IMG/VR virus record: IMGVR_UViG_3300025030_000128
Coordinates: 1 to 56,546 of that record
Reading direction: 5' to 3' (one strand)
DNA: 56,546 nt
Source: a virus
Lineage: Duplodnaviria; Caudoviricetes
The notes beneath the pieces were generated by a model. It was not told the DNA's origin and searched no databases. It was given only the letters and a program-made list of their open reading frames with translations. Positions within the stretch are counted from its first letter, which is position 1. Every line of letters starts with the position of its first letter. The translations under genes were made by a program, and so were the position numbers. Below, one piece after another: positions 1 to 56,546 of this stretch.

Positions 1-1852
1 CGCCGGCATCATCACCCAGGAAGGTATGAACGCCGCGGCAACGTATGCCCAACAGACCGGCAAGACGCGCAAGGCCCGGACCCTTGGTTATCTCAAGGGC
101 TGGAACCCGGCTGGCATGGTCCGCAACACCGAACGCATCGCCAGCCTCTTTGATTACGTCCTGGCTAACCCGGACAAGGCAGACGACAAAGCGGTTCAGG
201 ACGAAGCCCGCAAGCTGTTCAATGCTGACTATATTCCCTTCCTCAAAATCTTCGAGGCTTTTGGGATGACAGGCGGGCTCTACAAGCATCAGGACCGCAG
301 TCTTCAGACGGCGAGCGCCGGTAAGATGCAGTACCGCAGCAGCAAGCACCGCTTCGAGATTGACGCTCAGGGCAAGGGTCAATTCGTCAAGGGGAGCATG
401 GAGCTGCAGAAGGGTCTTCCGGCGATGCGCAAGTCGGTCAAGAAGATCTTCGAACAGACCTTGGAAGAAGAACCGAATGCTAAGATCTTTGCCTTCTTCA
501 AGGCGGGCGAGCTCTCCATCCTTGAAGGAACGTCGGCCTGGCTGATGGAATACTTCATCCCGCGCATGAAGATGGCGATGTTCGCCCGCGAGTACCTGAT
601 GAACATCACCCGCCACGAAGCGGCCATTGTTCAAGGGACCATGAGCAAACAGCAGGTCGCCATTTCGACCATGCTCTTCATTGAGAGCAAAGCTGGTGAG
701 CAGAACTGGCAGAACATGTGGCTGGAGCCGACGATGAAGACGGCGCTGCAGATGGCGTTCCGGTCCTTCACCTGGATCTTTGGTGACGTCTCAGCCATGA
801 GCAAGTCCGGCGAGGAGATGATCAAGTGGGGCTGGGTCAATGTCGTCCGTGGTAACGCCCTCAACGAGAATCGCTATAAGCTGACCGAGAAGGGGTGGTG
901 GGCAATCAACTCCATGGTCGGGCATCTCATGGTTCGGGCCGCTCTTGGCACTCTCTTCTATCTCTCAGTGGCTGGTGGGGATGACGACGAGTATGTGCCC
1001 GACGATCCCAATACGCCATGGTTGACGACCGCCCTCTTCCCCCGGATGAATAAACATGATCCTTACGACCGGCTGCAGTTCGGTTCGTACATCACGGAGA
1101 TGTATAAATATTCGTCACACCTGGGAGCCTTCGGGAATGAAGCCGACGTCAAGAAGTTGATCAGCGGTCGCTACTCGGATCTACTCAGCCAGGGCTACGA
1201 AGCTTTCGTCAAGGGCTCCGACTGGCAAGGGGTAGAGATTGTCTCGGAGAACGACAAGCCCGGGATCGCCTTTGGCAAGAAGCTCTTTCACACCCTGGCC
1301 GTTACCCCGATCTCTCTCGGATCGATTTATGACGACTACAAGGCGAAGGGATTCAGTGCCGAGCGGACGGCTCTTTCCTTTGCCGGCTTGACCAGCGCGC
1401 CCGCCACGTCCAAGCGGTCGCCGGCCACGAACAAAGCCTATGCCATTGCCCGTAGCGCCAGCGACGAATACACGATCACCGAGGAGAAGGCCGAACAGAG
1501 GCTCGACCTCAAGCGGGCAATGTTCGCCGTGCAGCAGGGTAACACTGCCATGGTCGACAAGCTGATTACAACCGGGGCCGTCTCTCCCGAACAGTACCGC
1601 AAAGCCCTGACCAAGATCCCGCTGATCAATGGCAAGCCCAACCTGCAATACCAGAACCCGCTGCAGCAGGTCCTCCGCCGCCTGACGATTGAACAAGCCT
1701 TGGAGGTCTGGGAAGAAATGAATGAGACCGAGAAGAAGCAGATGCGGGGCGCCATTGAGGCCAAGTACATCAACTCGGCCAACCGCAAGAACATGAGTGA
1801 CAATGTGCGGAAAGAGGTTCATAAGAAGATGAAGAAGTACGGCATTCTCTAA
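1..1852 (+). CDS. C-terminal part of the giant internal-virion/polyvalent protein (continues from 48841 across the circular junction)
   Basis: Frame is open from position 2. The window end (...GCG GTC TC) plus first base C gives TCC, in frame with GCC GGC ATC ATC ACC CAG GAA GGT ATG(26). Stop TAA at 1850-1852 is followed by a terminator. Confidence 0.8.
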   Translation, partial: AGIITQEGMNAAATYAQQTGKTRKARTLGYLKGWNPAGMVRNTERIASLFDYVLANPDKADDKAVQDEARKLFNADYIPFLKIFEAFGMTGGLYKHQDRSLQTASAGKMQYRSSKHRFEIDAQGKGQFVKGSMELQKGLPAMRKSVKKIFEQTLEEEPNAKIFAFFKAGELSILEGTSAWLMEYFIPRMKMAMFAREYLMNITRHEAAIVQGTMSKQQVAISTMLFIESKAGEQNWQNMWLEPTMKTALQMAFRSFTWIFGDVSAMSKSGEEMIKWGWVNVVRGNALNENRYKLTEKGWWAINSMVGHLMVRAALGTLFYLSVAGGDDDEYVPDDPNTPWLTTALFPRMNKHDPYDRLQFGSYITEMYKYSSHLGAFGNEADVKKLISGRYSDLLSQGYEAFVKGSDWQGVEIVSENDKPGIAFGKKLFHTLAVTPISLGSIYDDYKAKGFSAERTALSFAGLTSAPATSKRSPATNKAYAIARSASDEYTITEEKAEQRLDLKRAMFAVQQGNTAMVDKLITTGAVSPEQYRKALTKIPLINGKPNLQYQNPLQQVLRRLTIEQALEVWEEMNETEKKQMRGAIEAKYINSANRKNMSDNVRKEVHKKMKKYGIL

Positions 1853-1866
1853 GCCGGGACACAGAG

Positions 1867-1913
1867 CTGAAAAAAATACCCAGGCGCCCGCAAAGGGAAC
1901 CTGGGTATTTCAG
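1867..1913. terminator. Probable bidirectional intrinsic terminator between the convergent late and early arms
   Basis: AAATACCCAGG...CCTGGGTATTT stem with an A-run on the left and a T-run on the right, at the convergence of the two gene blocks. Confidence 0.8.
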
Positions 1914-1965
1914 TTTCAACCAACCGCACGACCGGACAAGCCGGTCAGCGGGCGGGCCGTTATGG
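1914..1965 (+). other. attC-like site (somewhat degenerate)
   Basis: TTTCAAC-caacc-GCA[C]GACCgg acaag ccGGTCAGC...GTTATGG; GGACAAGCC-type loop. Confidence 0.6.
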
Positions 1966-2169
1966 CGCGTCTACGCACGCGGTCAGGACACACCCGGACG
2001 CATCCAGATTGCCGTCATAGTGAAGCTCTACATCCTCGGCGGACCATACCGGGTCTCTTGCGCCTATGTCGAGTTGTAGTGTCACAACGATCTCTTCCGG
2101 GCTCTCCCCGCATTCTCTGGCACGTTCAATTGCCGAGTCCACAGCCTCTTTCAGCTCTTTCAAGTTCAT
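1960..2169 (-). CDS. Cassette-borne hypothetical protein (69 aa, acidic)
   Basis: ATG 2169 with GGAG RBS. Stop TAA is supplied by the GTTA core at 1959-1962. Cassette ends GTTATGGCGC (1959) / GCGCCATAAC (2192-2201). Confidence 0.75.
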   Translation of the reverse strand: MNLKELKEAVDSAIERARECGESPEEIVVTLQLDIGARDPVWSAEDVELHYDGNLDASGCVLTACVDAP

Positions 2170-2194
2170 AATTTCGTCTCCGTTGGAGGGTGCG

Positions 2195-2257
2195 CCATAA
2201 CCAGAAAAATACACTCTGGCTGCGCTGCGCTTGCAGGTGATTTACTAGCCGTTAGTT
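2195..2257 (+). other. attC-like site
   Basis: CCATAAC...AAAT[A]CAC...GTGATTT...GTTAGTT; CGCTGCGC loop. Confidence 0.75.
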
Positions 2258-2530
2258 TGCTTCCAACATGTCCAACTCGATATGCTGGAGTGCGCCCATG
2301 ATGACTGCCGCCTGATCTACGAGGTCGCGCCGGTCGCTGAACGTCATGTCGTCACGAAATTTACCGCTGAAACAGAGGGTATATTTATCCTGCTCAACCG
2401 GGGCCATAGTCCCGTCATGCCGTCCACAGCAAAAAAAACTCTGTTCGCCCTTGACCATCTCGGATTGTATTTGCCCGTATGGTTGGCACGTAGTTAGATT
2501 CCTCAAGCATTTTTCAGGGTATTTCAACAT
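2252..2530 (-). CDS. Cassette-borne hypothetical protein (92 aa, Cys-containing)
   Basis: ATG 2530 with AAGGA RBS; stop lies in the GTTA core. Cassette ends GTTAGTTTGC (2251) / GCAAACTAAC (2551-2560). Confidence 0.75.
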   Translation of the reverse strand: MLKYPEKCLRNLTTCQPYGQIQSEMVKGEQSFFCCGRHDGTMAPVEQDKYTLCFSGKFRDDMTFSDRRDLVDQAAVIMGALQHIELDMLEAN

Positions 2531-2553
2531 TTGATGTCCTTTCCGGCACCGCA

Positions 2554-2616
2554 AACTAACCAGTGCTCGGAAGCCGCCCGGTGAGGCCTGGCGGTCCACC
2601 GCCCATGCCGTTATCG
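2554..2616 (+). other. attC-like site (degenerate L boxes)
   Basis: AACTAAC...CCGCC/GGCGG inner stem...GTTATCG. Confidence 0.65.
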
Positions 2617-2618
2617 GT

Positions 2619-2837
2619 CTACTTCTCTCCCGGCAGCTTCTCATAATCCGACTTTCTGAGATCGGATAGCGCCCTTGTCAAATCCATACTCGCACGCTTG
2701 ATTGCTCCGGTTTCTCTCGGGTATGAATAGGTGTAACTATCAGGCTTCTTCTCTCCGAATTGGCCTTCAAGATTGCTGATTGTAACTTGCAGCCGCTTCA
2801 TTTCGGCCTTCACTTTTTCGAGTCTGATACGTTTCAC
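2619..2837 (-). CDS. Cassette-borne hypothetical protein (72 aa)
   Basis: GTG 2837 with AAGGAGG RBS. Cassette ends GTTATCGG (2610) / CCGATAAC (2864-2871). Confidence 0.75.
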   Translation of the reverse strand: MKRIRLEKVKAEMKRLQVTISNLEGQFGEKKPDSYTYSYPRETGAIKRASMDLTRALSDLRKSDYEKLPGEK

Positions 2838-2864
2838 AAATCCTCCTTGCTGGCTACCGGAATC

Positions 2865-2925
2865 CGATAACCAGCGCTGTGCAGCAGGCCGGAAAAGCCC
2901 GGCTGCTGACGCTTGATCGTTATGC
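2865..2925 (+). other. attC-like site
   Basis: CGATAAC...GT[G]CAGCA[G]GCCGG aaaagc CCGGCTGCTGAC...GTTATGC; two extrahelical bases on the left arm. Confidence 0.85.
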
Positions 2926-3159
2926 CCCGCCGGGAAAACATTCGTCCCCGACACAAATTACCTTGGTGTAGTCGTACTGTTTCAATACCGGGAGATTGAC
3001 CGGATCGTTTACCTGCAACCTCGACACTTCGCGCTCCAACCTGCGAATCTCGGCCCATATCTCTACGGGCGTAGCAACCCTTCCGTCGTCGTGGCGGATA
3101 GCTACGCAAACGGGGTCGTCTCTACCCAGATGTTTGTTGCATGGCGACAGATGTAGCAT
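2920..3159 (-). CDS. Cassette-borne hypothetical protein (79 aa)
   Basis: ATG 3159 with AGGAGG RBS; stop lies in the GTTA core. Cassette ends GTTATGCC (2919) / GGCATAAC (3174-3181). Confidence 0.7.
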   Translation of the reverse strand: MLHLSPCNKHLGRDDPVCVAIRHDDGRVATPVEIWAEIRRLEREVSRLQVNDPVNLPVLKQYDYTKVICVGDECFPGGA

Positions 3160-3174
3160 TTTACCTCCTGTCTG

Positions 3175-3231
3175 GCATAACCAGCGGGTACACGGGATCG
3201 CTACGCTCACCCGTGACCCTTGTCGTTATGT
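3175..3231 (+). other. attC-like site (canonical geometry)
   Basis: GCATAAC-cagcg-GGT[A]CACG-ggatcgctacgctcacc-CGTGACC-cttgtc-GTTATGT: 5-nt spacer, 8-nt L'' with an extra 4th base, 7-nt L', 6-nt spacer. Confidence 0.9.
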
Positions 3232-3237
3232 ATAAAA

Positions 3238-3456
3238 TTAATCGTCGTAATTCCACCAAGCATCTTTGATCCCAAATTCCACCGATATACCGTCTTCAGA
3301 TAGAGTAACATCATGTCCGTACTGGTTTTTCGCCTCTCTGTTACCCCTACAATCCGGTTCATCCTGAAACCCGCCTGTCAACCGTTCAATTTCAGCTTTA
3401 TCGGCCTCAGTTTCGGGGGTAATAATTAGAGTTCCATCGTCAAAAGATAATTTCAT
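3238..3456 (-). CDS. Cassette-borne hypothetical protein (72 aa, acidic, TPETEA motif)
   Basis: ORF with GGAGG RBS between the attC at 3175 and the half-site at 3493. Confidence 0.75.
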   Translation of the reverse strand: MKLSFDDGTLIITPETEADKAEIERLTGGFQDEPDCRGNREAKNQYGHDVTLSEDGISVEFGIKDAWWNYDD

Positions 3457-3492
3457 GTAGCACCTCCGAGATTTATGGGCATCAGTGCTTCA

Positions 3493-3518
3493 CTCACCCG
3501 TGACCATTGTCGTTAAAG
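3493..3518 (+). other. Right half of an attC-like site abutting the ruvC stop codon
   Basis: CTCACCCGTGACCATTGTCGTTA (3493-3515) is 22/23 identical to 3206-3228; its TTA is the ruvC stop. Confidence 0.75.
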
Positions 3519-3974
3519 ATTCTTTCTTCGGCCGTATTCCGCAAGCAAAATTGCCTCGGCTACCCCGTCATGAGGATTACGACATCGCGGCTGAACCAAC
3601 GTCGCCTTCGGGAAAAGATTTTCGCAAACAATAATGCTTGCCCCTTTTCCTTTGTCGGTCCCGGCCAGGATTGCCTTTTTCCATGCCTGCGGGGTTGGCT
3701 CAATAATCACAAAGTCGAGAGCCGTGCAAATACCGAGGATGATCCCACACCCCTTGCCGAACTTGAATGTACTGGCGACCCCCTGTTTCGGCATGGAGTG
3801 GACAAGTTCGACGACAACCGTAATATTTTTGTAAGTCATTCCAGCCGCGCGGAGAAAGTCGGATATCCCCCTGCGTGTTTCCGGCATGGGAATGTGCTCA
3901 AGAAGAAGACCGTCTTCCGTCAGAACAGCGAGCCCGCCCTTTTGTCCGGGGTCTATCCCAATATATGCTTTCAT
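3513..3974 (-). CDS. ruvC: RuvC-like Holliday junction resolvase
   Basis: YIGIDPG..GG, VVVE, FKFG..CG and HDGVAEAILLA motifs. Confidence 0.85.
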   Translation of the reverse strand: MKAYIGIDPGQKGGLAVLTEDGLLLEHIPMPETRRGISDFLRAAGMTYKNITVVVELVHSMPKQGVASTFKFGKGCGIILGICTALDFVIIEPTPQAWKKAILAGTDKGKGASIIVCENLFPKATLVQPRCRNPHDGVAEAILLAEYGRRKNL

Positions 3975-4456
3975 TTTCCCTCCTGGTAGGAAAGACCCTG
4001 ATGTAAGAAGTGGGCGAGCAGATCAACAAACTTCTCGTTCTCCCTCAGCTCGTGCTCACCCATGAAGAAAAGGGCGAAATGGATTGTCTCGTGCCAAAGC
4101 GATTCTTCCTGCAGCGTCGGATGGATGTCGCCGGCAAGCAGAATGCGCAGGTTGGGGTAGTCGCTGTAGCCGCCCAGTTGTTTGTCAGCGAAGAGGGTGG
4201 GCATGATCAGCACTTCGATCTTCAGACCGGCAAGAGAGATGTTTTTGGGTATTGTCATTGGATTCCTTTTTATCGAGATAAATAAAAGCGGACGCTTAAA
4301 TTCTTCGAAAAGCCTTCTGCTCTCTTCTTTACGACTTTTGACATAAACATCTTTGAACCACTTATTAAAGCTTTCTTGCTCTGCGCGGTCTATCTTTGCG
4401 AGTCTTTTTTGCCAAGCATAAGGCCACCAGAAGAATCCCAATATTTTATCGAGCAT
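3971..4456 (-). CDS. Small HExxH zincin-like protein (true start possibly 4258)
   Basis: LWHETIH followed by EKFVD; resembles common phage metallopeptidase-like proteins from MTIPKNI onward. Confidence 0.6.
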   Translation of the reverse strand: MLDKILGFFWWPYAWQKRLAKIDRAEQESFNKWFKDVYVKSRKEESRRLFEEFKRPLLFISIKRNPMTIPKNISLAGLKIEVLIMPTLFADKQLGGYSDYPNLRILLAGDIHPTLQEESLWHETIHFALFFMGEHELRENEKFVDLLAHFLHQGLSYQEGK

Positions 4457-4468
4457 TACACGGCCCCC

Positions 4469-4801
4469 TTATTTTTCCAGTTCAAGCCTCTGCTGCCGCT
4501 CGTGCTCCGGGATAATGTCGTGGTCGACTTCTTCCCCGGTGTCCTGGCGGAAGAGAGTGCGAGTGCCGGCGGCCCAGTTGTAATCCCACTGGCACTCGAC
4601 GCTGCGCTGCTCTTCTCCGCTGTCGACGATCTTAGAGAGGCATTCGGCCCGCTCGGAGTAAGGCTTGATGGCGGCGTTGATTTCCTTGCGCTTCTCTTCG
4701 AGCTTGCCCTTCTCGACCAGGCAGGCCGCCAACTCCTTTCCGTAGGCTTCTGACTCTCTTAGGGTGATCTTGACTGGCAGGTAGCGTGTGGCGGTTTGCA
4801 T
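4469..4801 (-). CDS. Hypothetical coiled-coil phage protein
   Basis: ATG 4801 with AAGGAGG RBS (MQTATRYLPV...). Confidence 0.7.
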   Translation of the reverse strand: MQTATRYLPVKITLRESEAYGKELAACLVEKGKLEEKRKEINAAIKPYSERAECLSKIVDSGEEQRSVECQWDYNWAAGTRTLFRQDTGEEVDHDIIPEHERQQRLELEK

Positions 4802-4823
4802 TGTTGTTCCTCCTTGGTTGGGG

Positions 4824-5807
4824 TTAAAATAGACAAGGTTCGAGGTCGGCAGCCAGAGGCTTTCCTTCGGCAGCCGAGAGGCGACGGTTCTGGGCACAGA
4901 CTTCGGAAACGTCGCAATGCTCCGCGCAGCGGGTGCGACCAGACCACCGTTCGACAATCTCGTACTCGGTGTGCGATAGGCCCTTCTCGTTGAAGATGGC
5001 GGTCGCCTCGGCCATGGTATCGGCCTTGCGGTAGGCACGATCCCGACTACCTCGCTTGTAGATCGCCACGTCCATCAACCGCTGCCACATTTCTTTCTTG
5101 CTGCAGGGTGGCAGCTCTTCGTCTGAGAGGTGTTCGCAGTTGAGGATAGCCTGCACCCTTGCCTTAACGTACATCTCCTGCTCAGCGAAGCTCCAGAGCC
5201 TCAGGGGGACCTTGATGATCGAGGCGGGCGGGTAGTTCTGTGGATCCTTGGCGAGCTCGCTCTTCTTCCAGTCTCCGATGAAGGCCCAGACATTCAACCT
5301 CTCGACGGTCTTTCCTTTGAGTCGAAGAAGGTAGGCATATGTGTTTTGGCCGGCTTCCCAATCCTCGTAACCCTCTTTTTTCCCCAACAGAATCTTGTAG
5401 ACCATACAGTTTTTGTAGTCCCGGATCTCGGGCTCTTCGAAGCAATCCAGCTTTCCAGAGACCACACGACCGAGGACGTCTGCGTAGATACGCTCCTCAA
5501 CCACAGAGTTCATGGTTGGGTGCCAGCTATCTTCGAGGATCTGATGACTGACGCTGCCGCGGAACTGCCAGTATTTGTCGATGACGTCGAAGGTCTTAAG
5601 CTTGTCGGGGTGCCGGCGCTTGAGCACGGTCATTTGGGTTGGAGCGGTCAGAGTCGAGGCGGATTCGTCGAAACTTTCTTCGTCTGTGTTGGTATATCGG
5701 TCCTTCAAAATTGCTCGACAGATTTCCGGAGGTAAGGAATGTTTGTTTGTATAGCGCCGGCCGCCTACTTCAAATATGCCGGTGTAATCGATTGCTGCTT
5801 CCGTCAT
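4824..5807 (-). CDS. PD-(D/E)xK Cas4-like exonuclease
   Basis: RGSVSH, SGKLD...IRDYK, QNTYAYL and C-terminal RC..HC.....C motifs. Confidence 0.8.
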   Translation of the reverse strand: MTEAAIDYTGIFEVGGRRYTNKHSLPPEICRAILKDRYTNTDEESFDESASTLTAPTQMTVLKRRHPDKLKTFDVIDKYWQFRGSVSHQILEDSWHPTMNSVVEERIYADVLGRVVSGKLDCFEEPEIRDYKNCMVYKILLGKKEGYEDWEAGQNTYAYLLRLKGKTVERLNVWAFIGDWKKSELAKDPQNYPPASIIKVPLRLWSFAEQEMYVKARVQAILNCEHLSDEELPPCSKKEMWQRLMDVAIYKRGSRDRAYRKADTMAEATAIFNEKGLSHTEYEIVERWSGRTRCAEHCDVSEVCAQNRRLSAAEGKPLAADLEPCLF

Positions 5808-5817
5808 GGTTTTCTCC

Positions 5818-6753
5818 CTAGAAGAGTTGGTCGGCCAGTTGGCCGTGAAAGTGGTTCTCTGTTTTTGAACAGGCGCATCCACCGATCAGGTCAGCCAGTC
5901 GATAGCTGACGTGCGGGCCGTCAAAGGTAAACCCCCTCTTGCCCTTGTTGCAGTTGTCGTTCAGTGCCATCCAGTCGAGCTTGTCCGGATGGGTGAAGGA
6001 CATCTTGTTGGCGACCAGGTATTCGGTGATGGATCCCGGGCGGCCGTCTCTTTTTCTTGACCGCCTCCAGAGTCCTTCGATCTTCCGGTTGTAGGGTTCG
6101 GCCACCACTTCCACCCGCACGATGCGGCCGAGCTCGTCTTCTGAGAGATCGTCCAGTTCGTGCGGCTTCATGTTTGGGCAGAAGATGCAGCTCGACTTGG
6201 GCGGGACCGGCAAACTGGCTTCGACAATGCGGGCTTTGCACTCTTCCCGATCCCATCCCCAGTCCTGTAGAGGGTAGACGTTGTCGCAGCCCTGAGTGGC
6301 ATGGGCTTTGTCGCCGGCCCGCAGTTGGCGGTATTCCTCCCCCGCCTCGAAGCCGATCGCTTTGATGATGTGACCGCGAATGTTTTCCTTCTCCCACCGT
6401 CTCTGCGGCTGAATCTTCCACTTGTCCGTGCAGCTGCCGCGATTGAACGTGGCCCCCGGAAGAGTGGCGTTCATCACCATGTTCCCTTCGATAGTCGTGT
6501 AGGGGCTATACTTCGGGATGTATTTGACCACGGTGACCGGCGGGAAGTGATGCTTGGCCAAGTACTCTTGTATGATTGGAAGGTAATTGTAGGTTGACTG
6601 CTTCTCTGCCCCGACGTCCGCGAAGAGAATGAAATCCGGGCGGATCCCCCTGGCTACGTAGCCGGCAATGATAGCGGTCGAGTCAACCCCGAGCCCATAG
6701 GCCAGTCCGAGGATCGACTTCTGATTGGTCTCAAACAGGTCAATCTGGCTCAT
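5818..6753 (-). CDS. PAPS-reductase-like PP-loop (adenine nucleotide alpha hydrolase) protein
   Basis: AYGLGVDST PP-loop, FADVGAE, CTDKWKI.P, YPL.DWGW.R and PPKSSCIFCP motifs. Confidence 0.8.
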   Translation of the reverse strand: MSQIDLFETNQKSILGLAYGLGVDSTAIIAGYVARGIRPDFILFADVGAEKQSTYNYLPIIQEYLAKHHFPPVTVVKYIPKYSPYTTIEGNMVMNATLPGATFNRGSCTDKWKIQPQRRWEKENIRGHIIKAIGFEAGEEYRQLRAGDKAHATQGCDNVYPLQDWGWDREECKARIVEASLPVPPKSSCIFCPNMKPHELDDLSEDELGRIVRVEVVAEPYNRKIEGLWRRSRKRDGRPGSITEYLVANKMSFTHPDKLDWMALNDNCNKGKRGFTFDGPHVSYRLADLIGGCACSKTENHFHGQLADQLF

Positions 6754-6898
6754 CTCTTGGCTCCTGGAGGGTGGGGTAGGAAAGACGTTGTGGCTGGTAG
6801 GCGGGCTTGAGTGGTGGGGCTGTCCTGGTATCGCAGTCACCGCAGCATTCCTGCTGGTTGCACATGCGAGCCCCAGTCTTGGGGCAGATACGGCACAT
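6740..6898 (-). CDS. Small Cys-rich hypothetical protein
   Basis: MCRICP...CCGDC with AAGGA RBS. Confidence 0.45.
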   Translation of the reverse strand: MCRICPKTGARMCNQQECCGDCDTRTAPPLKPAYQPQRLSYPTLQEPRDEPD

Positions 6899-6917
6899 GA
6901 TGTATTCCTTTCTTCGG

Positions 6918-7235
6918 CTATTTGTCCAGCGGGATCTCTCCTGTGTAGAGATTGTGGTACTCCTTCTCCAGATCGACCGCGGCTGCATTCAAGACGTCAA
7001 TGAAGACATCCTGGTTGAGAACTAGGTACTTTTTGGAGAGCGTCTGCATCTGTGTATGGATCTCCGCCTTGGTGTCGGCCTGATAGCTGGCGAGCTGCTG
7101 AACGCAGACATCACCTCGGCTGTTGGCGGTTTCGAGGACTCCTCTGTGAATGCGCATAGAAATGCCTGCGCCGACGACGAAGCCAACGAACAGGCCGACA
7201 ATGAAGGCTGTGGATAGGTGTTTTGATACGATCAT
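6918..7235 (-). CDS. Hypothetical membrane-anchored protein
   Basis: N-terminal hydrophobic stretch AFIVGLFVGFVVGAGI; ATGA overlap with the upstream gene. Confidence 0.65.
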   Translation of the reverse strand: MIVSKHLSTAFIVGLFVGFVVGAGISMRIHRGVLETANSRGDVCVQQLASYQADTKAEIHTQMQTLSKKYLVLNQDVFIDVLNAAAVDLEKEYHNLYTGEIPLDK

Positions 7236-7468
7236 TTGTCCTCCATCTTGGCGCGGATAGCGGCGGCAATACATTTATGGTCTGTGCAATAAACCGGCCC
7301 TTCGTCTGCCCCAATGTCAGCAATCACCGCCGCTTCCCTAAGTCCTCCAAGACGACCGGCGTTGAAGCAGTTCCTACGCACCTCCGTTTGATGCCCGTCG
7401 AGAAGCAGGGCGTATTCGTTACTATAGTGTAGTTTTCCGTACTCTTTGGCGAACTTTTCAAACATCAT
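7232..7468 (-). CDS. Hypothetical protein (AGRLxGLREAA...AIRAKME type)
   Basis: GGAGG RBS; paralogous to 7975..8271. Confidence 0.65.
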   Translation of the reverse strand: MMFEKFAKEYGKLHYSNEYALLLDGHQTEVRRNCFNAGRLGGLREAAVIADIGADEGPVYCTDHKCIAAAIRAKMEDK

Positions 7469-7603
7469 CTCTACCTCCCGCGCCATAACCATGACGCTGC
7501 AATTAGGTTAATTTTCTTCGTCCTTCCATCCAAGAAAGCGGGCGAGGAGTTCGGTCATTTCTTCGGCTCCCAATGTGTCGGGTTAATTGGTAGACCGATC
7601 ATT

Positions 7604-7972
7604 TCATTGAGGCAGTCGCAGCACGGCGAGTTCGGCGCGGAGCGCCTTTAACTCTTCCCGGTAGTTTTCAACCGCCAGCAATTCGCTGGCAAGGTTTTCA
7701 TACTCCTCGGTCATGGCGGCGAGAGCGGATTCGGCGGCTTCGGCACGAGCAAGGCAATTCGCGGCGGTCGTTGACATTCTCGCGTTATCATCTTCCAGCC
7801 GCTCAATCTCCTCCTGCGCCGCGCTGAGTTGCGCGGTGAGGGATTCGGTGAGTTTAGCGGCGAAGCCCTTCAGGTATGAGGAAGACGATCCTCCGATTAG
7901 TACCTCGGGGATGTATTGGTGAATCCCAGATTCGTATACAGCCTTCATAATCTGTTCTTCCGTTGGCCTCAT
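7604..7972 (-). CDS. Hypothetical coiled-coil protein
   Basis: Ala/Glu/Leu-rich heptads (RAEAAESAL); in operon context. Confidence 0.7.
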   Translation of the reverse strand: MRPTEEQIMKAVYESGIHQYIPEVLIGGSSSSYLKGFAAKLTESLTAQLSAAQEEIERLEDDNARMSTTAANCLARAEAAESALAAMTEEYENLASELLAVENYREELKALRAELAVLRLPQ

Positions 7973-7974
7973 CT

Positions 7975-8271
7975 CTATTCCTCCATCTTGGCGCGGATAG
8001 CGGTTTTATGTATCGCAACGACATCGACCTCTTGCCCGATGTAGGGCGTCAGAGCGAACGATACCAATTCTAGTCGTCCTTCTCCACCAACCTTTTTCTG
8101 TACCGGCTGAGAGAATATCCTGATGGCGTTATTTGGTTCTCCTTCTGCCGCCTCCCTGAGTCCTTCGAGACGGCCAGCGGTGAAGGCGCGCTTCGCAATC
8201 TCCCGGCCTCCCGGCCACGGTCGGTTGTCTGACTCGGGGCGGGAAAATGGCCACCACTCGGCGAATGTCAT
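7975..8271 (-). CDS. Hypothetical protein (AGRLxGLREAA...AIRAKME type)
   Basis: AGGAG RBS; paralogous to 7232..7468. Confidence 0.65.
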   Translation of the reverse strand: MTFAEWWPFSRPESDNRPWPGGREIAKRAFTAGRLEGLREAAEGEPNNAIRIFSQPVQKKVGGEGRLELVSFALTPYIGQEVDVVAIHKTAIRAKMEE

Positions 8272-8387
8272 GGCTTGTTCTCCTGTTCTTTAAGCGTCCA
8301 GACGCGGACGAAGCGGCCGTGGTTGCTCTTCCAGGTTGAGGCTTGGGTACGAAGCACGATCCATTCGTCCTTGGAAAAGATTGCTCT
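8268..8387 (-). pseudogene. Start-less gene fragment directly after the HNH stop codon
   Basis: RAIFSKDEWIVLRTQASTWKSNHGRFVRVWTLKEQENKP* ends in an ATGA overlap with the next gene but has no start of its own. Confidence 0.4.
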
Positions 8388-8957
8388 TTAATAAAGGGCT
8401 GAATAAATGACAGCACGTTCATCGCTATAGCCGCGTTTTATTCTGTCATAGATTCTGTCTCTCTTAATTCCGTAATGTTCCGCCCATTGAGTTATATTTT
8501 TTGTTACGCCCTCAATTGTAATTAAGTGGCATTGTCGGCTATTGTTACCTTGTTCTTTTTTTGTAGACCACTTAACATTTTCCGGCTCATAGTTTCCGTC
8601 GTTTTTAATGCGGTCAACTGAATGATCTCTTGATGGACGCTGACCAATATCTTTTTTGAATGCTAGGAAATCGTTCTTCCATTTATCGCAAACGACAATT
8701 CCCCTTCCGCCATAATTATTATAGTGCACGTGATTCTTATTATAGCAACGCTCTAACATTTTCGACCATAAACGGAAAAGGTTTGTCTTTGTTTCGTTGT
8801 GCTTTACCCTGTTACAACCACAGGATTTTGAAAGCCCGCGGGTAAGCGAGCTTTTGTATATATCTTTGACGACACCGCAATCGCATTTGCACGTAAGGTG
8901 ATGTTTCTTTGTGCTAATCCCGATGACTAAGAGTTTTCCATATTTATTTCCTATCAT
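8388..8957 (-). CDS. Free-standing HNH-type homing endonuclease
   Basis: GNKYGKLLVI, CKCDCG, SCGC, YGGRGIVVC and HSVDRIKNDGNYEPENVKW motifs; visibly AT-rich. Confidence 0.85.
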   Translation of the reverse strand: MIGNKYGKLLVIGISTKKHHLTCKCDCGVVKDIYKSSLTRGLSKSCGCNRVKHNETKTNLFRLWSKMLERCYNKNHVHYNNYGGRGIVVCDKWKNDFLAFKKDIGQRPSRDHSVDRIKNDGNYEPENVKWSTKKEQGNNSRQCHLITIEGVTKNITQWAEHYGIKRDRIYDRIKRGYSDERAVIYSALY

Positions 8958-9306
8958 CTTCTTGCTCCCGGAGAAGAAGTTCGAGGCGGGCGAGGCTATT
9001 CCAGACCTCATGAGAGAGATGTAGGAGCCCACTGTCCTGAGCATGGGTCTCTCCCTTACAGATGTCCAGCTCGTGTCTCATTTGGGCGTCTGCGTAGCGG
9101 AGCTGCCCGTTGGGGATGGTGTGCCAGGTATCCCATCCGTGCTTCGTGGCGCCGAACTCGGAGACTCTGGCGACTTGCTCCAGGGCTCTAGGAAAGTAGC
9201 GCAGGACAGAGTGGATGTGGGCCTTGCCGTTGTCATGTTTGGCGCCAGGGTCGACAAGGAAAGATTTCCATGGATACAGTTTGGCGTCCTCTTCTTGGTC
9301 GCTCAT
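8944..9306 (-). CDS. dATP/dGTP diphosphohydrolase (DUF5664-like)
   Basis: GAKHDNGK, V.EFGA.KHG, RY.DA.MRH and DSGLLHL.H..WN motifs. Confidence 0.8.
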   Translation of the reverse strand: MSDQEEDAKLYPWKSFLVDPGAKHDNGKAHIHSVLRYFPRALEQVARVSEFGATKHGWDTWHTIPNGQLRYADAQMRHELDICKGETHAQDSGLLHLSHEVWNSLARLELLLREQEDDRK

Positions 9307-9572
9307 TTGTTCCTCGCTGCAAGATAGTGGTAGGAGGGCTCAGAAGGCTTCCAGATGCGGCCGTCCGCTCCCTTGTAGTAAGGACGCGGGCAGCCCTTGC
9401 GATTGCCTCCACAACAGTCCTGGGCGTACTGCTTGGGGTTGAAGAGATGACGGAGGCCTTCGGCGTGGACGATCTGGGTGAGGGTGGAATGATTGGTGCC
9501 AATAACGAGGGCGGTCGCCCTGATGCTCATGCCAAGGCCGGCATAATATGTGATCTCTTCTTTGAGGGTCAT
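9303..9572 (-). CDS. Small HTH-like protein
   Basis: GMSIRATALVIGTNHSTL helix-turn-helix-like pattern. Confidence 0.55.
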   Translation of the reverse strand: MTLKEEITYYAGLGMSIRATALVIGTNHSTLTQIVHAEGLRHLFNPKQYAQDCCGGNRKGCPRPYYKGADGRIWKPSEPSYHYLAARNK

Positions 9573-9772
9573 ATTGGCAACGTTTCGATCTCGTCGGCGG
9601 CCCAACGAAGGTAGTCCGCGTACTCTTCCTTCGACCGCCACCTGGTCATATTGTCGAGAGAAACGACGAGGAAGCGGCGGCTGCCTGACATTTCGACCGT
9701 GACGGCGAGAGACTGGTAAGTTTCAGCTTTGTTGCCGCGGTCTGCGGTGAAGCGTTGCTCGGTGAGTTTCAT
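9569..9772 (-). CDS. Hypothetical protein
   Basis: 67 aa ORF ending LRWAADEIE; overlaps the next gene by 4 nt. Confidence 0.6.
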   Translation of the reverse strand: MKLTEQRFTADRGNKAETYQSLAVTVEMSGSRRFLVVSLDNMTRWRSKEEYADYLRWAADEIETLPI

Positions 9773-9774
9773 GG

Positions 9775-9822
9775 TTTCAACTTTCTCATGGAGCGGACAA
9801 GCCGCTCATGCTTTAGTTATCC
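9775..9822 (+). other. attC-like site (48 bp, minimal)
   Basis: TTTCAAC-tttct-CAT[G]GAGC-ggacaagcc-GCTCATG-cttta-GTTATCC. Confidence 0.85.
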
Positions 9823-9824
9823 TT

Positions 9825-10196
9825 CTATTTGCCTCGGAACATATCACCCACAATTTTAAACGCTTGTTCCAGCCGCTGCATTGCTTGTTCGGCCTGTAAT
9901 CGCTTGCGTTCAGCCTTGGCTACCCTTCGTTTTTCCACATTTTCAGGCTTCCAGTATGTGGCGTGGCGTTTATCCTGGATTGCCTTTTTCTTGGTTGCAA
10001 TAGATTCCTGAATCGTTGCCTCTTTTTCATAATCAACCATCCGCCGCGCCTGGTTGCCCTCTTCACAAACAGTGCAAAGAGCATAGTCCAGTTGGTTGTG
10101 ATATGTCGGCACCACGCAGCAATCCTCACAGACAGGTTCACCGCAAATATGACAGGTGAAATCGGTTTTATTCTCTTCGCAAACGTGGCAAATCAT
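9825..10196 (-). CDS. Cassette-borne Zn-finger plus charged coiled-coil protein (123 aa)
   Basis: CHVC, CHIC, CEDC and CTVC motifs; GGGAG RBS. Confidence 0.75.
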   Translation of the reverse strand: MICHVCEENKTDFTCHICGEPVCEDCCVVPTYHNQLDYALCTVCEEGNQARRMVDYEKEATIQESIATKKKAIQDKRHATYWKPENVEKRRVAKAERKRLQAEQAMQRLEQAFKIVGDMFRGK

Positions 10197-10226
10197 GAAA
10201 ACTTCTCCCTCGATTGCCACCCCGAA

Positions 10227-10277
10227 GGATAACAATCGGCTGGACGGGTCAAGCCCGTCATCCTCTAGCCGTTATGG
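10227..10277 (+). other. attC-like site
   Basis: GGATAAC-aatcg-GCT[G]GACG-ggtcaagcc-CGTCATC-ctctagcc-GTTATGG. Confidence 0.8.
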
Positions 10278-10311
10278 CGCAAGGCCAGCATCGACCCTGC
10301 GCCACGTTCAG

Positions 10312-10530
10312 TTAAAGCAAAATACCCCAATCTTCGGACAGCATATCGAGATTGTTCGGGTTCCACGGAAACAGTTTTCCGGCAACGTCGCTCATGTAAA
10401 TGTACGAGTGTCCCATTTTGCTGTTTTCGTCGCAAACCTGAAGAGCTAACCACATTCCCTTGCCATTCCAGCCATCACGACTTACTTTGCTTCCGAGCTT
10501 GAGTGCTTCCAACGCTTGTCCGAAATTCAT
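10312..10530 (-). CDS. tad2: DUF2829 / Tad2-like anti-defence nucleotide sponge (72 aa), cassette-borne
   Basis: MNFGQALEALK.G.KV.R.GWNGKGMWL ... PW.P...DMLSEDW signature; AAGGAG RBS. Confidence 0.85.
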   Translation of the reverse strand: MNFGQALEALKLGSKVSRDGWNGKGMWLALQVCDENSKMGHSYIYMSDVAGKLFPWNPNNLDMLSEDWGILL

Positions 10531-10563
10531 ACTGTTCTCCTTTGTAGTTTGGTTGCCCATGCG

Positions 10564-10622
10564 CCATAACCAGCGCATAGACACCGGCTCCCGCTGGTCG
10601 CGGGTCATGCTTGTCGTTATCC
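10564..10622 (+). other. attC-like site (canonical geometry)
   Basis: CCATAAC-cagcg-CAT[A]GAC[A]CCG-gctcccgctggtcg-CGGGTCATG-cttgtc-GTTATCC. Confidence 0.9.
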
Positions 10623-10988
10623 CTGATGGTGTAAGTAGCGCCCAATCTTAGAGTGCTTCACTTGCCGGGCTGCCTGAATCCGGCCAGAATCAATATCCTT
10701 CCCTGCATATTGCCCAGCGGCTAACAGGTCTAGCGCGGCCAGCACATCACCGCATTCGCGCTCCAACAGCTCCCTATTAGTTGGGCCTCCGTCAGGGTGC
10801 CGGGACTCGTAGCCATGCCTGAGAATTTTCCCGACAGCCTGAATTACCTCGCCGCATTCTTCCGCCAATAGTGCAAGTCGTTCGACCTCCGCAAGGGAAA
10901 GGAACGGGATAACCAGTGAATCGACCGGAGGTTTATCCTTGTCGCACTGGCACTGCATGGTTGATGTATCTACCGTCGATTTACACAT
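10617..10988 (-). CDS. MazG-like nucleotide pyrophosphohydrolase
   Basis: LAEECGEVIQAVGKILRHG ... LERECGDVLA: EExxE...ExxD all-alpha NTP-PPase pattern. Confidence 0.8.
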   Translation of the reverse strand: MCKSTVDTSTMQCQCDKDKPPVDSLVIPFLSLAEVERLALLAEECGEVIQAVGKILRHGYESRHPDGGPTNRELLERECGDVLAALDLLAAGQYAGKDIDSGRIQAARQVKHSKIGRYLHHQG

Positions 10989-11342
10989 TTCGTTCTCCCG
11001 GTCATTCACAGACCCGTTAAATAGATCCCTGGCCCCATTAAATCTCCGCATGGTGTCTCCTGACCTTCCGAGACCTGCGCAGAGAAACTTAGACCGGCGG
11101 CATATAGACTGATTGCTGGCCGGGAGACTCACATACCCTGTATCGACCGCCCGTATCGTGGGCTAAACGCTCCGCCTTCCCCTTGTGGTGTTGGGAAGAA
11201 CCATTACAGCCATGCGTATGATAGGTCGTTTGCTCCGGGGCTAAGAGCGGGTAAGCGGTCTTTGGTGCGACTTCCTTGCCAGCCTTCCGTCCTCAGTTTG
11301 GGACATTTGGTGAGGCCCACTGGCGAGGCCAAGAGCGGGCAA

Positions 11343-11449
11343 AGCAAAACCCGCAAAACCACTTCGCCTTGGACGGGCAGAGAAGGGATTTACGGGTGCG
11401 GGTTTTGCTGTGTTCAGTGTTTGGAAGTTTACAACAGATGCCCGTCCAA
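11343..11449 (-). promoter_or_regulatory. Structured leader with competing pairings (attenuator-like)
   Basis: 13-bp inverted repeat 11343-11355/11397-11409 overlaps an 11-bp inverted repeat 11369-11379/11439-11449. Confidence 0.55.
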
Positions 11450-11459
11450 AGGCAAGGAC

Positions 11460-11488
11460 ATGTTACTTAGGGCTGAAAAAAAAGTCAA
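11460..11488 (-). promoter_or_regulatory. Sigma70-type promoter facing cassette array 2
   Basis: TTGACT-17 nt-TAACAT on the minus strand. Confidence 0.65.
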
Positions 11489-11504
11489 ACTTTATCTTTG
11501 GCGA

Positions 11505-11765
11505 TCAGAGATGACAGAGAATGTTGCGGACGTTTTTGCGGGATTTGCGAACGAAGGAAGGGCTACAACCTTGGCAATCCCACTGCCAGGCTCCTTCTTT
11601 CAGCAAGGCAACGAGCGTGTCCTTGACAAGCCTGTAGGTGCCTTCTTCTTCGGCGGCAACATCGATGCAGCCGGTGGCGATTACCTTGCGGGCGTTTTCT
11701 CTGGCCCGCTCGAAAGATTTTTTCAGTAGTTCGTCAACCTTGTCGAGAAATTCTTGGTCAGTCAT
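11505..11765 (-). CDS. Hypothetical protein
   Basis: ATG 11765 with GAGGAG RBS (MTDQEFLDK...). Confidence 0.65.
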   Translation of the reverse strand: MTDQEFLDKVDELLKKSFERARENARKVIATGCIDVAAEEEGTYRLVKDTLVALLKEGAWQWDCQGCSPSFVRKSRKNVRNILCHL

Positions 11766-12093
11766 TGTTTTTCTCCTCTGGTCGTTTGATTTCGCCAACT
11801 GTGCTGCCGTTGAAGGTGTAGGCGACGATCGGCGGAACAACGGTGGTGCCGAGCAGATCCTTCACTTCCCGGGCCGAGATCGACACGCCGCGGTCGGCGT
11901 ACTTGTCGACCAGCACTGGATCGTTCGAGACGAAGGCGACCGCCTTGTCGTTCTGATACAAGGCCGCTATCACCTTCTTGTCAGTCGAGAGCATGTAGTC
12001 AACCACACTCTTTCCCAATAGGTCGTTGGCCGGGATTGGGTTCCAGTGCGGCCGGTTGTCGATGATCTCCAGCTGTTTGATTTCGACTCTCAT
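11758..12093 (-). CDS. Hypothetical protein
   Basis: 111 aa ORF with AAGGA RBS in the replication cluster. Confidence 0.65.
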   Translation of the reverse strand: MRVEIKQLEIIDNRPHWNPIPANDLLGKSVVDYMLSTDKKVIAALYQNDKAVAFVSNDPVLVDKYADRGVSISAREVKDLLGTTVVPPIVAYTFNGSTVGEIKRPEEKNND

Positions 12094-12105
12094 CTTTTCC
12101 TTTCT

Positions 12106-12576
12106 TTAGGTGGCCAGATACTTGACCGCATCAACAAATGACATCTGATCACGATCGATCAGTGTATCAAGGGCTGAGAAGTAGCGGTTACAGGACCCAC
12201 ACCAGGCGATCCCCTTCTTGCTCATGAAGGTGAGCGACGGCCGCTTGTCGTCGTGGCACCAGGCGAAGGCTTTCCCGAAGCGGTCGAACTGAATCACCGC
12301 GGTCACAGGGACGGCCCGGGCCGCCTCGATCATGGCGTCGGTAATCTGGTTGGTCTGTTGGGGTACAGAAAACTCTCCGCCTTCGTTCTTAGTCAGGTAG
12401 GCGATCTCGTCGAGGATTTCTTTGGCGAAGTGGAGAGCAACCGGAGAACCGTCGAGGATCAGGGCGCCGAGGTAGGGGGTGAGGAATCTCTTTCTCATGC
12501 GACTAGCGGCGAGCTTGTTGATCTCGAACTCCTTGGCCTTGCGGAAGGTAAGCGCGGGGTCTTTATTGGCGAACAT
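12106..12576 (-). CDS. CHC2 (primase-type) zinc-finger protein
   Basis: WCHDDKRPSL..WCGSC...D....MSFVDAVKYL resembles the DnaG zinc-binding domain; no TOPRIM domain. Confidence 0.7.
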   Translation of the reverse strand: MFANKDPALTFRKAKEFEINKLAASRMRKRFLTPYLGALILDGSPVALHFAKEILDEIAYLTKNEGGEFSVPQQTNQITDAMIEAARAVPVTAVIQFDRFGKAFAWCHDDKRPSLTFMSKKGIAWCGSCNRYFSALDTLIDRDQMSFVDAVKYLAT

Positions 12577-12584
12577 GGATTCTC

Positions 12585-12749
12585 CTACTGATCGAGCGGA
12601 TGCCCTTCCGCTTCGTGGTCCTCAACACAGCATTCGCAGTAGTACTTCCCTCCGTCCACCGCATAGACCTCTTCTGGCTGAATGCGGTCCCGGCAGTCGA
12701 GACAAATCTTTTCGGTGTCGGAGGTACGGCGGGCAAGATTTGGTATAAT
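12585..12749 (-). CDS. Small Zn-finger ORF with an atypical (ATT/ATA) start
   Basis: ICLDC...YYCECC; AAGGAA upstream but no ATG. Confidence 0.35.
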   Translation of the reverse strand: MIPNLARRTSDTEKICLDCRDRIQPEEVYAVDGGKYYCECCVEDHEAEGHPLDQ

Positions 12750-12761
12750 TATTTCCTTTTT

Positions 12762-12974
12762 TTAAGTAGGTCTTCCATCGCACATTGGGCAAGCGTGAGA
12801 GCCTGGGTTTCTTTTGAAATACTCAATGATTCGTAAAGAACCTCCACCTTCAGCGCATGGATCGCCTTCGCAGTAAGCACAAGTTCCATTCAGGCCGCGA
12901 GGATAATCTGCGATATAAAGAACTTCGAGCTGTTCTTTTGTTCCATCTCCTGAGAGATAATCAACTACTGACAT
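12762..12974 (-). CDS. Small Cys-rich hypothetical protein
   Basis: CAYCEGDPC...CPMCDG; AT-rich. Confidence 0.6.
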   Translation of the reverse strand: MSVVDYLSGDGTKEQLEVLYIADYPRGLNGTCAYCEGDPCAEGGGSLRIIEYFKRNPGSHACPMCDGRPT

Positions 12975-12986
12975 ATTTTTTTCCTT

Positions 12987-13850
12987 TCAGAATGGGCAAT
13001 CGTGGTAGACGGGAATGGAATACTCTTTGTCGCTGAGGCATTTGAAGCGGCCGGTCTTGCGTTCGTAGTCGAGATGGACAGAACCGATCTGCCCCATCCA
13101 CTTGAGCTTCACCTTGGCCGCCTCAATTTCGATTTGGTTCTTTGTCCTGTCGGGACGGTGGGCGATGAAAGCATAGTCCACCTTGTTCCACCACATTGCC
13201 CCGCCTGAGATGTCAGAGACGGTGCATCGTGGCATTTTCCCCGTCTTGTCTTTCATGGCAGACTTGGGATGAGCGACGATGTTGACCAGAATGTTTTGCC
13301 GGCGGGCGAAGTAAGAGATTTCGGTTAGTATCTCGGCCAGGTATTCGTCCTCTCTTTGTTCCCGGCCCCGGGCATGCGAGCAGCCGTTCCAGGGATCGAT
13401 CACTAGGCAGTCGAGACCGCCTATTTCCATCTTCCGTTTTGCTTTTTCGAGGATCTGCTTGGGTGAAGGCAGGTCGTCCTCAATGTTGATCCAGGAGAAC
13501 GAGTCGTTGATGCGGGCGAGCACTTCTTTGCACTCGGTCTCAGTGAACTGCTTGACCCATTTGCCGACAATCTTTTCCGCCAGCTTGGCGATATGCTCCT
13601 GCACCGGGTAGTTTTCCGGCGAGAAGTACAGTGTTTTCCAGCCGTGCATGATCGAAGCGTTGACCAGAACCGCGTCGAGCCATTCGCTCTTGCCGCTACC
13701 GGGGTATCCGGTTACCACTCCGAGATATCCCTTGGCCAGCTTGAAAAGTTCATCGAGGTCCTGGTAGCCAGATGAGTAGGTCTTGCGGAAGGTTGTTTCA
13801 GTGCGGAGCTTGTGAAATTCTCCGGCAAGTTCGTTCGCAGAAATAATCAA
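12987..13850 (-). CDS. dnaB: DnaB/SF4-type replicative helicase (ATPase domain)
   Basis: Walker A TGYPGSGKS, VIDPWN, VAHP and DISGG motifs. Confidence 0.85.
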   Translation of the reverse strand: MIISANELAGEFHKLRTETTFRKTYSSGYQDLDELFKLAKGYLGVVTGYPGSGKSEWLDAVLVNASIMHGWKTLYFSPENYPVQEHIAKLAEKIVGKWVKQFTETECKEVLARINDSFSWINIEDDLPSPKQILEKAKRKMEIGGLDCLVIDPWNGCSHARGREQREDEYLAEILTEISYFARRQNILVNIVAHPKSAMKDKTGKMPRCTVSDISGGAMWWNKVDYAFIAHRPDRTKNQIEIEAAKVKLKWMGQIGSVHLDYERKTGRFKCLSDKEYSIPVYHDCPF

Positions 13851-13939
13851 GGGGTTCCTCCCAGTAAGGTTTCAATCCACTGACCGGGGCAGATGATAAC
13901 AAAGGTTGGATGGAAAATTCCACCGTTGGTTTTTTGACG

Positions 13940-14449
13940 CTATTTGAATTCTTCCCAATTCATTTTATTGGCGCCGGTTTCGAGCTCGGTTTTCATGTCC
14001 GGGTTTTCATCTTCAAAGCGGCGCTGGTTGAGGTAGGTCGTGGCCATGGGAATGTACTTGCCGTTCTCCTCCGTCCACTGCTCGGTGGTCTTCTGCCAAG
14101 CGATGCGGTCGAGGCAGATATCGAGTAAGGCCGGCTCTGGGATGCGCAAGGTATAGACTGCTTTCTGCCAGGCGCGGTAGGCGGGCGCCTTTCCCGACTT
14201 AACCCCGCCGCGCGACGGGTATGCCTCCCAGAAGGCATTGAAGGCCGCTGAGTAGCCCTCACCCCTAGCCTGTTTCTTCCGAGGTTCAGGAAGGGCTTCC
14301 GCCCAACTTGGGATGTCCGTACCCCGGATCATCCTGTCGACCATGTTGGTGATGAAGGCTCCGCGGGCGGCCAGAAGATTTGACGTACCTTTCCCGATAG
14401 TAATCAATGCATCCCGTAATTTCTCCGGATCGATTCGGTAGAGCATCAC
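13940..14449 (-). CDS. Phage replication initiator / helicase-loader-like protein
   Basis: F..FW.AYP....K..A..AW.K ... YIPMATTYLNQRRFEDE motif, next to the helicase. Confidence 0.7.
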   Translation of the reverse strand: MMLYRIDPEKLRDALITIGKGTSNLLAARGAFITNMVDRMIRGTDIPSWAEALPEPRKKQARGEGYSAAFNAFWEAYPSRGGVKSGKAPAYRAWQKAVYTLRIPEPALLDICLDRIAWQKTTEQWTEENGKYIPMATTYLNQRRFEDENPDMKTELETGANKMNWEEFK

Positions 14450-14709
14450 GCCTCCTTGGCCAGCTTTTTCTGCAGGCGGGCCAGTTCTTTTTCGTCGTTC
14501 TGCTTCTCTTTGGCGGTGAGGAGCGCGTCGATATCACAGCCCGTATCAGGTTCGACGATCACGCCGATGCAGTCTGAACCAACGAAATGCGAGACGTAAA
14601 TGCGGACGTCATTGGAGTAGAGATCAACCTTTACATCGGCACTGCGGGTGTTGTGAAATTTGGCCCACTCAAGGGCGGCGACCATCTGGTCAATGCGAGT
14701 TTGGTTCAT
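14446..14709 (-). CDS. Hypothetical protein
   Basis: 87 aa ORF with AAGGAG RBS. Confidence 0.65.
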   Translation of the reverse strand: MNQTRIDQMVAALEWAKFHNTRSADVKVDLYSNDVRIYVSHFVGSDCIGVIVEPDTGCDIDALLTAKEKQNDEKELARLQKKLAKEA

Positions 14710-14724
14710 GGTGTCTCTCCTTTG

Positions 14725-14761
14725 AGAAAGAAGCGCCCGCCTGGGTGAGCAAGCGGGCGCT
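14725..14761 (-). terminator. Intrinsic terminator after the SSB-like gene
   Basis: AGCGCCCGC...GCGGGCGCT stem followed by TCTTTC on the minus strand. Confidence 0.65.
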
Positions 14762-14787
14762 GTTTGACTTCTGGTTGTAGGAATGGA

Positions 14788-15423
14788 TCAGAACGGCGGC
14801 TTCTCGTTGCCCATGCTGAAGCCGTCATCGTGGCTGTCACTTTGCTCCGATGGCATGGCGCCTTTGGTCTCCAGCGACTCTTCGATTACTTTTCGGACCC
14901 ACGGATACAACTTCTCCATCAGCTCCTTGTTACCACGGTCTTCGATGGCGAAGTCGACCAGGTCATTGACGCGGTCGGCGACGGTCATTCCTTTGGCCAG
15001 CGGCATGATCGACAGCACGTTGTTGAAGAACTTCTTTGCGTCCTTCTTGCTTGCGACCTTAGCGATGTTCAGCATACAGGGGGCGTCGAGGATGTTCTTC
15101 ATTGCGAAGCCCTGCAGTTCTTCAGCGGTGAAGTCCCGGCCACGCCAGGACTTGAGGTCGCTGCGCAGAATGGCCTTGTCGCCGAGTGAAAGGGTATAGC
15201 GTTTGTTGACAACGAACGGCCGCCCGTCCTGCATCAGTTCACCCGAAAGCTCCCAGACGATCAGAACTTCGTGCTTGACCGATCCGGCCTTGGCCTGCGG
15301 GTGGGTGTTGGGATGACTGCCGAGATCGACGATCTGGATGCAGCGGCCTGGGTAGACCCCGCCTTCCAGCAGTTCGTAGTCCTTGGTCTCGGTGTAGTTT
15401 CCAGCGGTGGCTGTGACTCCCAT
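14788..15423 (-). CDS. Putative ssDNA-binding protein
   Basis: G.YPGRCIQIVDLG, YTLSL.DKA.LR.DL.SWRG and an acidic tail ending PF. Confidence 0.65.
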   Translation of the reverse strand: MGVTATAGNYTETKDYELLEGGVYPGRCIQIVDLGSHPNTHPQAKAGSVKHEVLIVWELSGELMQDGRPFVVNKRYTLSLGDKAILRSDLKSWRGRDFTAEELQGFAMKNILDAPCMLNIAKVASKKDAKKFFNNVLSIMPLAKGMTVADRVNDLVDFAIEDRGNKELMEKLYPWVRKVIEESLETKGAMPSEQSDSHDDGFSMGNEKPPF

Positions 15424-15446
15424 AAATCTTTCTCCTTGGTTGTGCC

Positions 15447-15917
15447 TTACGGCTGTTGAAGGGCCTGAATGAGCGGAATCAGTTCCGCCGAATAGGATTT
15501 GACGCAGGCCCAGATTTCCATTGATGTTGGCAGCGGTCGTTTGTTGGGAAACATCCACACCCCGTCGACGTCCCGCAGATTGAGGCGGTCGCCGTCAATG
15601 TGTCTAAGGATGCAGTCGAGGTAGTTTGTCATGGTGCTCTTGAGTTTGAGATACTGGACGGCGCCGGTCAGGATGTCAACAAGGTGGGAGTCGTGCTCGT
15701 GGGCCGCCCGTATGGCCTCGAATGTCCTGATTTTAACATCTGGCAGATGGATTTGGAAGTGCCTTGCAAAGAAGTGCTGGATCTGCTTGGGGGAGTCCCA
15801 GTTGATCGCCGGCAGAAGTTCCAGGGTGAAGTCGATGGAGGCCCGGTACTCAGTCTTCAGTTGGCGGACTCGTTCGATGTCGAAGATGAGGTAGGGAGCG
15901 ACCGCCTCTTCAGCCAT
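15447..15917 (-). CDS. Stand-alone family A DNA polymerase thumb-like protein
   Basis: INWDSPKQ and Y.KLKS..TNYLD motifs; no palm motifs. Confidence 0.55.
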   Translation of the reverse strand: MAEEAVAPYLIFDIERVRQLKTEYRASIDFTLELLPAINWDSPKQIQHFFARHFQIHLPDVKIRTFEAIRAAHEHDSHLVDILTGAVQYLKLKSTMTNYLDCILRHIDGDRLNLRDVDGVWMFPNKRPLPTSMEIWACVKSYSAELIPLIQALQQP

Positions 15918-16461
15918 GGCCTTCCTCCAGCTTTGACAGTTCCTTCTTCAGCTCTTCTACCCGGCGGGCATCAAGTTCTTTCTGAACCTGGGCCTTGTAG
16001 TGATTGAAGAGAATCTTGTACTGCACTCGCGCCTCAGATGCGTTTTCGTGGGTAAAATAAAGCGCGTGGTTGGCGGAGTCGATGTATTTCGGGTTCAGCT
16101 TTTTCAGCTCGACGAAGAAGGTATTGAAGCTCTGGGTTGGGTAGTCGTTATGGAAGGAGTAAGCGCCACAGGGGAAGGAAATGCGGTAAAGCCATTCGTC
16201 TTCTGGTTGGCTGTCGTCGTCGGACCAAGAGATAGTGCGGCAATGTTTTGCACCCCAGAGAGCTAGGTCGGAATATTCGTCGACTTTGAGATAGTCGCCG
16301 AAGACGGTTGTCAGTTCCATCTTGAACTTTTCTTTCAACTCTTCCGTAAGGATGACGGCCTCAACCGCATACCTGTTGTCGATCGATTCTTTCAGAATGC
16401 CTTTAGCGAGAAGGTCATTCAACATCTCCAAGAGTTTTTGGTAGTGCTGGATTTTGGTCAT
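15910..16461 (-). CDS. Hypothetical protein
   Basis: ATG 16461 (MTKIQHYQK...) with AAGGA RBS. Confidence 0.7.
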   Translation of the reverse strand: MTKIQHYQKLLEMLNDLLAKGILKESIDNRYAVEAVILTEELKEKFKMELTTVFGDYLKVDEYSDLALWGAKHCRTISWSDDDSQPEDEWLYRISFPCGAYSFHNDYPTQSFNTFFVELKKLNPKYIDSANHALYFTHENASEARVQYKILFNHYKAQVQKELDARRVEELKKELSKLEEGHG

Positions 16462-16513
16462 TGCGTTTCCTTTCTTGGTTGTCTTTGGGCTTAGGGGAAA
16501 GCGAAAGGCGGGG

Positions 16514-17020
16514 TCAAGAACGGTTCCAGGTAACCTCTCTGACCTTCTTCCGAAGGGCGAAGAACTTGTCGGTGCGGGCCGGATCTTCTTGGGTGACATT
16601 TTCAATGAAGTGCCAGCAGTCCTGAATCGTATCGAGCAGGACTTGCTCGTCGAGCTTCTTCGTTCTCGGGGTCACCCCTTCGATTAGATCCAGCTCCCGC
16701 TCCATCGTATTGATCGCGCCCGCCAAATCGCCTTCTTCCCAACAGGCGAGGACATTGCGGCAGGCGTCTCTCAAGGCTTGGTGGGGAATAGGCGGGCGTG
16801 GTTGGTTCATGGCTTTGCTGCTTACAAGCTGACGTTCGGCCTTTAAGATAGCTTCGTTTTCCTCGTATTCTTTTTGCGCCTCTTCTTGGGTTTTTTCGAA
16901 GCTGAGACAGGTACGTTGAGAGCTTAAGTTTTGGTGCCGTCGGAAGGTGTTGTCTTTGTTTAAGGAGCGTTTTGCGCGGCACCAAGGGCAGAATACTTTA
17001 CGATATTTTGTAACCGTCAC
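16514..17020 (-). CDS. Hypothetical protein with N-terminal CPWC..H..C Zn finger
   Basis: GTG start overlapping the upstream stop; N-terminus similar to 18098..18289. Confidence 0.55.
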   Translation of the reverse strand: MTVTKYRKVFCPWCRAKRSLNKDNTFRRHQNLSSQRTCLSFEKTQEEAQKEYEENEAILKAERQLVSSKAMNQPRPPIPHQALRDACRNVLACWEEGDLAGAINTMERELDLIEGVTPRTKKLDEQVLLDTIQDCWHFIENVTQEDPARTDKFFALRKKVREVTWNRS

Positions 17021-17385
17021 TTGTCTACCTCCTCTGAAAAGTGGGTTTCGGCCATGCGGGCGCACATCTCGAAGTCGATGCCGTTGGCGTGGCAGTAGTG
17101 ACGCAGATCGGCCAGCATTTCTGTGATAATCTCGTCGTCGACTTCAAGGCCGTCGATGTAGTCAGGATGTGCGATGCAGTATGCCCCGATGGCGTGCTCC
17201 GCTCGATCTGCTCTGGACTGGTTACTCGGTTCATCCTTCTTTTCGATGCAGTGGTTGCACAGACGCCACAGGCCGTTCATGCTGTCCATGTTGGGCTCAT
17301 CCCCTTGGTACGTCGTTAGAGTGGTCACAATAGCCCCACAGCTGTCGCAGACCAAGGTTTCGCCTTTGATCTCTCGCCCGCCCAT
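17017..17385 (-). CDS. Hypothetical protein (Zn ribbon plus LADLRHYC helical domain)
   Basis: CDSC...CNHC; AAGGAG RBS. Confidence 0.65.
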   Translation of the reverse strand: MGGREIKGETLVCDSCGAIVTTLTTYQGDEPNMDSMNGLWRLCNHCIEKKDEPSNQSRADRAEHAIGAYCIAHPDYIDGLEVDDEIITEMLADLRHYCHANGIDFEMCARMAETHFSEEVDK

Positions 17386-17460
17386 ATTCTCTCCTTTCAT
17401 AGGCCCGATTGCCTTGATGCTACCCCCTGTCGCCAAGGGGCAGACTCAAATCAATTGAGA

Positions 17461-18066
17461 TTACCAGGACGCCCTGTATTCGAAGTCGCAGTCCTTGAGC
17501 AAAGGATCAGACAGCGCCTTGGTGATGATCTCCACGGTGTTCTGAAGGTCCTGGATGTACCACATGTCATAGTCGGTCGAGCCGAAGAAGAGGCCTTCCG
17601 TGGTGGGCAACTTCTCCATGGCGGCTTCCGCCCCGAAAACGATCTTTCCGTCGATGATGATGTCTTCCCACTTGCCATTGGCAAAGTGCTGGCCGTTGCG
17701 CACTTTGCCGTCGATCAGCAGCGACTTCGACAGAACTTCTTCGCACAGCCGCTTAAGCTCTTCGAGTTGCGACCGCTCGACATGAACCGGTTGGCAGTCG
17801 TCTTCTCCTTCAGCCACCTGGTCGACAAACCATTTGTGAATCGCATTGGCCTTGCGCCAGTAGCCAACCCGCAATGTGATGTCTTCGACTTGGGAAAGGT
17901 TGGTCATCTGGATAAAGGGTTCTTCCGGGCCGGTCGGCTCGTACTCGTTTTTGTCGTGGTTGTACTTGACCGGCCGTTTTTTAATGTCAATCGTTCCGGT
18001 AATGCCGTTGTGCTCGTAGCAGCCGCCGATGTAGAGCTTTGCCGACAAAAATTGATCCAAACCCAT
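17461..18066 (-). CDS. Conserved phage protein (MGLD..YWRKANAIHKWF family)
   Basis: YWRKANAIHKWFV and FFGSTDYD.WY motifs; AAGGAGG RBS. Confidence 0.75.
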   Translation of the reverse strand: MGLDQFLSAKLYIGGCYEHNGITGTIDIKKRPVKYNHDKNEYEPTGPEEPFIQMTNLSQVEDITLRVGYWRKANAIHKWFVDQVAEGEDDCQPVHVERSQLEELKRLCEEVLSKSLLIDGKVRNGQHFANGKWEDIIIDGKIVFGAEAAMEKLPTTEGLFFGSTDYDMWYIQDLQNTVEIITKALSDPLLKDCDFEYRASW

Positions 18067-18097
18067 AGTAGTCCTCCTTGGTAAGTGGTTAGGGTTT

Positions 18098-18289
18098 CTA
18101 CTTCTTGTCTTGTGCAGAGCAGGCCGCCTCGTAGATCTTGAACGTCCTCACAGCCTCTTCAGGGGCCCTCTGTGACCCTCGGCAGGGATGGTTGCGGCCA
18201 GGGGCATCGTTGTGGTAGCGAAAGACGCCCGCCTTCGTCAATGCCTTCTTGCTGCGGCACCAGGGGCAGAACTTACGAAGAGACGTCAT
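18098..18289 (-). CDS. Small Zn-finger protein
   Basis: CPWC...FRYH...C.GS. Confidence 0.55.
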   Translation of the reverse strand: MTSLRKFCPWCRSKKALTKAGVFRYHNDAPGRNHPCRGSQRAPEEAVRTFKIYEAACSAQDKK

Positions 18290-18498
18290 TGTCCTCTCCC
18301 TCGGCTCCAGGGTTGGCTGTCGGGCCGACACCACGGACAAAGCGATATTGCATGCCCATTGCACCTAGCGAATGCTCCTTGGCTATCTGCGTCGCCAGGG
18401 TAGACGGTTTTGCAGTCGACACATTGGACCGATGGGTCAGAGCCCGCCGATCGTCCGTCTGGATGATGCGTGTATCTCACGAGCTTTCCAGTTTTCAT
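18286..18498 (-). CDS. Small Cys-rich protein
   Basis: CVDC...CPWC; ATGA overlaps on both sides. Confidence 0.55.
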   Translation of the reverse strand: MKTGKLVRYTHHPDGRSAGSDPSVQCVDCKTVYPGDADSQGAFARCNGHAISLCPWCRPDSQPWSRGRGQ

Positions 18499-18788
18499 GG
18501 TGCATTCCTTTCGTCGTAAATTCTGTTGAGTTCAGCGATCGCCCATTCGTAGTCGAGACCGTACAACTTGGCAAACGACCGCTTACCGAGGTCGTGCCGC
18601 GCTCTGTGGTGCTCATTACAGAGAGGAAGGCAGCGACGGTCAGAACACTTTAGTCCTTTGGCGCCGCCGCCCTTCTCGGGCTCGTGGTGAGGTTCAATTG
18701 GGCCAGGTTTGTGACAGATGAGGCAGATGGTGTTGCGGATCCAGGCTTTGTATTTCTCGTCACGGAGCGTCTGTGGCTTGGGGAACAT
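18495..18788 (-). CDS. DUF968-like HNH/Zn nuclease
   Basis: Y..WIR...CLIC...HHE...K.SD..CLPLC..HH..RH. Confidence 0.7.
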   Translation of the reverse strand: MFPKPQTLRDEKYKAWIRNTICLICHKPGPIEPHHEPEKGGGAKGLKCSDRRCLPLCNEHHRARHDLGKRSFAKLYGLDYEWAIAELNRIYDERNAP

Positions 18789-19164
18789 GAGTTAATCCTT
18801 TGGTAGGAATGAGCGTGGCGACCAGCAGGCACTGTTTACAGACAAGCACGCCGAGGCCTTCAGCGGCCCGCATGGCAATCTCAAAATCACGAGATCCACA
18901 CCGCACGCATTCGTAGATTTCTTCTCCGCTTTCCATAGGTTCTCCTTTCGTTGGGTTAAAAAAGATAGTCTTTGTAGTCTCGCAAAATTTCGCGAATCTC
19001 TTCCACCATCGCTCTCGGCCCCATCGTGCAAAAATACAGAGGAACCATCACAAGCAAAACCAATACAAGTTTTATGAATCGAAACATTTGATCCTCCTGT
19101 TGCTAGGGTAGGGGGTTGAGCCCTCTAGGGTGCCTCCCTCCGAAGAGGGAAGCACGAACAGGGT

Positions 19165-19989
19165 TCAAGCGGCCTGCTTCAATTCTGCCATGCGCTCCGC
19201 CATCAGCCAAAGCGCTTTATTCAATTTCACGTCCTGGTCAACACCAGTAATGGCCCGGGTGGTCATGCGGCGACGGGTGCGGCCCTGAGACTGACCGTGG
19301 ATGCCGCCCTTGACGATGTTCTCCTGCACCTTGTTGAGCGTTGTGAAAAGGCTGAGGTCCTTGTCCTCGTATCTCCGGGAGTTCAACAACTGCACCGGAT
19401 TGATCGGCGGAGCTTCAGGATAGCGAAGCGATAAAGCGGCCTCGGCGAAGATCCCCTGCTCATTGGGCGTGAGGGTAATCGCTTGGAACTGTTCGACCTG
19501 ATCCTGAATCCGCGGGACTTCTCCGCCGATAGCAAAGGCCGCCCGCATCGCTTCTTCCAACACGCTGCCGCTGTGCCGAATGGAGACCTTCTCAAACGTC
19601 GAGTCCGCTACGATCATTCCGTTGGAACAGACTAGGCGAAAGAGGCCGGCGTGCATTTGATAGGCAGAAGCCCCGTCGTGCGAGTTGACCAGGATGATCT
19701 CGGGGAAGAGATCGCCCTTCATCGGAGCGGCGTCCGCATGTCTAAGGCGAATGAGGTGCTTGACGTAGCCATGCTTGTCGTCGATCCGGGTGCGGGCTTC
19801 AAAGGCCCTGAAGGGCTGATAGCCTTCGCTGCGCATCGCTTCAATGACGTCGATAGTTGGAACGAAGCCGTACTTGTCCGACATCTTGTGATAGGGCTCC
19901 AGGGCGAAGATACTGGGCGCCATACGCATCAGCATGGCGTTGTCGAGCGGGGTCGTACCTGTGCTGCGGGACTGGCGTATGAAGCTCAT
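19165..19989 (-). CDS. DUF932 (DUF945/YubP-like) family protein
   Basis: APSIFA, S.KY.FVPT, KHLIRLR, NSHDG.SAYQM.AGLFRLVCSNG and LNKALW motifs. Confidence 0.9.
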   Translation of the reverse strand: MSFIRQSRSTGTTPLDNAMLMRMAPSIFALEPYHKMSDKYGFVPTIDVIEAMRSEGYQPFRAFEARTRIDDKHGYVKHLIRLRHADAAPMKGDLFPEIILVNSHDGASAYQMHAGLFRLVCSNGMIVADSTFEKVSIRHSGSVLEEAMRAAFAIGGEVPRIQDQVEQFQAITLTPNEQGIFAEAALSLRYPEAPPINPVQLLNSRRYEDKDLSLFTTLNKVQENIVKGGIHGQSQGRTRRRMTTRAITGVDQDVKLNKALWLMAERMAELKQAA

Positions 19990-20180
19990 GGTTGATCTCC
20001 TTTCAGGGCGATGATGCGGGTGTGCATCTCGGCGATGGCGCTGTGCGGGCTCTTTTTCCCCATTTCTTTGTAGGTGGCCGAAACGATCATGGCGGCCTTA
20101 TACTTGGCGCGACTGAAGCCCGCTTCGTAGCCTTCCTGGCGGGCCTGCTCCAACCTGATTCGATCTTCGTCATTACTCAT
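19986..20180 (-). CDS. Hypothetical protein
   Basis: 64 aa ORF with ATGA overlaps. Confidence 0.6.
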   Translation of the reverse strand: MSNDEDRIRLEQARQEGYEAGFSRAKYKAAMIVSATYKEMGKKSPHSAIAEMHTRIIALKGDQP

Positions 20181-20797
20181 TGGGTAACCTCCGGAAAGAG
20201 GACCGCCTTCATTACCAGGTAACCACTGTCGCCCGGGTGAATGCCGTCGTAGAGATAGAGGATCTGGCCATAGTCGTTGAGAAACAAGGGGTAGAGGTTG
20301 ATGTACTCGACTGAAGGGTAGTTCACGAGCATCTTCTGAATCTGCTGGTTGGTCTCGACGATGGTGGTCAAGGGAATGCGGTCGGTCGGCAAGATGCTTT
20401 CGACGTGGATCTTGGTCGACGATGGCAACTGCAGGATCATCTTCTCGATGTTCTCGACGACATGTTGTGTCGGCCTGTCCCAGCCTTCACCAAAGGCACA
20501 GAGATCGTTGACGCCGATCATCAAGTATAACTCGTCAGGTTCTTCCTTGACGACCAGCCAGAAGCGCGCCAGGACGTCGGTGGTCTTGTCGCCCGGGACA
20601 CCGCGGTTGATGGCGCCTTCGGGAAGATACTGTTGCGGCCAGCCGGCGGTGATACTGTCGCCCAGCATCATGATTCCGCCGCGGTGATTTTCCGAAGCCC
20701 AGCGCGGCACCAACCAGGTTCCCGGCTTGGGGTCTTCCGAGTCACCACCACCACAGGCTGACAAGAGCAGGGCAACCAGAACAATCCATCGCTTCAT
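20177..20797 (-). CDS. Lipoprotein with SGNH/GDSL hydrolase domain
   Basis: Lipobox LLSAC; GDSIT, NRGVPGD, GVND and DGIHP blocks. Confidence 0.85.
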   Translation of the reverse strand: MKRWIVLVALLLSACGGGDSEDPKPGTWLVPRWASENHRGGIMMLGDSITAGWPQQYLPEGAINRGVPGDKTTDVLARFWLVVKEEPDELYLMIGVNDLCAFGEGWDRPTQHVVENIEKMILQLPSSTKIHVESILPTDRIPLTTIVETNQQIQKMLVNYPSVEYINLYPLFLNDYGQILYLYDGIHPGDSGYLVMKAVLFPEVTQ

Positions 20798-21147
20798 CGA
20801 TCATCTCCTTGAGCTTCAGTCGCCTCAACAAAAGCGATACCGATCTCTTCACTAAGGTTGAGACCGTCAAGATAGACGACAAAGGCGCTGTAGACGCGAT
20901 AGACGACTCCGGGGCCGATCCCGCCAGCTGCCTTGATCACATCTGCCGCGAACATCGCCGCATAGTCCATCACCGGGTCGATATCATAATCCTTAATTGA
21001 CCACAAGACCGACTCGCGCGTGGCGCCTTTGATATCGAAGAGGCACGTCTGCTTATCCAAGCCCGCCTCCTTGAGCCTGTCCTTAACCCAAGTGGGTACT
21101 TCATCTCTCAAGGCCGCCAATAGATCAACCTGTTTTGAAATTCTCAC
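20794..21147 (-). CDS. Hypothetical protein
   Basis: GTG start after AAGGAGG. Confidence 0.55.
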   Translation of the reverse strand: MRISKQVDLLAALRDEVPTWVKDRLKEAGLDKQTCLFDIKGATRESVLWSIKDYDIDPVMDYAAMFAADVIKAAGGIGPGVVYRVYSAFVVYLDGLNLSEEIGIAFVEATEAQGDDR

Positions 21148-21333
21148 ACAACACCTCCTTTTTTTGGTTGTATTCACCGTCTGCCTGGTTACAAGAGGCA
21201 TTATAAGCCTTATCTTCAACTTCAAAGATACCCCCGGCATTCAGGACAATACTTCATCGAAGATTCTTTCTACTGGAGAGAAGAACGAAAATCCGTCAAT
21301 AGATACCGAAAGCAACCGGTCAGAGCAACGCAG

Positions 21334-21363
21334 AAAAGGGCGACCCCCGAAGGAGCCGCCCCA
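21334..21363 (-). terminator. Intrinsic terminator
   Basis: GGGCGGCTCC-TTCG-GGGGTCGCCC-TTTT on the minus strand. Confidence 0.7.
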
Positions 21364-21616
21364 GTCTTACCGCTTTAGTAACAGGTAGACGTTGCCTTTC
21401 TGTTCGATGCGTTTACAGTCGCCGATAGGGATGTGTTTCCCTTGAAGGTTGGGAACGGCGCGCTCGATCTGGTCTTGTTGATAGTGTGCACGGATACTGG
21501 TCGGAATGAATTTCATGGGTGGCCTCCTTGGCGGTCGAAGAGAATGCCTACGGCCTGGTAGCGCAGTAAATCAGCACCACCAGACCGCAGGCGAGCAGGA
21601 AAACTGCCACTTAGAA

Positions 21617-21940
21617 CTAGACTTCGCCATTGCCGGCTTCGCAGCCTTCCGCGGATGTGGTGGTCATACCGGCGATGTAGGCATCGACGTCGAACGGAAT
21701 TGCTTCACCGACTTCACGGCTGAGGACCTTGCACGAGCCGGTGGGGATGAGGTACTGGCCGACCTGAGCCAGACCTTCCATTTCGATCACGAAGCCTTCG
21801 CGCTGGCAGGGAGTGGCCTCACCGAAGAGTTTCTTGGGCAAGCGGATCGACGGGGAGTTGTTGCCGAGTTCTTTGATGCGGGCGAGGACGTTGGAGGAGG
21901 TTTCCGAGACGTGGTTGACGGCGGCGTGGAAAACTTTCAT
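21617..21940 (-). CDS. Hypothetical early protein
   Basis: AAGGAG RBS; 107 aa. Confidence 0.6.
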   Translation of the reverse strand: MKVFHAAVNHVSETSSNVLARIKELGNNSPSIRLPKKLFGEATPCQREGFVIEMEGLAQVGQYLIPTGSCKVLSREVGEAIPFDVDAYIAGMTTTSAEGCEAGNGEV

Positions 21941-22051
21941 GGTGATTCTCCTTCTGCGCAGTCGTGCGCGGTTGAGTGCCCAGTATTGGGCGGGATGATG
22001 GATCGGAGACGAAAACCCCGGAACAAAACGGGAGCCTTCATTTTAAGAAGA

Positions 22052-22237
22052 TCATCGGGTTGGCAGTCCGCAGACTGAACACGAGGCCGCCCAGACATCC
22101 GTTTGTCGTTTGCAGCGGCGGCAATAGGCGAAATGGGCTGGTTTGACGGTGATGGGAAGGTGGGCCGCTGCGAGCCTCATAACCTCTTTAGCTGCGTCGT
22201 AGCAGTCAAGCATGGCGCCGTTGACGATGGTTTGCAT
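22052..22237 (-). CDS. Small Zn-ribbon protein
   Basis: CRRC...CSVC; AGGAGG RBS. Confidence 0.55.
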   Translation of the reverse strand: MQTIVNGAMLDCYDAAKEVMRLAAAHLPITVKPAHFAYCRRCKRQTDVWAASCSVCGLPTR

Positions 22238-22756
22238 AAGTCCTCCTAGTCGATGGGTGGTAGACAGGGGTTCGCCCGCCTGATTGACTCGTAGGCCGCT
22301 TCAGCACAGGTATCGCAGAAGCAAGGCTCGTGAGCTTCGACCGCATAGAGTCTTCCGAGGTTGAAGATTAAGAGAGCGGCCAAACAAGCGGTAAGGATAG
22401 CGGCGGTGAGTTTCACGGTTGTCTCCTTGTGATGAAGGGAAAGGAACGAAAACCCCGAGACAAGACTGGGAATCTCGACCTTGAAAGGTTAAGCCCAGAA
22501 GTTAAGCCCGCCCGCCTACTTCTCTGTCTTTTTTTACCCATTAGAACTCAAGTAAAGTAGTCTCTGAAAGTTCAAGAAAGCTCAATGAAATCAACAGTGA
22601 AGTGTTATCTATTATTAAATAAAACTCCGTTGTCACTCCAACTATGCTAAATTACTCACATTATACACATAATGGAGTAGCGGCCGAAGTGGCGACCGAG
22701 CCCCTTTTTGCCCCTTCCGAAGGCCCGAGAGTGTCATGCGAGTATTCAGAAAACCA

Positions 22757-22802
22757 TTGACTTGTCCGTACAGGAAGACTAAGGTTTGATCCAACCTGTA
22801 CG
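22757..22802 (+). promoter_or_regulatory. Sigma70-like promoter with overlapping operator-like inverted repeat
   Basis: TTGACT-17 nt-TAAGGT; CGTACAGG...CCTGTACG inverted repeat upstream of the RHH gene. Confidence 0.55.
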
Positions 22803-22816
22803 TACGGAGGAGAGAA

Positions 22817-23143
22817 ATGCAAGAACGAATCGAACTAAGGATTGATGCCGAGAAGAAGCAGAAGTGGGCTGAGGCGGCCTCTGCCGTAGGGATGTCGCTG
22901 TCTGACTTCATCAGGGAAGCAACCGACCAAAGGGCAGCGACGGGAGTTGAGGCCGCACCAAAGGCTGTGTCCCCAAAGGCCAAGGTAGCCACCCAGAAGG
23001 CACCCCCCCCGGTGAAGACGGCAGCGCAGGCAGCGGCCCAGGTTGCGACTGTGGCGGCCAGCAAGCCCTACAGCAAACCACATCACGGCATGTGCGTGTG
23101 TGACGAATGCGAAGCCAAGCGGCCAGTCAGGTTGATCCGCTGA
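22817..23143 (+). CDS. Ribbon-helix-helix DNA-binding protein
   Basis: RIELRI..EKKQKW..AA...GMSLSDFIREA. Confidence 0.75.
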   Translation: MQERIELRIDAEKKQKWAEAASAVGMSLSDFIREATDQRAATGVEAAPKAVSPKAKVATQKAPPPVKTAAQAAAQVATVAASKPYSKPHHGMCVCDECEAKRPVRLIR

Positions 23144-23245
23144 CCACCACCCCCGCACCCCCTGCGCAAGGGGGGTGGTGAAATAAATGAATCCCCTCGT
23201 TAGAATCTACGTAGAATTTTTCTCGCGTGACATGGAGTTTTTTAG

Positions 23246-23518
23246 ATGATCAAATATCGGATTATTCAGGCTCGTTTTTTGGCGCACATGACAAGCGATG
23301 ATTATTTGCTTGAGGGGATAGCAATACCGACCAGGGCGTTTGAGCGGCGAGGCTTTGGGCCGATGGGGTTTTCGGTGGTAATACACCCGTCGCACATTTT
23401 GGAGGGGAAAAAGGGCGTGGCGTTTCGGAAGGAGCTGGACGCCAACCTTCAGATAGCGTGGGGGCGGAAGCCGAATAAGGATGGAAGTGTGACATATGAT
23501 ATGGAGGTCGACAAATGA
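23246..23518 (+). CDS. Hypothetical protein
   Basis: GGAG RBS; ATGA overlap with the next gene. Confidence 0.6.
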   Translation: MIKYRIIQARFLAHMTSDDYLLEGIAIPTRAFERRGFGPMGFSVVIHPSHILEGKKGVAFRKELDANLQIAWGRKPNKDGSVTYDMEVDK

Positions 23519-23682
23519 AAGTCGAATTGAGTAGAGATGGGGTTTTGGCGCTTACTCCTGAGACAGAGGCAGAGGCACAGGATTTGAACAGGTGGTTCGC
23601 GGCGTACATGGGCCACGGAACGGAGACGGAGGGGTATTGGGGATCTCTCAGGATAAAGAAGTTTGAATTGTGCCCGCTATGA
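23515..23682 (+). CDS. Small hypothetical protein (55 aa, TPETEA motif; not in ORF track)
   Basis: MKVELSRDGVLALTPETEAEAQDL...; ATGA overlaps at both ends. Confidence 0.6.
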   Translation: MKVELSRDGVLALTPETEAEAQDLNRWFAAYMGHGTETEGYWGSLRIKKFELCPL

Positions 23683-24179
23683 ACAGCCCAGAAGATCGCA
23701 GTAAAGGCGGGCAGGCCCGGGCAGGGAAGGCGCGGGTTGGCGTTCTGGAGGGACAGATCCCCGAGCGGGAGATGATCGTTCTGGAGAAGCGGTTTGTGGA
23801 GGGGGCGACGCTGGAGGAGTGCGCGCGGGCGGCCGGGTACGAGGGGAATGTAGGGACGATGAAGGTGCGGGCGCATCAGATCATCGACAAGCATAAGAAC
23901 GCGAACGGAGAGCTGCTACTGGCGATGTCGAAGCGGGGGATCGATGCCGGCACCCTGGCGGACAAGATTGTTGAAGGTCTGCAGTCGACTATGTTCGTGA
24001 AGAAGAAGGTCGACAAGGACCGGGAGGAGTTAGTGGAGGTCCCAGACAATCACGCCCGCCACAAGTTTGTGGAGACGGTGGTGGATATCTCAGGAGCCCG
24101 GGCGCCGAAGAAGATCGAGATCGAGTCGAAGTCGTTTGAGCAGAGACTTTTGGAGATTACATTACGGAGGGAAGGATGA
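23679..24179 (+). CDS. terS: Terminase small subunit (probable)
   Basis: HTH-like ECARAAGY, PDNHARHKFVET..DI.G; upstream of terL. Confidence 0.65.
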   Translation: MNSPEDRSKGGQARAGKARVGVLEGQIPEREMIVLEKRFVEGATLEECARAAGYEGNVGTMKVRAHQIIDKHKNANGELLLAMSKRGIDAGTLADKIVEGLQSTMFVKKKVDKDREELVEVPDNHARHKFVETVVDISGARAPKKIEIESKSFEQRLLEITLRREG

Positions 24180-24865
24180 AATTTGCCAAAGCGGACGTCC
24201 CTATTTTCAACCGCAGCGTCGTGATGTGCACAGAGTGCAGTGAGGCCGAAGCGATTTGCTTTTTCCAAAAATGGGCGAAGGAGAGGGCGAACCACACCCC
24301 ATTTCTTGTCGCTTTGAATTCTTCTGGATGGTGCCAAACAAACGACGGGGATGTCTACCTGTGGGCGCGGGACAAGGACCGCTACTCGGTAGAGCTTCAC
24401 GAAGTCGTTCATGCCGCTTTCCACCTTTGCTCTTCTGTTGATGCACCGCCCCAAGAAGAGATGATCTGCCGGCTGGTCGAATTTCTAAAGATCAACCTGC
24501 TTGACGAATTGGTCGAACACGACGAGATGACGAAAGACCGCTTCTTGCTTTTGCTCCCGAAGATCAGAGAGGCGGCGAGAGAACACGGCTATGCGGTCGG
24601 GCTGCATGGCAGCCTGGCCCGGGACTTCGACCTGATTGCCGTGGCCTGGACAGAAGAGGCCGCTCACCCGGAGGTCGTAGCCGAAGCCATCAAAATTGCT
24701 GCCGGTGGGATGGATCGGTGGCGAGTTCATCCGGCGAGACCAAACGCCCATCCGAAACCACACGGCCGTCTCTGCTACTGCTTTGACTTCGACAAGCACG
24801 ATCCAAACAACCGCGGCTATTGCGACCTGAGTGTTGTTCACCCTGGCTTCAAGGAGGCGACATGA
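24176..24865 (+). CDS. Two-domain protein: HExxH domain plus Pol-beta nucleotidyltransferase-like domain
   Basis: LHEVVH...EE; GYAVGLHGSLARDFDLIAV...DLSV. Confidence 0.6.
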   Translation: MKFAKADVPIFNRSVVMCTECSEAEAICFFQKWAKERANHTPFLVALNSSGWCQTNDGDVYLWARDKDRYSVELHEVVHAAFHLCSSVDAPPQEEMICRLVEFLKINLLDELVEHDEMTKDRFLLLLPKIREAAREHGYAVGLHGSLARDFDLIAVAWTEEAAHPEVVAEAIKIAAGGMDRWRVHPARPNAHPKPHGRLCYCFDFDKHDPNNRGYCDLSVVHPGFKEAT

Positions 24866-25143
24866 CTATTTTAAGTTTCCTGCAAAAACTAAAACAGCTC
24901 TTCGCCTGGCTTCCGTGGAACAAGCGGACGAACGCCTGGTCGATCCCGGCGAACGCGATTGTCGCCGGCCGCATCATTACCATGGAGCAGCTGCTGTCGT
25001 GGGGCGTACCTGAGTCGGAGCTGTGGAATCTGCACAAGGCCTTTGTGGGAAAGCGGCACACCCTGAGAGCGATGAAGATCGACGGGGAAGACTGCTACCG
25101 GGTGATGAGGATTCGGTACTACGGCGAGCGGAGGATCAAGTGA
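24862..25143 (+). CDS. Hypothetical protein
   Basis: ATGA overlap with the upstream gene. Confidence 0.5.
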   Translation: MTILSFLQKLKQLFAWLPWNKRTNAWSIPANAIVAGRIITMEQLLSWGVPESELWNLHKAFVGKRHTLRAMKIDGEDCYRVMRIRYYGERRIK

Positions 25144-25565
25144 GCGACAAGCGAGCGGTACTCAACGTCGCGCGGGCGATCAATGCTCTGCCGGAGCAAA
25201 GGCTCCTCACGGTCTTCACTCCGGTAGAGGGGCTTGGAGGCAGCACGAAGCGCATTCTGACTACCATCAGCCGGGAAACAGCGGTCAACATCATCAGCGA
25301 TCTTGGCGGCGTGGACGTCAGTGATGACGACTGCTGCAGGTCGGGATTCGGGATCTGCTTCCCTCTGATGAGCGGGGGCGAAATCCGCTGGTTCTTCGTC
25401 GAGACACGGCAAGACTTCTGCCCGTTCTGCCAGGGCGCCAAGACGGTCAGAAACGAAGCCGACTTCGAGATCGTCAGTGAGGAATGTTGGGTCTGCGATG
25501 GCGTCGGCCGCATCCTCACAGCACCTCTTCCCCAGAGGCCGAAGAAGACGGAGCTGGTCGCATGA
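25140..25565 (+). CDS. Hypothetical protein with DnaJ-like CxxCxG motifs
   Basis: CPFCQG...CWVCDGVG; GTGA overlap. Confidence 0.55.
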   Translation: MSDKRAVLNVARAINALPEQRLLTVFTPVEGLGGSTKRILTTISRETAVNIISDLGGVDVSDDDCCRSGFGICFPLMSGGEIRWFFVETRQDFCPFCQGAKTVRNEADFEIVSEECWVCDGVGRILTAPLPQRPKKTELVA

Positions 25566-27382
25566 GTGAAGAAGAACAGGGACCGCCCGACATTTCAGAG
25601 GAGGAGCTGGTCGAACTGCTCGACCGCTACCGAACCGACTTTGAATTTGCCGCCCCGAGGCTACTGAAGGTTCTGAACATGAAGGGCAAGATCGTTTCAT
25701 TCGTTCTGAACGGACCGCAGCGAGTGCTCAACAAAATCATCGAGGACATCGCTACCCGCCGCCTCGTTCGTCTCATCCTCCTCAAAGCCCGCCGCGTGGG
25801 ATGGTCCACCCTCATCTCCGCCCGCAACTTCCACAAGACAAGCTGGAACTTTAACCGCCTTGCTTCCCAGGTAACCCACGAACCGGACGCCACCGAGGTC
25901 CTGTTTGGGATGGTGAAGCGCTTCTATGACTTCACCCCCGAGTGGCTACGGCCCTCAACCCGCTACAACAACGCTCGCCTTCTGGACTTCAACACCAAAG
26001 ATGGGAAAGGGCTGGGAAGTGGGTTCCGTGTGGCCACCGCCGCCAAGGAAGACTTTGGTTCTGGCCAGTTGATCCATTATTTTCACGGATCCGAGGTCTC
26101 CAAATGGCCCGAAGAGACGGTCAAGGACCTGATCACGTCGGTGTTGCAGTGCGTGCCAGACGATCCCGACACCGAGGTCATCTTTGAGTCGACCGCCAAA
26201 GGAATCGGTGGGGAATACTTCGACCGCTTCTGGGGCGCCCGCTTCCGCGTCAAGGTCGTGAAGATGAATCCCCCAAGTCTGGATCATCTCTACGGATATG
26301 ACGCCGCCGGGAAGTACGACGTCTCCCGAGCAGCCGAAGAGATTGAGGCGGCCGCGGAATTGGAAGAGGCGATTAACGAAGACGCCAAGGCCGAGAACAT
26401 CTACACCGCGATCTTCGTGCCTTGGTTCTGCTTCGAAGAATACCAGACAAAGCCCTACCCAACCTTCGCCAACGATCTGACCGACGAAGAGAAAGAGATC
26501 CAGAAGACTTACGGGCTAACCCTGGCACAGCTCTACTGGCGCCGTCTGACCATTGCCAACAAGTGCAACGGCAGCATCGACATCTTCAACCAAGAATATC
26601 CGGACTGTCCTGAGCATGCCTTCCTGGCCGCCGGCAGGCCCGTCTTTGACAACGCCAAGCTCATGCGCCTGCGCAATGCCGTACCGAAACCGGTCGCCCG
26701 CTACGAACTCGCCCAGTCGATAAACCAATTTATCTCCAACCCCAAAGGCGCCCTGCTCGTCTGGGAAGAACCGAAGGCAGGACAGAACTACATCATCTCA
26801 GCGGACGTCGCCGAAGGCTTGGAGCATGGCGACTTCTCCTCGGCCGACGTCATCAACCACGCCACCGGGATCCAGGTCGCTCAGTGGCATGGCCATACCG
26901 ACCCCGACCTCTTCGCCTACGTCCTTGCCGCCCTGGGAAAGCGTTACAACACCGCACTCTTGGCGCCCGAGCGTAACAATCACGGCCTGACGGTGGTGAA
27001 ATGGCTGCATGAGATCATCCAATACCCCAATCTCTACGTCGAAATGGTCCCGGATCCCCCGGGAAAGCCCCGCAAACGCTACGGCTGGCTCACATCGAGC
27101 GCCACCAAGCCGATGATTATCGACGTTTTGGTGCGGGAAGTCAGGGACGATTGCCATGGCATCGCCTGTGCGGCCACGTTTGACGAAATGATGGCGTTCA
27201 AAGTGCAGGGAAATGGCAAAACCGAGGCCGATCGCGGCCGCTTTGACGACCGCGTTATCTCTCTGGCCATTGGCAAGTACCTCCGCACCGCGATTCCACT
27301 CCCGGAGGCCGCCATTCCCGACCACATCAAACAGCGGGAGGAGCGAACCGAACGAAAAAGATCACCTCTTGGTTGGACATGA
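25562..27382 (+). CDS. terL: Terminase large subunit
   Basis: LLKARRVGWST (Walker A), FHGSE (Walker B), FESTAKG, ADVAEG and DDRVISLA nuclease motifs. Confidence 0.93.
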   Translation: MSEEEQGPPDISEEELVELLDRYRTDFEFAAPRLLKVLNMKGKIVSFVLNGPQRVLNKIIEDIATRRLVRLILLKARRVGWSTLISARNFHKTSWNFNRLASQVTHEPDATEVLFGMVKRFYDFTPEWLRPSTRYNNARLLDFNTKDGKGLGSGFRVATAAKEDFGSGQLIHYFHGSEVSKWPEETVKDLITSVLQCVPDDPDTEVIFESTAKGIGGEYFDRFWGARFRVKVVKMNPPSLDHLYGYDAAGKYDVSRAAEEIEAAAELEEAINEDAKAENIYTAIFVPWFCFEEYQTKPYPTFANDLTDEEKEIQKTYGLTLAQLYWRRLTIANKCNGSIDIFNQEYPDCPEHAFLAAGRPVFDNAKLMRLRNAVPKPVARYELAQSINQFISNPKGALLVWEEPKAGQNYIISADVAEGLEHGDFSSADVINHATGIQVAQWHGHTDPDLFAYVLAALGKRYNTALLAPERNNHGLTVVKWLHEIIQYPNLYVEMVPDPPGKPRKRYGWLTSSATKPMIIDVLVREVRDDCHGIACAATFDEMMAFKVQGNGKTEADRGRFDDRVISLAIGKYLRTAIPLPEAAIPDHIKQREERTERKRSPLGWT

Positions 27383-27450
27383 GAATATTTTGGTTGACAA
27401 TTGAGTAACATTTGGTAGTAAATGGTGTTAATTTTGACTCAGGAGGTTCA

Positions 27451-27609
27451 ATGGTCCGCTCATCCGACCTCTCAAAAGACGAAAAAGCCGGACTCGAAGC
27501 CCTGTTGAAGCGGCTTCAGCTCATGCCAGCTAAAAGTTGCCAGATCATTCTCCATTGTGCCCAAGGCACAGTCCAGACCATCGAATACGCGCAGTTGAAA
27601 CTGAAGTAG
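27451..27609 (+). CDS. Small hypothetical protein between terL and portal
   Basis: AGGAGG RBS; preceded by TTGACA at 27394. Confidence 0.5.
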   Translation: MVRSSDLSKDEKAGLEALLKRLQLMPAKSCQIILHCAQGTVQTIEYAQLKLK

Positions 27610-27651
27610 CACGACATAACGGCAAGTTTCACCCGCCTACCGCGGTCAATG

Positions 27652-27692
27652 AAGCCCGGATGATGACTTAATTGTCATTGTTCGGGCTTTTT
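27652..27692 (+). terminator. Terminator-like hairpin immediately before the portal gene
   Basis: AAGCCCGGATGATGAC-ttaatt-GTCATTGTTCGGGCTT-TTT. Confidence 0.65.
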
Positions 27693-27711
27693 GCTTTTCA
27701 GGAGTGGCGCG

Positions 27712-29799
27712 ATGCAAGCAATCCCGACGGGAACACCAGGCGTCAGCTCACTCGGTCTGGTGAAGATCCGCACCAACGAAGCCCTCGAAGCCGAAAAAAC
27801 CACTGCCGCCACTCCCTCCACCCAACGTATCGTCGACTCCCTGACTTCCCATCTCAACGGCAAGCTCTTCGCTTCCAAGCGGGCCAAAGAACCGATTGAG
27901 CGACAGATGCTTAAGAACATGCGTCAGGTCTACGGTCAATATGAGCCGGAGAAGCTGGCCGCAATTCGTAACATGGGCGGCAGCGAAGTCTACATTCTCC
28001 TGACCATGACCAAATATCGGGCGGCAATCGCCTGGGTCAACGATATCCTCCGCCCGGTTGGTGACCGCCCCTGGACCATTGCCCCCACCCCCAAAGCCGA
28101 CCTTCCCCCAACCGCCGAACAGCAGATCAAAGCCGAAGGGCAACTTCTTCTCCAGACGGTGATGAAGCAGCTGGCCGCCATGGGACAGAACGCCGACCCG
28201 TCTTACCTGCAGAGCAAAATCCAGAAGTTCGAGCAGGAAGTCAGAGACGACGTTCAGCAGAATATTCAGAAGGAAGCCAAGGTTCGCGCCGAACGCATGG
28301 CAATCAAGATCGATGACCAGATGACCGAAGGTGGCTGGGACGATGCGTTTTGGGCCTTCATCTCCGACCTGATTATGCTCAAGGCCGGCATTCTTAAAGG
28401 CCCGGTTGTCCGCCGCAAGCCGATTGAAAGCTACGTCGAGCGTAATGGCGACTGGGAAATCGACGTCGTCAACAAGCTGGTGCCCGAGTTCGACCGCGTT
28501 TCCCCCTTTGATTACTACCCCCTCTCCGGAGCGACCTCGGCCAAGGATGGCGGCTTCGAACGGCATCATCTCAACCGTGGGGATTTGGTCTCGCTGATCG
28601 GCGTCCCTGGCTACAACGAGGCGAAGATCCGACTGGCCCTGACCGATTATGCCACCGGTCGCCGGGAGATGCTGTCGACCGATACCGAGCTGGCGATGCT
28701 GCGGGACGGACAGACACAGTCGCTGCTCGACTCCGAGCGGATTGAAGCCTGGGAGTTCTGGGGTTCGGTACAGGGCAGTCTGATCCAGAGCTGGGGCTTG
28801 CCGGTCGCCGATGCAGAAATGGAGTACGAGGTCAATGCTTGGATGGTTGGCGAGCACGTCATCCGGTTGATTCTCAACCCCGACAAGCTCGGCCGCAAGC
28901 CGTATGCCATTGATTCCTTCGAGCGGGTTCCTGGTTCCATCTGGGGTAAAGGTCTGCCGGAGCTGATGGCTGACGTGCAGGATGTCTGCAACGCCACCGC
29001 GCGGGCGATCGTCAATAATGCCGGGCTCGCTTCCGGCCCCCAGGTTGAAGTCGACAAGAGCCGCTGTGGCGATAAAGAAGAAATCTGGCCGTGGAAGATC
29101 TGGCCGTCGACCAACGCCCAGATGTCCGATCAGCCAGCAGTCAGGTTCACCCAGCCAACAGTGGTGGTTGGCCCGCTTCTCGAAGTCTTCAACACCTTCT
29201 CCTCGATGGCCGACGACCAGACCGGCGTACCCAAGTGGGCGCACGGCGGTCAATCCGGAGGCGCCGATGAGACCGCTTCGGGCCTTTCCATGCGCATGAC
29301 CTACGCCGCCCGAGGGATCAAGGAAGTCATTGCTCACGTCGACTGTGTGATCAAGGACATCGTCACCCGCACCTACAGCTACAACATGCTCTACGACCCG
29401 GACAAGACGATCAAGGGCGATGCCCGTATTGTCGCCCGCGGATCTTCCTCCCTCTTGGCCAAGGAACAGAGACTGGTTCGTACCAACGAGTTTCTGGCAG
29501 CCACCAACAACCCGCTCGATTCGCAAATCATGGGACTGCCCGGGAGAGCCAAGCTCCTTCGCCAGGCCGCCAAGCTCCTCGACATCGATACCACCGGCAT
29601 CATCCCCGACACCGAGAGCGAGCTGGAGCAGTTACAAGCCCTGGTCGAACAGGCGGAAGCCGCCGGAGCCTCGCCCCCGGGAGGCAGTCAGCCGGGATCT
29701 GGGGCCGCGCCCCCACCTACTCCCCAGACCACTGACGCCGCCGGCAACCCGGCAGGCGGGACTGATACCAACACTTTCCAAAACCCGGAAGGAGCATAA
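27712..29799 (+). CDS. Portal protein
   Basis: Position after terL; ~695 aa; G.LKGP, VSPFDYYP, WGKGLPE.M.D.Q and TASGLSM motifs. Confidence 0.88.
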   Translation: MQAIPTGTPGVSSLGLVKIRTNEALEAEKTTAATPSTQRIVDSLTSHLNGKLFASKRAKEPIERQMLKNMRQVYGQYEPEKLAAIRNMGGSEVYILLTMTKYRAAIAWVNDILRPVGDRPWTIAPTPKADLPPTAEQQIKAEGQLLLQTVMKQLAAMGQNADPSYLQSKIQKFEQEVRDDVQQNIQKEAKVRAERMAIKIDDQMTEGGWDDAFWAFISDLIMLKAGILKGPVVRRKPIESYVERNGDWEIDVVNKLVPEFDRVSPFDYYPLSGATSAKDGGFERHHLNRGDLVSLIGVPGYNEAKIRLALTDYATGRREMLSTDTELAMLRDGQTQSLLDSERIEAWEFWGSVQGSLIQSWGLPVADAEMEYEVNAWMVGEHVIRLILNPDKLGRKPYAIDSFERVPGSIWGKGLPELMADVQDVCNATARAIVNNAGLASGPQVEVDKSRCGDKEEIWPWKIWPSTNAQMSDQPAVRFTQPTVVVGPLLEVFNTFSSMADDQTGVPKWAHGGQSGGADETASGLSMRMTYAARGIKEVIAHVDCVIKDIVTRTYSYNMLYDPDKTIKGDARIVARGSSSLLAKEQRLVRTNEFLAATNNPLDSQIMGLPGRAKLLRQAAKLLDIDTTGIIPDTESELEQLQALVEQAEAAGASPPGGSQPGSGAAPPPTPQTTDAAGNPAGGTDTNTFQNPEGA

Positions 29800-29802
29800 G
29801 CC

Positions 29803-30756
29803 ATGCCCGCCTTATTTCCTCTTGAAGCAACGATGAATCCCATTGAGCGCGTAACCGGCGCCATTGCCACCATCGATACCAATCACGGCCAAATTCATGC
29901 CGGCAACGCCTTCAGTTTGAGCACGGGCAAGATTAGCATTGCCGCTGCCGCAGTTGTCGACCTGACCTTCACGATCCCGGAAGACGTCTATGTCCATTTT
30001 CAGCAGTTTGACGTCACGACAGATGGCGGCAACGAGCTGACCATCACGCTCTTCGACGAGACCGTGCTGAACGCCACCCCCGCCGGTACGCTGATCACTC
30101 CGATCAATCGCAACCGGCAAGGACACGGCAAACGCGCTTTCGGCATTCTGACCTTTGCCGGCGTCGTTACCAACAACGATACCGTCACTATCGGCGACCG
30201 CACCTACACCTTCAAGTCGACCCTGACCGGGGCCGCCAACGAGATTCTGATCGGCGCTAACGCCCCTGCTTCCGTCGCCAATATAGTTGCCGCCATCAAC
30301 GCCGCTTCCGGCGCTGGCACGACTTACGGAACCGGCACGGTGGTCAACGCCGATGTTTTTGCTTATGACGGTCCGGGCGACACGGTTGGAGTTGTGGCCA
30401 AGGCACGGGGCACTGCCAGCAACAGTATCGCCACGACCGAGACCCTGACCAACGCCGCCAGCATTTGGGGCGCCGCGACTCTCACCGGTGGCGCCGATCC
30501 GACCGTCAGTTCCGGCTCCAGTGTCACGGTGCGCCAGGGACCGACTATCGACTACGTCGGCTACGACCAGCTTGACACGATCTGGATGCCAAAACCGGCC
30601 GCCGCCGCCGCGCAACGAATGGAGATCAAGAGCGAAGCGCAGGAGTGGAATTTCAAGAACGCCCGCACAACCACCATGCGCCTGACCAACACCGGCACGT
30701 CGACCGCCGTTGTCGTTTGCGTCCGCCCCCTCTGGTATGAAGAGGTCGCCGCATGA
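29803..30756 (+). CDS. Virion structural/decoration protein
   Basis: Thr/Ala/Gly-rich beta pattern (DTVTIGDRTYTF, TLTGG). Confidence 0.6.
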   Translation: MPALFPLEATMNPIERVTGAIATIDTNHGQIHAGNAFSLSTGKISIAAAAVVDLTFTIPEDVYVHFQQFDVTTDGGNELTITLFDETVLNATPAGTLITPINRNRQGHGKRAFGILTFAGVVTNNDTVTIGDRTYTFKSTLTGAANEILIGANAPASVANIVAAINAASGAGTTYGTGTVVNADVFAYDGPGDTVGVVAKARGTASNSIATTETLTNAASIWGAATLTGGADPTVSSGSSVTVRQGPTIDYVGYDQLDTIWMPKPAAAAAQRMEIKSEAQEWNFKNARTTTMRLTNTGTSTAVVVCVRPLWYEEVAA

Positions 30757-30998
30757 TTGACGCCTTAATTCGAGAACTGGCCGAGCTGGATGGCGGCGAA
30801 CTGCACAAGGCGCTCTTGCAGCGCCGGCAGGAAGTCGTTGCCGGATGGACGGCCTCAGACGATGACCGTCGAGACCTGATCTCCAAAGGGGAGAAGAGGA
30901 TCCTCGACCAGCTGATCGGAGACATCGAGAACGCCAAGAACGAAGTCAAGAAAAGCCGGCAAGGGGCCGAGCGGACATTGATGAGTCAGGCGTTCTGA
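30753..30998 (+). CDS. Small head-assembly region protein
   Basis: Helical 81 aa protein between portal and scaffold. Confidence 0.6.
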   Translation: MIDALIRELAELDGGELHKALLQRRQEVVAGWTASDDDRRDLISKGEKRILDQLIGDIENAKNEVKKSRQGAERTLMSQAF

Positions 30999-31091
30999 CT
31001 GAGCGGGACCCGCCAGTCAACACCACTTTGGGGAGAGTAACCGCACCCCGCAACGGCCATACCCCACCGGGAGGCCAAAGGAGACGAGGAA

Positions 31092-32003
31092 ATGGCATTC
31101 GAGAACGATGAGACCAAAGCCGAACGTGAACTGGAAGTCCTGGAGCGTCAGCATGCCGCTACGCAAGCCCCCGACCCCGCCGCTGTCAAGCCTGAGCCCG
31201 AGGGCCAGACCGAGAAGCCGGCCGGAGAGGTCGAGAAACCCGCCGAGACTGCACCCGCGAAGACCGAAGACGACGGCTACAAGCAGCGTTATCAGACCCT
31301 TCAGGGAATCATGCGGTCGGAACGTGCGAAATGGGACGCGGAACGCGCCGAACTGATCGCCCAGATCCAGAAACTGCAGGCCCGCCCGCCCCAGAACGAC
31401 AGCGTCGAAGTGGAAGAAGACTACCGTTCTTCCCTCGTCAGCGACGAAGTCCGCCAGAGTCTCGCTTATCGGAGAATGGCGGAACTCAACGGGCAGCGGC
31501 ATGCCGAGATTCACTTCGAGTCGATGGCCGCCATGCAACCCAAGGAACAGCCCAAGGAGAAAGCAAAGGGTCCGAGTCAGGACTTCTTCAGCAACCTCTC
31601 GCAGCTGGCGCCGAAATGGCAGGTCCTCAACCAGGATCCCAAGTTCTTGAGCTTCCTCGCACAGACCGCCCCCTACAGCGGGGGGATGACTTTGCAGACC
31701 AAGCTCGACCAGGCTGTCCAGGCCGGCGATGCCGCTTCGGCCGCCCAGTTCTTCCTGGATTTCGAAGACAACAACCGTGAAGCCCCTCCGGCCCGTCAGG
31801 TGCCCGAGGAGCTGGTCACCCCACCCCGTCGTAGCTCGGCCGCTCAAACGGCAGCCGATACCCACAAAGGCAAGGTCTATACGACTGCCGAGTGGAACGC
31901 CGGGTGGAAGAAGTTGGAGCTCGACAACATGCCGGCGAAGGCCGCCGCCGAACTCGAACTCGACCTGACCAATGCTCCATCGGAAGGACGTGTCGTTGGG
32001 TAA
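31092..32003 (+). CDS. Capsid scaffolding protein
   Basis: Acidic/Pro-rich, YKQRYQTLQG, W..LNQDP.FL.FL and terminal EGRV; directly before the capsid gene. Confidence 0.8.
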   Translation: MAFENDETKAERELEVLERQHAATQAPDPAAVKPEPEGQTEKPAGEVEKPAETAPAKTEDDGYKQRYQTLQGIMRSERAKWDAERAELIAQIQKLQARPPQNDSVEVEEDYRSSLVSDEVRQSLAYRRMAELNGQRHAEIHFESMAAMQPKEQPKEKAKGPSQDFFSNLSQLAPKWQVLNQDPKFLSFLAQTAPYSGGMTLQTKLDQAVQAGDAASAAQFFLDFEDNNREAPPARQVPEELVTPPRRSSAAQTAADTHKGKVYTTAEWNAGWKKLELDNMPAKAAAELELDLTNAPSEGRVVG

Positions 32004-32027
32004 TCCCTTACCCTACGGAGAAACGCC

Positions 32028-33083
32028 ATGAAACACATCGACCGCTTTATTTTCGGCAATCTGCCGATGCTTCTCTGGATGGTGGTGGGCATTGCCCTCG
32101 TCGCCATCTTTGGTGACGCTGCCGCCCTGTGGTGCACCGTTCCCGCCGCCGCCGGTTATCCCACCGGGGGCTCGGCCGGCGCCAGCAAGTACACCCCGCA
32201 GATCTACGCCAAGAAACTCTTGGTCAAGTTCTACAAGAAAACTGTCTTCGGCGAGATCGCCAATCGTGATTACGAAGGCAGCATCACCGGCCAGGGCGAC
32301 AAGGTCCTGATCCGCACCCGCCCCTCGGTCACCGTCTACAAGTACTACAAAGGGATGGATCTCAACGAGAAACGTAAAGCGCTTGAGCCCCCGAACGTCG
32401 AACTGATCATCGACCAGGCCCTCGGCTACTCGGTGGCTATCGACAGCATCGACAAGATCCAGAACGATGTCAATGCCCTGGACGAGTGGGCACAGGATGG
32501 CTCCGAGAATCTCGGCATCGAGATGGACCGCGACATTCTCAATACCATCTATGCCGACGCCGCCACGACCAATAAGGGCGCGACTGCCGGGGCTGTTTCC
32601 GGTGGGTACAATATCGGCGCCGCCGGGTCTCCGGTTGCCCTGACCAAGTCGAACATCCTCGACTACATCGTCTACTGCGACAGCGTTCTCTCCGAGAACA
32701 ACGTCCCGGTGCCCGACCGCTTCATCATCATCCCCGAGTGGGCCAAGTCCTGCATTAACACCTCGGATCTGCGCAGCGCGCTCTTTACCGGTGACGCCGG
32801 CAACCAGAACCTGCGCAACGGCAAGATCGGTGGCATCAGCAACTTCACCGTCTACGCCAGCAACAACCTGACCGCGGTGACCGATGCCGCCGACGGAAAC
32901 AGCTCCTGCTACAACATCCTCTTCGGCCAGAAGTCGGCCCTGACCTTCGCGTCTCAGTTGGTCAAGAACCGCACCCTTGAACTCCAGAACACCTGGGGGC
33001 ATGTCATGGAAGGCTTGCACGTCTATGGCTACAAGGTCGTCAAGTCCGATGCGCTCGGTGTGCTCTACGCCAAGAAGGGTTAA
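32028..33083 (+). CDS. Major capsid protein (HK97 fold)
   Basis: PQIYAKKLL.KFY, N.DYEG.I...GD.V.IR, LIIDQ, NGKIG and GLHVYGYKVV motifs. Confidence 0.9.
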   Translation: MKHIDRFIFGNLPMLLWMVVGIALVAIFGDAAALWCTVPAAAGYPTGGSAGASKYTPQIYAKKLLVKFYKKTVFGEIANRDYEGSITGQGDKVLIRTRPSVTVYKYYKGMDLNEKRKALEPPNVELIIDQALGYSVAIDSIDKIQNDVNALDEWAQDGSENLGIEMDRDILNTIYADAATTNKGATAGAVSGGYNIGAAGSPVALTKSNILDYIVYCDSVLSENNVPVPDRFIIIPEWAKSCINTSDLRSALFTGDAGNQNLRNGKIGGISNFTVYASNNLTAVTDAADGNSSCYNILFGQKSALTFASQLVKNRTLELQNTWGHVMEGLHVYGYKVVKSDALGVLYAKKG

Positions 33084-33132
33084 CCTCTCACGCCTTCCCC
33101 CGTCCTAGTGGCGGGGGAGGGCAAGGAGAACC

Positions 33133-33363
33133 ATGATGGGATTCAAACAGTTTCGTGATATGGCGGCACAGGCCAAAGCCAAACCCGCCATGAAAACCGC
33201 CACCAAACCGGTTGGCGGATTCGGCGCCATCGTAAGTGCCATCAAGGCCGGTACGCCCGGTCTCGCTACTGCCCGCAAAGGTCCCGGGTTGGCACTCAAG
33301 TCCGGCGAAGCTCCGAAGCTCGCTCCAGGCCCAACCCGGATGCGCAAAAAGCGCGGCTGGTAA
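33133..33363 (+). CDS. Small basic Lys/Ala/Pro-rich protein
   Basis: AAGGAG RBS; strongly basic. Confidence 0.55.
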   Translation: MMGFKQFRDMAAQAKAKPAMKTATKPVGGFGAIVSAIKAGTPGLATARKGPGLALKSGEAPKLAPGPTRMRKKRGW

Positions 33364-33394
33364 ACCTTACTCACACCTTCAAGGAGAATAGATC

Positions 33395-33844
33395 ATGGCC
33401 AATCTTCCCGCTTCTGGTTACCTCGTTGCCGACAAGATCGTCAAGCGTGACGTCGGCGCCAAACTTCCCTACAGCATCGAGCGCGAGTTCGATCTGGCGA
33501 CTCTGTTGGCCGCCGTCATTGCCGACGCCGACGTTGTCAATCTCTTTCAGTTGCCGGCGGAGCACGTCATTGTGGCGACCGCACTGGAAACCCTGACGGC
33601 CGGCACCAAGGATGCTACCACCTTTACCCTGCAACTGCGGGTCGGCACCACCGCTCTCGGCGCCGCTCTTGACGCCACCGCAGCCGGCAAAGCCATCGGC
33701 GGTAACGCCACCTACAACATGCCACTGGTTTCGGCTGCCGCCGCTACCGTCAACCTCGTCGCCGCGGTCTCGGGGGGTAATGCCCTGGTCACCGCCAATC
33801 CGGTCGTCCGCATCAAACTGCTCGTCTGCGACATGGGCGACTAA
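33395..33844 (+). CDS. Capsid decoration/cement-like protein
   Basis: Position after the capsid gene; ADVVNLFQLPA pattern. Confidence 0.65.
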   Translation: MANLPASGYLVADKIVKRDVGAKLPYSIEREFDLATLLAAVIADADVVNLFQLPAEHVIVATALETLTAGTKDATTFTLQLRVGTTALGAALDATAAGKAIGGNATYNMPLVSAAAATVNLVAAVSGGNALVTANPVVRIKLLVCDMGD

Positions 33845-33856
33845 GGGGAGGCCACT

Positions 33857-34201
33857 ATGCAATTCGTCAATTTCGTCTGTCACAACCTCGAAGTTATTGG
33901 GACCACGATTCTTCGCGGAGCCCAAACGGTTGCTGGAGCCCTTACTGTCAGTGGCCTCATCTCGGCCTCTGAGGGTGTCAAGCTTTCGGCGACTGCCGCT
34001 TCCGGGGTCACGGTGCTTCTAACCGATAGCGCCGGGAAAGCACTGCTGGCCACCGGAGAAACGGTGCCATCAGATGCCGGAACAATCTACGCCAAGGGGT
34101 GCCTTTTCATCGACACCAACGTAGCGACCGGCACGACCGGACTCTACTGTAATAAGGGCACGTCGGCGTCGTGCGTCTTCACTGCCGTTACTCAGGCCTA
34201 A
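33857..34201 (+). CDS. Virion protein, hypothetical
   Basis: YAKGCLFIDT..GLYCN.GT. Confidence 0.6.
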   Translation: MQFVNFVCHNLEVIGTTILRGAQTVAGALTVSGLISASEGVKLSATAASGVTVLLTDSAGKALLATGETVPSDAGTIYAKGCLFIDTNVATGTTGLYCNKGTSASCVFTAVTQA

Positions 34202-34205
34202 CAAC

Positions 34206-34233
34206 GGGCGGGGGTGAAAGCCCCCGCCTTTTT
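34206..34233 (+). terminator. Intrinsic terminator after the head genes
   Basis: GGCGGGGGT-GAAA-GCCCCCGCC-TTTTT. Confidence 0.8.
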
Positions 34234-34248
34234 CCAAGGAGATCCCGA

Positions 34249-34593
34249 ATGGCCCCCAATTATCTGCGGAAAATCGGCACGAACGAATGCTTCGCATACA
34301 GCCCCTTTCTTGAGGCTCGCGGAGACATGACTGAGTGGATCGGACCGCTGCCGTGGGAGAATAAAGCTTCGGTCGTCGTACCGGTGGCTGCCATTGCCAT
34401 TCCGGTTATTGAAGGGCCCGTAGTTATTCCTACCCGCGAGCCCATCGAAGAACTGGTTGGCAACAACATCGTTGAAGCGCCTGCCGAGGTTGTCAGGGCC
34501 CCTGAAGAGGTCAACCCCCTGGCCTGCACCATCTGTGGTTTCGTCGCCAAGAATGCCAGTGGCGTTCGCATGCACATGAAAAAACACGCTTAA
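34249..34593 (+). CDS. Hypothetical protein with C-terminal C2H2-like finger
   Basis: CTICGFVAKNASGVRMHMKKH. Confidence 0.65.
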   Translation: MAPNYLRKIGTNECFAYSPFLEARGDMTEWIGPLPWENKASVVVPVAAIAIPVIEGPVVIPTREPIEELVGNNIVEAPAEVVRAPEEVNPLACTICGFVAKNASGVRMHMKKHA

Positions 34594-34605
34594 TCGGAGC
34601 CCGCC

Positions 34606-35208
34606 ATGACTCTTGACCAGCTACTCACCACCATCCTGCCGCGCTTCGGAGTCGAGCCGCCTATTCTCGCCTTCATCGATGCGGCGAACGCTGTTCAAGA
34701 TGTCATTGCCCAGAGACTCTGGTTGGAGAAGTCCGACCTGTTGCGAACCACTCTGTCGGGCACACTGGCAATTGACGCCAGTACTTACGCGCTGGCATCC
34801 GGCACGTTGGGCCTGGCGGAGTGGCCCTGGATCACCAATACCGAAATCACCCCGGGCCGCCGGGTCCGGCCGCTTGATCCGGAAGACCGCTACCTCTACA
34901 CCGACTCCGGGCATCCCAAGTTCTTTCAGCAGCGCGGGCTGACGCTAACCTTCTACCCGCCCGCCCTGATCGAAACCACCATCAAGGCGGAAGTCTACAC
35001 CCGTCCGGCCGCCTTCACCCTTATTGCCAACACGATCCCCTGGGACGGACTGTTCGATCAGGTGTTTGTTGAGGCCGTTCCCCGCTTCACCCTCTCCGGA
35101 GGGATGATCACCATCACCCAGGAACTCGAATCTTTCATCGTGCAACGTGTCGATATGCTGGTGGATCACCGGCCCGCCAAAGACATTCACTGGCACTACC
35201 CCGCCTGA
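34606..35208 (+). CDS. Head-tail adaptor-like protein
   Basis: Y.L..G, G.PKFF and L.FYPP pattern typical of podovirus adaptors. Confidence 0.6.
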   Translation: MTLDQLLTTILPRFGVEPPILAFIDAANAVQDVIAQRLWLEKSDLLRTTLSGTLAIDASTYALASGTLGLAEWPWITNTEITPGRRVRPLDPEDRYLYTDSGHPKFFQQRGLTLTFYPPALIETTIKAEVYTRPAAFTLIANTIPWDGLFDQVFVEAVPRFTLSGGMITITQELESFIVQRVDMLVDHRPAKDIHWHYPA

Positions 35209-35222
35209 TCTGGAGAGAGACC

Positions 35223-35525
35223 ATGCAATCAGAAGTCATTGTCGCGCAAATTGTAGGCGGGATCATTGTGGTTGAGGCGATCAAGTACTTGGCTGTCAAG
35301 TATATCAAGAAGGCGGACGCGGACTACAAGACGGTTGAGGACTGCGCCCGCTGTCGCAAAGAATGCCAAGAGGTTCGCGATCGACAAGGCAAAGAAGACC
35401 GCCGTGTGCGAACCGAGAGCGATAATGACATCGACCGGGCATTGTCGGAGATTCGCGGAATCCTGTTGGTCGTCGCTTTGAAAAGTGGTGTTCCCCCGGA
35501 GGAACTGAGAGATCTCACGCGATGA
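35223..35525 (+). CDS. Holin-like membrane protein
   Basis: N-terminal transmembrane segment; upstream of the endolysin. Confidence 0.5.
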   Translation: MQSEVIVAQIVGGIIVVEAIKYLAVKYIKKADADYKTVEDCARCRKECQEVRDRQGKEDRRVRTESDNDIDRALSEIRGILLVVALKSGVPPEELRDLTR

Positions 35526-35682
35526 CGTGCCACTGCAATAAGTTCAACAAGCCCCGCTGCTGCGTCAAAGACTGTCTGGGCAAAGTGACGGTCGAGCGCG
35601 GCTCCAACGGCTGCTACCCATGCCACTGCTACGACGGCCACGAGCGCTGCATCCAGAATGGACAACTGAGAGGAGACCGCCG

Positions 35683-36111
35683 ATGAACATCAAGATTATT
35701 CGGAGCGCACACAGCGACCAGGGAACCCGGGGGATCCTCGTGACCCCCAACGGAGAGTTCTGTAAAACCTTCGAACTACCCTGGCGCGACAACCTTCCGA
35801 AGCTCTCTTGCATCCCCTGCGGAACTTACGACGTCAAAGCCCGCTACTCACCGAAGTTTGGCACCTGTTACGAGGTGCAGGGTGTACCTGGGAGAAAATA
35901 CATTCTGATTCACTCGGGAAACCTCGCAGGAGACACCACAAAGGGCTATCGGTCGCACGTTGAGGGCTGCATATTGCTCGGCAAGTATCACGGCCAATTA
36001 TGCCAGCAGGACGCCGTGCTGTACTCGGGTCTGATCGTGCGGGAGTTCTTCGAGATGATGGGCGGGAAACCTTTTCGACTGACTGTGGAGGACGCAACAT
36101 GTGGCAATTAA
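35683..36111 (+). CDS. Endolysin candidate (DUF5675-like)
   Basis: T.ELPWRDN...SCIP.G.Y, VPGR.YILIHSGN and EGCILLG motifs. Confidence 0.8.
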   Translation: MNIKIIRSAHSDQGTRGILVTPNGEFCKTFELPWRDNLPKLSCIPCGTYDVKARYSPKFGTCYEVQGVPGRKYILIHSGNLAGDTTKGYRSHVEGCILLGKYHGQLCQQDAVLYSGLIVREFFEMMGGKPFRLTVEDATCGN

Positions 36112-36608
36112 TTTTAGGCCCGCTTCTTGGGACCATCGGTGGCATTGCAACGAAGTGGATGGAAGGCAAAGAGAAAAAAGCCGACCGTGCGCATGAGCTT
36201 GCCGTCATGGACAAAGAGGCGGAGCTGGCTGATCGTCGCCTGAAGATGGAAGGGGAGTTGAAACGGGAAGAAATGGACGCCGCCTCCTTTTCTGCAAGCT
36301 ACCAGTTCAATAACGACAATCTGACCCCGGAGCATGTGAAGTTGTCGAAGGGGCAGTTGTGGCTGGCGATCTTCGTCGATGCCCTGAACCGGCTGATCCG
36401 CCCGCTGATGACGGTTTGGTATCAGTTCGCCCTGGCCGGCTGCTTTATCTGGGCGGCCCTTCTTTTGCAGCGTCTCGGAGTTGGCGCACTCGACGTTAAA
36501 GAAGCACAAGGGATGATGCACGAAATCGTCTATAGCGTCATTGGAACGGCGGAAACGATTTTGCTCTGGTGGTTTGGTATCCGCGGGACCAGCAAGCGCG
36601 GCAAGTGA
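36099..36608 (+). CDS. Holin-like multi-TM lysis protein
   Basis: Hydrophobic N-terminus, coiled coil, IRPLMT and WWFG.R motifs. Confidence 0.65.
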   Translation: MWQLILGPLLGTIGGIATKWMEGKEKKADRAHELAVMDKEAELADRRLKMEGELKREEMDAASFSASYQFNNDNLTPEHVKLSKGQLWLAIFVDALNRLIRPLMTVWYQFALAGCFIWAALLLQRLGVGALDVKEAQGMMHEIVYSVIGTAETILLWWFGIRGTSKRGK

Positions 36609-36654
36609 GCCCGCCTAATTACCCTTCAGAAGCCTAAGTAAGGAGCACGGCCAG

Positions 36655-38925
36655 ATGGAGAGACGGACACACATCGAGACGGGAGCCATTCCGGCCATTG
36701 CCGCTAGTACTGAGGTCGCGGTCTATACCGACTCCGGGCTGACGGTGCTGGCGACGCTGTACGCCGACGACGAAGTAACGCCGGTTGCCAACCCGGTCAT
36801 TGTCGACGCCAATGGGGAGTTTCATTATCGGGCGGCGGACGGGATTTATTGGGAGAAGATCGGCACGGAAGCGGCGGCGGAATTGATCATGCGGTCGTAT
36901 GTTGCCCCTCTTGCCGCCACCGACAAGCTCGAAGTCCGCCTCGCCGGTCAAGCCGCCCGCCTTAACGGTCTGCGTACCGACGCTGGGGCCTCACTGGCTA
37001 ACCCCTTCACCGTCGCGCAGGCAGGTGGGGTCAATTCATGGGCGGTGCGGGTGCCGACCAAGCGGCAGGTTGATCTTTATCACCAGGAGGGCGCCGCCAT
37101 CATCGACAGCCCCCGCCTGATTCGACCCGCCGTCGATCATTTCAGCGCCGATCTCACCGGCACCGTGCCGGAATCCTACATGTACGACGTGCGAGTCTTC
37201 GCCGAGATCACCGACCCTGGCACGGTCGAAGTACAGCCTAACGGCACCATCGAGGTGACATTCGGCGAGGCAGTCAGCGGCGTCACCTGCGGCGGCAACG
37301 GCACCGGCACACTGGAGGCCACCGACGGCACCAGCTATGCCCCCTCGGTCAGCGGCTCAGGCGCTGTCTATACCCTGGCCGCTCCGGTGGCCGGATGGAT
37401 TGAGGGCGCGGTGGTGACGATCACCATCAAGCCGACCATCGCCGCCGTGGCCGATTCCGCGCAGCTCTATGACGGCCTCGGGTTTTTGCTCGATGTTGCC
37501 ACCCTTGCCCCCGATGTGCAGGCCCCGGTTGTGACCGGCTTTGTCATCGAAGCGACCAGCGCCGACGCCACTATCGCCATCACCACTTTGACCGCCACCG
37601 ACGACCGCGCCGTGACCGCCTATCAGGTCAACACCAGCGCCACCCCGCCGGGAGCCGGTGCCGGGACCTGGCAGAGCGCATCGGCGTGGATCTCGGCAGG
37701 GTATCCGTCAGGGTTGACCGCTGGCCAGTCGCAGACCATTACCCTCTATGCCTGGGCCAAGGATGCCGCCGGCAACGTCAGCGCGGCACTATCCGATAGC
37801 TGTGACGTGGCGATCCCCGCCTATGTCGCCAGTTTCTCGGCCCAGCCGACCCTGACCGCCGCGCTCTATGACGGCGGCGCTTTCGGATTTACCGTCGCAG
37901 ATTCCGGTTCGCGTAATGTCGATATTGAGGCATGGACCGGCGCGGCCTGGGTGGCCAAGCTCTCCAATGTCGCCGCCGGAGCCAAGAGCGTCACCATCGA
38001 CGGCCTCACCGCTGGCAGCAAGGCGGGGCTCAAGTTCCGCGTCAGCCCGACCGGACTGGCCGAGTGGGTCGAATCTAATGCCATCGCCACCTTCAGCACC
38101 GTCGCCCCGACCCTGACCAGCGTCACCCCCGGCGACACCACCAATACCCTCGTTTTCGCCGACCATGCCAACGACACGGCGGACTCGTTCAACATCAAGT
38201 GGGGCACGGCCTCTGGTGCTCTCAGTAACACAATTACCGGCGTCACCAGCCCTTATACCCACACGGGCCGCACCAACGGGGTTGAATACTTCTACGCGAT
38301 GGTGGCCGTCGTGGGCGGGATTGAATCGACGCCGAGCAGCGAGTTGAGCGGGACGCCTGCCCCGTCGGTGACTTATGCCACATTCGACCCGGCAAAAAAA
38401 GGCGCCGGAGTTACCCTCAGTAACGGCAATCTTCGCGCGGTCGTTTCAACGAATAACTGGTATTCGGCTCTATTGAATGTAGGAAAAACCACAGGCAAGC
38501 GGGTTTTTGCGGTCACTCTAGTTAGTGCGACCAGCAGCCTCGATTGGATGATCGGGATGGGCAAGAGCACGACGCTTTTATCGTCGTATCTGGGCGCAAA
38601 TAGTGTCTCTATCAGTTGCCGCCCGGCGGAAGGCAAACAATACTTCAATGGAGCGTCTGGTGGCGTCATTTGGCCGGTAAACACTGGAACAGCCGGAATT
38701 ACTTTTGGTGTCTGTATTGACTTTGATGCTCGAACCATGTCAATCATTGGCTCCGATGGTGTGCACGATACTACCGCGTCGTCGGCTATCGATGGTACGG
38801 AAGCGCTGTTTGGCGGGATTGGCATTATCGCGCAGACGGGCTCTTGCACTATAGATATTAACTGCGGTCAGTCGGCAGCGCCTTTTGATATTCCGGCGGG
38901 CTACACTTGGGGGATTGAAGCGTGA
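36655..38925 (+). CDS. Tail fibre/spike-like protein with Ig/FN3 repeats and C-terminal SPRY-like domain
   Basis: Attachment-domain-like N-terminus (ATLYAD..NPV..DANGEF), YAWAKDAAGNVS, FN3-like segment and LSNGNL...TGK..F SPRY-like end. Confidence 0.7.
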   Translation: MERRTHIETGAIPAIAASTEVAVYTDSGLTVLATLYADDEVTPVANPVIVDANGEFHYRAADGIYWEKIGTEAAAELIMRSYVAPLAATDKLEVRLAGQAARLNGLRTDAGASLANPFTVAQAGGVNSWAVRVPTKRQVDLYHQEGAAIIDSPRLIRPAVDHFSADLTGTVPESYMYDVRVFAEITDPGTVEVQPNGTIEVTFGEAVSGVTCGGNGTGTLEATDGTSYAPSVSGSGAVYTLAAPVAGWIEGAVVTITIKPTIAAVADSAQLYDGLGFLLDVATLAPDVQAPVVTGFVIEATSADATIAITTLTATDDRAVTAYQVNTSATPPGAGAGTWQSASAWISAGYPSGLTAGQSQTITLYAWAKDAAGNVSAALSDSCDVAIPAYVASFSAQPTLTAALYDGGAFGFTVADSGSRNVDIEAWTGAAWVAKLSNVAAGAKSVTIDGLTAGSKAGLKFRVSPTGLAEWVESNAIATFSTVAPTLTSVTPGDTTNTLVFADHANDTADSFNIKWGTASGALSNTITGVTSPYTHTGRTNGVEYFYAMVAVVGGIESTPSSELSGTPAPSVTYATFDPAKKGAGVTLSNGNLRAVVSTNNWYSALLNVGKTTGKRVFAVTLVSATSSLDWMIGMGKSTTLLSSYLGANSVSISCRPAEGKQYFNGASGGVIWPVNTGTAGITFGVCIDFDARTMSIIGSDGVHDTTASSAIDGTEALFGGIGIIAQTGSCTIDINCGQSAAPFDIPAGYTWGIEA

Positions 38926-39773
38926 GACGTTTAATAGCCGCCGTGGCGCTGGTGATGGTTACGGCTTTGGAAGGATTTGCGATGGATCAGGCGGTCAATG
39001 TCATCTGTGTCGGCGACTCAATCACCTACGGGTCGTATATTGATCAGGGCGGACTGCCTTACCCCAATCAACTGCTGACGCTGTTAGGCGCTGGCAACAC
39101 GGTTGTCAACCGGGGGCATCCAGCCTGGACGCTGGCGCAATTGGTTGCGAATTTTTCTACTGATGTCACCGTGGCTCTTTCCTCGACCAAAGAAAATGTC
39201 GTCATCCTTTTTGCCGGCACCAATGACCTCTATTTTTCTGCAGACCTACAATCAAACCCGCAACCGATAATTGACGACATGGTTGAATATATTGGCCTCG
39301 CTCACGGCGTCGGATCAAAAATCCTCATTGCTACCATGATTCAGCGGGGGAGTGTCGGGGCGGGAAGCATGGCCGGATATTGGTCGGCACGAGAAACCAT
39401 CAACTCTGCCATTATGTCTGATGCTGTGGATGTCTGGGGCGCCGATGGTATCTGTAATTTTGCCGGGACCGCCAGCCAATTTGAAACTCAATTTACGGGA
39501 AATGGACCGTCGGGATGGTACACCGACACTGCGCACCTTACCGGCGCCGCGTTGGCCTATCCGACGGCGGAAGCTTATGCCAAAACGCAGCTGCTCTATC
39601 CAGACGCGCCCACTTACACTAACTGGCTCGGTTATGCCCTCGATCCTGCCGGTACCGGGCCACAGGTCGGAAACCACGGGCGGCATGTGTTGGTCCTATC
39701 CAACGACCCGGCCGCCAGCTCGGTGCGGGTGGTGCGAGGTGGGGTGAGATATCGGCTGAGAAGGGCGGAGTGA
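38922..39773 (+). CDS. SGNH/GDSL hydrolase in the tail cluster
   Basis: VGDSITYG, NRGHPA, AGTND and DTAH blocks; signal-peptide-like N-terminus. Confidence 0.75.
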   Translation: MRRLIAAVALVMVTALEGFAMDQAVNVICVGDSITYGSYIDQGGLPYPNQLLTLLGAGNTVVNRGHPAWTLAQLVANFSTDVTVALSSTKENVVILFAGTNDLYFSADLQSNPQPIIDDMVEYIGLAHGVGSKILIATMIQRGSVGAGSMAGYWSARETINSAIMSDAVDVWGADGICNFAGTASQFETQFTGNGPSGWYTDTAHLTGAALAYPTAEAYAKTQLLYPDAPTYTNWLGYALDPAGTGPQVGNHGRHVLVLSNDPAASSVRVVRGGVRYRLRRAE

Positions 39774-39895
39774 TGCCACTACAGGAGGTAGCAGCGTGAT
39801 TACAATCTCAGGCGGAGGTAGCGGTAGCACAGAGCAACCGGCAAAACCAACCGGCGGTACTTACGGAAAACCTGGTACTCCAACTGGAGGCAGTT

Positions 39896-40777
39896 ATGGG
39901 TAAGATCTACATTGACATCCCCGCCGTTGCGCCCTACAAAGTGGCGGTTAAGACAGCGGCGACTGCCTACGCTGCACAGACGGAAATCTTCTATGATCTC
40001 TATTCCGGGCTGACACAGGCCGGAGGCAAGGTTGAGATCGACGATGCCGACATTTCCTCGTTGCTCTGGAGCTTCGTCTATTTCGAAGACGCCTATGGAC
40101 TCAGGGGGGAAGCGCTGATCATCCCGCCATCAGCCGTTGGTGGCGCCACCATCCTCGCCAAGAGCATCGTCGAGCGGGCGGGAATTATTCTCTCCGATGA
40201 ACCTGCGGTTGGCTGGACCAAGGCGAGCCTTTTGGACGACCTCAACGATGGCCAGCTGGAGCTGGCTACGCGGGTCTACGGCGCTTCGGTGGACACTTAT
40301 CTGCATACCCTGGTTCCGGGCCCCAATCAGGAGCTTCCTACCGGGTCGTTGCGGCTGCTGCGCCCGATCCGCAACATGGGCGCCAACGGCTCGACCCCTG
40401 GCCGCGCTATCGAACTCAAGCCTTTGGGGATCATGGACCGCCTCTATCCCCAGTGGACGTCATTGCCAGGGTCGGGAGAGGTTTTGGCTATCCTTTACAA
40501 TCCTCAAAATCCTTTGCTGTTCCAGACCTACCCGTCACAGCCTGCCTCGCCGCACCGTGTTGAGTTGGAGCGGTCGATTGTGCCGACTCCTTGCACGATG
40601 AATGGCGTTAATGGCTCTTCGGTGGATTCGGTGATTTCGGTCTCGGACGCCTGGACGGAAACGCTTTTGGCTTTTGTTCTCGGTCGGGCCTTCGGGAGAG
40701 AAACGACAGAGGCGAGCGCCGGTAAGAGCGCCGCCTGGATGGGACGATTCGACGCTGCAACCACGACAGGAGGCTAG
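39896..40777 (+). CDS. Head-tail adaptor / tail tubular A-like protein with N-terminal extension
   Basis: W....LL..LNDGQ, Q.LP.GSLRLL..IRN and P..F..YP motifs. Confidence 0.7.
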   Translation: MGKIYIDIPAVAPYKVAVKTAATAYAAQTEIFYDLYSGLTQAGGKVEIDDADISSLLWSFVYFEDAYGLRGEALIIPPSAVGGATILAKSIVERAGIILSDEPAVGWTKASLLDDLNDGQLELATRVYGASVDTYLHTLVPGPNQELPTGSLRLLRPIRNMGANGSTPGRAIELKPLGIMDRLYPQWTSLPGSGEVLAILYNPQNPLLFQTYPSQPASPHRVELERSIVPTPCTMNGVNGSSVDSVISVSDAWTETLLAFVLGRAFGRETTEASAGKSAAWMGRFDAATTTGG

Positions 40778-40778
40778 A

Positions 40779-43115
40779 GTGCTGATTGCTCGCATCGACA
40801 AATTCCAGGGCCAGGCGCCCGGGATCGCCCCGCAACTGCTGCCGCCAAACGTGGCCCAGTCGAGCATCAATGTCGTGCGGGAGAATGGCAATCTGCGCCC
40901 GCTCAAATCTCCGGTCACGGTCAATACCCCGACTAAAGCCGGGACCAAGAAAAGCATCTATCTCTTCGCCAACCTCTACTGGTTTCATTGGACCGAAGAA
41001 GTCGACGTCGTCAAAGCCCCGATTCCTTTCGATACCCAGGAGCGTACCATCTTCACCGGGGTCAACGAGCCCAAGGTCACTGATGCTTCGATCGCTCTGG
41101 TTGGCGGCACAGATTATCCCATGGCGGCCTACAGCCTGGGGATCCCTGCTCCGACCGTGGCACCAGTGGTGAATTACACCCCGCCTACCTACATCTCCGA
41201 AACCCCGAAAGACATTACCGCAGTGAACTGGGCCGCAGGAGAAGTCACCCTGACCAGTACCGCGCATGGCATTCTCGATGGGCAGACCTTCAGTGCCGTC
41301 ATGCAGGGAACCGGGCTGACGCTTCTCGACAAGAAAACCCTGAGCCTCAGCCGCAAGACAGACGACGCACTGCTGGTTAAGGGCGTCACCACGGTTGCCA
41401 ATGGCAAGATCACCGCTATCACCAAGGCTAACCCCGCCAAAGTTACCCGGGCCGGTCACGGACTGCGTGACGGGGACGTGCTAAAATTCTCCATCTCGGC
41501 CGGTATGGTCGAGCTCCACGATTATGAAGGCGCAATCACGGTCGTCGACGCCAACAACTTCACCCTCGACGGGAAAGACACGACCGCCTACACAACTTTT
41601 ACCGCGGGAACCTATGAACTGAAAACCCGGGCCACGGTTTATGCCCCAGTTAACATTGTTTCCATCTCGAAGACACGGCCGACCAGTGTTGCTGCCGTCG
41701 ATCATGGTCTGGTCACCGGGGAACGGGTTTCGCTGTCGGTGGTTGGGATGACGCAGTTGGATGGTTGGACCGGGCAGGTCGTCAAAGGAACGGCGGGTGT
41801 GTTTTCGTTGCGGGATCTCGAAGGAGTAATGGTCGACTCGACCCTCTACGACACCTTCGTCTCGGGAACATTCACTCATCTGTGCCGGCTGGAACCGACG
41901 GCCGTTGCCGTGGATGCTCAAATTGAAACCACCGTCTATGTCGAAACCTTTCTCCGGCGCTGGAGCGGGATTGATGAAGAAGGCCCCCCAGGCCCGCCCT
42001 CGGCCAGCGTCGATATCAACTTCACGTCTGGCGAGTCGGTTGCCCTGACCGGGCTGAACGCGGCCCCTGATACTAAATACAACATCACCCATCGCCGTAT
42101 CTACCGGCTCAATACCGGCAGCAGCGCCACCGATTTCCAGCTCGTCACCGAACTGGCGATTGCCGTAACCGAATATGATGATGGCACGCTCTCCTCGACC
42201 CTCGACGAGGTCCTAACTTCGACCGAATACACCGCACCGCCAACCGATCTCAAAGGGATTCGGGCAATGCCCAATGGATCACTGGTCGGTTTTTCGATGT
42301 CGGCCAAGGCGATCTGTTTCTCGGTACCGTATCAGCCGCATGCTTGGCCGACCCGCTTCCGTTTGCATGTCGATTTCGAAACGGTCGGGGTCGAGGTCTT
42401 TGGCGGATCGGTCCTGGTGACCACCAAAGGTCAGCCTTACGTCGCTACCGGGGCGCAGCCGGGTTACATGACCATCGACAAGGCCGAGATTGCGCAAGCT
42501 TGTGTCAGCAGGCGTGGTATGGCCGATATGGGCGGGGTTATCGCTTATCCCTCTCCTGACGGTCTCATGCTCATAGGCTCAGGAATTGCCAAGAACATTA
42601 CGGAAAAGATCTACCGCCGGGAAGACTGGCAAGCCCTGCGCCCCAGCACCTTTCTCGCCGCCGCTCACAACGGCCGCTACTACGCCTTCTACGACACCGG
42701 CACCGCCACTGGCTGTCTCTCGATTGATATGGAAGACGGCACCATCGACGTGCACAACTACGCTGCTACTGCGGTTCACGTCGATCTTCTGAGCGACGAG
42801 CTTTATGCCCAGATCGGCAGCGTCATTCAGAAGTGGGATGCCGGCACCGCCCAGAACATCACCTGGAAAGGGCCACGCATCGATACCCCGACGAAGATCT
42901 GCCCCCGGGTTGCTCAGGTCAATGCAAAGACTTACCCTTGTACCCTGAAAGTCTATGCCGATGGCGTGCTGAAGCACACTCAGACCGTTGCCAGTGCTCT
43001 CCCGTTTCGGCTGACCGCCGGTTATCGGGCCGACAGTTTCGAAGTGGAAGTTTCAGGAACGGCGGAAGTTGAACAAGTTTCTTTGGCGGAAGCGATGGAG
43101 GACCTGGTGCAATGA
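40779..43115 (+). CDS. Tail nozzle / tubular protein B-like protein with inserted beta repeats
   Basis: F.G.APGIAP.LLP, RRIYR, FS.PY.PHAWP, ACVS.RG and YPSPDGL motifs. Confidence 0.75.
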   Translation: MLIARIDKFQGQAPGIAPQLLPPNVAQSSINVVRENGNLRPLKSPVTVNTPTKAGTKKSIYLFANLYWFHWTEEVDVVKAPIPFDTQERTIFTGVNEPKVTDASIALVGGTDYPMAAYSLGIPAPTVAPVVNYTPPTYISETPKDITAVNWAAGEVTLTSTAHGILDGQTFSAVMQGTGLTLLDKKTLSLSRKTDDALLVKGVTTVANGKITAITKANPAKVTRAGHGLRDGDVLKFSISAGMVELHDYEGAITVVDANNFTLDGKDTTAYTTFTAGTYELKTRATVYAPVNIVSISKTRPTSVAAVDHGLVTGERVSLSVVGMTQLDGWTGQVVKGTAGVFSLRDLEGVMVDSTLYDTFVSGTFTHLCRLEPTAVAVDAQIETTVYVETFLRRWSGIDEEGPPGPPSASVDINFTSGESVALTGLNAAPDTKYNITHRRIYRLNTGSSATDFQLVTELAIAVTEYDDGTLSSTLDEVLTSTEYTAPPTDLKGIRAMPNGSLVGFSMSAKAICFSVPYQPHAWPTRFRLHVDFETVGVEVFGGSVLVTTKGQPYVATGAQPGYMTIDKAEIAQACVSRRGMADMGGVIAYPSPDGLMLIGSGIAKNITEKIYRREDWQALRPSTFLAAAHNGRYYAFYDTGTATGCLSIDMEDGTIDVHNYAATAVHVDLLSDELYAQIGSVIQKWDAGTAQNITWKGPRIDTPTKICPRVAQVNAKTYPCTLKVYADGVLKHTQTVASALPFRLTAGYRADSFEVEVSGTAEVEQVSLAEAMEDLVQ

Positions 43116-44902
43116 GCGGCTTCGACTTCTCGAAGATCCGGCAGCTCTCCAATAAACCGACCGACCAGGAGTTAGTGGAGTTCTCCCGGGATATCCGCGC
43201 CGCTTTGCTGGAGCTCTACACCTTGTCGCAACAGCTTGGCGCCGTCGAGAGCAGTGTCGCCGATGCCGCTGCAACGGTTGCCGGCCTGGTGGCCGCCGCC
43301 GAAGAAGTCACCGTTATCGAATTACCGACCACTCCGACCGGACTATTGGCGACCCCGGACTTTGCCGCCATTGGTTTGTCGTGGGACATCCCTTCGTATC
43401 TGGGACATTCTTTCACACAGATCTGGCGGGCGACGACCGACGACTTCACAGCCGCCACCAAGATCGGAACGTCACAGCTCAACGTCTACAACGACGTGCT
43501 GCTCTCCACTGAGGTTCTGACGACCTATTACTACTGGGTGCAGCATGTCAATGGCTCCGGGGAAGTCAGTGCCTCCAGTACGGTCTCAGAGACGCCCAAC
43601 CCCTATTACATGGCGCCACCGACCGACCTCGTAATGGCCAGCGGCAGCGATCACCTCTACCTGACGGAAAGCGGCTCGGTTATCAGCCGGATCTTCTTGT
43701 CCTGGGCCGCTTCTCTCTCTTCGTTTGCCTCCGGGTATGAAGTCGAGTATAAGGCGCTCGGAAGCGAGGCTTGGCTGGCGCTGACGTCTACCGAAGTCAG
43801 TGCTTATCTGCAGCCGGTACAACCGGGAACCTTCTACGACATACGGGTCCGCGCCAAGAGCCCGTCGGCCAAGAGCGCCTGGCTAACCGGGACGCACATG
43901 GCTGTGGGTAAACTCGAACCTCCGCCCGCCCCTGACTACTTCCTGGTGACGACACAGGGCGACGGCACGCGCGAGTTTCGTTGGGAGCTGGCGAATCCAC
44001 CGGTCGACGTCCGGGTCGGGGGTGGCTTCAAAATCCGCTACAAATCCGGGACCGGCCACGTCTGGGCCGATATGACCGATCTGCATGGCGGGCTGCTCCT
44101 GGTTTCGCCCTACGAGGTCAATCAGTTGGGGGCGGGAGAATATACCTTCGCCCTCAAGACGGTTGATTCCACTGGCAACGAAAGCACGGACGCACTTTAC
44201 ATCGTTGCTACCATCGGCAGTCCGCGCCTCTCTGGTGTTTTGGCCGAAGTCTATCCGAGAGACTTGTCCTGGCCGGGAACCTTGACCAATTGCTACATCG
44301 AGACCAACGGGGATCTGGCGGCCGACGATCAGAAAGACTGGAGCGACTTCGACACTGACGTGGTCGATTGGGACAACTGGACCGCTTATGCACGCGACCC
44401 CTACCTGACGATTATCTACGAGCACCCAGTGATTGATGCCGGCTCGATTGCCAATATCGCTGTCGATATGTCGGTGATCACCAACGGCAGCGTGACCAAC
44501 GAAATCAGTACGAGCACAGACGATGTCACCTATGGCGCCTGGGCGGTAGCCGGCGGACTGGTCCTGGCCCGCTACATCAAAGCGAGAACAACCGTGACAA
44601 TTGGCTCAGGAGTCGCTAATATCACGGCAATTACCATCCGTTTGACCGCCGATACCATGATCGAAGACGTTGAAGACCTCGATTCGAGCCTTTTAACCCC
44701 AGAAGCGGGGGGTGGTTTCCGAATCCCCCTGACAAAAACATTCCTGATGATTCGCAAAGTCGACGTCGCCTTACAGAATGTCGGCGCCGGCTGCACCTGG
44801 GAACTGATCGACAAGTCCATTTCAGGCCCGCATATCAAAGTCTGGGACAGTACCAATACCCTGACCTACCCGCTGATCGACGCCACCATCAAAGGACTGT
44901 AA
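43112..44902 (+). CDS. Tail protein with FN3 repeats
   Basis: YYYWVQHVN, YDIRVRA and YTFALKTVDSTGNES FN3-like strands. Confidence 0.7.
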   Translation: MSGFDFSKIRQLSNKPTDQELVEFSRDIRAALLELYTLSQQLGAVESSVADAAATVAGLVAAAEEVTVIELPTTPTGLLATPDFAAIGLSWDIPSYLGHSFTQIWRATTDDFTAATKIGTSQLNVYNDVLLSTEVLTTYYYWVQHVNGSGEVSASSTVSETPNPYYMAPPTDLVMASGSDHLYLTESGSVISRIFLSWAASLSSFASGYEVEYKALGSEAWLALTSTEVSAYLQPVQPGTFYDIRVRAKSPSAKSAWLTGTHMAVGKLEPPPAPDYFLVTTQGDGTREFRWELANPPVDVRVGGGFKIRYKSGTGHVWADMTDLHGGLLLVSPYEVNQLGAGEYTFALKTVDSTGNESTDALYIVATIGSPRLSGVLAEVYPRDLSWPGTLTNCYIETNGDLAADDQKDWSDFDTDVVDWDNWTAYARDPYLTIIYEHPVIDAGSIANIAVDMSVITNGSVTNEISTSTDDVTYGAWAVAGGLVLARYIKARTTVTIGSGVANITAITIRLTADTMIEDVEDLDSSLLTPEAGGGFRIPLTKTFLMIRKVDVALQNVGAGCTWELIDKSISGPHIKVWDSTNTLTYPLIDATIKGL

Positions 44903-44912
44903 GGAGATTCCC

Positions 44913-45512
44913 ATGGCCCTGCCTACTGACGACCTTACAACCGACCATCTCGACGCCGGAACCGACAGCCCCGCACAGGCGCGCAGTGAACTCTACGCCG
45001 CCGTGCTGAAGCTCAAGACGTTACTGGGCGTTCTCGCCACAGAGATTGTGGCTGTTGTTACCACTCACAATTCTGTAACAAATGCACACGCGGCAACATT
45101 TTCCGCTACCGCAAACCGCATGATTCTCCGCGATACAAACGGACGCGCAAAAATTGCAGATCCATCTGCCGACGACGACATCGCCACCAAGGGATCTTCC
45201 AATACCGCAATAGCGGCTTTGGCCATTGGTGTGAATCAGGCGTGGCAAGATGTTTCCGCTTCGCGAAGTATCGGTACTGAGTACACCAACGATACCGGCC
45301 GGCCGATCATGGTATCGGCGGGAGGAGATGCGGTTAACGGGTCCAACTCGTTATATTGCGGTTCGGTTACCGCCAGCATTCGCATTGCTCTTGGCAGCGC
45401 TCTTTCGTTTGACGGGACTACGGGAACGAACTTCGTAACGGGAATCATCCCCGCAGGACACAAATACAAGGTCACCGGCTCGGCCAAGACCTTCTGGGTG
45501 GAATTGCGCTAG
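44913..45512 (+). CDS. Short tail fibre protein
   Basis: RDTNGRAKIADP and GVNQAWQDVSASR..GT.YTN.TGRPIMV...W.ELR phage fibre C-terminal motif. Confidence 0.75.
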   Translation: MALPTDDLTTDHLDAGTDSPAQARSELYAAVLKLKTLLGVLATEIVAVVTTHNSVTNAHAATFSATANRMILRDTNGRAKIADPSADDDIATKGSSNTAIAALAIGVNQAWQDVSASRSIGTEYTNDTGRPIMVSAGGDAVNGSNSLYCGSVTASIRIALGSALSFDGTTGTNFVTGIIPAGHKYKVTGSAKTFWVELR

Positions 45513-45518
45513 GAGAGA

Positions 45519-45911
45519 ATGATGATGCAGGCGGCCGACATTCGTACTTGTTGGGAGAAAATCAGGCCCGGGCTGGAAGAGCTCAAGGCCGAGATGAAGG
45601 CCGATTGGCGACCGGAGGACATCTACTCTCTGGTGCGGATGAAGAAGGCGACCCTCTACATGGACCCCGCCCTCTCTTCCGGGTTTGTCATTCTCTCCCG
45701 GATGGAGAATGAGTTTACCGGCGAGCCTTACCTTTTGGTCTTGGCGGCCTGGGCTCCCGGCGAAGAAGTGCGCGACGTCTATTTCCCCCAAATCGAAGCG
45801 GTCGCCCACACGGTCGGCGCAAAGTACATCGAATGCTGTTCCCCGAGGCGGGGTTTTGAGCGCACCGGCTGGACCGTGGAACACGTCTGCTACCGAAGGA
45901 GCCTGACATGA
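45519..45911 (+). CDS. Hypothetical protein (GNAT-like fold possible)
   Basis: Located between tail and ejection genes; S.RRGF motif. Confidence 0.55.
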   Translation: MMMQAADIRTCWEKIRPGLEELKAEMKADWRPEDIYSLVRMKKATLYMDPALSSGFVILSRMENEFTGEPYLLVLAAWAPGEEVRDVYFPQIEAVAHTVGAKYIECCSPRRGFERTGWTVEHVCYRRSLT

Positions 45912-46510
45912 GCAAGAAAGAGACAGCCGTCGCCGCCACTCCGGAAGAGATTGCGTTGGCCGATATCTCCCGCCAGCAATTCAACCGCTACCAGAAGGTC
46001 CTGGCGCCATTTGAAGATGAATTTCTAAGAGAGTCGCGGATCACAGAGGGGGAGAAGCAGCAGATGCACGGCACCATCAATGCCGACGTCAAGCAGGCGG
46101 TCGCCACCGAATATCCCGGCGTGACTCCGGCCGGCGGGCGCAATGTACAGACCGCGGCGCGAGACCTGGCGGTGGGCGAGACCAAAGCCATGAGCTCCGC
46201 CCAGGCCGCCGGCAACATGCGCGCCGAGAATGCCGACGTTAAGGCGATCATGGATGGCATTCAGATGGGCCGGGGGCAGGCGATCGAAGCGGTGTCCGGT
46301 CTTGGAACCGAGGCCGCCTACTCGACCGACAAAGCGATCCGGGATGCCTTCGGTGACCAGCAAGAGCGCAACGACAACGCCGAGCTGATCGGCTCCGCCA
46401 TGGGCACCATCGCCTACGGCGCTGGCAAGATTACAGCACCGACCACCGCGAAAACCGACGCATCCGGCATTCCGCTTGATGCCTATGGCAATTATCAGTT
46501 TGACCCCTGA
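45908..46510 (+). CDS. Internal virion/ejection protein
   Basis: Ala/Gln-rich helical protein with Gly-rich hydrophobic C-terminal segment. Confidence 0.6.
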   Translation: MSKKETAVAATPEEIALADISRQQFNRYQKVLAPFEDEFLRESRITEGEKQQMHGTINADVKQAVATEYPGVTPAGGRNVQTAARDLAVGETKAMSSAQAAGNMRAENADVKAIMDGIQMGRGQAIEAVSGLGTEAAYSTDKAIRDAFGDQQERNDNAELIGSAMGTIAYGAGKITAPTTAKTDASGIPLDAYGNYQFDP

Positions 46511-46533
46511 TACAGATAAAGGAGGACGCCGCC

Positions 46534-47127
46534 ATGGGCTTCGGAAGTAGCGTCGTAAAGAAACTCAAGAAGACCTTCATCCCCTCAAGCACCAAGCTGT
46601 CCTGGAACAATATCGAGGACAACTGGAACCCTTTTGTCGGTGGTCCTTCTGCCGGCGCCAAAGAACAGTTTGAAAAGATCTCTGGAGGTAAAAGCCAGAG
46701 CGAGGTCATTGACAAAACTATTGGCAGAAACAAGGGAATTACAGGAGTAACTACCGGAGGGCTGGCGCAAATCTACCGTAGCCAGTGGGCCGACTATCGC
46801 AAGCGTTTTGCCCCCCTGGAAAACGAGCTGATCGATACCTATCGCAATCGGGCGGTGCACGACAAGGCGATTGAGGCGGGCGCACAACAGGCCGCTATCT
46901 CTGCCGACGGCGCCGAAGAGTCTTACGACCGCAATGTGCAGCGCTTCGGGGTGGACACCGAACAGATGTCGCAGGAAGAAACCGACCGCGCTTTCGATCT
47001 GGCCCGCTCCAAAGCCATCGTCGATGCCAAGAACCGCACTCGTCAAGCTTTGGTCGACCGCGATCAGGGCATGCTCTCGGGTGGTATCACCACCGGGGGC
47101 GTTCGTAAGGAAGGAGTCGCCACATGA
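46534..47127 (+). CDS. Internal virion protein
   Basis: QWADY..RF.P.E..L pattern; operon context. Confidence 0.6.
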   Translation: MGFGSSVVKKLKKTFIPSSTKLSWNNIEDNWNPFVGGPSAGAKEQFEKISGGKSQSEVIDKTIGRNKGITGVTTGGLAQIYRSQWADYRKRFAPLENELIDTYRNRAVHDKAIEAGAQQAAISADGAEESYDRNVQRFGVDTEQMSQEETDRAFDLARSKAIVDAKNRTRQALVDRDQGMLSGGITTGGVRKEGVAT

Positions 47128-47381
47128 ACATCACCGATCTTGGAGCCAATACGCGGCAGGTAGCGATTGCCGGTATGGAGAAGGCACACCGCCTCGGTCT
47201 CGACCGCGAACGGGCCAATGAAGAGATGGAGCGGGCCCATGATACAACCCAGAAGTCGATGGCGGGCAGCGGGCTGGCAACGGGCGCAATGATTGGTTCG
47301 TCGATTAGCCCCGGGATTGGCACCGTAGTTGGAGCTGTTATTGGTGGAGCGGCCGGCTACTTCGGCGCAGACCTTTTCTAG
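47124..47381 (+). CDS. Glycine-zipper ejection protein
   Basis: GAMIGS..PGIGTVVGAVIGGAAG. Confidence 0.65.
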   Translation: MNITDLGANTRQVAIAGMEKAHRLGLDRERANEEMERAHDTTQKSMAGSGLATGAMIGSSISPGIGTVVGAVIGGAAGYFGADLF

Positions 47382-47390
47382 GAGGATAAC

Positions 47391-48824
47391 ATGGCCGACC
47401 CCATTGCGCGGGCGATTCAATCTTACGGCGCCCTGAAGAACATTGAGCATCAGGACGCGATCAACGAACGGCAAGAGCAACAGATGGACCGTCAGGATCG
47501 TCTCGACGCGATTGCCATGGAAGACCGTGAAAAGGCGGCCGCAATTCAGACCGAGGACCGCGCCTGGCAGAAAAAGCAGCGGGCGGTACAGGAAAAGGAA
47601 TGGAATCTGAAAGAGCGGGAGCGGGCCAAGGGTGAAGTCAACAAGATCCTGCACTCGGCTCTCCTGGAGGCCAAGGGCGACGAATCCAAGATCAACTGGG
47701 GCGCTGTGGCCCCACAACTGAAACCGTACTATGACGCCGAACTGTTGCCGGAAAAGTTCAAGACCGTCTTCGAGCCTGACCGCCTTAATAAAGAACTGGG
47801 CGCCACCCGAGGGCTTCTGGATATGATGGCCACTGGTAAACTCGACCACACCAAAGGTTTGATGCTCTTGAATAGCAGCTTCAAGGGCGAGCTCTACGAG
47901 CGTGGTAAAAGGAATGGTGCTACTGGCTTCACCCTGGTCGATGCCGTCCCTTCCCCGAACGCCGACGGCTTTATGTTCGAGGCCGAACTGAACTACCCCA
48001 AAGGTTCTCGCCGCGCTCCCCTGACGGTCAATGCCGGAACCGAGGATCAGGGCGACAACGAAGTGAAGAATTTCCGCCTGGAGCATGAGGTCGCCCCCTA
48101 TGTCGTTTCGAAGTACCGGGCGCTGAAAGGGATCGAGGCCTACCTGCAGTCGGAAGGGGTGATCAAACCTAAAACCGAAAAGGGACGCAAGGTTATTGAA
48201 GTCGGAGATCCTGGCGCCAAGGAACTTGTCTACGCCGATACTGGCAAAAGAGTGCGGGCGCTGCCCCAGGGCCCCGGAGTAGTCAAGGACAACTCCGATT
48301 CGTCCAGTGGGCTCAAGCCCAATGAAGAGCGACAGATCCGCGGCGAAGTGCGCAAGATCCTGCAGTTCAATTTCATCGCCGACTATTTCAGCGCCGCCGA
48401 CATTGAGACGAAGAAGAAGCTGGTGGCGACGATCCCGGGCGCTTCAGTAAATCCCGAGACCGGCAAGATTGTCACCGATCCCAAATTCAACGTGCAATGG
48501 GATAGGGTCATTGCCGCCTTACCTCCCGAGGCACAGAAACAGTACAACCGTTCCGAGCAGTATGCCGGCCTGATGATTGGTCAGGGGCGCATGCTGGGCA
48601 ATCCTGCCGGCATTGCCACTGAGGCAATCAGTAAAGCCTCTCTTGCCGAAGCCCCGGGTCAACAACAGGCGATTCCGAGCCAGCCGGCACCACCAAGCAA
48701 GCCACCTTTTGATGTCGCCATTACCGAGGCCCGGGCCAAGCTCGCAAAGCGTCCGGACATGAAACAAGAGATCATGCGCAGAATCGATGCGATCTATGGC
48801 CAAGGCGCTTCGCAAAACATCTAG
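47391..48824 (+). CDS. Internal virion/ejection protein
   Basis: 477 aa with N-terminal coiled coil; precedes the giant protein. Confidence 0.65.
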   Translation: MADPIARAIQSYGALKNIEHQDAINERQEQQMDRQDRLDAIAMEDREKAAAIQTEDRAWQKKQRAVQEKEWNLKERERAKGEVNKILHSALLEAKGDESKINWGAVAPQLKPYYDAELLPEKFKTVFEPDRLNKELGATRGLLDMMATGKLDHTKGLMLLNSSFKGELYERGKRNGATGFTLVDAVPSPNADGFMFEAELNYPKGSRRAPLTVNAGTEDQGDNEVKNFRLEHEVAPYVVSKYRALKGIEAYLQSEGVIKPKTEKGRKVIEVGDPGAKELVYADTGKRVRALPQGPGVVKDNSDSSSGLKPNEERQIRGEVRKILQFNFIADYFSAADIETKKKLVATIPGASVNPETGKIVTDPKFNVQWDRVIAALPPEAQKQYNRSEQYAGLMIGQGRMLGNPAGIATEAISKASLAEAPGQQQAIPSQPAPPSKPPFDVAITEARAKLAKRPDMKQEIMRRIDAIYGQGASQNI

Positions 48825-48840
48825 GATGGAGTGACACCCT

Positions 48841-51800
48841 ATGGGCATGTTCGATGATATTCCCGATGAGCCTACCGTCAGCTCTTCGCAACCCGCATCC
48901 TCTCAAACGATGTCGAGCGGGCTCTTCGATGACATCCCCGACGTTCCTGAAGTTGAAGATGCGCCAACGTCTGCAGACGGTTCGACCATGGGCGATTTCT
49001 TCCGCGACCTTCCCAATGCCGCTATCCGTACCGCGCAAAGTATTCCTGTTGGCGTCCGTAAGACAGCGGGCGCCATTGGCGTCTTAGGGGCTGACCTTGG
49101 CCTTCGTCCTGGTGATTCCGGAGGCGAAGACGGCCCCGTCGTAATGACCCCCGAAGAATCCCGTCAAGAGCTTCGCCAGGCTGACGCCGAGTCGCAACAA
49201 CTGCAGAGGGATTATCCGACCAAGACAGAGCTGGGCGGGTTGGTGGCTGGTGCTGGCGAGTCTATCGCCTATATGGCGCCGATGCTGCCCGCAGGACCCG
49301 GAGCGGCCGTGGCCGGCATGGCGGGACGAACCGCGATCGATACCTACGGCGAAGCCCGAGAGCTGGAAGGGAAGTCGGTTCAAAACGCTGGGATCGAGGC
49401 GGTCGTTTCCGGGACGGCCGAAGGCGCGCTGGAAATGGCGCCGACCGCCATGTTGTTCGATCTCTTCGGCAAGTCGGCCAATAAGTCTTTGGCCGGCAAG
49501 CTGGTCAAGTACTTTGCCGCCGAACAGGTTACCGAAGTTCCGACCACCTTAATTCAAAACGCCGCCGACATCTACACCTCGAACGATCCCCAGGCAGAAG
49601 AGAAGGCGATGCAGTATGCCCTCGACTACCGGGATTCGATTCTCGGAGGCTTTGCCGAGACTCCGGACATTACGGTCGATGGCCGCAAGTACAACGCCTA
49701 CAACGATATGGTCCAGACGATGAAGCAGACCGCAGTTCAGGCGGGCCTCATGGGAGCCCCTGCGGCCGGTCTGAGGGGCGTTCATAAGCTGGCCATAGGA
49801 GAGGCAGGGCGGGCGCAGGAGCGGGTTGACAAAGAGGCCTACGACGCTCTCAGTAAGCCTGACCGCAAGCAGTACGACGCTGCCGTGGAAGAGCAAGCGG
49901 CTGGCCGCAGTCTGAACCGGATGTTTGGCCGCTCGAACGAAATTGAACGCCGCGACATCGACCTCCTCAATCCCGAGGCAGAGTTCGACGTCGAGGCCTA
50001 CCTTAGAGGAGAGCAAAATGATCTGTCAGAATCCGAACTGCCGCTGTCTGGGAACGAGACCGGGACGCCTCTGCAAGAAGTGCGGACACAAACAGCCGGC
50101 GTAGACTCGCCTGTTGTTCCTCCCGTTCCTATTCCTCCGGTGGAATTAGTAGCACCTCAGACTTCCCCAATGCCCCTACAGCCGGCGATCGTACCCTGGC
50201 AGATGGCAGTGCCGCCCCCCGCAGAAGAGATTGCCCCAGAAGTCTTGCCCACTCAGACTCAACCCCTACAGGAGGAACCTACCAATGCGATGCCCACGGT
50301 GTCAGGAGCTAGTGAAGCGGGGCAGTCGATGCCCGAATTGCGGGAAGGTGGTTCGACCATAGGCGAAGCGACCGACGCCGAAGGAAACGAAACGGTTTTC
50401 GTTACACAACCCGGACCGCGCCTTCGTCCTGCCACTGAAGAAGAGATTGAAGAGTTTGCGGAATTGATGCGCGAAGCTGGCGTCAAGGAAGGGTCCGACT
50501 CTTGGAATAAGATGCTTGCCAGCAAGACTAACGGCATCAAGATCCGAGCGATCGACCCTCTCAGTGGCTACCAGGGCCGCTCCGAGTTTGGGCTGGCTCT
50601 GCCGAAGATCTGGGAGAGGCATGTTGAAGGGGTCCCAGTTACCATCACTGAGTTCGACATTGTTAATCTCGGCGGACTAAACGAGAATATCGGAGAGCCG
50701 GAAGCGAATAAGGTTCTGACGGACATCTACAAGATCTTCTCCGATACTCTCGTCTCTTTCGGGATCAAGGACGCGCAGCTCTTTCGCAATGGCGGCGACG
50801 AGGGCCAGGCGGTCTCGACCGCGCCGAAAGAACTTCAGGTGCAGGCCGTAGCCGAGGCCAAGAAGAGAATCGACGCCTACGTCAAAGAGAAAGGTCTGGA
50901 GAAGACTTTTGGCAAGACTGCCAAAGGCCAACCGAAGAACACGACGGAAATTGGGACCGGGATTTACCACGCAACCGAGTCATTCTCCGACTGGCCGAAC
51001 TTGCAAGACGCAATCGATGCTGTTAAACTTGGGGTGAACGAAGCAAAGCGAGCAGAGAAAGGGCTAGACGATGGGCGAACAAGCATTGAAAGACCTGGGA
51101 CTGTTCGAGCTGAAGGACAACCCGCAAGCACTGAAGGCGGAGATGTCCAAGATGCGCCAGGAGCTGGAGTCCCGCCGGCTCAAAACTCCTCGACCAACCT
51201 CTACTCAGGTATCCCCCTCCCGGAACTGAAGAAGCTCGCCGGCAATCTCAAAGCGGCCTATCCTCATCTGCTCAACCTCGGCTCCCAAGTCTATCAGGCG
51301 GGCCACACTACCCTCGACCAATTCAAGAAGGAAATGCAGCGTGTTTTGGGCGACCTCTACCGGTCGTTCAAGGATGCGATGATCCGCGTCTTCAATGACG
51401 TACGTGCCCGCCTGAAGGACGAGCGTGGCGTTGTCGGCAGGGACATCAATGAGCTTCGGAAAGACGAGGCCTCCGCCGATCAGGTCTCTCCCAAGGACAT
51501 GACCGACGATGATGTCCAAGTTGAAGACACGAGAGAAGCAAGAGTGCTTTTCGTTGGACTAGAATTAAGTAAAGCGAAGCGCCAAATTGAAAACGATCAA
51601 CTTTGGGAATCAACGGTCGATAAGCTTCGTTATCTTTATAGGGTTGTTCCGGACAAAGACCTTCGGGAAAAAATAACGGAGATGGCAAATCTTTATATTA
51701 AGGCTTTGGCCCCCGGTAAAACTTTCGGCTCAATCGAAGACAAGGAGCGTGAGGCGGCCAAACAGAGAATTGCAGAGAGGAAGGCAAAAGACGGGGCAAC

Positions 51801-54800
51801 CGAGTCTGTCGACCGCATAATTAAGATACCGAAAAAAAATGAATCTCCTGAGCTGGCAAAGAAGGACGAAGCGGACGCTGACCAAGTTACCCCCAAAAAG
51901 ATGACCGACGAAGAGCGCAAGGTCATGCACGAACGTCTGTTCGACGAGCAGTACCGTGCCCGCCGGGAAGAGAACGAAGATCAGATTGAGGAGACGGTCG
52001 ACTTTACCGACGAGGCGCCGATCAAAGACTCCCGCGACTACGAGGACAACTTCTTCCCTTCTGGGAAAGAGTTCTTCCCTTCTCGTTCTTCTGGGGTTCA
52101 AGACAAAGCGAAGCAGGCTCAGGTGCGGGAGCTGAAAGATTCGCAGGGCATGCAGATGGCGCAGGACGATGATGCCAAGCTCCGCAAGATCCGGCCGATG
52201 ACGATGATGGAATCAGAAGTCGTCCGCTCGAACGATGCCCTTGCCTCCGCAGGCCAGAATATTGAGAAGCGCGAAAGGGCGGCCGCCAAGAACAACGCGA
52301 CCGCCGATGCGTTTCAAGAGAAGTTCTGGCAGGCCCAGAAAGACGCCCTCACCTACGCCGCCAAGGAGCTTGCCCGCAATCCGCTCATGACCACTGCCGA
52401 GAAGGGCCGGCAGACGCTGATGCAGATTATCGGCAATGACCTGGCTCAGTTGGCCGAGACGTTCTACGCCGCCGACCTCATTGCCTTCATCGAGAAGAGC
52501 AAGAACGGGGGTCAGCTCGCTACCTTAACCGGCTACCCGGACGCCCTCACAGAGCTTCTGGACTACCAGGAAAGGTATTACGCGAGCGATGTCAACCAGA
52601 CGTCCGAGGAAGCGACCGACGAAGAGGCCGAGAACGCACCCCGCTCTATCGCCGACCGTAAAGCCGTGAATGCTGAGTATGAAGCGGAGCGGAAAGAGGA
52701 AGTACAAGAGGAAGATGTCGATACCGTTTCCAAGGAGGAGCTATCCGCTCACAGAGAAAAGCGGGATGCAGAAGAAAAGGCGACCGCGAAGAAGGAGGGC
52801 AAGCAGAAAAGAGCTGAACGTTCTTATGCTCGTCAACGGTTCGATAAGGCGGGCCTTGCTCTCTTCAAAAAGAAAGACACTGCCAACCAGCAGTTAATCT
52901 CTGAGAACTGGAAGGGCTTTTTCCTGGGGGTCGCCGATCATATTTTCAGCGGTAAGGTCAATGAGCTCAAGGATGTCGATCATGCGCTGATTGCTCACAA
53001 GATGGTCGGGACCAAGAAGGTGACGAAGGAGTTCCGCGATCTCTACATGCACGGCGACCGCAGCAAGGCGATTGAAATCGTCAAGGAGATGATGGAGCAC
53101 TCGATCCTTCTTCTCCCGTTTGAAAAGGAAATGACGTCGGATCTCTACCGCGGCGAAGTAGAGTTGCCGGCCCGGGTGCAGCCGAAAGAGAAGTTCGCTC
53201 CGGTCTATACCAAGCACGACGCCTTTATCGACAGTCACTGGGATGCCCTCGACAAGATCCTGAAGGACATTGTCCTCTCCTCTGGAAAGAACCAGGCCGC
53301 ACCAAAGCACCGTCAGGAATTGCCAGGCGGGCGTCCTGGGGGTCAGGTCTATGTCTGGAGTGTCATGCGGAAAGATTCGCCGCTGAATCTGAGCGAAGCG
53401 ATGAACCGGCTGTTCGACAAAACAGACTACGACGGCGCAACCCGCCAGAGTATCTTCGACGAGATGCTGCACCGCTCCGGGCTTACCGCCCTCAAAGGAT
53501 CCACCTACCCCGTCAGTGAGTTCGCCGAATCGAAGTATGCCGAAGGCGCCATGCAGCCGGTCGAACTGAATCCCGTTGACCAGACCGAAGAGACCCGGCT
53601 GCGCGAGGTTGCCGGCGTCAAGGTCAATGAAGATGGAAAGTTGTTGAACTATGACTTTGGCAACGACATTATCGACATGATCCGCGACGTTGTCTACTCC
53701 GACCTGGGGAACCAGATTGCCGAGGAGCGGGGCTTCCCTTCGAGGGATGCCTACGTCAAACATTTGGCGCAGAGATTCAACACTGGTTGGCCGAAGGTGA
53801 AGAACCACAAGGAGTCGGACGCGATCAAGAAGAAGCGTGGTCAGGCCCGGGAACTCTTTTACAAAGAAGACTTGCCACTGATCAAGGCTGCCCGCATGGA
53901 GCGCCAGTATCGGGACAAGAATCTACTCGACAAGGATTTCTTCGAGAAGATCGTCGCCTTGGCTCCTGAAGCCGAGATGAGCGCAGAAGAGGCTTACGGT
54001 ATCTGGATCCGGAGAGGAAACTACGGGGCAATCTATGCTGAGGTCAGGCGGCGGGCGGAAGAGAATCTACAGGCCAAGGCCGACAAGAACTTTGCTGTCC
54101 TCAAGGAGCTGCGGAGCAAGGGCGCCCGGGCCATCGCCGAAAGTATCCTGACTCCGGCACAGCAGAAGCAGTACGGCTTGGCACGGTCGTCAATGGAGAA
54201 AGGAAAGCCCAACTTCAAAGGGATCGACACCAAGGACCGTTCAGCTCTGGTTGCTGCGTTTCAGATTGAGCAGGACTTGCTGGCCGGCCGCGAAGCTGAA
54301 CTGGCCGATCTCAAGCTCGATCACGGCTACCCGGTCCAGGCAGAAGACGTCTTTCAGCGGGACCTCGATAACATCTTTGCCGAAGAAGCCAACATCGGCG
54401 GACTCAAGGTCGGCAAGTTGCGCAACGAGGCGGCCCAGAAGTTCTACCAGGCGGTCGCCAAAGCGTTCGGCGCCGAGCTGGTTGTCGTCTCTGATCCTTT
54501 TTACCGCTCCCGCTACATCGGCTCTACCGAGGGACAGAGCAAGATCGTCGTCAATGTCCAGGAGAGCAAGCAGATTGAAAAGCTCTTCGCTCACGAGCTG
54601 TTTCACCATGTTGTCAACCGGGCTGATCCTGCTGCCTACAGGGAGTTTGTGCGGGCGGTGAAGCTTGTGGTCGGGCAAGAGAAGTGGGACGCCGCACAGG
54701 CCCGCCTGCTTCGCCCTGATAGCCTTTCCGAGATGAGCATGAGCGAGGCGGTCGACGAAGTGCTGCGCGATCCCAACAATGAAGCACTCGACGAAGAGAT

Positions 54801-56546
54801 GTTGGCCGATCTCTTTACTGAGGTCTTCACTCAGACCGAGTTTTACAACGAGCTGGCCAAGACCATCCCGGGACGGACGATGGCCCAGAAAATCATCGGC
54901 CGCCTGGTCAATCTGGTCGCAAAGGTGCTTAAGTCGATTGACGGCAAGGCACGGTGGGGCTACGAAGAGATTCAGTTGCTCGGTCCTTCCCAGATGTCTC
55001 AGATTCTTTCTCTGGTTTCCGATCTCATGTCGTCCCTCGGGGGGGAGAAATATTCAGGCGAGCGCTACTTCATGCGGCTGCCGGAGAAGGGCGAAGCGGT
55101 TCCTCTGCCGTTCACCGGCCCGCTCGGCATGCCCAAGTGGTCGGATATCTTTCCCAAGGGAAGTAAAGCCCATACCGTCATTCTCGACGCCATTGAGCAA
55201 CTGGCCAAAGATTCAAAGAAAGCCCTGGGCCGACTGGCCCGAGTGATCATGGCCGACGTCGGGGCCGAGAAGAAGGTGCAGGATCTTGCCTATGCCCTGG
55301 CCTACACCGCCAATCAAAAGCTCGACTTTCTGGAAGCGACCGTTCTTGACAAACACAAGGACACCTTCGACAACTGGGTGGGTGAACGGATTCAGAAGGT
55401 CAAGGCTCAGGCCGATGCCGATCTCAAGGCGGGCAAGCTGAAACAGAGCTCCTATGACAAGGTCATGGAGGCCAATAAGCGCGAGTTCTACTTCGAATCG
55501 ATGCACGACGACTTCGTCCGCCGGCCGGATCCGAACCGCATTCGTCAATACCCTCAGACGGTCCGGGACGCCTTCGCCGACTTTAAGGAAGTGGCTGACG
55601 ACATCCACGCCGAACTGGTCAAGCTCGATCCGGAGATGGCCGAGCAATACCGGGAAACCCATCAGCTGCAGACGATCCGCTGGCAGAGCAAGGGGGCCCT
55701 TCCCTTTGACGACAGCTTTGCCTCTCTCTCCGCGCGGTCGAAGCTGGAAGGCGACAAGAACTTTCTCAAGACCAAAGACACCGAGCGGACCACCGCCGAG
55801 ATCCGCAAGGACGGTTTCGAGTACGACACCATCCATCCGCTTCAGATGGCGCGCAACTACATCCATGACGCCTACAAGCTCATCGCTTTCCGGGAGATGA
55901 TTCAGAACGCCTACCAGACCGATGTTGAGTTTGAGGTCCTGGGGAAAGACGGCAAGCGCACCACCGTCAAGAAAGAAGCCGCCAAGATTTTCGCCAACAC
56001 CTTCCAGGCTAACAAAGAAGGCTATCGCCCGGTCAACGACAACGCCACTCAGATCCTCATGGGACTGAATGGCGGCATTGGTTACCGGGTCAAAACCGAC
56101 CAGGGCTATCTGCGGGAAGACGGCGTTGAGATGGTCTTCGGGACGGAACATGAAGCCAACCAGAAAGCGATCTCGCACCGTCAACTCTTTGGCGGAGCTG
56201 CAAAGGTCGAAGCACAGCGCGGACAGAAGAAGGTGACCGAAGGACCCGGTTTCGTTGTCACGCATATCGGCAAGAATGGCGAACGAATCACCGGGAAGCG
56301 CTTTGACGCCGCCGCTGCCGCCCGCGAATATGCCGACAGTCTTGGTGAAGGGTACTTGGTGGAAAAGGAACTGATCGGCGCCGACTCGGTGCCGGTGGCG
56401 CGCATCTACTTCCACCCCGACCTGGCCCGGATGATCAACCGATTGACGGCAACCAACCATCTTCTTTCAGGATCCACTGGGAAGTATTTCGGGCGGCCGT
56501 TCATGGCGGTAAAGAACTACATGACCAAAATGGTCTTTGCGGTCTC
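48841..56546 (+). CDS. Giant internal-virion polyvalent protein, N-terminal ~2568 aa (GGDEF-like and HExxH peptidase domains); runs off the window end
   Basis: ATG 48841 after GGAG. The ORF track lists no terminated ORF in this frame, consistent with an open frame to the end. Contains FDDIP repeats, DPLSG/RNGGDEG and HELFH..EEMLAD. Confidence 0.85.
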   Translation, partial: MGMFDDIPDEPTVSSSQPASSQTMSSGLFDDIPDVPEVEDAPTSADGSTMGDFFRDLPNAAIRTAQSIPVGVRKTAGAIGVLGADLGLRPGDSGGEDGPVVMTPEESRQELRQADAESQQLQRDYPTKTELGGLVAGAGESIAYMAPMLPAGPGAAVAGMAGRTAIDTYGEARELEGKSVQNAGIEAVVSGTAEGALEMAPTAMLFDLFGKSANKSLAGKLVKYFAAEQVTEVPTTLIQNAADIYTSNDPQAEEKAMQYALDYRDSILGGFAETPDITVDGRKYNAYNDMVQTMKQTAVQAGLMGAPAAGLRGVHKLAIGEAGRAQERVDKEAYDALSKPDRKQYDAAVEEQAAGRSLNRMFGRSNEIERRDIDLLNPEAEFDVEAYLRGEQNDLSESELPLSGNETGTPLQEVRTQTAGVDSPVVPPVPIPPVELVAPQTSPMPLQPAIVPWQMAVPPPAEEIAPEVLPTQTQPLQEEPTNAMPTVSGASEAGQSMPELREGGSTIGEATDAEGNETVFVTQPGPRLRPATEEEIEEFAELMREAGVKEGSDSWNKMLASKTNGIKIRAIDPLSGYQGRSEFGLALPKIWERHVEGVPVTITEFDIVNLGGLNENIGEPEANKVLTDIYKIFSDTLVSFGIKDAQLFRNGGDEGQAVSTAPKELQVQAVAEAKKRIDAYVKEKGLEKTFGKTAKGQPKNTTEIGTGIYHATESFSDWPNLQDAIDAVKLGVNEAKRAEKGLDDGRTSIERPGTVRAEGQPASTEGGDVQDAPGAGVPPAQNSSTNLYSGIPLPELKKLAGNLKAAYPHLLNLGSQVYQAGHTTLDQFKKEMQRVLGDLYRSFKDAMIRVFNDVRARLKDERGVVGRDINELRKDEASADQVSPKDMTDDDVQVEDTREARVLFVGLELSKAKRQIENDQLWESTVDKLRYLYRVVPDKDLREKITEMANLYIKALAPGKTFGSIEDKEREAAKQRIAERKAKDGATESVDRIIKIPKKNESPELAKKDEADADQVTPKKMTDEERKVMHERLFDEQYRARREENEDQIEETVDFTDEAPIKDSRDYEDNFFPSGKEFFPSRSSGVQDKAKQAQVRELKDSQGMQMAQDDDAKLRKIRPMTMMESEVVRSNDALASAGQNIEKRERAAAKNNATADAFQEKFWQAQKDALTYAAKELARNPLMTTAEKGRQTLMQIIGNDLAQLAETFYAADLIAFIEKSKNGGQLATLTGYPDALTELLDYQERYYASDVNQTSEEATDEEAENAPRSIADRKAVNAEYEAERKEEVQEEDVDTVSKEELSAHREKRDAEEKATAKKEGKQKRAERSYARQRFDKAGLALFKKKDTANQQLISENWKGFFLGVADHIFSGKVNELKDVDHALIAHKMVGTKKVTKEFRDLYMHGDRSKAIEIVKEMMEHSILLLPFEKEMTSDLYRGEVELPARVQPKEKFAPVYTKHDAFIDSHWDALDKILKDIVLSSGKNQAAPKHRQELPGGRPGGQVYVWSVMRKDSPLNLSEAMNRLFDKTDYDGATRQSIFDEMLHRSGLTALKGSTYPVSEFAESKYAEGAMQPVELNPVDQTEETRLREVAGVKVNEDGKLLNYDFGNDIIDMIRDVVYSDLGNQIAEERGFPSRDAYVKHLAQRFNTGWPKVKNHKESDAIKKKRGQARELFYKEDLPLIKAARMERQYRDKNLLDKDFFEKIVALAPEAEMSAEEAYGIWIRRGNYGAIYAEVRRRAEENLQAKADKNFAVLKELRSKGARAIAESILTPAQQKQYGLARSSMEKGKPNFKGIDTKDRSALVAAFQIEQDLLAGREAELADLKLDHGYPVQAEDVFQRDLDNIFAEEANIGGLKVGKLRNEAAQKFYQAVAKAFGAELVVVSDPFYRSRYIGSTEGQSKIVVNVQESKQIEKLFAHELFHHVVNRADPAAYREFVRAVKLVVGQEKWDAAQARLLRPDSLSEMSMSEAVDEVLRDPNNEALDEEMLADLFTEVFTQTEFYNELAKTIPGRTMAQKIIGRLVNLVAKVLKSIDGKARWGYEEIQLLGPSQMSQILSLVSDLMSSLGGEKYSGERYFMRLPEKGEAVPLPFTGPLGMPKWSDIFPKGSKAHTVILDAIEQLAKDSKKALGRLARVIMADVGAEKKVQDLAYALAYTANQKLDFLEATVLDKHKDTFDNWVGERIQKVKAQADADLKAGKLKQSSYDKVMEANKREFYFESMHDDFVRRPDPNRIRQYPQTVRDAFADFKEVADDIHAELVKLDPEMAEQYRETHQLQTIRWQSKGALPFDDSFASLSARSKLEGDKNFLKTKDTERTTAEIRKDGFEYDTIHPLQMARNYIHDAYKLIAFREMIQNAYQTDVEFEVLGKDGKRTTVKKEAAKIFANTFQANKEGYRPVNDNATQILMGLNGGIGYRVKTDQGYLREDGVEMVFGTEHEANQKAISHRQLFGGAAKVEAQRGQKKVTEGPGFVVTHIGKNGERITGKRFDAAAAAREYADSLGEGYLVEKELIGADSVPVARIYFHPDLARMINRLTATNHLLSGSTGKYFGRPFMAVKNYMTKMVFAV

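Follow-up and report, generated by a model that had tools for sequence, protein, structure and literature searches.

Does the giant protein of an uncultured short-tailed phage carry a working cyclic-dinucleotide synthase, and if so, which product would it make and for what benefit? The question is raised by the window, i.e. the whole stretch of 56,546 nucleotides of IMG/VR virus record IMGVR_UViG_3300025030_000128 (Duplodnaviria; Caudoviricetes) that was analysed, and by an earlier note, made from the sequence alone, that had placed a divergent GGDEF domain inside this protein. The record is circularly permuted and the giant ORF wraps around the contig ends; the junction is devoid of 9 nt, which make up most of the codons of S-A-F-H. 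The complete protein has 3,188 amino acids and is identical to database protein P0003, with S93Y as the sole difference. Pro-rich and Gly/Pro-rich linkers on both sides are the boundaries of the GGDEF module. The parts of the ORF that concern the module are:

48841..56544, plus strand: giant ORF, residues 1-2568 (2,568 aa), open at the 3' end of the record
2..1852, plus strand: continuation of the giant ORF, residues 2573-3188 and stop codon
50041..50340, plus strand: proline-rich linker upstream of the cyclase module, residues 401-500, 22 Pro per 100
50437..50529, plus strand: two-helix extension before the GGDEF core, residues 533-563 (model helices 4-16 and 24-34; alignment A2)
50536..51093, plus strand: GGDEF-type nucleotide cyclase domain, residues 566-751 (Pfam, family profile, AlphaFold2, Foldseek, VIA-align)
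51094..51210, plus strand: Gly/Pro/Ala-rich linker downstream of the cyclase module, residues 752-790

The peptides quoted in the earlier note (IDPLSGYQGR, FDIVNLGGLNENIGEPEANKVL, LFRNGGDEG and VNEAK) are reproduced by frame +1 of 50551-51060. This span lies in the right place, but the domain is slightly wider, extending over about 50536-51093, with the extension starting at 50437. The two helices of the extension are conserved among the nearer relatives in alignment A2 and may form a stalk or a dimerisation element. Beyond model residue 210, in the downstream linker, the pLDDT of the AlphaFold2 model drops below 65.

Taken alone, the Pfam evidence for a GGDEF domain is marginal. PF00990 matches residues 570-713 of the whole giant protein with 25.4 bits (E 1.4e-5; model positions 2-138 of 161), 1.6 bits above the curated gathering cut-off of 23.8 bits, and the 170-residue stretch delimited in the earlier note with 26.2 bits. 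The best E-value from a single-sequence phmmer search of the domain against the PDB was 0.51. A tblastn search with the GGDEF domain and the C-terminal 616 residues against 50,697 phage records gave zero matches, and word-indexed homologue searches returned only the P0003 protein itself among giant proteins, together with two shorter relatives. The marginal Pfam score and the poor single-sequence result would fit a fortuitous similarity of short motifs. However, a profile of 38 family sequences (A2) retrieved 48 solved GGDEF-type chains from the PDB at E ≤ 0.01, the best being DosC with E 7.9e-13, and all its other matches were two glycosidases at E 0.2. The AlphaFold2 model of the module has a mean pLDDT of 91.2 and a pTM of 0.79. 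With this model Foldseek gave 122 PDB matches at E ≤ 0.001, GGDEF-domain structures throughout among the matches listed (probability 1.00). VIA-align superimposed it on GcbC with Z 19.6 (rmsd 2.2 Å, 153 aligned residues) and on PleD with Z 18.6; for the set as a whole, which includes the GTP-bound cyclases 5llx and 2v0n, rmsd values of 1.8-2.5 Å were obtained over about 150 residues. Profile, model confidence and Z score, which apply across the entire domain, refute a chance likeness confined to short motifs of a long, low-complexity chain and leave it a practically negligible probability. Residues 566-751 are confirmed as a genuine GGDEF domain with intact-looking catalytic residues, and the fold proposed in the earlier note is predicted with high confidence.

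Within this fold, the following residues are relevant for catalysis and specificity:

50656..50682, plus strand: D606-I-V-N609-L-G-G-L-N614, comprising the metal-binding Asp, a Gly-rich loop and the sugar-face Asn
50707..50709, plus strand: N623 (codon AAT), the Watson-Crick-face specificity position, from the HMM alignment to DosC
50785..50805, plus strand: R649-N-G-G-D-E-G655, the RxGGDEF signature, with Gly substituting for Phe
50935..50937, plus strand: K699 of the subfamily-specific HPK motif (QPK in the window), from alignment A2
51046..51060, plus strand: K736-R-A-E-K740 of the C-terminal helix, with the phosphate-binding Lys K736 and a Lys at the R446 position

The Gly-rich loop between D606 and N614 stands in place of the canonical DxDxFKxxN. 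In the HMM alignment to DosC, D606 aligns with the first metal-binding Asp and N614 with the canonical sugar-face Asn, and each is present in 87/87 single-copy relatives; N609 is found in 82 and G612 in 86 of them. N623 is aligned with the Asp of the 'GD' pair in canonical enzymes, at the position of S348 in the Hypr enzyme GacA, and a single transition would convert its AAT codon to GAT (Asp). We take D606, N614 and N623 to be the equivalents of D327, N335 and D344 in PleD. The acidic pair D653/E654, i.e. the metal-binding acid and the catalytic Glu, is retained in the GGDEG motif of the window. GGDE is present in 87/87 and R649 in 82/87 single-copy relatives, while Gly in place of the Phe of GGDEF occurs in 8 of 213 subfamily copies. 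K699 is shared by at least 90% of the A2 sequences, and at K736 (PleD K442 position) Lys is found in 69 of the 87 single-copy relatives, with 15 gaps. The I-site RxxD, which is common but not obligatory, would be expected five residues before GGDEF; the window has I642-K-D-A645 instead, and RxxD at the canonical register is found in 0 of 213 subfamily domain copies. Since this feedback site is missing, the output of the cyclase would be unregulated. The catalytic residues of the subfamily appear to be under selection, being conserved at 22-54% overall identity. All residues required for catalysis are retained in the window and across the subfamily, and the module is predicted to be a cyclase.

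The relatives form a distinct GGDEF subfamily with the signature DxxNxGGxN ... R-x-GGDE ... HPK. An exhaustive search found 481 cluster representatives at E ≤ 0.001, most of them giant polyvalent proteins of phages; among the matches listed (P0003, P0005 and P0006 left out), 76 of 147 are longer than 1,400 aa. By this census, a GGDEF domain in a polyvalent protein is a common rather than a rare design. Polyvalent-protein domains (LPD1/3/5/38/39, ART-PolyVal, PBECR2, InPase) were detected in 6 of the 17 giants scanned, and other scanned giants have SNF2/ResIII, Fic, NUDIX or SLT domains. In 6 of 151 proteins an InPase (pyrophosphatase) domain adjoins the cyclase, a putative functional neighbour that we count in favour of cyclase function. 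Among the cluster records of 10 relatives, two source names read 'GGDEF domain-containing protein' and one adenine methylase/GGDEF. A scan of IMG/VR gave one distant locus (L002), whereas a profile search of genome contigs with alignment A1 and a search of viral contigs with the tandem protein P0016 gave zero matches. Of 150 relatives, 63 have two tandem GGDEF copies, suggesting that pairing is important. In the giant protein of the window, GGDEF is a single copy: hmmsearch --max detected no second one, even degenerate, and no recognised dimerisation domain was found in the chain. When the module was predicted as a homodimer together with 2 GTP and 2 Mg, the median score was 0.40, compared with a mark of 0.42 and 0.44 for one control, and bears on pairing in neither direction.

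The giant gene closes the late (virion) operon, after genes for terminase, portal, capsid, the internal virion protein phrog_511 and the tail fibre. Shigella phage 75/02 Stx has the same gene order, ending in a 2,793-aa 'LPD5 domain-containing protein' that is preceded by a 421-aa ORF. By position, the latter has a counterpart in the window:

47391..48824, plus strand: 477-aa ORF directly upstream of the giant gene

The unrelated T7-like locus L002 contains a 2,525-aa ORF with a pair of GGDEF-like copies, flanked by the internal virion proteins on one side and the tail fibre on the other, presumably at the position of T7 gp16. At the place of the window's giant gene, related phages have genes for giant internal or ejection proteins, so its product is probably a component of the particle that is delivered into the cell together with the DNA. 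It resembles such podovirus proteins (gp68 of 75/02 Stx and, as we take it, T7 gp16) in size and in its position at the end of the tail/internal-protein block. In contrast, there is no significant sequence similarity to gp68, which is without a GGDEF-like domain; BLASTP between the giant protein of the window and the syntenic one of the Stx phage gave a best E-value of 0.12, at the HExxH site. The nearest capsid protein is that of a Rhizobium phage (39.7% identity), and the 26.8-kb stretch examined in this phage contains no giant gene.

GGDEF is the only identified domain in the giant protein of the window. No Pfam LPD domain was detected in P0003 or its pieces, and an iterated LPD38 profile failed to recover P0003. 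The ESM Atlas gave leads only, toward LPD23 and LPD38 clusters. Similarity to polyvalent relatives was found in three further stretches (P0030, E 2e-17; P0074, E 1e-6; P0136, E 2e-4). A motif scan found a sole HExxH motif:

54592..54606, plus strand: HELFH, residues 1918-1922

We suspect a putative processing metallopeptidase at this site, since HELFH and a downstream EE are conserved in P0074 and P0064. Pfam DUF5700 matches the region at E 0.02, and phmmer against the PDB gave no match. An AlphaFold model from a three-row alignment was of low confidence (pLDDT 52.8) and had 0 Foldseek matches at E ≤ 0.001; weaker matches, some of them to zinc proteases, do not count as evidence.

The window domain is an added member of a design that had already been predicted computationally. 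GGDEF domains in polyvalent proteins of phages and prophages were catalogued from sequences in 2017 by Iyer, Burroughs, Anand, de Souza and Aravind (J Bacteriol; PMC5512222), with Acetonema longum WP_004096050.1 as an example. Passages of their text call these domains 'not very widespread' and propose that an injected cyclase interferes with host nucleotide signalling. The proteins described in these passages and that of the window are alike in that the GGDEF domain is part of a very large chain whose gene accompanies virion genes and which is predicted to be injected, and the relatives of the window bear LPD, ART-PolyVal, PBECR2, InPase and SNF2 domains, as found in that class. In comparison with the same passages, the number of cluster representatives, the distinct motif set and the frequent tandem copies are different, and the window's own protein is without a Pfam LPD domain. 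Polyvalent proteins join several unrelated effector domains in a giant chain encoded among virion or transfer genes; of these features the window's protein has the length of 3,188 aa and the late-operon place, with GGDEF as its one identified domain. A literature search found no experimental test of GGDEF modules in phage polyvalent proteins.

Compared with canonical diguanylate cyclases (PleD 1w25/2v0n, WspR 3bre, DosC 4zve, GcbC 5euh), the module has the same fold (Z 18-19.6) and keeps both metal sites, the Asn of the sugar face, the Arg ahead of GGDEF and the Lys of the C-terminal helix. It differs by DxxNxGGxN for DxDxFKxxND, by Asn for the guanine-pairing Asp, by GGDEG for GG[DE]EF and by an additional conserved HPK motif; it is without the RxxD I-site and a sensory domain, and identity is 13-20%. 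The Hypr enzymes (Geobacter GacA 6d9m/5VS9; Bdellovibrio Bd0367) likewise combine a non-Asp Watson-Crick-face residue with GGDE rather than GGEE, and VIA-align matched the model to a Hypr structure with Z 19.2. They have, however, Ser/Thr at this face and GGDE[F/Y], so that the window, with Asn, shares the GGDE part only; unlike the module, these bacterial enzymes are regulated, act in signalling and contain receiver domains and an I-site. mCpol/OptS (Panoptes) and Cas10 palm domains belong to the same palm superfamily of cyclases in phage-host conflict. Cas10 has two palm domains, which the tandem copies of the relatives recall. Neither mCpol nor Cas10 appeared among the matches listed in either fold search, and the PDB profile search gave GGDEF-type chains only; according to a passage in PMC12657218, the GGDEF motif is nearly missing in mCpol.

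Taking the entire chain of steps together, we consider it fairly probable that residues 566-751 are a competent GGDEF-type cyclase of a packaged and delivered polyvalent protein that most likely makes c-di-GMP and shifts the state of the host. The virion-packed protein would enter the host along with the phage DNA. Two cyclase modules would then pair, in this phage between two chains because each contains one GGDEF copy. Each module would bind a purine NTP via Asn614 at the sugar face and Asn623 at the Watson-Crick face, Asp606 and Asp653/Glu654 would hold Mg2+, and a cyclic dinucleotide and pyrophosphate would be made. The product would most likely contain guanine and most likely be c-di-GMP. 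The benefit may be an early forced shift of a c-di-GMP-controlled host state (motility, pili, surface polysaccharides), with consequences for receptors and superinfection; alternatively, it may be interference with nucleotide-based defence. Precedents are phage peptides that raise host c-di-GMP (described in part of PMC8085984) and the induction of PlzR by c-di-GMP, by which type IV pili and pilus-dependent phages are blocked (as stated in a passage of PMC11461919). In some CBASS TIR-STING systems c-di-GMP is the immune signal (a passage of 10.1101/2023.11.15.567273), and its synthesis could thus be costly in some hosts. Besides this cost, we count against the c-di-GMP cyclase reading the marginal Pfam score, GGDEG, Asn623, the single copy, the lack of an LPD domain and the lack of similarity to the Stx-phage giant.

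Many bacterial GGDEF domains have turned into receptors. The module could likewise be catalytically silent, i.e. a nucleotide-binding or purely structural module such as a sensor or sponge for GTP or cyclic dinucleotides; Gly for Phe in GGDEF and a single copy with no evident partner domain are consistent with this. We regard it as quite unlikely, since every catalytic residue is kept here and subfamily-wide, whereas real decay is visible in tandem relatives (RRGGGRF in P0007; D653 in only 34 of 63 first copies), and since the subfamily lacks the RxxD I-site, the usual binding site of c-di-GMP in receptor-type GGDEFs. Low probability is also assigned to an active enzyme that stays in the producer cell instead of being delivered, or is processed so that just a fragment is packaged, and that would act late in infection or in a lysogen. 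Packaging is deduced from gene order only, and the possible HExxH peptidase could cut off modules before packaging. In passages of PMC5512222, Iyer et al. propose such removal for P1 DdrB and also consider action during the residence of an element in the host. Yet the giant gene occupies the ejection-protein place at the end of the late operon, as seen in two unrelated podovirus lineages, and no integrase or repressor was found among the 53 ORFs covered by a non-exhaustive Pfam scan.

With respect to the product, the earlier note had singled out Asn at the PleD D344 position. The residue is confirmed as N623 but is unremarkable: of 125 subfamily domains 66 have N, 52 D and 7 another residue, Thr occurring once and Ser never. 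Since Asn is the commoner state, it cannot by itself mark the window protein as a maker of non-standard nucleotides. A literature search on substitutions at PleD D344 found, among the papers listed, no characterised GGDEF enzyme with Asn there. An active domain might nevertheless make a cyclic di- or oligonucleotide other than c-di-GMP, e.g. 3',3'-cGAMP or an A-containing one, which would mimic, compete with or replenish host immune nucleotides, with CBASS and Panoptes-type decoys as targets, alongside the Tad2-like sponge that the earlier note had correctly recognised in the same phage:

10312..10608, minus strand: Tad2-like sponge gene, context outside the cyclase (PF11195, E 2.3e-23)

This protein scores 82.9 bits against a PF11195 cut-off of 25 and matches the solved Tad2 proteins ModTad2 (9eib, E 5.2e-13) and SPO1 Gp34.65 (E 5.8e-12, full length). 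A different product is rather unlikely in our view, even though Asn donates and accepts hydrogen bonds and could read A or G, and at least 7 switches between N and D (26 by parsimony) are counted among the 125 domains. GGDE, never GGEE, in 87/87 single-copy relatives is, according to a passage of PMC6456294, the only combination that natural Ser/Thr-type Hypr enzymes use, and sponges can trip a Panoptes guard by removing decoy nucleotides, as stated in part of PMC12657218. However, the sugar-face Asn, which the same source associates with the recognition of guanine by GGDEF, Cas10 and mCpol enzymes, is invariant in the 87 single-copy domains, which argues for a guanine substrate. The three nearest relatives of the window carry Asp at the N623 position. 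No other column co-varies with the N/D state (top mutual information 0.26 bit), so the toggle may be near-neutral. Moreover, the Tad2-like protein resembles SPO1-type Tad2 with the shorter insertion over its full length, whereas the cGG/CDN binding described in passages of 10.1101/2023.11.15.567273 belongs to long-insertion homologues.

A bolder version, to which we give only a small chance, is that the subfamily serves as a nucleotide weapon that is injected and changes its product through one N/D substitution at the base-pairing position. N-type members would then make a mixed or A-containing dinucleotide that jams or feeds immune sensors, namely CBASS receptors or Panoptes-type guards that otherwise detect the phage's Tad2-like sponge. 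If so, the repeated switching between N and D would record an arms race in which the identity of the product is at stake.

The subfamily signature and the census are newly added here. The window supplies a compact, well-modelled example of which about 230 residues suffice for an assay, and the natural pair of the N-type window module and D-type P0005 (54% identity) allows a clean look at the specificity residue. If the module is active and delivered, as in the c-di-GMP reading that we favour, the phage would bring a second-messenger synthase along with its DNA and would set host signalling before phage gene expression.

The peptides from 50551–51060 on which the earlier note based a GGDEF domain were recovered identically by translation in frame +1. 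The ORF containing them starts at 48841, comprises 2,568 codons and is open at the 3' end of the record (56,546 bp, 56.4% G+C). P0003, the database copy of the giant protein (3,188 aa), follows this ORF with a single difference (S93Y), continues with S-A-F-H and then with 616 residues encoded at 2–1852. Since this match crosses both record termini (last bases '...GCG GTC TC', first bases 'C GCC GGC'), the giant gene runs across the junction of a circularly permuted record, where 9 nt are absent. Thus, despite the IMG/VR label (linear, 77% complete), the window probably represents a nearly complete, circularly permuted genome with the giant gene at 1–1852 and 48841–56546. Besides GGDEF, no Pfam domain was found in the whole giant protein or in pieces of it. 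Three regions match polyvalent relatives: aa 121–451 (P0030, E 2e-17), aa 1902–2036 (P0074, E 1e-6) and aa 2752–2823 (P0136, E 2e-4).

Pfam GGDEF matches aa 570–713 with 25.4 bits (cut-off 23.8), and single-sequence comparison with solved structures gave DosC as the best, non-significant match (E 0.51). The GGDEF assignment therefore rests on family evidence. A word-indexed search yielded two relatives of the domain, P0005 and P0006 (54% and 47% identity). Run against 1.84 billion representatives, a profile of these two and the window domain (A1) hit 481 proteins at E ≤ 0.001, 124 of them at E ≤ 1e-10. When full-length domains were aligned in 38 rows (A2), the alignment matched 48 GGDEF-type chains of solved structures at E ≤ 0.01 (best 7.9e-13) and no other chain below E 0.2. 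The GGDEF fold, whose absence would have refuted the earlier note, is indeed predicted: the AlphaFold2 model built from A2 has a mean pLDDT of 91.2 and a pTM of 0.79, and VIA-align superimposes it on GcbC with Z 19.6 (rmsd 2.2 Å, 153 residues), on a Geobacter Hypr enzyme with Z 19.2 and on PleD with GTP-alpha-S with Z 18.6. Foldseek returned 122 PDB chains at E ≤ 0.001; among the matches listed, all are GGDEF-domain structures.

Residue counterparts were taken from the profile alignment of the window domain to DosC:

D606, first metal-binding Asp
G611, Lys of DxDxFK
N614, sugar-face Asn
N623, Asp of the 'GD' pair reading the guanine Watson-Crick face
R649-N-G-G-D-E-G655, RxGGDEF
K736 and K740, Lys and Arg of the last helix

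For a census, 151 proteins were re-scanned with A1 (P0003, P0005, P0006, the giant protein P0007 of locus L002 and 147 other listed hits). The profile matched 150 of them, with one copy in 87 and two in 63. All 87 single-copy domains retain D606, N614 and G-G-D-E; G612 is found in 86, R649 and N609 in 82 each, and K736 in 69 (15 gaps). An I-site RxxD at the canonical register occurs in none of the 213 domain copies. The resulting subfamily signature, DxxNxGGxN ... (N/D) ... R-x-GGDE-hydrophobic ... HPK ... GxG ... K, differs from canonical GGDEF, DxDxFKxxND ... GD ... RxGG[DE]EF.

The specificity position was analyzed in a tree of 125 domains, built without this column; each protein was represented by its best-filled copy, provided that at least 130 of 180 columns were filled. 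Asn is present in 66 domains, Asp in 52 and A/E/T/Q in seven. Parsimony gave 26 N/D changes, at least seven of them forced by well-supported branches, whereas shuffled labels required 39 on average and none of 500 shuffles was as low as 26. Hence, the N/D state is heritable yet was switched many times. The window domain lies in a supported four-row clade with P0005, P0006 and P0008, all three of which carry Asp; its N623 codon, AAT, is one transition from GAT. No other column co-varied with the N/D state (highest mutual information 0.26 bit). According to PMC6456294, the Ser/Thr-type Hypr enzymes found in nature invariably carry GGDE and never GGEE (the 'Goldilocks' rule), and this subfamily likewise has GGDE throughout. 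Since no characterised enzyme with Asn at this position was found among the papers listed by a literature search, the product cannot be predicted from sequence. That the sugar-face Asn is invariant argues for guanine as at least one substrate of the putative cyclase.

Setting aside P0003, P0005 and P0006, 147 hits were listed, and 76 of them exceed 1,400 aa (longest 7,849 aa). Pfam detected GGDEF in 11 of the 17 best-ranked of these giants and LPD1/3/5/38/39, ART-PolyVal, PBECR2 or InPase in six of the 17; others have SNF2/ResIII helicase, Fic, NUDIX and SLT domains. These giants correspond to the polyvalent proteins described by Iyer et al. 2017 (PMC5512222). An InPase pyrophosphatase domain lies about 70–280 residues to either side of the cyclase in six of the 151 proteins (P0012, P0030, P0036, P0067, P0094 and P0138), a sensible partner since the cyclase reaction releases pyrophosphate. 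All 41 listed hits of up to 700 aa were also searched; 36 have Pfam GGDEF and none has another family at E ≤ 1e-4. Those of about 460–680 aa mostly contain two tandem copies. In the stand-alone proteins P0010, P0016, P0020, P0021, P0024, P0028 and others, these follow an N-terminal stretch of about 100–130 aa, and the first copy is often decayed.

Upstream of the giant gene, on the same strand, are genes for terminase, portal, major head protein, an internal virion protein (phrog_511, E 1.6e-142) and tail fibres. For the phrog_511 protein, the closest counterparts are in Vibrio phage douglas 12A4 and short-tailed Stx phages. Shigella phage 75/02 Stx (locus L004) has the same gene order, ending in a 421-aa ORF and a giant 'LPD5 domain-containing protein':

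L004 24254–32635, gp68, 2,793 aa, syntenic with the giant gene of the window

This gp68 has two HExxH motifs, no GGDEF-like domain and no significant similarity to the giant protein of the window; the position is thus conserved while the cargo was exchanged. Locus L002, from an unrelated, T7-like uncultured phage, encodes according to PHROGs a head protein, two tail-tube proteins, an internal virion protein and a lysozyme-type protein. Between the last of these and a tail fibre gene lies a 2,525-aa ORF (7124–14701), at the gp16 position of phage T7. Its product contains LPD22, a decayed GGDEF-like copy (RRGGGRF), an intact one (FRNGGDEF) and, directly after them, an HExxH motif. Two podovirus lineages therefore place this cyclase at the ejection-protein position, and we infer that the giant protein is packaged and injected.

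The Tad2-like gene mentioned in the earlier note was confirmed; its product aligns over the full length with SPO1-type Tad2. It lies in a cluster of nucleotide-directed genes:

8944–9306, minus strand, dATP/dGTP diphosphohydrolase N-terminal domain (PF18909, E 6.5e-23), overlapping ORF 8388–9044 in a different frame
10312–10608, minus strand, Tad2-like gene
10617–11132, minus strand, MazG-like pyrophosphohydrolase, flanking the Tad2-like gene together with the PF18909 gene

Early-strand genes lie at 12106–13850, 18495–18788, 19165–19989 and 20177–20797 (all minus strand); early-strand products are a primase-type CHC2 zinc ribbon, a DnaB-like helicase, an HNH/DUF968 nuclease, DUF932 (E 5.9e-43) and a GDSL-type esterase. 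The cGG/CDN binding in section 12 of 10.1101/2023.11.15.567273 is by long-insertion Tad2 homologues, whereas SPO1-type Tad2, to which the Tad2-like protein aligns end to end, has the shorter insertion. Nothing links the Tad2-like gene functionally to the cyclase beyond the common genome.

GGDEF proteins are already annotated in cultured phages; BFVD gave eight matches at E ≤ 0.001, e.g. in Bacillus phage SP-15 and Bordetella phage CN1. GGDEF was also listed in PMC5512222 among polyvalent-protein parts, rated 'not very widespread' and proposed to disturb host nucleotide signalling. The giant protein is thus a further case of a computational prediction published in 2017, for which we found no experimental test in the literature. 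What the present analysis contributes is a signature for the subfamily, its census, the tandem copies and the N/D toggle.

GGDEF catalysis needs two domains face to face. In tandem relatives, pairing would be possible within one chain; the single copy of the window would need two chains, possibly joined via the two-helix extension. The putative module (aa 530–760), bounded by a Pro-rich and a Gly/Pro/Ala-rich linker, may work while embedded in the giant protein or once cleaved off. A single HExxH motif occurs in the giant protein (aa 1918, 54592–54606), and a conserved EE lies some 62 residues further on; the motif is a suspected processing peptidase site. HExxH and EE are shared with P0074 and P0064, where HExxH follows the cyclase by 150–200 aa; Pfam, PDB search, an AlphaFold model and a fold search gave no support for a peptidase. 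Since an I-site is missing, product would not curb the output of the putative cyclase. Peptides by which phages raise c-di-GMP have been described (PMC8085984), and a c-di-GMP rise can act through PlzR to shut down type IV pili and block pilus-dependent phages (PMC11461919). Caution is advised because some CBASS TIR-STING systems themselves use c-di-GMP as their signal (10.1101/2023.11.15.567273). One plausible pay-off for the phage would be a c-di-GMP rise that shuts down pili and blocks pilus-dependent phages.
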